From assembly GCA_965113315.1 (NCBI GenBank), contig OZ220373.1: a DNA stretch of 64,000 nt, one strand, 5' to 3'. The stretch is from Podarcis vaucheri. Its lineage: Eukaryota. Shown here one piece after another: positions 1 through 64,000 of this stretch (positions are counted from its first letter, which is position 1; every line of letters begins with the position of its first letter). The notes under the pieces were generated by a model. The model was not told the origin of the DNA, did no database searches, and saw only the letters and a program-made list of their open reading frames with translations. Position numbers and translations under genes: made by a program.

Positions 1-815
1 TAGACTGCACTTTTAATGCTACTGGGAACTGTACATATTATAATAGATATAACCAGTCACCTGAGGGCTTTTGTGTGAATACAGAACATGCAAACACCGC
101 ATGCCATTTTCCTGTCATTTCCAAATCCTCAGTCGCAATTCTGAAGTTTTTAAATTTTAAAGAGTGACTAATTTGGGGTGCTCCCGCTTTCTCTAAATGT
201 GTCAATTTTTCATTCAAATACATGAAAAAAGCTTACTGCTGCCGTTAGAAACAAGACTTCCCGTATGTTCACACAGTATCTGTTAGTGTGTGTGATAAAT
301 GTATCAATGCTGGATTGGTATAAAAGCACTAGCTGAATATTCCTTTTACTGTTTTTCTTTATATTTACATATTTCTTTTAATAGTAGTATTTTAATACTG
401 TATTTCTATTCATAATAGTTGAACATGAAAAGTTCTCTCTGTGCTCCTTTTCCCAATTCTCCTGTGCCCACTGGAAAACAAGCCAGAATCTGGCTTGTTC
501 CAACATCTGAACCCAGATTCATGCTTTTCTTTATTACAAACCATCTATAAGCAGAAAACAAAGAACAAACCTTGGGTACTGCTCATTGTTTGAAACTCAG
601 GTTTCAAATGTCATCACAACTCTGACTTGCTTCCAGGTTTCATGAAAGCAACAGGAGAGAAATTTTCAGAAGGGTGTACCAAGATGCTGTGCATCCACAT
701 TAAAACTTTGTAAATGCCTGACGGAAAAAGCTTAGTCACTCTATTCATCGAAGTTTTGTCATAGCTACTCCCAAATATTTTTGTTCTAAAGAAAGGGAAT
801 TGAGGCTACAGTTAC

Positions 816-946
816 CCGTTTTACTTCTTCCTCCTTGGTGTATCGCAAGCAGAAGTGAAACACTCTGAGATCTTTGCAGTAGATTATCATCGTCTCTGGG
901 TATTTTCTCAGTTGACCATTCAGGGGTTTCTTTCTCTCATCATAAA
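816..946 (-). CDS. MTMR12: MTMR12 coding exon 5 (VYDERKKPLNGQLRKYPETMIIYCKDLRVFHFCLRYTKEEEVKR; PH-GRAM region); gene continues beyond window start
   Basis: Matches recalled human MTMR12 VFDEKKKTLFGQLKKYPEKLIIHCKDLRVFQFCLRYTKEEEVKR; AG acceptor, GTAACT donor; 131 nt, phase 1 to 0. Confidence 0.92.
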
Positions 947-1145
947 CTTTAAGGGGGGAAAATAGTTTTAACATTTCTCCATGCAGTGAGTTAGAACAGG
1001 GAACAAGGAAATCTACCCCTTCTCTATCATGAACAATTCTATCAATAATTTTATATTAGTGACCATAACAGGAGCTGACATTCATTCATCCTGATATAAG
1101 GAATGGAAAACTATCTGGCCAGCAAGGCTATTTGAGAATTGAATA

Positions 1146-1489
1146 CAGTGGTACCTCGCAAGACGAATGCCTCACAAGATGGAAAACTCACAAAATGAAA
1201 GGGTTTTTGGTTTTTTGAGTTGCTTCGCAAGACGATTTTCCCTATGGGCTTGCTTCGCAAGACGGAAACGTCTTGCAAGTTTGTTTCCTTTTTCTTAAAA
1301 CCGTTAATACAGTTGCGACTTGACTTCGAGGAGCAACTCATAGCATAGTGTGGTAGCCTTTTTTGAAGACTTTGGTGATTTTTGAAGCTTTTCCAAAACT
1401 TTTCCGACACCGTGCTTCGCAAGACGAAAAAAACCGCAAGATGAAAAAACTCGCGGAACGAATTAATTTCGTCTTGCGAGGCACCACTG
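1146..1489. mobile_element. Non-autonomous Tc1/Mariner (Tigger/pogo-like) MITE
   Basis: TIRs CAGTGGTACCTCGCAAGACGAA / TTCGTCTTGCGAGGCACCACTG flanked by TA on both sides; internal repeats of CTTCGCAAGACG. Confidence 0.85.
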
Positions 1490-1654
1490 TATGTTGGAAC
1501 ACATGCTTCATAGCAAGTGATTTTGACACATTATATAAGATTTACAAATTAAAACTCAAACAAGTGACACCAAAACTGAACTTTAGATTAGGATCACCAA
1601 GTGAAATAAGTTGTTTAGTTGACACCAAATAGTCACAAGAAGTTGTCAGCCTAC

Positions 1655-1727
1655 CTCCATAAAGCTGGTCCACACACTGAAGAGTGATGTCATTTTCCCC
1701 AATGATTTTATTATAAAATTCTAGTTC
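1655..1727 (-). CDS. MTMR12: MTMR12 coding exon 4 (ELEFYNKIIGENDITLQCVDQLYG)
   Basis: Matches human ETQFKNKVIGENDITLHCVDQIYG; ttttttcag acceptor, GTAGGC donor; 73 nt, phase 0 to 1. Confidence 0.92.
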
Positions 1728-2429
1728 CTGAAAAAAGAAAAATGTTTTGTGTGTTCCTTAACAGACACTAGTTTTTCATTTACTCTGTATTGCAAGTATA
1801 AGGTATGTTCATAATAACAGGACTGGAAGACTAGGGTACACTCTCAACCATGAAGCTCTGTGTGACCTTGAGGCAGTCACTATCACTCATTCTAATCAAC
1901 TCACTTGTGGCTACGAGTTTTGAAGTTTCTTTTTCCTATTTCCAAAGCCTCAGTCTTCCGAGAGCGCCAACAAACCTCTATTACTCTCCACTGATGCCTA
2001 AAAATGCCCAATTTTAATGTCATCCCTGTCGATGTGCAATCTAATCTTACCTAAAAACAAATCACTTTACTACAGAGACTGCTTTGACATCACTACAGAT
2101 TTGAAGCTGTGGGTAATTTAATTGTTCACCAGCAACTTGTCCATCCTAAAAGAACTATATACACATTTAATATTTGAAGACAATTGTTAAGCCTCCTTTT
2201 TACCTCCAGTATTCTAAAAGCTACATGTTTAAAGGAAACCTCTACCTTAAGACTCCAACCTAAATGGGCCAAAGTGGTGTTTTGCAAAATATTTAAATAT
2301 AGCATGCAGAGCCAGGCAGGGAGCCATCCCTGGCCACTGTTGGATGAAGCAAACTATCTAACCCCCGCCTCATTTCAGGTCTCTCTAATTCTGAAGTATT
2401 GCTTTGGGCCTCTATGGAGAACAACCTTT

Positions 2430-3110
2430 GCTAGGAGAAAGACAGGGAGTATTACTCTTGATCCTCTCGGACATCTCAGTGGCTTTCAATATCAGCCACT
2501 ACAGTATCCTCCTGGACTTCCTTGCAAGATTCAGGGCACCATTTGTAATGGTTCTGCTTACTTTAAGGTAGGCTTGAGAAGGTGGTACTGGGAGACTGTT
2601 CCTTCTCAAGCAAGCTATTCTGTAGGATTCCTTGGGATTCAATATTTTCCCCCGTGGTATTTGGCATTTACATTAAACTGCTGGGAGAGGTTGTCAAGTG
2701 ATATCAGAGTAAGTCAACATATTCCAATTACAGCATGCTCCATTTCTCGTTTACAGTAAACCAAGCTAAAGTCCATGAACCTGTGCCTGCAATCAGTGAT
2801 TGACAGAGTGAGAACCTTAAACTGTTTTATATGGATTATGATTTTTTTTTTTTTTTAAAGGTGAGGAAGCAGCTCAACAGACTATGGATACAACTCATTC
2901 TGGATCTGATCACCCTTCCTTATTAGGTCAGATTTGTCTTGGGGCATTGCTAAAATCAATTTTATTCCTGGATTCTCAGGTTGCAGCTGTAGCCCAGAGT
3001 GTCCTTATCAGTTCAACTAGTACATCAACTACTGGAAACTAGAGATCTGGCTACTATCATTCTTGCTTCAACAGTTTCTAGACTGGACTCTAAATGCACT
3101 CTATGGCAGC
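2430..3110 (+). mobile_element. Degenerate L2-like LINE ORF2 fragment
   Basis: Decayed RT-type motifs (LLDLS-AF-like CTCGGACATCTCAGTGGCTTTCAAT; later ACAGTTTCTAGACTGGAC); many disruptions; boundaries approximate. Confidence 0.45.
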
Positions 3111-3174
3111 CTGCCACCATATAATAAAGAGGATACACTCACAAGATAGCTTAAGGTTAACTTAGATTCCTTAC

Positions 3175-3314
3175 ATCATCCTCCAAAACAGGTTCTTCAC
3201 CAAGGAATGAAATCTTGAAATTTGTGCATATAAGTTTCCCATAGGTGCCACGGTTTGATCCATCATCTTGTGTGTACTTCAAAACCATATTTGCCTCGCA
3301 AAGCAGCAGTTCAC
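3175..3314 (-). CDS. MTMR12: MTMR12 coding exon 3 (GELLLCEANMVLKYTQDDGSNRGTYGKLICTNFKISFLGEEPVLEDD)
   Basis: Matches human GEQLLCEASTVLKY...GRLVCTDFKIAFLG; ccatcag acceptor, GTAAGG donor; 140 nt, phase 1 to 0. Confidence 0.92.
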
Positions 3315-3614
3315 CTGATGGAAATCAACATGCTTCTTAGCATAGTGTAGTGAACTACTCAGGTTCTTTAATGCAAAGGTTCTCTAACAAATTACAAATG
3401 AAGTTGTCACATGTAACTTCACTGCAGGAAAGAGTACTTGAATTACAGATGCGAAATATTTAAATCAACGTCTGCTGTTGAGTATTATTGGTCTAAATTA
3501 CAGAGCTCCTAGTGTTCATTAAATCCACTTTCAATATTTTAAGTACGCTCTGTATTACATGGCTAGTTACCTACACTGCACAAATAGAAGGAAGGATGCT
3601 AAAGCCCATTAAGA

Positions 3615-3750
3615 CTGGCATCCTCAAACTTGGCCCTGCAGATGTTTGGGGACTACAATTCCCATCATCCCTGACCACTGGTCCTGTTAGCTAGGGATGA
3701 TGGGAGTTGTAGCCCCAAAACATCTGGAGGGCTGAGTTTGGGGATGCCTG
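3615..3750. mobile_element. Palindromic hAT-type MITE (~136 bp)
   Basis: Self-complementary arms ending GGGATGCCTG; near-perfect 8-bp TSD CATTAAGA/CATTAACA; same family as 52092-52227. Confidence 0.8.
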
Positions 3751-5351
3751 CATTAACACCTGGAGCCTTTAAAGCAAGCTTGTTCTACATATAGCCATTT
3801 TCCACTACCTTCCCATTCTCATTTACCTGTAGCCCTCCAGATATTAATTGATTTCAATCATCCCTGACCATTGACCACTGGGAGTTGTAGTCCTTTAACA
3901 TCTGGAGGCCCACAAGTTACCCATATCTACCGTTAGCTGAATGGCAAAGCAGAGTCTTCAACTTCCTTCACATTTGGGACCCGCCTTTAACGCCACTAAA
4001 CCTTTTACCCATGAGGGTGGCCAGACGCCAGAAAATAGGGTTCCTACACTTAATATCTCCATATAGGGCAATACTGGCAGATGCAGTTCACCATACAGGA
4101 ACAAGACAGTAGTCTTCATTCTATACATCTTTTAGAGATAAAGTTGCTATTACTTCTCCCCACCCTTGCTTACTTTCTCCAAAAATATCAAAGTAGCAAT
4201 TGTGCTCAGATGCTGCAATCAATTCCTATAGCAGCCATGTGGGGGTTCTTTTGGACAATGCATTAATGTGGTGACCATGTGCAATAACCTTCCAGCACAC
4301 ACAAGGCCTCCACATTCCCTCACACCTTTTTCTCTCTTCCGAAGTAGGAAGGGAATAATCACAACCTTGAGAAATACTTGGAGATGAGGAAGTGAGAAGG
4401 GTGTCACGCTCTTTGCTTGTTGAACTATGAACTTTCCCAGGCTGAGAGCAGGACCACACCTGCCCATCTCAGCCTTGAAAAGTATAGAGAGAGGAGTGAA
4501 AGTGCACAGTGTGCTGCTTCTCCCCACTTTCTTTCTCAGTTCTCTGAGCATTGGCTACTCAGGTGCTTGCTTCAGTTCACTTCAAGAAGGAAGAAGGAAA
4601 AGCACTTTGTAAAAACACTGAAGACAACAGAAAAAGGTAAGTGGGAGTAGCAGCTAGACCCAATGCAAGGAGGAGGTGGGGAGGAGAGTGAAGCAACCCA
4701 AGAGAGAAAAATGAAAGGATGGATCGTATCTGCATTTTCTCAGATTGTGAGCCCCTCTTCAGCTGAGTTTCTGCTCTCTATGGCTGTTTCCCCCCCCCCT
4801 CTGGCTTTGTATCTTGCCAGAGAGAGAGACTCTGCCTTATATTAAACAACAATGTTTGGTAATGGCCATGTCTACCATGGCAGTCATTTTATGATGGCAT
4901 CCAAGGCGCTTTCTCACAATTCCAAATATGTCCATGGGTCCAAAAACGGTGGCAACCTCTGTTGTAGACTACCAACCATACTGCAAAGCTTCCAGGCTGT
5001 TCTTTCTTGGCAACAGTTTGCATTGGCCCAGGAGTTTTCTCAGCCACAAAGCTTTAAACTTTCCCAGCCCTGACATCATTCATCAAAGGCTCACAGCTCC
5101 TCTTAGTAGCAAAGTAAACATCAAGCCAGTCTTCCTCATCCCTTAAAAAAGGAAGGTGTTTGAGACAGTACTGCTGTGAACCTAATAGTTACTGTCAACT
5201 TTCACCATCTGTTACAGATATTGTGGAGGCATTCTGCAAAAGAATAGAAATGCAGTTGGACAAATCTTGACACATGTCCTTTATCTCAGGTCTTCTAGGC
5301 AGGTCATGCGTATAACATTGATAAGATTCTACAGCATTGTCTATGTGTTAC

Positions 5352-5406
5352 CTGGCAACAAATTTGGCTCTACTTCCTTTCCTGTGGCTTCCCTCACATA
5401 TACCTC
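5352..5406 (-). CDS. MTMR12: MTMR12 coding exon 2 (EVYVREATGKEVEPNLLP-G)
   Basis: Similar to human EIHTNEKEVTEKEVTLHLLPG; ttttcttctag acceptor, GTAACA donor; 55 nt, phase 0 to 1, joins exons 1 and 3 in frame. Confidence 0.88.
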
Positions 5407-6854
5407 CTAGAAGAAAAGACATTGCATTAGTCCAAATCAGAAGTAAAAAGCTCTGTTTCAAATGCTTTCCAATATGTATTGCTTTAGGAGGGTTCAATGT
5501 ACCATATTGTTTGGCAAATAAAGTTATACTGTAACTAGAGATTGGCCAAGCTAGTACAGCAAAGGGTTCACAGATTTTCTTTACACATATGCATACACAC
5601 AAACCCAAGAAAGCAACTGTATAAGTTGCTATTATAAGGTAACAAGAAAACTATTATTCTCTTGTTGATTGCCACTTAAACTATGCAGGGATTTGAGTTC
5701 CTATTTTATCAGACAAGTAGCTGTTTAGTTTTTGTTGGGATATTCTAACAAACTGAAACTCTGGCCATCTAATATTAGCTGAAAGACAACTTGAATGTCT
5801 GCCCCAATTTGGTTCCAAGGCTGTAGAATTCAATGCAACACACTGTCCTCCTGCCCTTATCCTAAGTTACACAAGCCACTCAAAAAGGAAAACCATTACC
5901 ACATTGTCAATTCCCAATGCCTGGCCGCACCTGCCATCTACAGAAAGGTTGTACTTTGAGGGCTCAAATACATTTCTATTCATAATTAACACTATTTTTA
6001 CTATTGTGGTTCAAACAGCAAAAGATGTTGTGTTAAGTTTATATCAATATATACATGTAACTGTTATTTTAGGATTTGCATCAGCTAGCCATCATCCTCT
6101 ATTTTCCTAATGGCTTTAAAAAAAACAAAAAACCTAGCACTTTAATTAGTCTGCCTTTTACTTCTCCAGGTACCTATCTGTGCTTTCTCCTCCATTGGGG
6201 AAAAACAATCCTTTCACATTAGTTACATTATGGACCACTATTCCCAGCTGCTGCTTCACCAGTAACAAATAAGCCAGGAGTGCCCAGATCCTGTTCCACA
6301 ACGTGTTTCAGCTGGGAGAATATCACAGTTCATGTTTGTTGCATAAACAAACTAGTGCCAAGCTAAAAAATTTACCGTTAACACTTAACAGTGTTCTTTA
6401 TTTCCTAGCAAGTAAGGCAAATGTCAAGAACATAGTAGCTCCAGTATTATTTTTTTTGTAACATAACTTTTATTCATTTTCACATTTGAACTGTTTGACA
6501 TAGTTGCATTATTTACATTAGTGCTTATGGCACGCAACGATTACATAAATTTATTAAAAAATAAAACACTCACACACAACTTTGTTAATATATTCAGAAA
6601 TGTTCATCTAAGTATACATATACCAAAATTTGTAGTGTTATGACAGATATGAAATGTATAGTAGCGTTTATTGCTTAGATTGCTGACCATAAGTGAATGT
6701 ATTTTGTATCAACAACAATTAGAAATTATAGGAAGCGGGGCAAGGAAAAAATTAAAATATGTACTTCATGAATGCCAGGCTGTGCTGCAAGCTATGGGCA
6801 GTTCTACCATATTGTGTGTGTTATCAATGAAGTCACATCAGACTGCATAAAAAT

Positions 6855-6975
6855 TCACAGAATCTTAGAGTTGGAAGGGACCCCAACCCCCTGCAATGCA
6901 AAAATCTCAACTAAAGTGTCTATGACAGATGGCCATCTAACCTCCGTTTATAACCTGTTTAAAAACCTCCAAGGT
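6855..6975 (-). mobile_element. CR1 LINE 3' end fragment
   Basis: AGAATCTTAGAGTTGGAAGGGACCCC...CCCCTGCAATGCA...GACAGATGGCCATCTAACCTC, shared with the other CR1 tails in the window. Confidence 0.65.
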
Positions 6976-8494
6976 TTGGCCTCTTGCTAATTTTTAATTT
7001 GTTTCAGTTTTTTCAATAATGCCATTTGCCAAATTACATTGTAGCATTGGCCCATAGTTGATTGTAATAATTTCCATGTCCTGGCAATAGTTATTCTTGC
7101 AGCAGTTAATAGATATGCTATACAAATATTATGACTAAATACTTTCCCTAACTATTGGAATTTATAATCTTTTCAAGAAAGTTTCCTGAAGTTGTTGGGG
7201 GGGGGGGATGAAAGATTACTTTCGTTTTTAATAGCTCCAGCAATAAGGACAACTGCATTCCCAATTGCTTCCTTAAAGGAAGCAAATAATCTAATAAATA
7301 ATCTAAAATTTCAGAGGGTTTTAATTTAGTTCAGCTAATATACTGCCTCAGTATTAGTTGCTTAGGCAAAAAGAGGGGAATACATAATGAGCTAAGGCCA
7401 CTGACTTAATGACCTACTTGCGCCTCTACCAAAAGTACCTGGCTGGCTTTTCTATCGGAAACATGATGCATGATAACATTGGTCCACGCTGGACTCGGGG
7501 CCTTATTGCTAGTGGCAATCCATTATAGTGTGACCCATTTCTAGTATCTTACCTAAAAGTGAAGGTAAATATTGATTTTCCACCAGCAATTCACCTTGTT
7601 TTACTAAGATGAAAACTATCTTGATAGTTTTTAAGATACTGGAAAAAAGCCAGCATTAACATCAGTCTACTGTTGAACCTAAAACAGTAGACTGATGTGG
7701 AAAATCTTATTTCCTTCTTGGCCAAATGCAACACTTTTCTACTTCACAGAAAATCTGCAAATGAGCCTGTACTAGGAAATGCCCATACTGGACAAGATAA
7801 AAAAAAAAAGAAGTAGGGAAGGGCAAAGAATTAGGATGTTACAGCCCTTAAATATGATTTCTCATTTACCTTCTAAAATCATGGGGCTATTAGTCAGAAT
7901 GCTGCCTATATAGCTAATATATTTAATATTTCAGAAACTATTTTCCTGATTATTTTGTTTAATGGTTCTGCAGTATTCAAAGCTTCTTGCCAAATTCCGA
8001 GTCTCACACAGACCAAGGACATCTGCATCACATGCACTAAGCAGCAAGTTGGCACAATACCAATAAACGTCATTAAATGAACAGATAGCCTCTAGTTGTC
8101 TGTGGAGATCTAGAACACCTTATCTGTCTGGATGTAAAGTGGTGAAGGTTAAATAGCCACTGAAACAGCACTCCCCACCTGAATATTTTGGCTGCCAAAG
8201 TCTCACTCAAATGTTAAAGTAATCCCAGCTAAACTCTGGGAGCAAAAAGTTGTGTAGGGTCAGCTAGAGTATTATTTCATGTTTGAAGAGCTGTAGCTGT
8301 ACCAGAAAAGTATAGCTAGAAGTTTACTAGTGTCAATTTACGCATGTCATGTTAAAGCATATACTGTATATAAGCTAGTAAGATTAGAGGCAAGAACTTG
8401 AGTAATAAGCTCAAGAACGGGGCAAAAATATTTTAGACACTCTTTAGGCATGAAGGGTAGCATGAAAATTAAACACGTGATTTGAAAACACTTA

Positions 8495-9008
8495 CCGTAT
8501 TTTTCGTCCCATAGGACGCACCTAGTTTTTTGGGGGGGAAATAAAGGAAAAAATGTTTTCCTTTATTTCCCCCCCCAAAAAAAAAAAAACCAGGTCGGGG
8601 AAACCAAACCAGGTCGGGGAACAGCGGTATGGCGGCGCTGCGCCTCCCCGCTGTCACCCGAGCTTGTGGGGCTGGCGCTGGGGAGAAGCACGCTTCTCCA
8701 AAGCACCAGCCTCCAAACCAGGTCGGGGAACAGCGGGATGGCGGTGCTGCGCCTCCCCGCTATCCCCCAGGCTTGTGGGGCTGGCCGATGTCTGCCCAAA
8801 GCGTGGGGCGCTCTGCTTCAGCGGCCCCGTGCAGCAGGCTGCTATCCGCAGCGTGGGGAGCCCTGCGGGAACCCCCCTCTCGGTGGGCACCGACCCCTCT
8901 CGCTCTCCAAGCTTCAGCGAAAGCCTGTATTCGCCCCATAGGACGCACACAGATTTCCCCTTCATTTTGGGAGGGGGAAAAGTGCGTACTATAGGGCGAA
9001 AAATACAG
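8495..9008. mobile_element. Pogo/Mariner-like non-autonomous DNA element with internal direct repeats
   Basis: TIRs CCGTATTTTTCGTCCCATAG / CTATAGGGCGAAAAATACAG with TA flanks; GC-rich interior with a duplicated ~70-bp unit (CCAAACCAGGTCGGGGAACAGCGG...). Confidence 0.8.
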
Positions 9009-9588
9009 TAAATCTTAATATTCTTGATCCCTGAACTAAAAGGTGCATTGGTAAAAGCTTCAAAGAAAAACAGGATGCAGGTTGCTAAGACTGAAATGGT
9101 TCAGAGTTGGACAGCTGAAACAATAAGTTGCACAATATTGAGATGTGCAGTTGCATAAAGAGCGAGTGTGCAGTCTCTAGATGTTCATAAGTCAGCTTTG
9201 CATATTGTGGAGTTATTCATCCCAATAGTCAGGAGCTGATTAAAATACAGCCAACAAAAAGACAAGAACTTTGAATGCATATTCTATTAGGCAACAGAAT
9301 ATATGATCAGATAACTAATCCATTTTTGGAAGTGCATAAATTCTTTAAATATATAAATACACATCTGGATTCCAAGTTCCCTTTTCTGAAAACAACTGCT
9401 ATTCCGAGTGCATTTAACAAGTGGCTAGCAAATCCAATTTACACATCTTCTGGGCTGTACCAAACACACTACAAGTAGGGGCAGAAAGAAATGTATTGCA
9501 GATTTAAAGGTTCACCATTTACCAATCCTTACAAAAATATACTGCAGGGTTGTTGTAAACCACTTAGACTGAGCTGCAGTATTAACTA

Positions 9589-9934
9589 CCATATTTTTCG
9601 CTCTATAGGACACACTTTTTCCCTTCTAAAAAGTAAGTGGAAATGTGTGTGCGTCTTATGGAGCGACTGCAGGCTGTGCGGCTAAGCCCAAAGCCAGAAC
9701 AGGGAGACGGAGCGCAGCACAGCGCTCCGTCTCGCTGTTCTAGCTTGGGGGTGGCTGCCCTGCGGAGACTTCAAAGGCTGTCCCCGAAGCCAGAACAACA
9801 AGAGGCTATCCAAGAAGCCAGATCCTTCTTGCTGTTCTGGCTTCTGGGGTTCAGAATTTTTTTCTTCTTGTTTCCTCCCCCCCAAACTAGGTGCGTCTTA
9901 TCGTCCGGTGCGTCCTATAGAGCAAAAAATACGG
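9589..9934. mobile_element. Related pogo/Mariner-like MITE, inverted relative to 8495-9008
   Basis: TIRs CCATATTTTTCGCTCTATAGGAC / GTCCTATAGAGCAAAAAATACGG, TA flanks; AAACTAGGTGCGTC is the reverse complement of GACGCACCTAGTTT in the first copy. Confidence 0.8.
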
Positions 9935-11004
9935 TATATAGTGCAGGGCTGTTGTAAAGCACTCTCTCCTATCCAAAGCTTCTTCAAACCAGTAATGTAA
10001 TAAACTTTACATGCTTTGAAATTTACAGTAGTAGGATTCTAATTTAAAGGGTTTCATTCTAATTAAGAAAGTGAGAAGGAACAGAGCTCTTTGTGGCTAC
10101 CTCTTGCACAGTTATTTTGGTTGGAGTGGGTAACAAATCCCAAAGCTGCTTTAAAATCTTGGATTTCTCCGTTATTTTTATGGGCAGCTCTCACCTCTGC
10201 CCCGGAAACATTTTAAAATAGCTTCAGTATGAAGCAGGAAGTGGCCTATGCAGTCCGATTTTGTCTTTATACTTCATAGCTAGAGTCTCTTCCTTCTTTT
10301 CCATGCACTAACTTCCACCCCCCTCCAACCTGGCTTTCTATGATTAATTCCCTGGGTGGAGGTGCTACTGCTTTGTCTACATAAATATAGACATTCTCCT
10401 TGGAGATCATAAATAGAATACAAGATAAGCCATGACAGGCAATACGTGCTGAAGTCAATATTGTCCAGCACCATCAGCTTCTCTTTACCTGGCAAGAAGG
10501 CTCTAGCTGGTTTTTAAAACATTTTGGTACTCTGCAAACACCCACACCCAGAGAGAGAGAAAGAAAATCCTTGACATAATCCAAGCTGCAAAGCAGCAGG
10601 AAATCAGCCAAATATAGATGCAGCAAAGACTAAACTTTGCATAGCAGTGAACTGTTTATTGTGGGAAAATGTTGAGTGTTTACAATTAATAGTATCTACT
10701 CCAGGGGATGTGAAATTCCCTACACTTAGTTTAGCTTTCATAGATGAAATGACATTACTTCACAAGTAGCTGAGATTCAACATGCAACAGTAAATTCAAA
10801 AACACTGTACTTTTATCATAAGCTTACCTGGTCTTTCTGTAACTAGAATTATAAAACACCAGAAATGCAAAACTGATGAAACATATCCTTTCACCCACCA
10901 TTTAACTTGGGTAATGCCAACCAGGTGTTTAGCTAATAATGGAAACTATCTTGGATATGTAACCCTGGCTATCAGTAATCCCTGGTAATGTCACTGGTTT
11001 TGAC

Positions 11005-11200
11005 CAGGGATAGGCAACCTAAGGCCTGTGGGCCAGATGCGGCTCAATTGCCTTCTCAATCTGGCCTGTTGACGGTCTGGGAATCAGCGTGTTTTTACAT
11101 GAGTAGAATGTGTGCTTTTATTTAAAATGCATCTCTGGATTATTTGTGGGGCATAGGAATTCATTCATTTCCCTCCAAAAAATATAGTCCAGCCCACCAC
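11005..11200. mobile_element. hAT-like non-autonomous element fragment
   Basis: Starts CAGGGATAGGCAACCTAAGGCC, reverse complement of the GGCCTTAGGTTGC(T/C)GACCCCTG termini at 38574 and 51341; other end not seen. Confidence 0.5.
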
Positions 11201-14200
11201 ATGGTGGTACCACTGTATTTGGCTTAGAACAAGGAGCCCTGGGTTGAGTAGTCTGCTCAACCATGAAGCTCACTGGGTGACCTTGGGCTAGGATCGCTCT
11301 CTAAGCCTAAAAAATGGTAACAATATTGTAGAGAAAATAAAATGAGAGCAGGAGAAACCATATGTGCCTTCATGAAAGTAGCATATAATCTTAAAATGTA
11401 CCCAAGGTCAATGGAGCTGCCATATGGCTTGCAATGCTCCACAGTTCACACTCCATTAGAAACTAACACAAAATGTGTCCTGACAAGAGTTGTCTGACAA
11501 CATACTTATCCCAGGGATTTTCCCCAAGCACCACCTTGCTCCCATTTAATGAATGCAACTTAACCTTGGAATTTTCCCTGCAGTACATACAAAACTGAAA
11601 ATAGAACTTTTCCCCCAGGATAACTTTGAGCTCATCTGAGGCTTAGGATACTTTTGTGCAAGCTATCTCTGAAGGACCTGACCCCCCCCCCCCAAAAAAA
11701 GACAATATACTAGATACTAGGAAACTTTATCCAAATTTGTTTCCTATTTAGTCTTTGTTCCAGTATAAATTAACATGGAGATAACTAAACCAACAAACCC
11801 AAACACCAAATTTTAATAGTGCTGCGCAATGATAATTGTATTTTTATAACAATTATTTGGGATAGTCAAATCATTTTTAATGTCCTTCAGTTAACGCCAA
11901 AGCAGAATGAAACTATAAACAAGTAAAACCAGTATGGAACTGGCCGGAAGGGCAAGTTCAAGTATCTGCTTTCATTACTTTGGCAAGTAAAAGCATTGTT
12001 TCTGCTTTCTTCCCCCGTCAAATTGGAAGCATGGCACCATTTCTTTTAAAAGTAGCTTCTTACAACATCTTCCGTAACTCTAATCTCTGCAATTTTCAAT
12101 GTATTCTGGCAAGAAACAAGGGATATTTTCCTGACGATTATTCAGCTTCACCACACTTGGTACACAACAGCACCATATGGAACTTTACATACCGGTACCT
12201 GTCACAAGTCATTCATTAGCTGTTAAATTTGGAATACAAGATTAACTGGCACCTGCTTAATGTGGGAGATTATCAGCCAAACCTAACTAATACCACAGAG
12301 CTGTAGGCAAATACTCAGACCACAGAAATACAATGGTAAGGAGGGCTCTGTGGAGAAGAGGCATTTCCTCTCTCTTCTCTCTATTCCTTTGACCAGTCAT
12401 GCCTCAGCTTTAGGTATATGCCTGAGGCTGGTTATACTGTAAATATCAGCATTTTGCCTGCATAGCTTTTACTGTTGCCTTTGCATGATTATAGATCTTA
12501 TTCTTACACTTACTTTATAAGTTGTTGTCTGATTCTTTTTTAAGTGGGGTAATAAAGGGAGAACCAGCTTCATGGCTAGACTTGCTCTAAACAAGGTTTT
12601 ACAGCCCAATACCCAAATGCTTCAATTTTGCTGCTAAGGATGGGACTTTTAGAACTCTTCAATCCATACACGTGGGGGCCTGGAGGGATAAACTGCAATT
12701 AATATAACCTTTCCTACCTATTAAAACCCACCTCACGCTTAACACTCTCTCAGTGCAAATGTTTTCCTATGCACAGTCAAACCAGTTGGCTCACTGCCTG
12801 CCTAATCAGGAAGCAGCAATATGCACAAAATCCCAATTCTCCCTTCACAAAGGTAATCTAGAAGACGCACAAGTCACAGGCTTGCAGTTACTACACATTG
12901 CTGTACACATAAATTTATACCATGAGCCTTTGAGCAAAAATACATACAGCCTCTGTCTGAGAAGTGATGGAAAATCCTAGAGAGCACTTACATCAGCAGG
13001 TGTTATCTGAAACCATCTATTCCCCTATTACTCTTTGATTCCGTACGTAGTTAATAGTTTGCTGCAAGATATGTACGAACAGGAGATGTAGGGGATGTGA
13101 AGCAGCGCCTCTTCCATCACAGCATTCCCACACCACAAATTGCCCTCCAATTCCCTGCCAAAGACAACCTTCTCTCAATTCACTAAACTCCCTCAGCACA
13201 CCTGTCTACCTAATGATAAGCTCCTCAGGCATTTTTTAAAAAGCAGGAAATGCTTTCAACACTCCACTCTCACACCATTCTTCATTGGCTCTGTCATACA
13301 CTTCCAAATATCAGCTTTTGGGGGTAGTGAGCACATTTGGAAACCTGAAAAATCCTCAAGGACATTGCAACAACAGGAAGAACATCTCCCTTCAAGAATG
13401 GGGGCGGGACTGGGACTTATTTTGAATTTTAAAGCCTAATTGCAGCAGGGGAAGAGCACTGTAGCCAACAGAAGCCTTTTTTTCAAGCCAAGCTGTAGCA
13501 TAGGTGACATTTTTGGCAGGAGGAGCACAGCTGGTTAAGGCGTTAGCTTATTTTCTTCACACCTCTCTACCCCACAAAAAGCCCCCTTTGCCACAATTAG
13601 GTTTGAAAAAATGCCTACAAAGCTTCTTTCAAGCCTAATTGCAACCAAGCAATTCTGAGAGGGAGTCCACAGAATTACATCTGCCTTACACCTAGTGATG
13701 TGAGGTGAGAATATTCAGAAATCCTATCCCAACCACACCTACATAGCACCACCCATCTCTGACCAAGCTACTGTTTAAAAGGGGAAGGGGGGAAGAGAAA
13801 ATTTTAATTAGGTTTTTTGTCCTACATGCAATCATATTTAGTACAATCAAGAATGCAGTTTTGCAGATTTGATTTGTAATGGCAGAGGTCATCACAGGCA
13901 GAGAGCAGGTTTAATTCCCATCAAAGGCGCACACCTTTTCTATATATTCCCCTTATAGTAATTAATGGCTGCTATTCACTCTTATGGGAAATAGAAAATT
14001 GCTATTTTTACAATGATGGCAAAGTCTGGCCGACTTCCTCTTGACAGTGGAAATATAAAGCCCACTGAGTGCATTGCACCAGACAAGGCTTCCTTCCCCA
14101 CCTACTTTTGTCACAGCAACAGGTGCTTTACTGTAACTACAAATAAATATACCACACGCATATAGAGGTCCTTTCCTCACAATGCTACTTTAGCCTGCAC

Positions 14201-15194
14201 CCAACTCAGATTTAAGGAGCTTGGAGGGAGCAAAGCAGGAAACATCCCTTAAGGAACAAAATGCAAGACTATCCCATGCAGGCTTGAGTCACACCACTTC
14301 ACCAAAGTTAAACTGTTCTGACATACCTTGGCAGCATTCAGAAAATGCAAACTTAAAATTGACCTTATTTCATCCCAAGTATTTAAAGGTTGACATGTTT
14401 TAAAATGAAGAGTTACAGGGAGAAACTAGCCTCTCTCTATCAACAAAGAATATTTGGACAAGTAAGGCTACAACCCTTTAAGCAACCTTACCTGGAAGTA
14501 AGTCCCAGTGAGCTCAGGGGAGCTTGGTACTGAGTAAACACTAAGCTAGGCAGGGCCTTATTTCGACCACAGTAGGAAAGCTGGTATCAAGCTAATGGTT
14601 AAATATGAAGCTTCAACAGGGGCACTTCACCAACCCAATGTATTTTTTAAAACCCATTATTATTATTCAACGACTACACTTGTTTTTGTTGGAAACACAC
14701 CAACATGAGCATAGATATGACCAGCTACCATCAAGATGTAAAATATTTCATGGTTTCAATGCTTTTAGTTTTGTGCAGTTAAAAAAAAATCAAAACCCCC
14801 AGTAATTTGACATCATCAAAAACTAAATTTATCCTTTTTATTCTCTTCCCATTTTCTCCTCCTCCCACTGCTGTTACCTTCTCTCCCCCCCCCCATTTCC
14901 CATCGAGTAAGCTTTTAAGCTCCTGCGGCAGGGACTTTCACTTTACAAAACACCACACATGCTGACAAATTCTCCTCCTTGCACACTTGGTGACTGCCCC
15001 ACCTTCCTCCCCTCAACGCAAAACAGTGGGGAAGGATTGTGAGAGTGAAAGCGCACCACTGACCGAACTTCACAGCAGGTACACTAACCTACAAACAGGA
15101 AAAAGCAATATATTGTTATCCTAAAAAGCAAAAGTCTCGAGGTGTCACCAACACAAGGTTTATTATCATGGTTAGACTTCTGTGGAAGCCACGT

Positions 15195-15320
15195 CCTGCT
15201 GATAACGCCAAGGTCGCGGGTTCAATCCCCAAATGGGCCATGTGCCTACTCTTGCATTGCAGGGGGTTGGACTAGATGACCCTGGGGGGGAGGAACCCTT
15301 CCAATGCTATAGTTCTATGG
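15195..15320 (+). mobile_element. tRNA-Ile-derived SINE with CR1-like tail (Squam2-like), 5' truncated
   Basis: GCTGATAACGCCAAGGTCGCGGGTTCAATCCCC (tRNA-Ile 3' half with B box) followed by TGCATTGCAGGGGGTTGGACTAGATGACC CR1 tail. Confidence 0.7.
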
Positions 15321-15460
15321 TTGTTTTTTATATAAAAAAAACTTCACTTGTGAGGGGCACATACTCTGCAAATAAAGCAGGGACCACCGACCCAACTTCG
15401 CAGCACCTGAAAGAAGCAACTCTTCTAAGAGACCTGAAGATTAATCTGTCATGGGTTTCG

Positions 15461-15609
15461 AGACCCAAGACTGAGAAAAACGCCAGTCTAAGTTTTTGTG
15501 GAATAAATAAGGAGGTCTATTAAAAATAGTAATAACGGAAGATAAGCATTTAAAAAATATTAATAGTGTTATTAAAACTGCACTTTGTCAGGGTGCGTGT
15601 GTGTATGTG

Positions 15610-15652
<43 letters not shown>

Positions 15653-15930
15653 GGTGAGGTGGGCCGGCGTGGGAATGGGGTCATCCAGGGCTATTTACAA
15701 ATATATATATACACACACACATGCACACACTTTGAGTGTCTGCTCCTGACAAAGCGCACTTTTAATAACGCTATTAATACTTTTTCAATCCTTATTTTCC
15801 GTTATTATTATTTTTAATAGACTTATTTATTCCACAAAAGCTTAGACCGGCGTTTGTTTCTCCATCTCGGGTCTTCTATATATATTTGTAAATAGCCCTG
15901 GAGGACCCCATTCCCACGCCGGCCCACCTC
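15461..15930. repeat. Complex inverted duplication A-(TA)n-B-A'-B' including a (TA)n microsatellite (~15616-15648)
   Basis: 15461-15625 is an imperfect reverse complement of 15701-15874; 15656-15708 is the reverse complement of 15878-15930 with one mismatch. Confidence 0.9.
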
Positions 15931-16480
15931 TCCTCCCTCCCTCCTCGTCCCGCGCACCGCCAGCCAGCCAGCCAGCCCCACCCGCGCGCCCGCCCTCCCT
16001 TCCTCTCAGACCAACCGCCTCGCCTGGTCCCCTCAGTCGCCGGCCGACCCACCTCCGGGCTGATGTAGGAGACGAAGGAGGGCTTGGCTGGCCTGGCCCC
16101 CGCGCCGCCCCCCGCGCCCAGCATGTCTGGCCCCCGCGAACTCCCGGCAGCGGCGGCGGCGCAGCAGCCAGGGCTCCGGCCGGTGCCGGCGGGCGAGGGC
16201 GGCGTCGGCAGCTCCTCCCAGGAGGACTCCGCGGCGTCGGCGTCGTCCTCCAGCGCCGCCCTGCTTCGCCTCACGTAGTTAATCCCTCCCATCGCAGCGA
16301 GCGGCAAGAGCCCACAGTCCCGGCGGCGGCGCACGTGAGCCTCTCCCCCCGCCCTATTAATGCACGAGCTCCGCCCAGCCATCCGCGCCGCCATTGGGCC
16401 GGCAGGAGGTCGATCTCAGGAAGAGGTCCCGCCTATTCTCCCCGCCCTTTCTCGCTCGCTTTGCAGGGAATGGTCGTCAC
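15900..16480 (-). promoter_or_regulatory. MTMR12: MTMR12 CpG island and promoter
   Basis: GC/CpG-rich; CCAAT on minus (16393-16397), GC boxes (16371-16376, ~16442-16447), E-box CACGTG (16332-16337), TATA-like ATTAATAG (~16354-16361). Confidence 0.75.
16053..16124 (-). CDS. MTMR12: MTMR12 coding exon 1 (MLGAGGGAGARPAKPSFVSYISPE)
   Basis: Matches human MLGKGVVGGGGGTKAPKPSFVSYVRPE; GAG|GTGGGT donor; 72 nt, phase 0; inside a CpG island. Confidence 0.9.
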
Positions 16481-16819
16481 GTAAAAAAATGGGTGGGGAA
16501 AAGTGTCATGAGACCAATCACAATATTTATTAGATAAATAAAAAAAATCCGAGGGCTGAACGACAGATACATTACCCAATCAGCAAATGACTGACGGAAC
16601 GGCTTAAAAGGAGAGGTGATTTCCTTGTCCCCTCCCCCCCCCACACCGCCTGGAAATCTGAGCTGTGTTAACTGTAGTGCCGCCGCACGCAAATCTAGTT
16701 TATCATAATGCAAATTTAAGTTGCACGGTTTGTAAAGTTGTGTGCGACTATAAAATTTCCAGGAACCCAAAAACAAAATCAGATGCAAAGTGTTTGTTTT
16801 AAATTGCTATGGGAAATGT

Positions 16820-17140
16820 TAGGATCCTTCCGCCTTGGTCAAACCACACTGGAGTGCTGTGACCAGTTCTGGGCGCTACGAATGATGAAGGGTATTGACA
16901 AGCTGGGGCGTGTGCGGAGGAAGGCAGCCAAAATGATCGAGAGTCTGGAAGCCAAGCCTTAGGAGGAATGTTTGAAGGAGCTGGGCATGTTTAGCTTGGA
17001 AAAGAGGAGACTGAGAAGAGATATGATAGCCATCTTCAAATATCTGAAGGGCTGTCACATAGAGGATGGAGCAAACTTTAGTTGAGATTCCTGCATCGCA
17101 GGGGGTTGGACTAGATGACCCTTGTGGTCCCTTGTAACTC
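16820..17140 (+). mobile_element. CR1 LINE 3' fragment (end of ORF2 plus tail)
   Basis: Encodes decayed [34 protein letters not shown] motifs typical of CR1 ORF2 C-terminus; tail GGGGTTGGACTAGATGACC. Confidence 0.85.
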
Positions 17141-20100
17141 TCTCTTTTCAGGCTGGCCAACCAACATCTATGGGAAGCCCACAAACACATTGTGAGTGCA
17201 AAAGCATTCTCGCCACTTGTGAACACCAGCAGGGGAGGTAGAAGAGCCATATGGTGCAATAAGGGTGCAATAAGGATGCAAATCAAAGCAATAAGAACAA
17301 AACCACACACACACAAACACACACAACAACAGCAACTACATTCCTGTTTAATGATATCTATACTGCTCTTCCATACAAGTATTTCCAGGGTTGTTTGCAA
17401 TAACTAATGAACACTTTGCAATAATAAAACTGAGGAAATAATGTCCCGTCCCCACCCCCGCGCGCACACACCCACCCTCGCTGCTGTAAAGTGCCAGTTG
17501 AAAAAATTATGTAAAGCACTCAGAAGGGGGCCTCTTTAAGATTTTAATGCTGTGTGTTGGCAGGTTGATAATTGCAGGTGCTCATTCAACTACTCAGGTT
17601 GTAAGGTTCTTGGGCTGCAACTGCCATCAGCTGGGCTTCCAGCTAGTATGGCCAATAATTATGGAAAGCTGTAGTTCAACAATACCTCAAAGGTCAAAGT
17701 TTCTCCATCCCTAATCTAGGGGGTTAATGGTAAGTAAATCAATTCTGCTTTGAAACGGAAGTCTTCTAGCCCAGGTGAGATGTGTTTGTAACACCTGGAC
17801 CCAATTAATAGCTCAGCAGCTGATTAATTTTGAATTAATTGCCCCAGCTGTTTAGGTTGTTTGAGAGACTTGCAGCTGTTTGGGAGTGGATAGGATGTGT
17901 AAGATGTTTTCACTTTTAATTAGAAATACAAAGACTGAATGTCACCCTGTTGGCAAAGAGCCTTTGTAAAACAAATTATCAATTTATGCAAAAGAACGAA
18001 AGTTTGCTACCACAACCTTCTCTCACTTTCTCTCTCCCTACTTCTCTTTTTCCCCAACCTTATGCTGTCTATAACAATGTCTCTCATTGATGGCCAGATG
18101 ATGGGAATTGTAGTTCAACAACATTTGGGGGAACAAAGGTTTTCCACGCCTGCTTTATATACTTAACTCTAGCAGGGATTTTGTATGCCAGACGTTGGAA
18201 GAGTTAAAAAATAAACCAACCAAGAAAGAGCCAATTAGGAAGTTATGGGAACAGGAAGGAATACTTATAAAGTAAGAACAATCATGGGGAAAAAGAAGAC
18301 ATATAACAGAAGTTTTAAATAATTTGGTCCCTTGAGTGATTTCATGATGCCCAATATATTAAGGGAAAGCTAGGTGTTTCATGTAGTTTATTAAATGGTA
18401 TTATCAAACATGATACTGCCTGTCTCTGCTGGGGTACTGCCTGTCTCTGCTGGCAGTACAAACTGTGTTTCAGGATTTGTTGGGAGGAGACAATTGTGTT
18501 GGATAACAATCTGATCCTAAGTAGCACTAGGAAGAATAACAGAAATCATAAATCTTAAGCTGAGTCACGAGTACCAAGAGCTCAGTCCTGGAATGTGTGC
18601 AGTAATACACAACTGAATGTATGCAAAATGCCTTTCCCTCCAACAGGTAAAGCTTTTGCATCACAGAACATGACCACCTGATAAGACTTGCACCATAGTG
18701 CCTCTTATCAAGCAGTACATAATAGCACTGTAATATTATTATCAGATGTCCAGCCTTTGTTTCCTGAACAGCAGCCATTATGTCTGAAATTGACTTACTG
18801 TATTAAACTGGCAAGTAAGGCAAGTCAAAGTTTTACTCAGGTAGGATTACTTAAAACAGATGAGGTCTGATTAACTGGAGAAATTTCTGCAGCAGTTAAA
18901 AAATGTTTATCACCTTGAAAATCTTGTTCTCATTCTACTGGAAACAGCGTACTTAAAACTTAGGCTACAGTCCTGTACCCTTACCTGGAGGTGAACCCAG
19001 AGTATACCAGAGAACATCTCCTCTAGAATATACAAAGGACAGAATAGTCTCCATTTCGCAGGAAGATGCAGTAGTTAACACCTTGATAGTCCATCACCTA
19101 ACCTCCGAAAGGTTTCAGTCTCCCCACCTGGATCAGAAATAATTTCAATGATCACTGCCCAACTGTCCTCCAAAGTCCCTCAGCTGACCATCTATTCTGC
19201 AACATGAGACCACAAGTTTTTGTAAGCAGATGCAACAGTATAGGTTCTTTGCATTTTCTTGAAGCAACATTTGCCCTCCTCTTGTTTGTTTCGTCTTTTT
19301 CATCATAAACTAGGCTGTTGCAGTCTTGGGTGTGTTCCCTCAGTTGACATTCCCCGCCCCCCCCCCCAATGCCTAAAATGACTTGGTTCATGCTATGGGG
19401 GGTGTGACAGAGTAAAAACAAGCTACATTGGGCTCAGGGGACAGCCAGGTAGGCTGGGTGCTTTCAGCCTCCCCTCCTAAGTATTTGCCTCAGATTCCTA
19501 AAAATGCTCCCATCTGGGGGTAGAGGGAGCCCAAGCAGGAGTGGTGACAACCTACTTAAGTGCCTTTGGCACAACTGGCCTACCCAGTCATGGGAAGGAA
19601 TGCAAGGCCCATTAAGCACAATAGGACTTCCCCCCAAATTGTCATGTAGAAGATTGCACTGTTAATTCTTGCTCGGGTTACCAACGCTGTCTTAAATGAT
19701 GGGCCAATGTTTAGCATACTCTGTTAAAAATAAACAGAACTTTGGCCTAAAATCCAAATGCTGTGCATAAAAACACACTACAACCTGCATGTATTATTAT
19801 AGTGCACGAATGCTGGAAAAAATCATTTAAAGATGTTCTTCCACTGTCACAATGCTGAAGAAGCAGCACACAGGATAATGTGAAGGCTGAAAAGAGAAAT
19901 GTGAAGACATGGAAATATGCGACCACAGATATTTTTATTTTTTTTTGGGGGGGGGAGTAGCAACATGCTATGTGGCCTAAGATAGAAAAATGCCCCATGA
20001 TTAGAAAAGGGGTGCGCTTCTAAAAACATCCCAGTCCCCTTACACTCAGATCACAACCAGCAGCATTTGAAGTCTCTGTGCTACCAAACCTGACTACGTC

Positions 20101-20180
20101 CAGGTACTCTCACAACAATCTGCTAGCCAATATGATGCATCAAATCTTAAATGAGAATAAAATTTAATAATTTAGGTATA

Positions 20181-20395
20181 CAGTAGTACCTTGGGTTATG
20201 AAGTTAATTCGTTCTGGATATCCGTTCTTAACCTGAAACTGTTCTTAACCTGAGGTACCACTTTAGCTAATGGGGCTTCCCGCTGCTGCCGCACGATTTC
20301 TGTTCTCATCCTGAAGCAAAGTTCTTAACCCGAGGTACTATTTCAGGGTTAGTGGAATCTGTAACCCGAAGCGTCTGTGACCCAAGGTACCACTG
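20181..20395. mobile_element. Tigger/pogo-like MITE (family shared with 60591-60816, opposite orientation)
   Basis: TIRs CAGTAGTACCTTGGG / CCCAAGGTACCACTG with TA flanks; interior is the reverse complement of 60591-60816. Confidence 0.85.
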
Positions 20396-20694
20396 TAGTC
20401 ATAATGGCTCAAAAGATTCAGCTTTGATAATTCCCCCTTTGTACAATATATTGCACTTACGTGTCTGTTAATGAATGTTAAGAATTTAGAACAAATACAG
20501 CCTGAAGGCTTTGCAATTATCAAAAATTGAAGAGCGCCAGAACATGGCAGTCTCTGATGAAATCAGGCAACCATTTACAATTTCCTATTTCTCAAGAAAT
20601 TTTAAGAACACTGGGCAACATAAATATCACGTGGGTTCCCACTTACTGCAACCTCCTCTACAGTCTGGTCTGGAGGGTCTCCCTCAACCCTACA

Positions 20695-20930
20695 GAATCG
20701 TATTTTATATGTTGGAAGGGACCTCAAGGGCCATATAGTTCAACCCCTTGCAATGCAGGAATCTCAATGAAAGCATCCATTACAGATGGCCATCCAACCT
20801 CTGCTTAAAAACCTCCACAGAAGGAAAGTCCACCACCTCACAAGGGAGTCTGTTCCACTGTTGAACAGCACCTACTGTCAAAGTTCTTCCTGATGTTTAG
20901 TCAGAATCTCCTTTCTTGTAATTGGTTCGG
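20695..20930 (-). mobile_element. CR1 LINE 3' end fragment
   Basis: GTTGGAAGGGACCTC...CCCCTTGCAATGCAGGAATCTC...GGCCATCCAACCTCTGCTTAAAAACCTCC...TGTTCCACTGTTGAACAGC. Confidence 0.75.
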
Positions 20931-21132
20931 ATGGATGAATCTGTAGCAGATTTAGGGGGGAGGAAGGGAGGAAAGGGAAGCTGCCACTGTGGAAATCTAT
21001 TCCATTGGCGGATGGACACCACTGGTTGCTATGTGCTATGTGCTGAAAACTAGCATAATCCACTCAGAAAGACAAAGCAAAGTGCATGTTCTCAGTGTAT
21101 AATGAACGTTAAGTCATTTAATAGATTTTAGT

Positions 21133-21138
21133 TTTATT
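21133..21138 (-). terminator. ZFR: Probable ZFR polyadenylation signal AATAAA (3' UTR ~21120-22344)
   Basis: TTTATT on plus strand ~1.2 kb past the stop, ending an AT-rich stretch with no recognisable repeats. Confidence 0.55.
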
Positions 21139-22344
21139 TGCAGACTCCACTGTAGTGTTGTAACAAATCACATCTGTGTACCAGAGCATACATCAACAGC
21201 CAGATGTAGACCTGAATTACAGCACTGCTATAATATTTAGTTGTTTGAAGGAGACATAAGCATACACTATGGCCACAAATAATTTTCTGCTATTTTCTTT
21301 TACAACCTTCAAATTTCCAGAAATATTGGTATCTATGTTCAGGTTGTAGACCTAAAATGAAAGTTACTGAATAATTTGGTAAGGAAATAGCAAAAGGAGC
21401 AATCTCACAGGCACTGATATAGCAAACAATTATTTTAATTCAGAGCTACTATACTGATAAGCTCTCTGAAAACAAGTAGCTAGCTCTTTCCCAAAGGGAA
21501 AAATGCCCTCTTAATGTTTTCGGCAAAATTTCAGAAATTTATTTTTTGGCCTTGCTATATCAAAGTCAATCATACAAAGACCTAGGAATGAAACCTAAAT
21601 TGATACTTTTTTAAAGCCCTTCTATTAAAAACAAAGTCATGCAATTTTTAAAATCAATTATGCAGTTGCTAAAATTGCAGCAAATCCAAACTGTGTATGT
21701 TCAGCATTTATACTGCTAATGCATAACTAACAACAAACCTGATTAGAGTAACACAAATCTGTCTTAAGTACACCATTATATCACTAAAGAGACAAATGCC
21801 ATGGATTTGGCAGAAACATTTAATTGAAAGCACTTAAATAGCAGGATAAGTTTGTGTTAACGCTTCACATTTAGGAGAAATAATATTGCAGACCCACTTT
21901 ACAAAAAGTGTTCTTCTATAAAATATTAAGTGAAGGACTGTATTTACCATTTTCTAATACAAAGCAACTTACAGCTTGTGTCAATGGTAACTTAAAATTC
22001 TAAATAAAAGAGCAAAATACACAAAGCAACTGAAGCACAAAACACTGTATTAAATACAGTGGAATTTAAGTATACGTTGTACTACTTAACGTAAAGAAGC
22101 GAAAACAAGAATCATACATTAGAAGTTAGAAACTAAACAATGAGGGGTCCGCTAGAAGTCAGAATAGTTTCCATTTGTGATCTCTTTCTACCATAATTAG
22201 TCTGCACATCCTAAAAAAAATGGTGTGAATGCCACACAAAAAGTAATTTTTCTAACTTTTTTGGATGTATTTAACAGACATTGAGAAAAAAATCAGAGAA
22301 CAAATGGCCTCTGTTAACACCAAACACAGTTTTCTTTTCTTTTT

Positions 22345-22524
22345 TTAAAAGTTATCATAATCTTTCTTGTCTTTCTTCCCCTCAGCTTCAAAGCCATCAA
22401 CTCCATCACTGTCCCTTCTCCTTTTACGATTGTTGTGAATATTGAAGCGCTGGTTCATCTGGGGCAAGGGATCCATTCCTAAAACTTTGTGTATTTGACG
22501 GAATGCAAGGAGTCTCAATGCAAA
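22345..22524 (-). CDS. ZFR: ZFR exon 20 ([22 protein letters not shown]...[10 protein letters not shown])
   Basis: cacag acceptor; 180 nt ending TAA; matches ZFR C-terminus. Confidence 0.97.
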
Positions 22525-23800
22525 CTGTGGAGGAGGAAAAAGGTTATCAGAATTATTCAAACTTCCAAAAATAGATGCATGTTCATTTTAGTAAGACACT
22601 TTCACGACCATACGTATGAGTATTTAAAACTCTTCTATATATACCATACAGCTTTACCAATTTTTTGTTAATGATATAGCTTCTGAAAGTTTATTGAAAA
22701 CAAAATGTTAGTTGTATAGTGAAGCAAAATTGGTCCCTGTGTAGAATATGTTGCAAAATGCTGTATTTCCTCTGCCTTCAGAAGTGAAACTATCTAGAAG
22801 AGTGATGGGAACTTCTGCCTCATGGGCCAAATTTGGCCTATCAAACCATTGCCATCCAGCTTCCCTACAGGTGGCTCACATGTGACACTGGTTGTTGGGC
22901 AGGTAAAAACATGGCTGCATACTGCAGTTGGAAAGGACTGAAGCACAGAGTTCAATCCTGCTTGGTTTGTGTGTGTAAACCAGATCAGGTGTGTTGGTGC
23001 ACCCAAATCCTACAGGAAGCAGGAATGAATTTGTTGTGCATCAGCTGATGCATGGGGAGTTGAATCCTGCTTGATAACTATCTCCCCCCAACCAACCACC
23101 TGTTAATGTTGGTTTGCAGGGTGCGGAGAGATGGATCTGTCCCACTGGCCAAAAAGGTTCGCCAACCCTGGTCTATAACATGGGTTGAGCTTTTTCCATA
23201 TGTCACCCTGAATTGTACCTCCCACTATCCCACTAGCCACTATCAATATTGCTCCTGATTTTTATCATTACTTCAACCAGTTTTTAAAAATAGTGAATTT
23301 GGTATTATTTTTGACATAGCATTTCCTTTTTCTTCACATCCTTTAAGATGAAAAGCAGTAATTTGTAAAATTGGTAAAAGACCCTGGTAACTCTTCCTCC
23401 GCTCCAACAGGGACTAGGGAGGTGGGCTGTGCTGGTTACTGGGCGGGAGTATAATATTTGTTTCTGTTACTGTGCTGCCAGCGTTGTTATAACTGCTATG
23501 GTGGAGGGGCTCACACACACACATAGAGAGAGGCAGAGAGAGAAAGAGAGAGAGAGAAATGTTAATATGATTCCCACTCCCCCTTTTCTATTTCATGATA
23601 TATTTTTGTGTATGTTCTTCAATGTAAGTTGCCTGGAGACCTGTTAAGTGCCTAGTATGTTTAATACAAAATTAAAATTGAAAACTGAATTAAACTACAA
23701 CATATAGGCAGCAAAATCATTTTTCAGATCATGGTTCTTCTTTTTCTTTTTTGGAGTTTGTGTATCACATATTCACTATTTTATGAGAACCTTTCATTAC

Positions 23801-23898
23801 CTGTGCACTTGAAGTAATGTCTTCTCGTTGCTGATCTGTCATTAAAGCAAGTGTATCAAAAGGATCTTTTTCACAGGGATCCAAAAGGCCAGGACCAC
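23801..23898 (-). CDS. ZFR: ZFR exon 19 ([33 protein letters not shown])
   Basis: atag acceptor, GTAATG donor; 98 nt, phase 1 to 0. Confidence 0.95.
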
Positions 23899-24054
23899 CT
23901 ATAAACAAAAAAGTAAACTTTATTTTCTTTTTCTTTTTACTAATTTCATGAAGATAGTATTATTTCATTCTTCCTATACTGTAACAAAAAAATGTGTAAA
24001 GTAGACAAACCAATCAGTTTAACACAGTATTTCAAGTGTGGACTATGACTGCTA

Positions 24055-24171
<117 letters not shown>

Positions 24172-26839
24172 CTAAATAAAACAAAGAGATGTAACAATAA
24201 ACCACTATCCACACTTTAATTTAAAACACGAAATGTAGAATGCCATCAGCTGGTAAGTAGCACATGATAACTTTATGAGCAATGGATGTCTGTTAACACA
24301 GTCTTAAAACTTTGCAGCTCAGAAAATATAAGCAAGTTTAAACCAATACAGCAACTGTTGACGCCTGCAGAAAGCCTTTTAATAAAAAAAGAGTTGCCTA
24401 TATCAATTCACACTGTCATGTTTCTCTCAGTGGAGGCCACGATAGAGTCTAATGTTGTTGTTGTTTCATTAAAAATATGCTTAAGCTATAAATGAACAAA
24501 GGAAATGAATGCAGGCTAGAATCAGATGCAATCTTGGCATGAAAATGGGGTCCTGCTACATAAAAGAGTTGTGCTGCAAAAATATGAAAAAGGCTTGGAC
24601 TGTGAGTTGCCCCTCTGCAGATTTTCACTAATTTCCCCTTTCCCATGTATTCTCCAATGCCCCGTGCCATTCCAGAGAGCCCCCTGATCCTCCATAACAG
24701 ATGGTGGGGGCAAGGGGCTGGAGAGGGAAATTGGTGAACATTGCCTCCCTTCTGCCAACAGGAGCATCACCCAAGCTCCATTCACAAGAAATTAGAATCC
24801 AAGCCAAAGGCAACACACACAAATGTTTGCATACAGTTTCAATAGTCAGGGGTATATATGTGATTATCAGAAACCACCACCTAGCCTTGGTAATACAAAA
24901 CAAAACTACAAATCTGCACACTGCAGAGAACTCAGAGGAGTCTCTTAGCCCATACTGGGTGCATATGCAGAGAACTTGGGGGGAAAGAAATGACTGTCTC
25001 TCACTTCATACCAGACTTTGAAGATGCTCAGAAAAAACAGGCGAGAAACTCACAGCTTCAGAGGATCTCTGAAGCCTACTGAGAAATAAGGGGCTTATCC
25101 CCTGCTCTTCTAAGACTTCTGCACATACCAGGGGCCTTGGGAGTAGCTCAGGGGTTACCATAAAGAATGATCATATCCAAGGCTTGCAAGAATCTGTGGA
25201 GCCCTATCAGTAACATGGGCTGGATTCAACTACCCCAGTGTGCTAGCGGAAGCCAGCACAGGGAATCCCTTTAGTACAAGAGTGCTTTCCCTCCATAATC
25301 TGCTCTGCAGGGTCAGGAGAACCCCCAGAAGAGCAAATGGCTGTGGAAAAGGAGATCGTTCCACCTGGACAGCTGAAATGCTTGTTGCTGACGGAATGCC
25401 TCTCATAGCAGAACCCTGAATTCCACAGGTGAAGGCCTGTGTTGTGCATTAGATGAAGAGCTTACAGGGACATCTTCTGTAGAGCCCACACTCCTTGCAA
25501 ATTTTCATAAATAAAAGGAATGCAAGAGTCATTAGAAAGATCCGGCTCCCCTCAAATTCTTCAAAATTAATACTTATTTTGTGCACTGTTTTGTAATTGC
25601 CCCTGAAGGACAGCATTAGCAATTTAAAATATGTTGGCTATATCCAATAGTTGTGTAAGCAAAGGGAAGCTTGCTTAACCGACTTGTTTAATAATTTACA
25701 AGCATTTCTATACTGCCAACATTAAGAACAAAATATAACATTATTATTATTATTATTACAAGTGCAAAATCAATACAGCTATTTACCCAGGAATTCCTGG
25801 GTGAACAAATAAGTTTTAAGCAGGCACCTAAATGACAATATTGTAGGCACCTGCCTGATGTTCACTGGGAGTACATTAAAAAAGTGCAGATACTGCCATA
25901 CTGAAGATTGACAGACGACGAACCACAGGAGAATATAGCAGTGCTAAGAGTGTCTCTTGTGAAAATCCAAGTGACTAGGCTTAGGGTACCCAAGGTATCA
26001 TATTTTTCCCCTCCTCTTGCTGAATGTCTTGTCTCATAAACTGCATCTAGAGGGTAAAGGACTCTTCATAAAAAGTGGGGGCACTAGAGGAGGGAGGAAT
26101 TACCCTAAATCAGGCAGAAATATTTTGTGTCAGTGGGATCTCTGCATATAAAAAGGGAAATATACTTCTTTGGCCCAAATGCCTTAAAAAGACAGAATCA
26201 AAATTACGGGAAATACAGATTTACGTAATCAACACGTGTGTCTTGTATGAGCACAAGGAGCTCTTTGGATTGAAGCTATGAGGCATCACAACGGCCAGCA
26301 AATAAATCCAGCTGCTTAAGTGAAGTATAAAATTTCAAAGTTGCAAGGATATTCAAAAGAATTTCATGCATAATTCTGAGAACACAGAGAATCGGCAATT
26401 AAATGTTTGATTGGTTTTTTAATCATTTTTATTGATACTTTAATATTTCTTGTAAATCACTTATAAGTTTCACAACAATCAAATGGTATGTAAATCTTGT
26501 TTAAAAAATGAGAATGAGGCCTTCTGGTTCAGAAGCTCTCTCACACGTTTGCCTTATATCATGGTTCTTTAGAGGAAAATGTGTTTCAAAATGTTTTGCT
26601 TTGTCCTGTCCTGATATTATGGATACCCTCACTTCTGAAACAAATGAATGCCTTCAAATAAATTTAAGGAAATGAGCACCAGAAATCTCTATTGTCATTT
26701 TGGTGTCTGTTGAATACTTCCCTTTCAACAAGGCTACTAAGCAGATTATTGTCCTAGTCAGTATCTGTATTGGTTTTGCAACTGTTTTTATGTATGAAAT
26801 TGTTTTATTGCATTGTGAAATAACTTAAGAGATGCTTCA

Positions 26840-26998
<159 letters not shown>

Positions 26999-27780
26999 TC
27001 AAGTTAATCAATCCCAGCACCAATAGAATATAGGCCTCTTAGAGAAGCTAAAACACCACTGTTCAATGGAAGCTCAGACACAGAAAAGAAACAAGCCACA
27101 TGAAACATTCCAGGAGCTGCCATTTACAGAAGCATTTTATGCCAAGGTTAGTAATTGAGAAGTCAAGGTGCACAGGTTATACAAGACTAATATCCCTTGA
27201 ATTCCTGCACACTTTGGTTCATTTGTACAGAAAATACAATTACCTTCCTATAATAGAAATACAGGAGTAAAGAGCTAACAAGTAGAGAGACTGAAAGGCT
27301 ATGGGAATCTGTTTGGTTTCTCTGTCGTACCTTTGCTGGAGTGCAAAGTCACCAAACCAAATAGTTTCTCACCTTTCATTCCCTACACTTAATAAGCTTC
27401 AAGAAATAAAGGGTAAAAGTCTTACATCTAACACACAAAGCTTTAAACACACATTCTGTTATTTAAAGCAAAGTTACTCTGCAGCCTTATGGAACACATT
27501 ACCAATACAAAACATACGATTTCCCCCAGCGAGTCAAGCTTTCAACTTCGCTATCTCGGTGGCCAGAAAAACAAGTTGACGTCAAATTGGCAAGAACGGC
27601 ATAAAGCAGTTCTTCTATACAGATCTTCCAAGATGAATTAATTTCCCCCATGTCATTTAATTTTATATATGAGTACACATAATAGATATATATACACATA
27701 TTTACTATGGGCAACCTTTAGTTTTTCCGCATAGTTTAACATCCAACCGAACAACTGAACTACTCTCTCTCATAAGGCTA

Positions 27781-27992
27781 NNNNNNNNNNNNNNNNNNNN
27801 NNNNNNNNNNNNNNNNNNNNNNNNNNNNNNNNNNNNNNNNNNNNNNNNNNNNNNNNNNNNNNNNNNNNNNNNNNNNNNNNNNNNNNNNNNNNNNNNNNNN
27901 NNNNNNNNNNNNNNNNNNNNNNNNNNNNNNNNNNNNNNNNNNNNNNNNNNNNNNNNNNNNNNNNNNNNNNNNNNNNNNNNNNNNNNNNNNNN
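27781..27992. other. ZFR: 212-nt N run; probably hides ZFR exon 16 ([33 protein letters not shown] in human)
   Basis: Exon 15 ends in phase 1 and exon 17 starts in phase 0, so an exon of about 98 nt is required; no matching sequence seen elsewhere between 26981 and 32415. Confidence 0.8.
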
Positions 27993-30900
27993 TCACACGT
28001 GCCATTTATATTGCAATCCCTATCTCCAATGTATTCGTATTCAGTAGTAATAATCCCTTAATCTGTATGTGGTCATTGAGCCCAATACAAAAGGTAATAC
28101 AAGAGCATAATGCAAGGTTAGCTCTCAATCTTATTTTTTTTATGTCCATCTATTTGTGAAAAAAAATCCTCTGGAAAAATAAATTTCCCCTAAAATTAAA
28201 ATGTTGAAGGAAGAATGGTTGGACACAGTGCACCAGCACAGGAAACACAAGACAGAAGGAACACAAAAATCCACTTGAATGAAGCAAAAGTTACAACAAA
28301 CTGTGAGCAAAATCTATTGTGAAGTTCTTCTGTGTGGGCCCCACTGAACTGAATGGGCATTTCTGTTAAGTTCCCATCCATTTTAATGGTGCTTGTGCAG
28401 AACAACTTCCCAGTGGATTGTGCCCTGTGTTTGTTGGGACAACTTAAAATGGCCGCATGCTACCTTAGTCTTAGTCCTAGTTAATGGGTCAAAATTCTTC
28501 CTGAGCAGTCAAGACCCATGATGTACTAGGATACCTCCCATTAAGGTAAGGTAAAACTATACTTATAGAAACAATCCAGATTTTTTGGTTTTATGGAGTC
28601 TGAAGGGATGTGAAATACTTTGTAAAATTCAAGTCAAGAGCACCTCTACATTTTTGTATTTCTTAAACCCTCTAGGCTCCTATTGCACCAAGGCGCATGC
28701 TGTGTATATCCATCCCAATTTCATCCAGGGGTATACCAGAAGAAAACAAGAAAGAGGGGTCTTAAGAGAAGGAAGTAGAGGAAAAATCAAAACCAGGAAA
28801 AGCAGAAGCAACAGCAGTGATAGAAAGAACAACACTGCATCTGGTAAATTCTTATTTTCCAAACAAGGCTTTTGTGTCAGTTATAATTACTGCTCCTAAA
28901 TATGTTGTAACTGCCTGCTGAGCAGCCAAGAGTATTTCTAGATATTTTTTAATTTTCTGCTAATACAAAATTGCTGTTAAAATAAATGTTGAATGCAACC
29001 AGACTTTGCCTGGATTATTTAGCAGATGGGACATTAAAATGTAGTCTAATTTAAGCAAACATACTCATAACAGCAAATCAAAGACTCATGGAACACACCA
29101 ACTAGGAAAAGAACGCAAACCAAGATATTAACAGATTTGGCTTGAAGGTCAGCCATCAATGAAGAGAAACAGGTCAGGAGAATGCAAGCCAGAATTTATA
29201 TAAATGACACTTCCGCTGTGCACAGAATTATTTCAATTTCATTTAGTATGCTATGCCTGAATTGTACACCTCTCATAGGAAATTCATTTGTTTATGCTTA
29301 TATTAATATTTTACCAGTGGGATATAAAAGTCTTAAAACATTTTAGCAATGGGATTTATGCCATTTTAACATGGTGAATTTTATGGGCTATACAGATACA
29401 GTGAAGTGAAAAATGAGTCACATTAGTGAGAGATTTCAAAGCAAATGAAAGAAGACATTAGGATTATAGATGTATCAAGTGAAAGGAGAGAAAATTTAAG
29501 GGAAAAGAATCAACTGAGGCCAAAGTCAGCAGTACGATTTGATAATTGACACATTTAAAGTTCAGTTCATAGTTCTGACAAAATAGGGAGAGTTTATTCT
29601 ACTTTATATAGCTTGTGGGAGCAAGCTTTGTTTCATAAAAACTATTTATACTCTCCTAAAAAACACTTGCAAGAAAATAGCGTTAATGACTCAGTTTAAT
29701 TATCACTGAAGTCCTGGATTATTATTATTTAAATAATAGTATTAAAACACTTGTATTTCGAAGCACTACTTTTTTAAAAAAATAATGATGCAATGATCCA
29801 GAGACCCATATACAACTGACAAGCAAGATTGTGGGTGATCCAGCTTTATTAAGCTGAGATTTGTCATTGACCTCAGTGGGAGATAGAGTGTACCCATTGC
29901 GAATCAACCTTGAAGCCATCAGAAGATGCTGAAGCAGCTATAGAAACTGAGAGCTTATCTGGGCTGGATATCCATTTAAAAGACTTTCCTATATGTGGAT
30001 TTTTGCATAAAGACTCCAAGTGGATTAACCCCTTAAAAACTGGTCCTAAAATTAAATGAATCAGAATTCAAGTGTGCCCTCTTAGCTTCAACCATAGGTT
30101 TTTTTTTTAAAGTGCAGATTATTTTTCTTGTATTCTAAAAATAAGGGGTTAATCTTCAATAAGACATGCTGTGTCCACACTATTTCGTTATTAAAAAGTT
30201 AACAGGTATGACATGCGCTTTCAATTCCAGGTGTGAATTAAGTATTACCCAGTCAACTGTTTCAAAGCTAGTGTGAACACTGCTTAATTCTAGAGAAGAG
30301 AGAGACAAAGACAAGAAGGAAAAAAAAGACAAAACACAAAAGTAACAGTAAATGCTAGGACTATGCAACCAAACCCCCTCAAAAATATGGCAGGTGTGAC
30401 ATTGAGCTTTAGAAAACCTTGGTCAAAAATCCTTCCGATGTCTTGGCAGCAATCCCTGACAGGATTCAATTGTCTCTGCTAGAAGGCTTTGGACCGGGGC
30501 TAATAAGCTAAGGATAAAAAACATAAACATATACACTTTGCTGAAGAAATACATTCCGCAGCATGGGTTACAGAATCTTTATATCCAGAGCAAATTCTGT
30601 AAATTTAACTGTTAAGTGCACAAAACTGTAAAGAAAAAAAATCCTACATGGTTAACAGTTTTGTGTTTACCTTCCCCTTCCCCTTCAGTTTGCAACTGAA
30701 TAGGATTACATAAGATGTTATTCAACCAGCAAATGAAATACATCTACTTAAAATTGGGTTCTTCCAGCAAAGCCTTCCTTGCCACCTGAATTCAACTCCC
30801 AAAAGCCAGCTAGATTCCATCAACCAAGTTAAGACACCGAGCATTAAGAGCTGCAGTTAAGAGTATACTTTTTTTTTGCAGCACATAAACAATGATCTTT

Positions 30901-32415
30901 ATAAAAGTCTTGTTTACTGCAATTTGCAGTTAAACCACATATTTCAGAGGTAAACTTTTTCACATATTCATTTTAAGCTGCTCAGTGTCTTGAAGAAATG
31001 ATTCAAAAAATTTAAAAGCTTTGCTTTCCTCTATTAATATTATCAAACTTAGTATTATCAAACTTAGAATGGCAACTCTAATTAATGTTTGGGTCAGACA
31101 AAAAAATTGAGCTTTATTTCCTTTTGAAGTCAAATCATGAAATTAACTGGCACAGTGAAATGGCATCAAGATCGTGTTCAAAATAGTTGTGCAATTTTCT
31201 ATCCAAATCTTTACGGGTTGCATATAACCAAATGTGATGTCTGACATTCATTCTGTTGTTTGGTAAAGATGAATAAATAAACAGAACTCAGGGCAATCAA
31301 GCAAAGTTATCTGTGATTATTTCAGAATTTAAAAGCCAATGGTATTATGTAAATTTAAGCAGTGTTTTAAAAACCAGGAAGAAAAATCCTATGTACATTA
31401 ATATTCAAGCTTTGTTTTTTTAAGAAAGCTTGCTTCTAGAATAGTTATACTTTTAAAAAATAACATAAGCAATTATTCAAATATTGAAAGCATAATGCTA
31501 AGAATTCATTCCACAGCTGTATGTACACAAGCACACTCACGCTACACTAACAAGAACTTAAATAGAGCCTTACTTCCTATGCTTATGTATTCTTAGCCAG
31601 CAATACCACTGTGCCTGCAAAAAGTTTATTTTGACCAACACAAGACAAAAGAAAAGAAAGTTCATTTTATCTGACCTCTAAATAGAGCCAACATATTGCA
31701 GACATTAAATTATCATGCTTGCTGGCTTAAAAACATTTGTAGCTTTCAAAGAATTATAGAAGAGACCCTAAAGCAACACTGCTGGCACCAGTAGGATCGC
31801 ACAGGTCATAAATACATATTGAGTTTTAAAGTTCCAACATCTACTTAACTGAACTCAGCTATCACTCTTTACTATAAACACACTGCAAATGTACTGCTTA
31901 ATTAAGACACTCCAACCTCAATATTAGGAGCTCTTTGTCTTGCACTCCAGTCCAGAAACCAACCTCAAAAAACTGGAAAAAAATACACATCTTGCTCCAA
32001 GCAAAGCCAGAATCACTTTGAACTTAAAAATTAACTAAGTGCCATATAAGTCAAGGTTAAGACTGATCCAGTTTCAAACATACAATATAATTTCCTGGTG
32101 TAGTTTCTCCCTTAGGGAGGAAGCCTTCTTGATTATCAACTTGCAGGTATTTGAGTCATAAACATTTACTTTTTCCAAAGAAAGACAGGTTTGCACATTT
32201 AAAAAAAAACACCTACATTTTCCAGAAATCTGAGGTTGTTGGTTGCAGTGAATAAGTCTAAAATAGGTTTTGGAAAAACACACAAGACTGCTTGATTTAT
32301 GAATTGCCATTAAATGTGTATCACATGCCAGCATGTTGCCTTCCAGGATTTAATGCCGTTTATGACAGAATGAATAAGCCAATTAAAATAGAGCATTTTT
32401 TAACAGATTCCGAAC

Positions 32416-32557
32416 CTCCATCCCTCATGTTCTCTTCCCGAATCACTGGTGATGTCAACGTGATGGTCACTTGCATTTTAGGTTCCACACAGGAATTCAA
32501 AATGATGGATGCTTCTTGTCCTGCACACTTTATTTCATATTTCTCAGGACTTATTAC
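32416..32557 (-). CDS. ZFR: ZFR exon 15 ([47 protein letters not shown])
   Basis: tttag acceptor, weak GAG|GTTCGG donor; 142 nt, phase 0 to 1. Confidence 0.94.
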
Positions 32558-33084
32558 CTAAAGAATGCAAATAAGAAGCTAAATGTTTTCACACAAAAAG
32601 GGACTAGTCCAAAATACCCGGAGGTTCATCACAAGTTGCTTGGGAGTTTAGCCAAGGTACCTTGTACTGTACCTTGACTAAATCATGAATTCATACATTA
32701 AAGGATAGTAAGATGTGAGAGAGAACTGGCTTACTTGAGTCTGTAACAAATTTACAGTATCCTGGAGGGAAGGAGCAGGTGGCCATTATGAGGTTAAGGC
32801 CTTCCCATTGTATATTGGAAGGTTTTAGGATGGAAGAAAGAAAAAATAAAGTTCTGCTTCCCCCTGCCCCCTGAATGAATATAGCAAAAGTGGGCTAACA
32901 TTCCTTTCTGGGTAGCCTGGGGGTGTGCCCATTCCAGTTGTGAGAGGACCCAGAGAGATAAATGGGTCGAGTAACAGGTGCATTTTTTACCTAATTAGCA
33001 GGCTAGTTTCTAGACGTACTTTCACACCACTCTCCATTCTCCTTCCAGGCAAGCAAGAAGCACTAGAAGAGTTCAAAGGCACAT

Positions 33085-33380
33085 TCCAACTAATCCAGAA
33101 TGCAGCAGCTAGACTGGTAACTGGCCGCCGAGACCATATAACACCGGTCTTGAAAGACCTACATTGGCGCCCGCCCTGTGGAATGCCCTCCCATCAGATG
33201 CCAAGGAAATAAACAACTATCTGGCTTTTAGAAGACATCTGAAGGCAGCCCTGTTTAGGGAAGTTTTTAATGCTCGGTGTTTCATCATGTTTTTAATATT
33301 CTGTTGGGAGCCGTCCAGAGTGGCTGGGAAAACCCAGCCAGATGGGCAAGGTATAAATAATAAATTTTTATTATTATTAC
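33085..33380 (+). mobile_element. L2-like LINE 3' fragment with (ATT)n tail
   Basis: QLIQNAAARLVTG..DHITPVLKDLHW and APALWNALP..FRRHLKAALF motifs of L2 ORF2 end; tail GGTATAAATAA(T)ATTATT. Confidence 0.8.
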
Positions 33381-33645
33381 CCTCAAGGGGTGTGAGAAGT
33401 AGGGCTAGTGAGGCATGTGGCCCAGGGGAGAGTCCTCAGAGCCAGAGAGGCCTGGAGGGCTTCCTTCAGCCCCCAGGCCTGAGGTCGCTGCACCTGCTAT
33501 ACAACAATAAAATGCTCAAGTTTGGGGTTGGCAGCCAATCTCCTACCAGTGTTCCTTAGCACTATATAACACAATGTGGAGTTTTAAGGAGATTGGGAAG
33601 GGAGGTGTTCTTTTTTTCCATCTTCCCCATCCTCAAGGAGTACTA

Positions 33646-34016
33646 AGGTAAAGGTAAAGGTAAAGGTACCCCTGCCCGTACGGGCCAGTCGTGTCCGACT
33701 CTAGGGCTGTGCGCCCATCTCACTTAAGAGGCTGGGGCCCAGGGCTGTCCAGAGACACTTCCGGATCACGTGGCCAGCGTGACGAAGCTGCTCTGGCGAG
33801 CCGGCACCAGAGCAGCACACGGAAATGCCGTTTGCCTTCCCGCTATACCTTACCTATTTATCTACTTGCACTTAGGGGTGCTTTTGAACTGCTAGGTGGG
33901 CAGGAGCTGGGACCGAAAGACAGGAGCTCACCCCGCCGCGGGGATTCAAACCGCCGACCATACGATTGGCAAGTCCTAGGCACTGAGGTTTTACCCACAG
34001 CGCCACCCGCGTCCCT
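33646..34016 (-). mobile_element. Full-length Sauria SINE
   Basis: Minus strand starts GGGACGCGGGTGGCGCTGTGGGTAAAACC (tRNA-like head, B-box-like GGTTTGAATCCC), ends in (ACCTTT)n; 11-bp TSD AAGGAGTACTA at 33635-33645 and 34017-34027. Confidence 0.92.
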
Positions 34017-34084
34017 AAGGAGTACTACAAGGCTCTTATTCCAGCCTTCCTACAGCCGTGAAGAGGCTAGGAGCATTCCTATTA

Positions 34085-34462
<378 letters not shown>

Positions 34463-34684
34463 TCAAAGAAAACAAGTCCAATGCAGGGAGAGCCCTTCAC
34501 GTGGAACACACTACCCTAACCCCCCGTGAGGACGGTGTGCATTCTGTCATTCTCTACGTACATCATAGTGTACATTTTAACTCTATGCAGAAAGCACAAA
34601 GTTTTGAAAAAAAAGATCCAGACAGTAAAGAGGTGCAATGAAAAGTTTGGCATTTCTCACACTGGGTGGAGTTCTGGGCTAGTC

Positions 34685-35013
34685 CTTCTCTACCCTAAAC
34701 GGCCTCGGTCCAGTATATCTGAAGGAGCGTCTCCTCCCCCATCGTTCTGCCCAGACACTGAGGTCCAGCACCGAGGGCCTTCTGGCGGTTCCCTCACTGC
34801 GAGAAGCCAAGTTACAGGGAACCAGGCAGGGGGCCTTCTCGGGAGTGGCACCCTCCCTGTGGAATGCCCTCCCACCAGATGTCAAAGAGAACAACAACTA
34901 CCAGACTTTTAGAAGACATCTGAAAGAGGCCCTGTTTAGGGAAGCTTTTAATGTTTGATCTATTACAGTATTTTTTTTTTTGGAAGCCGCCCAGATGGGC
35001 AGGGTATAAATAA

Positions 35014-35062
<49 letters not shown>
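34685..35062 (+). mobile_element. L2-like LINE 3' fragment ending in (ATT)n microsatellite (~35015-35062)
   Basis: Closely similar to 33085-33380 (TGGAATGCCCTCCCA...TTTAGAAGACATCTGAA...CCCTGTTTAGGGAAG). Confidence 0.82.
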
Positions 35063-35065
<3 letters not shown>

Positions 35066-35390
35066 CCATCAGCAAGAGGATAAAGCCTCAGCCAAGGAAA
35101 AGTAGTCTGAAGTGCTGCTAAGAATCTATTGCACAGCTGAAGGACTTTTTCATATGAACAAAGTGCAGCTGCTGCTGAAAGAATGCAGTTCCTAGTTGCT
35201 TCTGGAGAATGCCTGCTAAGCAAACAACTTTCATTGGTGAAAATGAGGGATCCATTATTCTGATAACAGAATCCATTATTTCTGGGTGCAGAAATTTAAG
35301 AAATTGGCATGAAGTAGGGCAAATGCTCCATTTTGTCTTAGTCCCTCTCCAAGCACAATGATTGCAGGCAACAATGGCAATAAAACATAC

Positions 35391-35596
35391 CTGTCTTTAC
35401 CGCCCTCTTTTTTATCATCTCCTTCCTTGCTCTTGTTTTTTTCATTGTCAGTCATGTTATCAGATACAAGTTTCAGTGCACGCTCAGTGATAGAAACTAT
35501 TTTCTGTACTGCCTGGAGTTCCTCTTCAGTTGGATAGATAGCAGCATGTTTGGTCATTACGTAACGGTCATCTGAAGAATCTGGTCGACGAAGAGG
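35391..35596 (-). CDS. ZFR: ZFR exon 13 ([32 protein letters not shown]...KEGGKDR)
   Basis: ttcag acceptor, GTATGT donor; 206 nt, phase 0 to 2. Confidence 0.97.
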
Positions 35597-36405
35597 CTGA
35601 ATACAGAAAGTGGATTTTAAAAATCAGATACATTTTATGTTTTCCTGCTTTCTGTTCTTTGCTATTTTATTAAAATTATCAAGTTCCCCCCATAAAGTGC
35701 ATTAAGAGAGCTCACATAAAGAAAACGAGATCTTGAAAAAATGTAAATTAAGAATTGGTTGGCATCAAAACCACACACCAGGGATAAAGAAAGGCTCTCC
35801 CTGCTCTGGAAAATAAATGGGGTTATACAGACCAAGACTTAGGAAGGCTTTCAAAGTTTTACTATTATTTGTTACAGATTACATCAAATTCAAAAGCTAT
35901 GTAAAGATACAGGAATCTGAATCTCAACTGGTCACACTGTAAGAGAATCCTTATTCAGTTATCTTGTCTGAGTTTAAAAATTAAGATGGGGCAAATAAAG
36001 GAAAGAGCTTGATTCTCTTTTTAGGTCCGAAACGCCTTGTAATCACTGGGGGGGGGGGCACTTTTTGACACTGTAAGCTATGGTCCTGAACCGCAAGGGA
36101 CCAAATACCATAAATAAAGAAATGGAAATGGAAACAAAAGACTGCAATCACATATGTTATTCCTTCCTTCATTTGATGGGGCTCTGATTAAGACTTGATG
36201 GTGGAATAAGTGTCCTGATAACGCATGTAATATGATGGTGCCATCATGATGGCTCTAGATTTCACAGTTGGTTAGCAGAAGCCAATGCTTAGCTACTAAG
36301 CCTAGGCATAATTTGCAGACCTGATTGACTTACTAGGTTCCCCCCACCCCCAGTCTGTGGCACCAAATACATCAGGAGGAGAGAGACTATGTGAACATTA
36401 CTCAC

Positions 36406-36568
36406 AGCTGGTCCCTGGGGCTGTGGTGGCATTCCTGGTCTAACACCAAGTAGTCCAAGAGGTCCTGGAGGTCCGTGAGGATATCCTCCATCAGGTATTC
36501 TGTGGCGGTCATCCCAATGATGCTGCTCTTCTTCCATCCTCCTCCAGTACATGTCCTCCTCATAGCGT
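36406..36568 (-). CDS. ZFR: ZFR exon 12 ([20 protein letters not shown]...PQPQGPA)
   Basis: cttag acceptor, GTGAGT donor; 163 nt, phase 2 to 0. Confidence 0.97.
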
Positions 36569-36940
36569 CTAAGTATATGAATTAAATCACATATGCTTTC
36601 AGTTGATGCAGAAATACCTTTTATTGACCTTATGTTCAATAATTCAGGTCCCGCCAAAATTAATTTTTGGAACTTCAAATGTTAAAAAAGATATTGGATG
36701 CTGTAGGTTCAATAATTCTATATTCGCTACAGAATTCATAGTAGGATCTGGATTACACCCATAAAAAGCCATTCTTACTCTTTATAAATATTTTCTATGC
36801 CTGCTATCAATAATTTATTTAAAGGTAAAATTTATCCAGGTTTTCCAAGGCAAGCATTCATAGGAATATAGTTACAAAGAATGGAAACTAATTCAGGTTT
36901 ACAAAATGTACACTGGTTGCTATTAAAGTCTACATGTTAC

Positions 36941-37086
36941 CTCATTTCCATTCTCCACCGTTCCTCCTCTTCGCGTCTTCTCCAATATTCTTCTTTCTGC
37001 ATCTGCTTCCTCATCTTTTCTTCCTGGATCTTTCTTGCCCGGATGCTTGGCTTCACTTCTACTTGCAAGTCTGGGTTTACTTTTTT
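36941..37086 (-). CDS. ZFR: ZFR exon 11 ([48 protein letters not shown])
   Basis: acag acceptor, GTAACA donor; 146 nt, phase 0 to 2. Confidence 0.96.
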
Positions 37087-37479
37087 CTGTTGTAGAGAAG
37101 GAGAATTTTCATTTTATTTCCATGTAAGATTTATTCCCTGTGGTCAGATCCAATTATTTTCACCAAGACAAAGCAAAAACTGCAATGCAGTCAGAGACAC
37201 AATCCTTCATATTAAAAAACATTATGAGGAGCAAACAGTAAGCTACAGTATCATCCCTCCTCATACAATACTTTCACTTGCAATACATATAAGTAGCTTA
37301 ATATGTGGAGCAAACACTATATGGCTACCATAGTTCAGCTGGGGGAGGGAACAGTTGGTGCTCAAAATAGATGTACTACCTGCTTATTAGGTTTCATCCT
37401 AGAAGAGACCAAGTAAAACTCAATCACCATCAGATTTACTGAAAGAGACAGAACTAGAACATTTACGCTGCTACAGTCA

Positions 37480-37623
<144 letters not shown>

Positions 37624-38287
37624 TCAGTATAAAAATGGTTATTTAACACAATTTGGTTTCATAAAGAAACTGAACTGATTTTTGTCAATTTTTCACACAT
37701 AGACATGTTCTGGCATAAGATCTATGCAACAGTGGAGACAGAGAACCTGTATTAACCAGCTATAGCAGACTTCCATTAGGTTTAAACAAAAGACAACTTT
37801 GACCCAAATATCTATTCTTACCTTTGCTATTGTCTAATATCAAAGTTGAATTACCTGTTTTCCAAGTTAATTGTTGTGTTCCAGATCAAGTGCAAAGCTT
37901 TTTGTTTCTCATAGCCAACAAAGCACTTCTACCCATGCGAGCACCTCTTTCAGAAATCTAGATCTATCCTGCGCCCCTGAACTAGTTCATATAGCAAATG
38001 CCTCTGCTAGAGACACAGCTGCTAAAACACCTCCTTAAGTAAGGTAACTTGCCACTCCAACCCCCCTTGGATTTTTCTGGAGCAAGTTTGCAATAGTTCT
38101 ACTTTGGAACACTATGTTGAGGCACTATTCTCAATCGCTGAAGAACACTCTATTACTCCAAAACACCGTTCTATAGATGTCCTTTCACTGTTCAAATCTT
38201 TTCTAAACACCAGAGCAAGCACAGTAACTACTAAGATGTTTTGAATCGGGCTGCCTTTGAAGGCAGTTTGGAAGCTACAGTCCAGAG

Positions 38288-38574
38288 CAAGGGTCAGCAA
38301 GGTTTATCTTGCCTGGGCCGGATCGGTCCCGTGGAGATCGCTTCATGGGCTGGATCGCGCATGTGATTTTCGGTGTCTGCACATGTGCAGACGCATTTTG
38401 GGGCATCTGCGTTTGCACAGATGTGATTTCTGGCGCCAAGGAAGCAAGTCCCCGCGCCACGCCACTTTAGCACAGCGCGCGAGCGGGCACTTCAGTTTGG
38501 GGGCTGCTCATGGGCCGGTCAAACGACCCCCATGGGCTGCTTCCGGCCTATGGGCCTTAGGTTGCTGACCCCTG
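38288..38574. mobile_element. hAT-like MITE (family shared with 51133-51341), inserted in an older L2-like remnant
   Basis: TIRs CAAGGGTCAGCAA / TTGCTGACCCCTG; interior similar to the 51133 copy. Confidence 0.75.
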
Positions 38575-40038
38575 GTGACTAGAATTTTGAACAGAGCAAA
38601 CTGTGTAGGATATTGATCCTGAAAGATCTACACCCTGCATGTAATGCTTGTCCTGAAAGATCTACAGGGGTTAGCTATGCATTTCTAGGCCCACTTCAAA
38701 ATGCTGATTATGACCTTGAAAACCCTACACTAAGGTTGGAGAACTAGATCCCGGATGGGGAACTTCCTAGTGGAACTCTCTGTCAGCAAGCCCTGCTTGC
38801 AAAGGAACAATTGGGAACTCAAGGCAAATAAACACTGTACTTTTAAAGCAAATACAATGCACACTTAAGCTACATTACTTCTCCCAAAGAATCCTGAGAA
38901 CTGTACTTCCCCTCTACAGAGACAGAATTCCCAGTACCCATAACAAACCAGTTTCCAAGATTTATTGGGGAAAGCCAAGTACTTTAAATATGCATTTGAT
39001 GCTTTGAATTTATGGTGTGGATTTGCCCCTCACTTTAAGCTCCTGATTGTTCCTTTGGAGTCATGTCCTTACCTGCCTCTCATCTGCTGTCACATATGTA
39101 ACACATGTGGCAGCTGGCCATGGTCTGGGGAAAAGGGTTTCAAAGGCCTAATCAGAACCTGTGTTAGACCTATGAGACACAGACCCCCCAACACAATATG
39201 GGACCTGGATTCCTGAAAGAATGTCCATCTATCCTGCCCTGAGCCTCAGATCTTCTGAGGAAGGTCACTTTTGAGTGTCTCTGCCATTTAAGGTCAGTAG
39301 CTATTAAATTTACAATGTTCTCAAATTTTGCCCCATCTGTGAAGCTCCCAGCAGAGGCATTTAACTCCTTTTCTTTCCTGATGGCTTTCAGGAAACAGAC
39401 AAAAACCACTTTATTTCAGAGTGCTTACATCTGAATTCATTAAACAAATAAGTTGGAGAACTGTTGGTTTAATTCTTAACTGTCTGAATTTTGATGAGGT
39501 ATTCCAAGGTGATATTTCAGATTTGTTAAAAATGCTATTTATTGTAAATCATTCAGAACTATGCTATCAAGCAATACACTATTCCCTAAAACTACATTTG
39601 CTCTGAGCACATTTTCAGAGCAGCATGCAGTGAAAAACAATAGTTAGGAAAGTTAAGAATCCTCACTAAGTGGAAGGCTACTGCATGTTCATCTCTTGTC
39701 TTTCCTTTTACTGAGTGAAAGCTGACACTCAGTAATGCTGTGAATGCAAAAGCACAAATTCATCAGTTAATACTGATGGCACACTACAGTGTAGGTGCAA
39801 CTGTGCAACATATCAACACACTATATTGATGTAACCACTGTTCCAGATTTGCAAAATTTCAAAATCAGTGTCAACGCTTGATTCCCACTACCTGTTCCTT
39901 TGGAGCTGGAACTCTGAACAGTCAGTTTTGAAGGACACTCCATGTCCTCAGTGATCAGAATTGTTAAGACAGTCTCAGTATTCACACTCTAGTTTACCTG
40001 AAGACAAAGGCTGTGAAGTCAGCAGCAATGCTATTAGT

Positions 40039-40195
40039 AAAAAGGTAAACCATTATGTCCAGTCGTGACCGACTCTGGGGTTGCGGCGCTCATCTCGCTT
40101 TATTGGCCGAGGGAGCCAGCGTACAGCTTCCGGGTCATGTGGCCAGCATGACTAAGCTGCTTCTGGTGAACCAGAGCAGCGCACAGAAACGCCGT
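40039..40195 (-). mobile_element. Sauria SINE 3' fragment
   Basis: CCAGTCGTGACCGACTCTGGGGTTGCGGCGCTCATCTC...CTTCCGGGTCATGTGGCCAGCATGAC...CCAGAGCAGC, similar to the 33646 copy. Confidence 0.8.
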
Positions 40196-40373
40196 ACTCC
40201 ACTGCAAATTCTTTCATAGACAAAATAGTCAAGTAGTTGCCTCACACAGAGACATGAAGCTAATTTAATTATCAGCATGATTTCACACTTCTGAGCCATA
40301 TAAAGTAATCTAACACATTAATTCAGCAGTTTTGTTTAATTGCATTTAATGAACATAGTTTTCGAATGAATAC

Positions 40374-40570
40374 CTCTTCGACATAGTCATGACCCACTGG
40401 TTGGACCTCACTTTGCAAAGCAGCAAGAGCTGTAGATGTTACCGATTCAGCAGACATATCTGGCTTAATTTCCTGTGTTTGCACTGCAGCAACAGAAGGA
40501 GTAGTTTTTATATTTTCTACTGCTTTTAATTCATCCACTTTACTTCCTGTTGTCTGTAGCTTGTTACCAC
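40374..40570 (-). CDS. ZFR: ZFR exon 9 ([10 protein letters not shown]...[10 protein letters not shown])
   Basis: ttag acceptor, GTATTC donor; 197 nt, phase 1 to 0. Confidence 0.95.
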
Positions 40571-41264
40571 CTAATATGAAACATTTCACAAGTGAATATT
40601 AATTTACATTACATTTTCAAGTCACATTTCTTGCCACAACGAAGGGGATGCTGGCCTACTGCTTAAAAACCTGGATATTCTGTAAATAATAAACAAGCAA
40701 GCAAACCATAGCACAATACTGTAGTATTTTCCTCAAAGAACAGGTAACATAAATGTTCAACAGTTAAAATAAATAAAATACAAGTTCAAATAAACTGTAT
40801 GGTTTGTTTTAATAATGACAGCACAGCACGGGACGTTCAAGAGGACAGGATAATTGGGCGCAAGACATGAACATGCTGAGCCTTGACCAAACAAAACTCT
40901 AGGACAGCTATTGAAAATGCATTGTTCATACAACATTAGGAGTTGTGTTTCATGGTAGCCCCATGTTCAGTATTGTAATCTCTAATAAAAGGCGTGTTGG
41001 AGCAGAGAAGTGTTGATATAATACTTTCCTAAACCATTTGAGTAGCAGTTTGTGTGCATGAGACAAACATTGCCATGAGAGAGACAGTGCTTAGAACTGC
41101 AAACAGATGCTTGGTTTGATGGGCTTCATGCAGCCAAGCAGAGAGAAAATTATAATTTCCAGTAGCTGTTAAAATCATAGCAGACACTCATTTTAAACCT
41201 GTTCTTGCATAAGCTTATTTAGTGTATCTTGCTGAACTTCTCACTAAAATACTTCAGTACTTAC

Positions 41265-41547
41265 CAACAAAGTTAATTTTGGGTGTGGATATTTTCTTTA
41301 CAGCAACATTAGCTGGAACTATTGTTGCCTTGTTGTTGGATGTTGTGCTAAGTAGCACATTGGCGGAAGGAGTAAGAATTTTCACTGCCAAAGATGAAAC
41401 GGAAGAATTCACAGTGCTGCTGTTAGTTGCAATGTTTGAAGAGACAGCAGTTGGTTTGGAAGCAGATGTTGCAGAAGTAGCCTGGGTCACGACGTTTGGT
41501 TCGGTTGAAGGAATGGGTTTGCCAAGTTTAGTATGAAGCTTAACCAC
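41265..41547 (-). CDS. ZFR: ZFR exon 8 ([20 protein letters not shown]...STPKINFV)
   Basis: ttctag acceptor, GTAAGT donor; 283 nt, phase 0 to 1. Confidence 0.96.
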
Positions 41548-41969
41548 CTAGAACCACCAATGAAGAAAGTTAATAGCAGAATCTACAAAACTGTTCCAAC
41601 GTCTATTTAGAATCCTGTCTGTACTTCTAAGAGCATGAAAGTATAAGTTTCAAGGGACCTTCAAAAGAATTCACATAATTCATGAGGGGAAACTTAATGG
41701 AGTCTAATACACACATGAAATACTGCATGCAACTGCACCCCAGCCACACCCACCTGCCCCACAACTGATGTACTCCCAACTGTTCCTCTGCAAGAGGTAC
41801 TAACATTCAGTGCCTTTTACATTTGGCACAATTCTGACACTGCCTCTGTTGTCACCTTCAGAGACACCAAAAGAGGCTCTAGTGCATAAAGATCTGATTG
41901 TGTCCATGTTGGTAGCTAGTACATGGGACACTATGTAGAGATGTGTGTTTGCAGATTCTTTAATGTGTT

Positions 41970-42101
41970 GTAGCTCAGTTGGTTAGTGGTGCTGATAATG
42001 CTAAGGTTGCAGGTTTTGATCCCTGTAGGGGACAGCTGTATTCCTGCATTGCAGGAGGTTCGATCAGTTGATCCTCAAGGCCCCTTCCAACTCTATGATT
42101 C
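41970..42101 (+). mobile_element. tRNA-Ile-derived SINE with CR1-like tail (Squam2-like)
   Basis: TAGCTCAGTTGGTTAG..GGTGCTGATAATGCTAAGGTTGCAGGTTTTGATCCC head, then CCTGCATTGCAGG...CCCTTCCAACTCTATGATTC tail. Confidence 0.75.
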
Positions 42102-42402
42102 AGATCAGAGAGACTTATCATTCTCTCTCCTCTCTCTCCCTCGCTCCAAATGAAAGCCTTATTCTGATAGGCTCAATTCAGGAGCTCCAAGTGCAACCAA
42201 ACCCTGCCTAAGGTGGGGCTCACGTTTACTGCTGAATGAAGCCCTCGCTTGAATTAAAGCCATAGCTATAAAGGACAAATTGAGAGCACAATTCATTTGA
42301 GGCTGAATTACCTAAAGGCATACTGTGTCAGGTAACTGAAAAGTGGTCAGTCTCAGCCTCCTATCAAATGCGATGAATTTTGCCTGCCTGTCAGACCATT
42401 CA

Positions 42403-42675
<273 letters not shown>

Positions 42676-43021
42676 TCACCACATGAATAACAGGATACTT
42701 TAGTTCATTTATCATATTATTCTGTTCATTGAAAAGCAAAGTGCAAGAGATAACCAACATGAAGCTGATTTGCTGCTGAAATGTATGCAGAAAATACACT
42801 CCTCCACATAATTATACAGTCGTATCTTGGAAGTCAAATGGAGTAAGTTTCGGAAGTCCGTTCAACTTCTAAAACGTTTGAAAACCAAAGTGCAATTGGA
42901 ATATTTTAAACTGAAATAACCCTGAAGCCAAAAACTTATTGACCCTTCCCTGAATATTTGGCATATACTAATTGTTTCATTTTACGAAGCAATTAAGTTC
43001 ATAATCAGAAAGCAGCAATAC

Positions 43022-43269
43022 CTGTGGTCCAGCACAGCTGATCTTACAAACATCACAATAGTGGATCTGGGGTGGTTTGGGAGGCTGTTTTGGTTTCAAC
43101 TGTTTATTTTGGAATGGTGCCTTTTTCGTGAAGGTGGTCCCTGTCCAGGCGGCTGTCGCAGCAGCAGCAGCAGCTGCCGCTGCCGCCTGTTTCTGCTGCT
43201 GCTGCTGCTGTTGATAGTAAGATGATGCAGCTGAATATACTGCAGCCTCATAGCCGGAATACGATGTAC
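43022..43269 (-). CDS. ZFR: ZFR exon 6 ([18 protein letters not shown]-polyQ-polyA...[15 protein letters not shown])
   Basis: aaag acceptor, GTATTG donor; 248 nt, phase 1 to 0. Confidence 0.97.
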
Positions 43270-43905
43270 CTTTAAATGATCAAAAAAAGTTGTAAGTTAT
43301 AAGCACGTTAAAGTTTGAAAATCTAAATGTAATAAATGCACAGTGCACACCAGTGTCACTTAATTAAGGATTTCAGTATTAACATAGATGCACAAAACTT
43401 GTACTTAAAAGTAAAACCAATATTCTCAATCTGTATATCCAAGCAATGCTACACAGCCAGAAAAGAGGAGTTTATTTCAAGTTTAAAAAGCAATTTTTTT
43501 CTAGTGGAGCAATGCCAACATCCACAAACATACAGCAAACCTGTACAATCAGTCCAACATAGATCTGTAAGGCATCACCTTGTGCCTGAAAAGGTTGATG
43601 ATACCTGCTCTACACCAACAGTCTGCCATCAAGACTCTTTTTCACCTGTTCTAAAGAGTCTGAATTTGTAATCCTACCATTACCTCAGAGTAAATCCAAC
43701 TGGCCATAGTTGACTTACTTCTGAGTAAACCTGCACACAATCAGCACATTTGACAAAGCAAAAGTTCCCAAGAAGTAATTTGAGTACAGAACCTGTCTTT
43801 GAAAAATCTAGACATGTTCAGCACAGCATTTGTACCTTTGATCTTACAAAGGCATCTAAATAGTCATTTCTAGCCTCCAATATCCTTTCTTCAAGCAATA
43901 CTCAC

Positions 43906-44124
43906 CAGAATAAGTAACTGCTGTTGTACTGTATGTAGCACTTTGGGTATACGAGGGAACAACGGTAGCTGCTGCTGCAACTGGTTGCACAGTGGAAGAT
44001 ACAGGATATATGGAGAAAGTGGTAGTAGCTGGGCTTGGAGTGGCTGGTTTTATGGCTGTCACTTGACGAGTTTGCTGGGCTTGAGTATACTGAGTTGCTC
44101 CTTGGCTATAGCCGGCTTTTGGAG
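43906..44124 (-). CDS. ZFR: ZFR exon 5 ([21 protein letters not shown]...STTAVTYS)
   Basis: ttag acceptor, GTGAGT donor; 219 nt, phase 1. Confidence 0.97.
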
Positions 44125-45230
44125 CTAATTAAGACAAAAGTGCAAAATTACATGAATCTTTTAATAATCATGTAAAAAATTGTAATTTAAAAACCCATTT
44201 CATTTAATTTTTTCACTTTATCTTATTACTGAATAAGGCAGACAATATGGGAATAAATCTCATCCTACAGTTTAAGCTCTGCACTTGGAACTTCTATTAT
44301 AAAATTACTACTATCACTATAATAATGGGATCAGCACCTTAAAGCTTGTGCTTTTACTTTCAGTGCAACAACACTTAAACTAACATGTTTACCTCCACAT
44401 TCTTTGAACACACGTAATAGTGGCTAAACCGAAGACAACAATAAAAAAATTAATTGCAATGTATGCTTATTCAACATTCCTATCTAATATTTTATCCACC
44501 GATTTATATGAAAAAATTTTCCCACCAACATCTGGTTTAATGAAAAGAGGTGATTAGCTCCCAGTTAGAATGGGGCTCCATTATAAAACACACCATACAG
44601 ATATGTCCAGAAAATAAACTAATTTGAGTTATACCAAAAAAACTCTCTCGTTAAAAGCAGTTAACTCCCCGCCCCCGTTACTCTGCAACAATTTAAAGCA
44701 TCTCCTTTCCTATTTCCTTCACACATAGCAGTTTGCTCCCCATCTGCGTAGACTAGTTGTAAAACAGTGCCAAGCCACATGAGGCTACATATGCACAAGA
44801 GCATACATTAGAGTGACACTCTCAAAAGCTTTGACCTTTATTTGTGGCAGTCACAAAAAAGGTTGTTCTTCAAAGGTTGCTCTGAACTTAAAAGTTCAGA
44901 ATGGCCAAATGTTTTACCTAGGAAGCAGACCCTCTAAGTCCTAAGAAGATAAAATATGGCATGCACTCTGTGATGCAGTCATGTTAGAATCTTTCTTTGA
45001 ATAAAGCAGTTAAATGAGCATTTAGAAGCTAGGGGATTGTTAATATTTGCATATCTGGGCCCTAACTGCTTTACAAATACTAACTTAACCACCGAACAGT
45101 TAACCATTGAAAACCAAGCTATTAACAAACTATTTTATTTACTAGATTCTGAGCATCTGCAGATGGTAACACATTTGTGAACTATATCACAACAAAAAAG
45201 CTGGAGTTCTCTTTAAAGCTTGCAACTCAC

Positions 45231-45375
45231 CTGTTTGGTAATACGATTCAGCCACAGAAGGCTGTGGCTGGGCAGCAGCTGCCACTGCAGCTGCAGTGGC
45301 TGTGGGTTGTTGATAGTATTGCTTGCTGTCATAAGCTACAGCTGGGGCAGTAGATCTAACATATGAATAGGTGTC
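45231..45375 (-). CDS. ZFR: ZFR exon 4 ([23 protein letters not shown]...AESYYQT)
   Basis: ttaag acceptor, GTGAGT donor; 145 nt, phase 0 to 1. Confidence 0.97.
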
Positions 45376-46618
45376 CTTAAGAAGCATGGGAGTGGGGGAG
45401 AAAACACATGGACATTAGTTTTTCCATTAAATACATGGACTATTACTGAATTATTTTGATTATTCTAATTAATCAGACTTTAAAATAGTAGAAACATTCT
45501 ACAGAATTGATAAGCTACATTTTTGAGGATCAAACTATGTATTTTTTGCCTAAGATTGCTAGATTAAATGAAGCTAGTACTGGACATCTTGCATTAAAGA
45601 AACAAATGTTAATGTCCTGTTAAGCAGCCTTTCCCCCTACATTTTTTAAAAAATGCTGTATCACCATCACTTTACCCACAAGACACCAAGCACAAACCTC
45701 TACATTAGGCTGGAGAACCTCCAGTGTTGCAGGCCAAATTTATCTCATAAAAAGTTTTCCCCAGACTGCACCCACCTTTCCCATACCAGGTGCCATATGT
45801 GACATCAAGTGCGGAGCAGGTAGAGATGCTGATAGATTGTTGTGAAACTGAGCTCTCTTTGGGATACAACTGCCTTTTATCTCAGGTTGTGTATAATAAT
45901 CTACTAATATCTCACATATGTTGTAGCCTGCAGGCATGTACAGTGCTAAATAATTAAAAGTTCTGCAGCATGCTGATGAGGTGGTTATGCTACAGTTAAT
46001 AATTTGCTAGGAATGTTCAGTGGCTAATAATTACTTAAATTATTGTTACTTTCCACATTAAGTAATGTTTTACATATTTCTTCCCCTAGGTGTTATAGTG
46101 CTATCCTCAGGTTTTTAAAAATATATTTGACTATGTGATGATCAAGCTAAAGGGGAAAAAAGATTTCTGTACTGTCTTACCAAACATATGGGTGCATGGA
46201 AGTACCACTGAAGGCATCTACAACAGCAGTAGCACAGGAAGTCCCCCAACAGGCCATTCCAGGGGCAGATGGAGCTGAGCCAGTCCAGGATGTGCTGGAT
46301 CTTAACCCAGACCCACTGTTGTTACTGGACTTGATTTATCTTGATCACTGCACCAACGTCAGGCTGGCACAGCAATTTGCCTGTCCCCATGCCCCCTGCC
46401 AGCATGAGTGACAGGGCTGAAGATGTGGCGGTAGATCTGCTACCCTATTACATTTCACCGTTACTCAGTCAGGGTCTGTTCTGTGAATAACTGACCTAAA
46501 CTACAGAACAGTTATACATGCACATTCTTACTCTATATTTAACATATTCTATCGCCCATCATGTTTTAGAAGGTAAAAGACTCAATTTCACAAGTATTAT
46601 GGTTTATCCATTAAGTAC

Positions 46619-46901
46619 CTGGTAATTTTGTGTTGTGACTGGAGGTGGCGGCGGGGGAGCTTCTTGCTGTCTCTGTGTATAACCATAGTCTGTTGCTGTA
46701 TGTGCCGTTGGGTAACCTCCATAGGCTGCCGCTGTTGCAGCAGCTGCAACGGCCACTGGTGCAGGCCTTGCAACTGCAACCGTTGCTGCTGCTGGGGCAT
46801 AGGCAGCAGTAACTGTGTGTGCAGCTACAGGAGCCTGATGGACAGTGTAGCTTGCAACTGTAGTTGGATGGGAATAGGCTACACCTGAAGCTGGCTGCTG
46901 G
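46619..46901 (-). CDS. ZFR: ZFR exon 3 ([18 protein letters not shown]...[13 protein letters not shown])
   Basis: ttacag acceptor, GTACTT donor; 283 nt, phase 2 to 0. Confidence 0.97.
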
Positions 46902-48471
46902 CTGTAATAGAAAGACAAACACAAGAAATATGATGAAGTTGTAATGAAGCCAGATGCCTAATAGCAAAGCTGCTTAAATTGTCCAAGTTTAAGCGTAGCT
47001 AAAAAAAAGGCTAAACTAAGTCTGAAACACAAGCACAGTGACCAAGAGTTTAAATAAGTCGTGGAATTCCCATTTCTCAAAACCTTTCAATGGGGCCTTT
47101 CACTTTTATGATCTTGGAAAAGCTCAGTTGCGCAAACATCTGGCAAACGTCACAAGGTTAGCGAAATTGGCACTGAACATTAATGTTACTCTAAAGCAAA
47201 ATAATTTAGAGCACAATCTTATGCATGTATACTCATCAGATGTAAATCTCACCAGGAGTTAATTGCCAGGAAAGTGCACAGGATTGCATCCTTAACCAAT
47301 GAACCATTTTTAACAAAATATAATTTTGAGAGAATGTTTTTTTTATGTAAAACAAACTTACATAAACCAGAAGTGGAGAACCTCCAACCCACAGGCCAAA
47401 CCTGCCCTTCCAGGAATCCCCATTTGGTTCTGATGTAGTTTGGGGCAAGCCACACGCTTGAAATCCTTTTGCAAGCAACCTTACAGTGCTCTCTGAACCA
47501 CTGATGTTTGAACGTTTAGAGAGGGCTGTTTGCAAAAGGGCTTTCGAATTGCCCACACTGTGCTTTAAAGTCCGAAAACCAGGGCTTCAAACCAGAGTAA
47601 CCTAATGACAGTGCGACATCAGTTGATTTGACAGGTAGGGAGATACTGGCTAGAAATGCTTACCCACACCTGCTTTAAAGACATGTATAGATCAGTCAGG
47701 TACTTGGTTTTATAGCTATAGTACATCTAAGAAAACTACGATTTCACAACCTCCATATAAAACAACTACTGTGGAGTAAATGCTTCCAAACACTCTGCAG
47801 TGCAATAGAACCAAAGAAACAGAGTCAGACATAGACTCCTAGAATGCTCCCAGGAAATGGAAAGCCTCAAAAAAGCACACCTGAAAATGTATTTGCAGCT
47901 AATTTCCTTCATGGGAAAGTATTTTCATCTCCTACACTAACACATACAGAGAAAAGGCATGTAAGCACCATATTCATGTAATTATAAACATTTAGATCAC
48001 TGGTAAGCAACCTTGATAGCTGTATGGGCCACATTTGTTTGAGGGCTATGTACAAATTAACGCTCCCCCGCACACAGATAGAGGGTAAGGAGGGATGATA
48101 CATGATACCGTCATGTGCCTCTCATGCTCCCCAGCCGACTGGCACTGAAAATCAAGCTTCCTCCACCCCCAGCCCATCAAACAGCTGTTTAGCATGCTGT
48201 GGGAAGAACAACTGTAAGTGAAGGAAGACCCACCGAGAGTCATCCCTGTGCATCTTCTTATCCATATAAACTGGGTTCCCTGCAGCCTGACAAACAGCTC
48301 TTTGACAGGCTGAAAAGAACATGTGGCTGGAGCTGAATCCCAGGATAGAAGGCTAGCAATTTTGTAACAGGCCGCAATAAGGCAGTGCATTGTCAACTTG
48401 CAGGCAGGGACCATTTTCATTCTTGTATTGCATTTAGTAATTTTAGGTGCACTATTTTGTATTACAAGCAT

Positions 48472-48730
48472 AGAAGAAGAAGAAGAAGAAGAGTTTGGAT
48501 TTGATATCCCGCCTTTCACTCCCCTTCAGGAGTCTCAAAGCGGCTAACAATCTCCTTTCCCTTCCTCCCCCACAACAAACACTCTGTGAGGTGAGTGGGG
48601 CTGAGAGACTTCACAGAAGTGTGACTGGCCCAAGGTCACCCAGCAGGTGCATGTGGAGGAGCGGAGACACGAACCCGGTTACCCAGATTACGTGACTACC
48701 GCTCTTAACCACTACACCACACTGGCTCTC
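48472..48730 (-). mobile_element. tRNA-derived CORE/MIR-like SINE with (TTC)n tail (Squam3-like)
   Basis: Minus strand: GAGAGCCAGTGTGGTGTAGTGGTTAAGAGC (A box), GGTTCGTGTCTCC (B-box-like), GGGTGACCTTGGGCCAGTCAC core, (TTC)n tail. Confidence 0.85.
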
Positions 48731-49096
48731 AATGTTGAGTGCAGTTCAATTCCTTCCCACTCACATTTCTGACCATACCATTATCCAGCATCCTGGGTCC
48801 ACCGAACATCTTATTTTAATTGGGCTGTTCAGGGGTAAGGGGCAGAATGGGGTGAGCACACTAGTGTCAAAGTCAGCTACATTAAAAAACTGTTTTTCTC
48901 CACTGATTTCTAGAGGCAGCTCTTACTTCTATTCTGATGACATTTAAATAGGCTGTTTGGGGGAAGGGGTCCTTTTTTGTAGTTTTGGGGTTAATCAGAG
49001 ACACGTGTTTGGTTACTCCTTCCTCATGCATGTGTGGAGCAATTGCGACTACATAACCTCAAACACTCAAAAACAAACTGGTATAAGTGTATATAT

Positions 49097-49132
49097 GATA
49101 TGATATGATATGATGATATGATATGATATGAT
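49097..49132. repeat. (GATAT)n microsatellite
   Basis: Imperfect GATAT tandem array. Confidence 0.8.
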
Positions 49133-51132
49133 AGTATAATTAGGAAAAAAGGGAGATTCAGCTGAATCTACAGAGAAAGTAAGAAAATAATAATAAACAA
49201 CATATCCTTCATGAAACAATCATTCTAGCAACCTTCAATGACAACTCTTATCTTGCAAGAATTGTCCAAGAAAATACCCCCAAAGGATTTTTTTTTTTTG
49301 AAAATGCCATCTTTGAAGAAAAGTTTCAAAGTAGCAACATAATTGTGCATACACTCTCCCCACAAAATGCTTAAATGCAAAACATAAGTAGGCTCACAGA
49401 ATGCTTAAAAAGTGATTTTAGGCAAGTGAAGCCAACATTTTCCTTATTTTGAGAATAATAATAATAATGTCATTCATTATAATAATGATGAATCAGCAAA
49501 TCAAAAGTATATATATCATTTAGAAATATTTGAAATGTTTCATGTGAAGAAAATGTATTTTGTTATGGCACAGAATGAACAGCCTTAACATTATTCTTTC
49601 TAAGGCTGGTATAGTTCTGTTACCACATTTACTTTAGCAAACCTGTTCCCCTTGCGTCTGCCACAACCCGCAGAGCCAGTGATCGAGTTTGCAAGAATTT
49701 ACAAATCGTAGGATTTGACCTCCTGGGTAAAGAAGCCTCCCTCAACCTTGTATTCTGAGGCACACTGGCAAGAACTAGTAACTTCTGCTAATCCCCTTTA
49801 AGCAGAAACTGTGTGCAAAAGGAGACAGTTAAAATACTGTCTCAAACCACCAATTCTTCTCTTCTCTTTGGTCTGAATAATTTCTCATGACAACTGATCT
49901 ATGCATAGCCTGTTCCTTGTTGACTCCATTCTTCTACTAATCCCCCCATACATACATAACTTAGTACTGAATCAACATTTTTAGAGATTCTTTTCATCTG
50001 TGATCATGCCTAGGAAGTTGTGTGCCCCCCCCTTTTCTAATGGGAATCAGTAGTTCTGTCATTTTTATTAGCAATAAGCTATCACTGTCATAGAAACATT
50101 TTGTATCACTATAATACCATGGTAATTCATAGTTTGTAAAATAATTTCTGATGCTCTTCTTTATAGCTGTATTAAAGCATGCCTAAACTCTAGAGAAGTT
50201 TTGACAGAATGGAGGCAACTGTTCTGTTCTAATCACTATTTCTGCATATGGAGTAATTCCATCCTCTACCTAAAGCTTTGCTGTATCTTTGCTGTATTTG
50301 AAGCTCTTCCAAAATAGTATTCTAATTAATTGTGATGAAGTTTAGATCTCTTATAAGAAAAATAAGTAATTTTATATTCCTTTAGAGTTTCAAATAAAAA
50401 GTAATGACCTTTACTTAAAATACAGAGAATGTTGGACATATAGTAAAATCTGGATAAGAAATATAGCAGCCCAGATTTTTTATTTTGCCAGTGAATAAAA
50501 ACCAAGTCCCAACAGATAGGTTTTGTTTTAAAATGTACCAGAGTCATTCAAATTTTTGATTTACAAAGCCCTATACAGCTCAGGACCTCAATATCCCAAT
50601 GAAATACTTCTCCACCTTTCACCAATTTTATTTGGCATGCCATTACAGTCATCTTGGGGTCAAGATAACCTGGCCACTGTAGTACATGCCCTGCTAACCT
50701 TGAGAATAGATTACTATAATACGCTCTACCTGGGGCTTCCCGTGGCCCTGGTCCAGAAACTTAACCTGGAGCAGAATGAAATGGCAATGCTGCGTGATGG
50801 GGGAGGACAGCCGACAGCATGCGACAGCCTTGCTATAAAAAATTCTACATCAGCTGCTTGTAGGCCATAGAGCCAGGTTCAGGGTTCTTGTATAAATCAT
50901 TACTGAGATAATTTTGTATTGTTTCTACAGTATATGATGTTTTATTGTATTCACATATAACAGTATATTCCACACTGTCTTGCTATTTTATTTGAGTGGA
51001 CAATATATAAACAAATATAAAATACATTCTATATTGTTGTTTTATTGTTAAAGGTGAGGGTGGCTTTTTGTTATATATGCCACCTAAATAAGTTCTGTAT
51101 GAGGCACTAACTGTTTTCCATAGGCTATAGAG

Positions 51133-51341
51133 CAGGGGTCAGCAAGGTTAACCTTGCCTGGTCCAGCATCTGCGTTGACGTGATTTCCAGCACTGCGGAA
51201 GCAAGTCCCCGTGCCATGCTGGTTTAGTGCAGCGTGCGGGGACTCACCAAGTAGGTGGCTTGGTTGGGGGCGGGGCGGGAGCTGGTTAATCGACCCCCGT
51301 GGGCCGCTTGCGGCCCATGGGCCTTAGGTTGCCGACCCCTG
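51133..51341. mobile_element. hAT MITE
   Basis: TIRs CAGGGGTCAGCAA / TTGCCGACCCCTG; 8-bp TSD CTATAGAG/CTATACAG. Confidence 0.82.
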
Positions 51342-52091
51342 CTATACAGTCAACAAAATGCAAGAAATGAGCAGTGAATTTCTGAGAAGTGGCAACAATA
51401 TTATTTCCAGTAATTACAGAACTGGAAAATCTATTTGGGCTTTCGACAATTCAGAGTTGTACTTCTTCAAATGGAACATTGGAAAGGCAGATTTGGCAAG
51501 TCTGCAAGTACAACTGTTACACTGTGGCTAGAGAGAATTCCATCACGTTAGAAATCTTACACAGGAAACAGAATACCCATGCATTATTATTAAGACTCAA
51601 GACCAAATAATGGAGAAGTCTGTAAAGTATATTTCTGCTGTACTATGTAAAACGCCGAATCAAGCGAAATAAACTGAAGGTTGGCTACATACCTTTCAAA
51701 AATGTTATTTCCAACAATATGGACAAGATCTCAAGCACCATGCAGAATACATGTAGATGCACATTTCCCCATTTCAAAAAGCCATTCTAATTTCAGGAAA
51801 CCACTTCACAAGGAGGAAGCACCCCTAGCCCTCTCCCCAGATTTGAATAGCTTTGCACATGCAGTTCTTTGGATCTCAGCCTCTGTTTATATCAGAAATG
51901 TACACTTTTAAGACTGTGCCATGAAATATGCAAGTGTTTACCATGAAAAAGCAACTGATTTTAGTTAATAAAATACAGTTCCAATTATTAAAACCTAAGA
52001 GGTGTAGGTATGACCTAGCAGCTGTAAATAATCCTGAAACAATAAAAGCATTCTATGTGGATATTCATTTGAAGCAAGAGAATGATTAGAC

Positions 52092-52227
52092 CAGGCATCC
52101 CCAACCTCTGGCCCTCCAGATGTTTTGGACTACAATTCCCATCATCCCTGACGGCTGGTCCTGTTAGCTAGGGATCATGGGAGTTGTAGGCCAAAACATC
52201 TGGAGGGCCGCAGGTTGGGGATGCCTG
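52092..52227. mobile_element. Palindromic hAT MITE
   Basis: CAGGCATCCCCAACCT...AGGTTGGGGATGCCTG with perfect 8-bp TSD GATTAGAC (52084-52091, 52228-52235). Confidence 0.9.
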
Positions 52228-53464
52228 GATTAGACAATTGCCATCAATTGACAAGTTTTCAAGTTCAAGGTTTACCTCTAAGACATTCTAATTATACAAG
52301 AGGTCACAAAGTTGGTTAAGTAAATTTATATATAAAGTAGTGCTGCCATTACAGTTATCTCTACTATGCCAAAATCTGACAAAAATACAAATTGTTTTAA
52401 ATTGGAGGTATTTACACAGTAAACAAAACAATTTAACAAAATGGCCAAATTCTTAAAGAGGAGATAGACTGTCTTTCAGATGTAATAAATGTTCCTTTCA
52501 CTGTGGATAATTTCAGCTAAGCGAGGCACTGTATGTGCATCCTATTTTGAAGTTATGTAATTAAGAAGTTATGAAATTTATCATCTCTTTCAAAATCATT
52601 ACATTTCAAGTTTCATTTGGTAACACCTGTTCCCGAAATTATGAAAAATTTCACAACCACACCATACTGAACACTTATTTGGGGGGAACTCTTAAACTAG
52701 TGTACGTATTTATAGTTTTTAGAGCCACGTCATCACAAAACAACATACATCTTTTACAAAAATGTAAACTACATGAGGCACATAATACACTACGAGAAAG
52801 CTGCTCTGAATCACACAAGCCATGAATTCTTAAAGTCTGCACTGAGGGGGCCTAAAGGAAAGACTGTCAGTTCTTAATAATGAGTATGTCAGACTATAGC
52901 CTTTATCTTTGTAAACGTTATATTGTAAACCACCCTATTTAATAAATAATAACAAACTTCCATTTTTTTGCAGCAGGGCACAAATATTCAGCTGGGGTTG
53001 GATTCATTCGGGAAGTTCCAGGAATGAAACTTTCCTACGCCCTCTTTATTTTTCAAGCTACCCTTTGGAGAGGCGGGAACTTCTTCCATGAACTTCCTTA
53101 ACTTATTTTAGGATCCAAAGCCCTGGATGATAAGCCATCAGTCCTTACAGCCTGCCTATATTTTATCTTATTTATTTTGAATATTAAAAATTAGTCTAAG
53201 ATACCACAGAACTCTGCAATAGGTTTTGGAAGCCAAATATTTAAGGGAGGCAGAAGCAATCATCCGTTTAGAGGATACTGAATGCATACAGAACACAAAA
53301 GCCAGTATGTGGTGGGAGAAATATAGTTGGAAAATACAGGTTTTCCAAAGCCTGGCGGTGGAGAGTAAGGGAAGGAGTGTGGTTGCAGAATGCATTTAAA
53401 GCTGCAACCCTGTGTCTGTTTGCTGGAAAGCAAGTTTCACTGAACAATCTGGGGATACCTAAAT

Positions 53465-53745
53465 ATAGAATTGTAGAGCTGCAAGGGATCCCCAGGGTCA
53501 TCTAGTCCGACCCCCTGCAATGCAGGAACCTCAGCAAGATGATCCATGACAGATGGCCCTCCAACCCATAGCTGTCAACGTTTCTCTTTCTTTAAGGGAA
53601 ATTTCCTCATTCCGAATAGGATTCCTCGCAAGAAAAGGTAAAAGTTGACAGCTATGCTCCAACCTCTGCTTAAGAGCCTCCAAGGAAGGCGAATGAATCC
53701 TTCCAGCAGAGTCTGTTCCATTGCCGTACAGCTCTTGCTACCAGA
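53465..53745 (-). mobile_element. CR1 3' end fragment interrupted by a hAT MITE
   Basis: AGAATTGTAGAG...GGTCATCTAGTCCGACCCCCTGCAATGCAGG...GATGGCCCTCCAAC resumes CTCCAACCTCTGCTTAA after the insertion. Confidence 0.75.
53567..53656. mobile_element. 90-bp hAT MITE nested in CR1
   Basis: 13-bp TIR CATAGCTGTCAAC/GTTGACAGCTATG; perfect 8-bp TSD CTCCAACC (53559-53566, 53657-53664). Confidence 0.88.
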
Positions 53746-54079
53746 GTCTTCTTCATTAGCATGCGCAGGATGGGGCTGGAAGGGCGGAGTGGAGAGGCGG
53801 CGGCAGAATAACCAGGCTGGAGGGGAGGAGGAGGCGGATCCAGCCCTACGGCAGGACCGGGAGCCCTTATTCCAATGCACGACCCGAAGCAGGCCTGACG
53901 CCGCCGGCTCCGCCCCCCGTCGCGGCACACAACACGCAGCAACACCTCCGCACGAGCACGAACACGCGCCGGCGTTTGCGCGCATCTCCTCTCCAAGGTC
54001 TCCCCGGACGGCGCCCGCTGCGCCAGGGAAGAAGGGGGGGCCGGGGAAACACCTCCCCCGCCCGCCCGCCTCCTCTTTA

Positions 54080-54347
<268 letters not shown>

Positions 54348-57300
54348 GAGTCCGGGCTGACAGAAATGGCGGCGGTGGAAACACACTCTCTACCTCCGGC
54401 GCTCGCCCCGCTCCGAGGACGACGCCGCTACTACTGCTGCTGCAGCTCCGGGTTCACTGATTCCGACGCCGACGCCACCACCGTCGCAGGCAGGCAGGCG
54501 CGCAGGTCGCTGGCTCGTCTGGCTCTCCCCTCCCACACGCCGCCCGCCGACCGACTGACCGACCTACGAGGATTCAACGGGCGAACTGAGGAGCCAGGCC
54601 TCTCCGTGGCGCATGCGCGGCACTTGCTAGGTTGTAAAACAAGGGAGAGGGGGACGGCGGGAAATGTAGTTCTTCTCCTTCCTCCCCCCCCCCCGCCGTC
54701 CTTCTTGGGTTTCTCTTGGTCGCCGCGAGGCAGGAACGTGACGCGGGCGGAGACTTTCGGCGCGTGCGCACGAGGGCGTGCGGAGGCTGCCGGGAAACGT
54801 AGTTTTCTGGCCAGGGCGCGGTTTCTTCTCCATTCCAGTCCATTTCCCTTACCCGGCCTTCTACGAAGTGGAGTGCACTGTGTTGTGTTAGTAAAAAATC
54901 ACATGGAGACACTCCAGACTTGTTTGAAAGAAACTTGACCCAAAAGTGCTCACGGTGAGAAGCCCACAATCCAGTGCAGAATTAGCGTTGTTTAAGCCAT
55001 TGATACCAGTGGGTTAAGTAAGCATATCGTACTTCTGCTGAATTGTGAGCCATTTTTGCAATTTAGTGCTCTAATAAAGATATGGTCAGTAGGACTAAAA
55101 TTGTGTTTCTCAGATACATTGTGTGATAGGAATTTTGAGGTCTAGGTATATGGTAATGTTCATAACTGCACGCATATAGATCAAGCGCAGGAAGACTGAC
55201 CTGAAGCCATTTTTTTGATTCCTAAACTGAGCAAATGTTTCTCTGCATGGTCAAAGTGGAAAAACCTCCCCATTGTCTTTTCTTTCACAAATCCTGTCTT
55301 AAGGGTATGTCTTAATTTGAATAAGGGTTTGAATAAGGGTTCATAATTATCATTATGAAAGACTGGCCAGGCTCCTCAGGCAATCCAATCAAGTAACCTG
55401 CCAGACAGGAAATAAACAAGCGACAGGAGAAAAACAACATGCAAATGTTCTGTTTTAGACCGCCTTTTCTGTGATGTATCTGCGGGGTGGTCTTAGGTTG
55501 CACCCCTTCTGTGATGCATGTATAATGTTTCTGGGGGTGGTCTTGATGGATGGGAATTTCAAAAGTCTTTATAAGCCCTTGCACAGCATTTTTGTGGGTC
55601 CTCCTTTCCTGCGAGTGAGGGGAGCACCCTGTTGCAACAGATCAATAGCTGCTTTCCTTCTCAATATTCTCTGGTTGGCCTCTGTTATTTTCTCCTACCA
55701 ATAGGGAACCTATGTAAGGACTCTATATGGGCTCTTGGATACCCCATAAGGGAAAAGGGCATATTTTTGTTTACAACAATTGCATATGATTGATAAATTT
55801 AATTGTTATTGGTAGATCTCTTATTACAGTATTATGGCTATAACACTGTTATTGGACAGCAATATCCAACTCCCCACTTCAGTTGCACATCAGTATTCCC
55901 TTGCAGCCTCTCCAGGGATAATAATTGTGCCATTGTTACCAAGCTGCTGTGTGGGATTCAAGGACCTTCAAGCTCACAGTTCTGTTCTTTTTCCAGCTTG
56001 CAAATCATAATGTGGTTTTTCCTTACGCCCCCACTGCTGAGTCACTTGTGGTGTACAACAATAATCTGCCATCTTCTAGTCAGCACCAGCCTGGAGCCAG
56101 AACACTGTAGGGCAGGGGAACCCCATTACCAGGCCCAGTACAGGGAGTAAGGGGAGTTAGTGGAGCTTGCCAAACATCCTGAGACTACACCCTGGAAGAT
56201 GCTTAATGTGGTATGATTACAGATTCAGACATTTCCATGTTTTAACTGGTTCATATAAGCTCCAGAAATTCCACACTTAACCCACAGTGTAGAGACAGTG
56301 GTAATTTAGAGCAGAAGTCTAGATCAGGATGATCTGTGCATGTCTGATACCAATAAAAGGAAGCAGGTGGTGGAACAGCAAAGACAGCTATAAAACTGCT
56401 TAATTTGGCACTTAATATTGCAACACCTCATTTTACTCAGTTCCATGTCACTCTGTGAAGATGATTTCCTAGCGATTGCATCTTGTCAAAATGCTGCTGG
56501 ACAGCCCTTTGGCTCTGCTTCTAAGATGGGAAATCCAAGCACACATCAAGGGTGTAAATTGACAATACTGACACTTAGGGGATATTCTCTATGGCATTGC
56601 TGGCAATGAATGACCCAATTTCTCTCCCAACTTTTGAACATTTTACAAGCTGTATTTGTTGGCTTTGTGATTCTCTAGGAGTCAACACCTCAGGTATGCT
56701 GTTCTTCAGGTACTCCTACAGACCTTAATTTTAAAAGTTGCAGAAAATGAAACACTAATACCAGGGCTTTTTCAGGGGTACTCAATGGTATGCAGTACAG
56801 CACCTCTTTTTCTTGTTGTTAAAAAGTGTGGCACTTACAGAGTACAGGCATCTCTTTTTCTAGAAAACAAAGCACTAATACAGTCTGAAGGCTCCTCTAT
56901 TTATTCATGTTCTCTCAACCTGAGGCTGGAGCAAGGGGCATTCATATCCCATTCCAGAGTGGCAGCTCTGCTTGCCTATTGCAGCAAAAAGAAGGGAGTC
57001 TTGCAGCACCTAAAAAGACGAACAACTTTTTATAGCAGGAACTATTAATAGATTTTTAATATATAAGTTTTAATTGTAATAATGTTTACCCAGTAATTAC
57101 CGGTAGTTTATTAATGGTTGCATTCCCATGTTTGTAGCTGTTCTTACTTTAAATATAGAATGATGGTGATGATAAACTTTCATAGAATACAAGTCACATG
57201 CTTTGAACATACAAGTGCCACATACTACCCACTCCACATTTGTAATAATTTTCAATGTGGCAGCACTTTGCACTTTGGAATTCCCTGTCTATTGTATTAA

Positions 57301-57539
57301 GATCAAACCGGCGCTATACTCCTTTCCACGCCTGCTGGAATCATTATAGACAAGCCTACCCAGAAGCTTATAAAGTTGAGGCGACCTAAACCACTTTCAA
57401 TGTTTTAACCGTTGTATATTGTAAATCAGTGCTGTGATTTTTTTCTCAGTTTTATCGTGTGTTTTTTTGAGGGTTTGAAAAATGAATTTAATAAATGAAA
57501 TATTCGATTTTTAATTTTTTTTTATTTAAGATGGTTGGT

Positions 57540-58300
57540 GCTGCACGCATTTCTACGTCCCACGAGTCACCCACAAGCTTAAAACGCGCTAACTTCACGC
57601 ACGGCGTGCGTGCGCCCTCACGCGGTCTTTTGGAGTGGGCGGGCCGCCGGAGCTCACGTCACTTCCGCTTTTGCATTGGCGTGGGGCGGGGATAGAAAAG
57701 GCAAGCCGAGAGGAAGGCAGTGAGAGCAGAGGGCTCTGAGTGGAACGTGAGTGCCGCTTTTTCCGTTACTCCTCGCGCGCGCTCCCCATCCCTCTTCCCG
57801 TGGCTCTTTCTGCGGGGGGGGGGCACGTTCGAATGGAACTCTCGCCCCTCGCTGTCGCCTGCGCGCGCGGCGCGGCGGTTTGAGCCGCCATGTTGGGCTC
57901 CTCGGGACCCGAGTCCCTGAAATGAGAGTCGGCGGCGGCGACGCTCACCCCTGAGAAGCGAGGGAGCCATGGGACAAATAACTGCTCCTTATCGGTGCGG
58001 GTCGTGCTCGGACTCTCCATTCCCTAATTCTAAGGGGGTGGAGGGAAACGTGAGAGGCGGAGGCGGCGCAGCAGCCCAGAGGCTGCCATGTTGGGGAAGG
58101 GAGGGGGCAGAGAAAGCATCCGAGGGAGGGAGAAAATGGCGGCTGGGAACCGCCCCCCCCCAGCTCTGCTTGGCCTGGGGGGGGATTCCCACCTCACCCC
58201 CTTGGCCCAGGTCCCCCTCCCCGGCTTCATCTACACGGCTGTCTTAAAGCCGCCGTCTCAGGTCCTCCATACTGTGGTCTTGTCTGTCTTTCTCTTCCCC
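57540..58300 (+). promoter_or_regulatory. SUB1: SUB1 CpG island and promoter with non-coding exon 1 (donor after 57746)
   Basis: CpG-rich; CRE/ETS CGTCACTTCCG (57657-57667), reverse CCAAT (~57675-57679), GC box (~57683-57690), AAC|GTGAGT donor at 57746/57747; YY1-type motifs at ~57884, ~58082, ~58133. Confidence 0.75.
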
Positions 58301-58329
58301 CCATCTTCATCTGGGCTGGTTACGGGTCC

Positions 58330-58450
58330 TCGGTCGGCAAAGCACTATACGGCCGTGGGTTCGAGCCCCAGGCTGGGCAAAACGGTTCCTGCATTGGAGG
58401 GGGTTGGACTAGATGACCCTCGGGGTCCCTTGCGACCAAACGGTTCTCGG
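58330..58450 (+). mobile_element. SINE fragment with B box and CR1-like tail
   Basis: GGGTTCGAGCCCC followed by TTCCTGCATTGGAGGGGGTTGGACTAGATGACCCTCGGGGTCCC. Confidence 0.6.
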
Positions 58451-60124
58451 TGATTTTCTGGCAACCTGCTCCTCTCCCGCATTTCCTCCCCATGGGTGTT
58501 ACTGGGGCCTTGGGCTGCACTGTCTCTCTCCTTTTGCTCAAATGAAGGGACAACCCCCCCAAGAAAACCATGGCACCTTCTAGGATACCTTGGCCCCAAC
58601 AGTGACGCGCTCTCTGCATTTTAAGTGACCCGCCATCTGCTTTTTCCTGTGTTGTAGCCTCACCTTCCTGTTCAATCCTCCGCCTCTTGAGTGGCCATTT
58701 TGTCCCTTGGGTGCCCCATGTGGCACAGGACTTGAGGCACCAAGAAGCTCAGCAAGTCAATGGCAGAGCCAAGCCTGCCCCCTGGTCTGTTGCCCCCAAT
58801 TTGGAGCAGTGTCAGAACATAAGGTGTGGGATGGCCCTCTACATACAGTAATGATGTATTGCTTGTAACCATGGGCTTAGTCACATTTTAGCCTATTCCA
58901 AGTTCATTTTCCTTCTACATTTACACATGGAGCTGCACTACATCTGTTGGCTCCCTCTCCTCTTTAGTCTATAGACTTACATGCACACAGGTCTATATGC
59001 TCATCTTGCCATCACCTCTCTCCTCCCAAATTCTCTTCCCTTTTGCTCTTTTGAAAATCTTGGTGAATTAAGTGGTAACAGCACGTAAAGTTCTCACTGT
59101 ACCTTCACAGTTCATACAGTGAGAGAAACTCATATACAGTATGGCTGTAGCACATGCCTCTGAATCCAGAAAGACGGGATGTAACACAGGCGTGTTACTT
59201 AGACATTGTCGTCATGTGGGTGGGTCTCAGATGTTCCTGCAAATAAATTGAGGAGGCCAACAAATACGGGGATTTTTATTTAGTTGGGTAAGCTAGTGTG
59301 AAAGCCTGTAGTGGTGCAACATAGGTTGGCAGATTTCTTCTTAAACCAGAGGTATTTATTAATGACAGGGCTGTGCTATCCCAGACATTGGTGGGTAGGT
59401 TTCTGTTAAACATAACCCTATGCTCTGCATCTCCCCCCTCCCAAGAATACCAGTTGCATTTTTCAGTCTTGACCCTCTTCTCTCAGTATGCCTATCCTGT
59501 TAATCTTCCTGCCCCCAGGACTCCTCCCTTGTAATATCCAGGGATTTACCTGTCTTTTTTATACTGCCCCCCATATCTTTATTTCTAGTGTTTGTGTGTT
59601 CCTATTTTTTAATCCATTTTAATTGCCTTGATATGGTATTCCCATTTGCATTGAAACTGCTGGGCTCTGGCTATTTTACTACTTCTTATTCCTTACAAGG
59701 TGGTCTGACCGTAATAATAAATTATTATTATTATTATTACTTCCATCTGCCATTTCCCATGTTTCTTATATTTCACTCAAATTTATACCACAATAAATTT
59801 GTGATGGAAGAAAGGTTGGATATAATAAACATAATAAATGCCTTTCCCCTTAATTGCCCTAGTGAAGCACCTGAAGCCTGCTTGTTTAATTTTTCTGAGA
59901 AGTTAAACATGTCATTGGTGTGGTATGGTCAAGCAAATATACTTACCTGGAGAAATGCTGTATGATCTCTGATGAAGCTGCATATTTAACTGCTTTGTTT
60001 TTTTCTCCCATGTATTATCTTTTGGAGCTGGAATCGGAAGCCACGCCTTGCCTAGAGAGAGAGAGAGCCAGAGGTTCTTTAAAGGGTTAAGTGGGAAGAA
60101 TTCCTGATAACTGATATATGTAGG

Positions 60125-60312
60125 GCAACATAAGATGATGTCTGCTGGATCAGACCAAAGGCTCATCCAGCCCAGTATCCTGTTATCCCAGTGGACAACC
60201 AGATGCCTGTGGGAAAACCGCAAGCAGCACCTGATGCACTTGTGATGAATTTCCTTGCAGTTTATATTCAGAGGCATCTTGCCTCCAGCAGTAGAGTTAG
60301 AACACAGCCATC
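60125..60312 (-). mobile_element. Older CR1-type 3' end fragment
   Basis: AACATAAG...CTGCTGGATCAGACCAAAGGCTCATCCAGCCCAGTATCCTG, typical reptile CR1 terminus. Confidence 0.55.
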
Positions 60313-60590
60313 TTGTTTCATTCTGAAACTGAAATAACAAATTGGTATTTCACAGAACATATCCATCGGTTCTGTCAAGCCACTTGCAAATTATCACTTA
60401 GATTTTGTAGAACATTTTTTCAGCTTCACTCATAAGCAAAAGCATTTATTCAAAGGTGTGATACAATCCGGACTCTGCCACATCTTGTTAGGATTTGTAC
60501 ATAACACCCCAGCTTTGCCTGAGTGCATTATTTACTATTAAACCTTACCACCTGTGAGGCGGATCAGCTTCCTCACAATCCTTGAAAATA

Positions 60591-60816
60591 CAGTGGTACC
60601 TCAGGTTACATACGCTTCAGGTTACAGACTCCGCTAACCCAGAAATAGTACCCCGAGTTAAGAACTTTGCTTCAGGATGAGAGCAGAAATCGTGCTTCGG
60701 CGGCGCGGCAGCAGCTGGAGGCCCCATTAGCTAAAGTGATGCTTCAGGTTAAGAACAGTTTCAGGTTAAGAACGGACCTCCGGAATGAATTAAGTACTTA
60801 ACCCAAGGTACCACTG
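60591..60816. mobile_element. Tigger/pogo-like MITE
   Basis: TIRs CAGTGGTACCT / AGGTACCACTG with TA flanks; reverse-complement match to 20181-20395. Confidence 0.88.
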
Positions 60817-61419
60817 TACAGGCGTTTGCTCTCTTCTAAAACAAATACATTTTTACCTACTGCTGTCTCTTACTTGCTACGTTGTTTCAGAAGGTCTAAA
60901 GTAACCTGATCCCTACTGTTTCTCCATGCAAGTCATATCCATCTCTCTGCCTTTGCTCTAACAGAAGAATAAGTTCAGCTCTATCAGACTATAACAGTAT
61001 ATATGCTTCAAACAACAGTTGGATAGGATTGCAAGGTGTTAATACTATTGATTTAAGATAAAGTAACATCCTATATGGGTCTCATTCACTGTCTCAGAAG
61101 CAGAGAGCACATTAGTTAACCCTATTTAAAATCTAAGCTACCTAACAACCAAGCATTTTGTGTTTCTCTCCATAGTCATTTATTATGTATCCCTACTGCC
61201 ACTTTTCCCCAATGGTAAGCCCAATGCCAAGATATGGCTCGTATCCCAATTCTTAAATATTACTTTGAAGCCCATTTAATTTCAGTGGAACTTCAGAGCA
61301 GTTGTGTGTGAAATGACAATGATGGAGGAGATTGCTTGATGGGAGGGGGTGTGAAATTCTAACAATCACTTAGTGTATGAAGCTTTTTTTAAAACAACAA
61401 CATTTCTTTCCTTCTTAGA

Positions 61420-61491
61420 ATGCCGAAATCAAAAGAACTTGTGTCTTCAAGCTCATCTGCCAGTGATTCGGACAGTGAAGTTGACAAAAAG
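61420..61491 (+). CDS. SUB1: SUB1 (PC4 coactivator) first coding exon (MPKSKELVSSSSSASDSDSEVDKK)
   Basis: cttcttag acceptor (exon starts 61419), ATG 61420, AAG|GTGATT donor; matches the PC4 serine-rich N-terminus. Confidence 0.95.
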
Positions 61492-61500
61492 GTGATTCAT

Positions 61501-61536
<36 letters not shown>

Positions 61537-61543
61537 CACACAC
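61501..61543. repeat. (TC)n(TA)n(CA)n compound microsatellite
   Basis: Direct reading, ~10 nt after the SUB1 donor. Confidence 0.85.
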
Positions 61544-63558
61544 AAAATATTGAGCAAGAATAAAACAATGGTATAAGCCACCCAGAAACTAATTTTAGAG
61601 TTTATGCTTTCTACTTATACAGAGAGCCATATAAATGGCTAAGACTTGGATATATGCCTAAAAAAGCCATAACGGTATAAAATAAATAGATCTTCAGGGG
61701 AGCTGATTTTACAAATCTACTTTCCTTGTTCTTAAAAAGATAATTAAAATGCACTTCTCTTTAATTGAGTCAGTCTTTTGAGGGCATACTTGTGCTACTC
61801 ATGATTTTTTATTTCATTTTTAAGTTATGGAATATTTGGATCAGAATGGATATCTTGATCAGCACTTGGTCATTTTTTATTCTGTTTGTATTTTTTAAAT
61901 ACATCAACCTATTTTAAGGCAACGACCCTTTAAGACTTTTCATTTCAAGTACACCCACAATTCTGGGCACTTTTCTTTTTCAAGTTCCACTTAAACTGGT
62001 ACTTAGGACCTAGTTAGGCATGTAGAAGATTGCATAGCTCTCTTGTAGCTGAATGCTTTTTTTAGCAAGCATAGTCAGTAAAGTGGGGGAAGAATGAATC
62101 TCTCAGGGATTTTTTTTTTTTTTTTGGTACTTAAGGGGTAAGTACTAGCCCAGTTGCTGTTTCTCAAAATGTTGATGTATAGTTACTTCACATTTTAAAG
62201 AACTTTACCATCTGCATATTTACTAATTTGTGGTGCTTTACCCACTTGCTGATGAGGGGAAATGGAGAAGCATAACTGATATAGAAGTGTTTACCACTAA
62301 ATCTTGGAAAGAATGGATCCCTCTAGCTTGCAGATAAATGTTCTGAACAGCAAACTGTTAACCTTAATGTTCAAATGATCAACATCTAGCTTGGTCCTGT
62401 AATGTCATCTCTGAGCAGGATTCCATCCCACCCATGGCCTGATTCTTCTCTCAGCTACTTGGCTGTACTTGGAGAAATTTACAAAGGTGTTTTTGTTGAA
62501 CCAGTAGAATGTAAGTGCACCAGACTATGCATTCAAAGCCCCTCATTCTGCCCCTAGGCCACAGAATTTGGCTTTTCATCTAAATATTTTTTAAGCAATT
62601 CCCTATGTACCTGCAACTAATATTCTTTTGGTTAGTGGCCCATTTTTTTGTGGACTTGAGGTATTCAGGATTGGCAGCATAGATCAGGGCAGGGTCAAAT
62701 ATCTTGAGGAGCTTTTGAGCACAAATGAATTGGGATCTTGTTTGGCCTTTGTCACAGAAGATGGAACAGAAAGGGCAACATTTTTGAGCTGTGGTTTCAA
62801 GTGCTGTCGAGTCTGGTATTGCCAGCCCTCAGTCTTTTATACATTATGTTGTAGAAAGTTGCATACATTATTTTGCAATGTTATTTTGCATCTCTTTGAT
62901 CCAGTTAATCATAAGGGAGTTTACATTTTCATTTGTAAGTTGATATCCTAGCTGCTGGTACAAACAACACTTCTATTGAAGGGAAGTGCCTATTGTTTAC
63001 CAACACAGTTTGCCAAACATTAAGGGAATTCCTGGATTTACACAGTTTCTGGTGGAGATGGAAAGTCCAAGTTATCTAGAGTGAGATACTGGAGTAAACA
63101 AACTCAGGAAGTTTCTCAATACAAAGCAAAGCCAATTGACCCCATTCAAGACTGTTCTGAGAGTTTGCTGCAGTTTCACATTGATATTATCTGGCCTTCT
63201 GTAGATGCAACTTTAACGTGGTTATATTTTAAGTATGCAGTGATGCAAATAAGGTTTCTTTTTCCTTTTAAGGCCTGCATCGAACCTTGATGAAAAATGG
63301 TTTAGTTTCCCACAATGAGAAAAATGTAGCTTTTACTTAGTAAAATTGTTCTTTGTATGTCAGTATTGTGTCTTCCCTGTGAACATGGATACTTTTTTGT
63401 TAAATGGTTTTCTGGGGCTTTCTCTGATCAAATATTGAGTACATTTGAACACTCTTCCTACACTGTTGTGGGGGAGGGAGGAGAGACATATTGGTGTAAA
63501 CTTGAAACTACTACTTCTCCAGTAGGTTCTTAATTCACTTTGATTTTTAAATGTCAAG

Positions 63559-63678
63559 GTGAAAAGGAAAAAACAAGCCGTGCCTGAAAAGCCTGTGAAG
63601 AAACAGAAGACTGGTGAAAGCTCCAAAGGTGCCGCCTCCTCCAAGCAAAGTAGCAACAGAGATGAGAATATGTTTCAG
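63559..63678 (+). CDS. SUB1: SUB1 second coding exon ([40 protein letters not shown]); gene continues past window end
   Basis: caag acceptor, CAG|GTAACT donor; 120 nt, phase 0; matches the PC4 lysine-rich region. Confidence 0.95.
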
Positions 63679-64000
63679 GTAACTAGTGGCTCTTACTTTG
63701 AGTAGTTGGTGGGATCCCCGGTTCTTGTGTTGTGGGTTGTACATGAATTTTACCTGTCATCATCAGGAAAATAAAGCCAGTGTTCTGTTTTCATAACTTT
63801 GTAAGATTGGAATCCTTAAGACGACAGTGAGCTAAACCCATTTACAAGCATCTAGTACACAAGCATTGGCAAACAGATTTAGTTGTAGCTCTCCTAAACT
63901 GCTATTTATATATTATATTATATTATATTATATTAGTATACTGACCTTCATCTAAAGAAAAGCTATATGGACTCAGAAGCTTTATGTTCTTGCAGAAACA

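What the first reader, a model, noticed from the sequence alone, without database searches (positions are those of the whole stretch)
27993..32415. ZFR intron 15 looks like an AS-NMD control module: weak donor, few repeats, several stop-introducing splice options
Seen: ~4.4 kb with no young TE that I can recognise, unlike neighbouring introns 13 and 14; a weak 5' splice site (GAG|GTTCGG); and at least five minus-strand acceptor-like sites (31614, 30507, 30289, 28760, 28062). Each would introduce a stop or frameshift when joined to exon 15, well upstream of the last junction. Known: RNA-binding-protein genes commonly self-regulate through conserved poison exons near ultraconserved elements, and ZFR is a splicing/editing regulator. 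Inference: a multi-exon rheostat for ZFR level, or a way to make DZF-truncated isoforms. This is my best candidate for an undescribed system here, but it rests on splice motifs only.
Basis: partly seen in the sequence, partly recalled or inferred. Interest (0 to 1): 0.7.

Follow-up and report, generated by a model that had tools for sequence, protein, structure and literature searches.

The report
Conserved splicing brake in ZFR intron
This reptile intron in the gene for the splicing regulator ZFR sits where humans and mice have a slowly spliced intron beside an exon whose skipping destroys the message, so it is likely the same known control switch, and three cryptic splice sites inside it recur in other animals and may act as decoys.

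Summary
The gene is ZFR, probably of a squamate, and the coordinates are right. The exon 15 donor is weak and the intron has no young repeats. The control module is real but largely known. In supplementary tables the human and mouse intron is a detained intron, and skipping the 98-nt exon behind it is an NMD event (median 17.7% in GTEx). Here the exon 15-to-17 join stops after one codon, and 13 of 217 ZFR proteins from a lizard, a bird, marsupials and placentals end that way. Use is not shown: 29 RNA reads on the lower intron gave no junction. Autoregulation is untested. The scan had no earlier ZFR finding. Verdict: new member of a known kind, interest 0.3.

The parts
32416..32557 (-). ZFR exon 15, 142 nt, encodes part of DZF_N, ends in phase 1
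   Evidence: 96% identical to lizard and snake ZFR; exon ends at residue 880 of a 1074-aa ZFR, DZF_N spans 720-917
32410..32418 (-). weak exon 15 donor with a non-consensus T at +3; likely kept across amniotes
   Evidence: 4.7 bits, third lowest of 17 GT donors; read-through tails start Gly-Trp in mammals and birds and Gly-Ser in Varanus, which fits GTT after the exon (back-translation, inferred)
27993..32415 (-). readable part of intron 15, orthologue of the human/mouse ZFR detained intron; AT-rich, no young repeats
   Evidence: human chr5:32380278-32383866 and mouse Zfr_intron_16 listed as detained; first ~100 nt resemble mammalian read-through tails, 0 of 40 shuffles reach the score
31574..31614 (-). 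candidate 41-nt stop-codon cassette: weak acceptor (5.2 bits), best donor in the intron (7.7 bits)
   Evidence: its donor lies 4593 nt before exon 17, the internal boundary of the human detained intron lies 4549 nt before it (positional hint only)
   Evidence: narwhal gene model P0056 leaves exon 15 for a 10-aa tail whose best match is exactly here and in the right phase, score 34, 0 of 60 shuffles
30475..30507 (-). acceptor 30507 (7.6 bits) and the start of the exon behind it; stop after 2 codons
   Evidence: bird gene model P0106 leaves exon 15 for a tail with 9 of 9 residues identical to the translation from 30501, score 49, 0 of 60 shuffles; the frame differs from the one the window's acceptor gives
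30249..30289 (-). candidate 41-nt cassette with the strongest acceptor in the intron (12.2 bits) and a weak donor (under 4 bits); decoy-like
   Evidence: lizard gene model P0010 uses it, 12 of 14 residues identical, score 64, 0 of 60 shuffles; RNA depth peaks just behind it but no junction seen, 1-nt insertion in 5 of 7 reads of a relative; predicted hairpin over exon and donor, z -3.15
28672..28760 (-). acceptor 28760 (8.8 bits) with 29 open codons; no support for use
   Evidence: no protein tail matches it; zero read depth in the bin 28722-28802
27781..27992 (-). unreadable stretch in which exon 16 (98 nt in human, the NMD-switch exon) is inferred to lie
   Evidence: canonical ZFR proteins have 33 residues between exons 15 and 17; best score in the readable introns 29 against a self score of 177; phases require a length of 3n+2. 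The letters were not seen.
26885..26980 (-). ZFR exon 17; joining exon 15 directly to it gives one glycine and then a stop
   Evidence: 13 of 217 proteins with a full exon 15 end show that ending

Best explanation
This is intron 15 of ZFR, and it likely works as in human and mouse: a slowly spliced (detained) intron that holds ZFR messages until they are either spliced productively or lose exon 16, which creates an immediate stop and is predicted to trigger nonsense-mediated decay. Shown here: a weak donor, no young repeats, and a stop one codon after the exon 15-to-17 join. Shown in mammals: detention of the intron and regulated skipping of the exon. Inferred: both also happen in this animal; the weak donor slows splicing; a few conserved internal acceptors (30850, 30507, 30289, perhaps 31614) engage the spliceosome as decoys that favour detention and are spliced in only rarely, as poison exons. 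Most other acceptor-like sites are background. The output is ZFR dose, not a truncated protein. Which protein controls the switch is untested; an ILF2-containing DZF dimer is my first guess.
For: Human ZFR detained intron chr5:32380278-32383866 next to the 'NMD-Skipped FS' exon 32380181-32380278, and mouse Zfr_intron_16, 4529 nt (Boutz 2015 supplements). The same exon is an annotated essential exon with median skipping 0.177, z -23 and -31 for the fall in expression, lower in muscle, blood, brain and heart (Mironov 2023 supplements). Match to this intron: 98 nt fits the phases; exon 15-to-17 distance is 6297 nt in human and 5435 here; the other 98-nt exon (19) follows an intron of about 160 nt. 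13 of 217 proteins end one glycine after exon 15, among them Anolis sagrei X2, Calonectris, four marsupials, Pan and Pongo. 18 of 217 read through the donor, two of them 857-865-aa products of ~3-kb contigs, i.e. upstream exons spliced. Three internal acceptors match tails in other species, each 0 of 60 shuffles. 29 reads, all on the strand expected for ZFR RNA, cover 20 of 30 bins of the lower intron. ILF2 knockdown raises ZFR mRNA about 2.5-fold (Haque preprint).
Against: No direct evidence in this animal: exon 16 is unreadable and no exon or control intron was laid, so 1.6x mean depth cannot be called detention. No joint or loose end reached 3 reads at 30289, 28760 or 28062; the other three runs gave 0 reads, 0 contigs and 1 contig. 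The read peak lies just upstream of a 10-A run at 30108, so internal priming could explain it. The three matching tails come from single predicted gene models (two 'hypothetical', one partial on a 12-kb contig), so they show conserved sequence, not use; searches for more such proteins found none (1 of 207 candidates, the query itself; 0 of 4). Proteins that run into other introns also occur in the clusters, and the exon 15 query biases the count. The one-glycine ending could come from another acceptor in some species. Other ZFR donors are weaker without a known role. ZFR is absent from the searched supplements of the decoy-exon paper. In Haque's data ZFR favours the productive isoform of its targets, which is the wrong sign for simple negative feedback.
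Confidence: 0.7

Rival explanations
1. One reading: a rheostat of several poison exons, each spliced in at appreciable levels and degraded by NMD, is the main control.
For: Two 41-nt frameshifting or stop cassettes with AG and GT ends; three acceptors with conserved sequence; the human detained intron starts 1748 nt inside the intron, which implies an internal splice site.
Against: Acceptor density at chance level and stops trivial. No junction in 3 or more reads at three sites. The NMD catalogue rows found for this region list only exon 16 skipping. 13 proteins show the skip ending against one each for three internal sites, of 217.
Confidence: 0.12
2. The switch is only exon 16 skipping plus detention set by the terminal splice sites; the conserved internal blocks are protein-binding or enhancer elements and their AGs are incidental.
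For: No use of an internal site shown. Detained introns are more conserved and have weaker splice sites as a class. Gene predictors choose any good AG when downstream exons are missing. This rival shares its core with the best explanation and differs only in the decoy step.
Against: In all three cases the foreign tail begins at, or within a few bases of, an AG that is also present here. 30289 has a long pyrimidine tract (12.2 bits). The human detained intron has an internal boundary.
Confidence: 0.35
3. In this reptile the intron is ordinary: the mammalian switch is not used and the conserved patches are slowly evolving sequence in a conserved gene.
For: No species-specific junction or detention data; motif counts, long-range duplexes and Rfam matches all at chance level.
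Against: A lizard RefSeq isoform and a bird isoform have the skip-type ending; the weak donor looks kept across amniotes; the intron lacks the young repeats that its neighbours carry.
Confidence: 0.12
4. The intron makes stable truncated ZFR proteins (zinc fingers without a full DZF domain) through an alternative last exon, for example at 28760 or 30289.
For: Open frames of 29 and 36 codons and poly(A)-signal hexamers downstream; read depth peaks behind 30289; truncated models such as P0003 lack DZF_C.
Against: No place where many molecules end was reported. No protein tail matches 28760. A 1-nt insertion in a relative breaks the 30289 frame. ZFR that cannot bind ILF2 is poorly expressed. The published short ZFR isoforms come from an alternative promoter and keep the DZF domain.
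Confidence: 0.06

Closest known systems
Human and mouse ZFR detained intron with NMD-skipped 98-nt exon (Boutz 2015, PMC4281565, supplement rows and passages; Mironov 2023, PMC10123112, supplement rows and passages)
   Same: Same gene, same intron by phase and spacing, same one-codon stop on skipping, weak donor.
   Different: Detention and skipping are measured in mammals but not here. In print it is a table row: ZFR is not named in Mironov's main text, and I found no mechanistic study or description of internal cassettes in nine searches.
Decoy-exon-driven intron retention in SF3B1 intron 4, OGT intron 4, ARGLU1 intron 2 (Parra 2018, PMC6097662, passages)
   Same: Intron over 1 kb in an RNA-regulator gene, with several conserved non-coding cassettes that would cause NMD if included.
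   Different: There the decoys were shown by leaky junctions, U2AF binding and minigene deletion; none of that is shown here, and ZFR is not in the searched supplements.
Essential (NMD-on-skipping) exons of PTBP1, PTBP2, FUS and RBM10 (as described in PMC10123112, passages)
   Same: A frameshifting coding exon whose skipping lowers gene output.
   Different: Those have known self- or cross-regulators; none is established for ZFR exon 16.
Ultraconserved poison exons of SR-protein genes (as described in the Haque preprint 10.1101/2022.06.15.495552, passages; Ni 2007 and Lareau 2007 recalled, not read)
   Same: ZFR is named as a gene with an exon in an ultraconserved element and regulates such exons in other genes.
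   Different: The documented ZFR event is NMD on skipping, not on inclusion. Which ZFR exon is the ultraconserved one was not established from a paper I could read.

Membership tests
Detained introns (Boutz 2015) | Intron more abundant than the gene's other introns in poly(A) RNA | tested here: inconclusive
   29 sense reads, mean 1.6x on 2.4 kb in one run, no exon or control intron laid; met for the human and mouse orthologues
Detained introns (Boutz 2015) | Nuclear and insensitive to NMD | not testable with these tools
   needs fractionation and NMD inhibition
Detained introns (Boutz 2015) | Weaker splice sites and higher conservation than other introns (class trend) | tested here: met
   donor third weakest of 17 on an approximate matrix; four conserved patches seen through protein tails; no base-level conservation track available
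NMD-switch (essential) exon | Skipping shifts the frame and places a stop more than 50 nt upstream of the last junction | tested here: met
   exon 15-to-17 join stops after one codon, with about 300 coding nt and three junctions downstream
NMD-switch (essential) exon | The skipped form is made and is stabilised by NMD inhibition | tested here: inconclusive
Decoy exons (Parra 2018) | Conserved non-coding cassette inside a long retained intron | tested here: met
   30850, 30507 and 30289 match tails from narwhal, bird and lizard models, each 0 of 60 shuffles; one species per site
Decoy exons (Parra 2018) | Leaky splice junctions to the cassette | tested here: inconclusive
   none in 3 or more reads at depth about 7-10 for 30289, NMD not blocked; 31614, 30850 and 30507 not covered
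Decoy exons (Parra 2018) | Deleting or blocking the cassette lowers retention; U2AF binds its acceptor | not testable with these tools
   needs minigenes, antisense oligos or CLIP
Autoregulatory poison exon | Inclusion depends on the gene's own product | not testable with these tools
   'autoregulat' does not occur in either ZFR paper's main text; ILF2 knockdown raises ZFR mRNA
Autoregulatory poison exon | Splice-site signals stand out from background | tested here: not met
   acceptor counts equal or below shuffles and the antisense strand

The most novel reading that the evidence does not exclude
ZFR intron 15 carries an amniote-wide chain of decoy acceptors (31614, 30850, 30507, 30289) that hold the message in the nucleus and set exon 16 skipping, and an ILF2-containing DZF dimer reads this intron, partly through local double-stranded RNA such as the hairpin over 30289-30168, so that ZFR output is matched to the supply of its partner ILF2. 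This would be a feedback loop for a dsRNA-binding splicing regulator that has not been described.
Probability: 0.25. Interest if true: 0.55.

Novelty: new member of a known kind. Interest (0 to 1): 0.3.

Why it matters
ZFR controls many splicing events, among them other ultraconserved NMD exons and macroH2A1, and dampens the interferon response, yet I found no account of how its own level is set. About 18% of human ZFR transcripts skip this exon at steady state, and the share varies by tissue. The finding extends the switch to reptiles by inference and names three or four specific internal sites that can be blocked or deleted to test a decoy mechanism. The kind of system is well known, so the gain is a testable instance, not a new principle.

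Tried and rejected
Acceptor enrichment: none. Long repeats or inverted repeats: only short chance-like pairs. Long-range RNA duplexes: best -33.6 kcal/mol against -30.8 to -34.2 in 8 shuffles; local folds with z<=-2 in 5 of 70 windows against 4 of 89 in two control introns; 63 nt of the intron were not included. The 30289 hairpin passes alone (0 of 200 shuffles) but was picked from 70 windows, and the relative's change at 30257 (9 of 9 reads) breaks one of its pairs by my reading. Rfam: nothing at gathering score in the intron; three matches at E 0.4-0.75 are chance. Genome relatives: none held, so no DNA alignment across species. Run search: no RNA holder listed; 14 contig runs guessed to be RNA hold 0.42-0.74 of the words, but the one high-share run laid gave no contig, so this is not used as evidence. 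Single-cell run X21 gave 0 reads, no test. More proteins with the 30289 or 30507 tails: none. I first matched the narwhal tail by eye to 31614; the scored match is 30850. Seven other tails scored had no match above shuffles worth keeping, and one bird read-through tail matched the intron's start. Supplement searches without ZFR: PMC7726792, PMC6547761, PMC6097662, PMC13247117 (one file unread in two of them). Ni 2007 and the journal version of Haque 2023 are not held; 'uc.151' with 'ZFR' gave 0 papers, so my recollection that uc.151 covers exon 16 is unverified and not used. Earlier scan notes: none on ZFR, no look-alike window.
Full report
Setting. The window is part of a 1.61-Gb genome. The gene is ZFR on the minus strand; exon 15's 47 residues are 96% identical to lizard and snake ZFR and 87% to mammals, so the animal is probably a squamate (inferred). 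Exon ends were set from coordinates: exon 15 is 32557-32416 and ends in phase 1, exon 17 is 26980-26885 and starts in phase 0. Canonical ZFR proteins have 33 residues between them, and nothing in the readable sequence encodes these (best score 29 against 177).

Checking the observation. The donor is GAG|GTTCGG and scores 4.7 bits on an approximate matrix built from recalled frequencies, third lowest of 17 GT donors. The five acceptors exist and score 5.2, 7.6, 12.2, 8.8 and 1.2 bits. They are not more than chance gives: 6 sites at 8 bits or more against 5.5+-2.1 in 100 dinucleotide shuffles and 7 on the other strand; at 6 bits the intron has fewer than shuffles. 228 of 237 AGs give a stop within 50 codons. 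The lack of young repeats holds: the intron is single-copy but for a short relic, whereas introns 13 and 14 carry repeats.

What is already known. In the supplements of Boutz 2015 (PMC4281565; rows seen, one file unread; passages) human ZFR has a detained intron at chr5:32380278-32383866 beside a 98-nt 'NMD-Skipped FS' exon, and mouse Zfr_intron_16 (4529 nt) is also listed. In the supplements of Mironov 2023 (PMC10123112; rows, passages) the same exon is an annotated essential exon between 32385614 and 32379316, skipped at a median 0.177 across GTEx, with a significant fall in expression (z -23 and -31) and less skipping in muscle, blood, brain and heart. I identify it as exon 16 from its length and phase, from the exon 15-to-17 distance (6297 nt in human, 5435 here), and because the only other 98-nt exon follows a short intron. 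The Haque preprint (10.1101/2022.06.15.495552; passages, supplements not seen) says the ZFR locus has an ultraconserved exon, that ZFR binds detained introns and dsRNA and favours productive isoforms of its targets, and that ILF2 knockdown raises ZFR mRNA about 2.5-fold. Neither it nor Haque 2018 (PMC5861047, passages) uses the word autoregulation. Nine literature searches found no study of this intron's inner sites; the library lacks most subscription papers, Ni 2007 and the journal version of Haque 2023 among them.

Evidence from related proteins. A search with exon 15 gave 434 hits, of which 120 were listed; cluster look-ups added 131 (large clusters are listed only in part). Of these 251, 217 have a full exon 15 end: 170 continue canonically, 13 end after one glycine, 7 end at the exon and 27 do something else. 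The exon 15-to-17 join in the window gives exactly one glycine and a stop. The 13 include Anolis sagrei isoform X2, a shearwater, four marsupials, a bat, carnivores, cattle, chimpanzee and orangutan, which fits exon 16 skipping across amniotes, although another acceptor could give the same ending. Eighteen read through the donor. Their first residues imply GTT after the exon in mammals, birds and Varanus, so the weak +3 base looks old, and two are 857-865-aa products of ~3-kb contigs, i.e. spliced upstream and unspliced here. Products that run into other introns occur too, so this is weak evidence for detention.

Conserved internal sites. In each case 0 of 60 shuffled tails scored as well over eight intron segments. 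These models are predictions and show conserved sequence, not use; two further searches found no more of them. The 41-nt cassette at 31614-31574 has the best donor in the intron, and its distance to exon 17 (4593 nt) is close to that of the internal boundary of the human detained intron (4549 nt), a hint only. 28760 and 28062 have no support.

RNA reads. Four runs were laid on 27993-30395. A stranded bulk run of a related or same species (about 12% read) gave 29 reads, all on the strand expected for ZFR RNA, in 20 of 30 bins, mean depth 1.6, peaking at 10.3 over 30180-30260. No joint, loose end or common end reached the tool's thresholds; 12 reads fitted only partly. The peak extends past the weak donor at 30249 and lies upstream of a 10-A run, so it may reflect priming on unspliced RNA. 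Five of 7 reads carry a 1-nt insertion in the 30289 cassette, so its frame is not held. The other runs gave 0 reads, 0 contigs and 1 contig. Reads like human DNA are dropped by the tool, so junctions into a highly conserved exon could be missing. No exon or control intron was covered; the result neither shows detention nor excludes rare inclusion.

Structure. Long-range duplexes and local folding are at background. One hairpin covers the 30289 cassette and its donor (z -3.15), but it was chosen from many windows and a change in the relative breaks a pair. Rfam has no family in the intron.

Mechanism. Most likely (0.7) the weak donor and long conserved intron delay splicing, the message waits in the nucleus, and the outcome is either productive splicing or loss of exon 16 with a stop at about residue 881, inside DZF_N and before DZF_C, followed by NMD. 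The stop and frame are shown; detention and skipping are shown for mammals and inferred here; the decoy role of the internal acceptors, on the SF3B1/OGT model (Parra 2018, PMC6097662, passages), and the regulator are untested.

Verdict. Observation partly confirmed, interpretation partly supported. It works like a detained intron beside an NMD-switch exon, and it is the orthologue of a listed mammalian case; membership among decoy-exon introns is not established. New member of a known kind, interest 0.3. The boldest reading not excluded, decoy-based feedback through an ILF2-containing dimer, has probability about 0.25 and would deserve 0.55. Unseen supplements of Haque 2023 bear directly on it.

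Noticed in passing
window 49558-49694 (-): SNORA66 H/ACA snoRNA in ZFR intron 2, full-length, 118.8 bits. I recall RPL5 as its usual host, so this may be a moved or extra copy.
   Followed up: no
window 35401 (-): A second donor 10 nt upstream of the exon 13 donor (5.7 bits). Mouse Zfr has a 10-nt alternative-donor NMD event that responds to cycloheximide (chr15:12160767-12160776); that it is this one is my inference.
   Followed up: partly
window 54165-54081 (-): Exon 2 is 85 nt, so skipping shifts the frame; a cassette near the 5' end of mouse Zfr (100 nt) is listed as NMD-repressing. ZFR may have three AS-NMD points.
   Followed up: no
window about 24060 (-): Exon 18 appears to end in a GC donor (read from the print); my scripts placed the end one base off, so it was not scored.
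   Followed up: partly
proteins P0010 and P0063: A lizard and a rhinoceros gene model both enter exon 16 through an upstream acceptor that adds about 21-22 nearly identical residues, a sign of strong conservation just before exon 16. Both are hypothetical models; this could not be checked in the window.
   Followed up: partly
window 33646-34016 and 34719-34959: High-copy young repeat of about 365 nt in intron 14 (92-94% identity) and an older piece in intron 13; family not identified.
   Followed up: no
window 28318-28426: Short old repeat relic inside intron 15, overlapping a locally stable fold (z -4.3).
   Followed up: no
window 24172-26884 and 46930-54000 (-): Introns 17 and 2, not 15, have more acceptor-like sites than shuffles (>=8 bits: 11 vs 5.2, and 20 vs 10.3).
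   Followed up: no
window 1-16500 (-): Exons of a downstream gene that I recall as MTMR12; two proteins named myotubularin-related protein 12 fall in a ZFR cluster, which may reflect read-through gene models.
   Followed up: no
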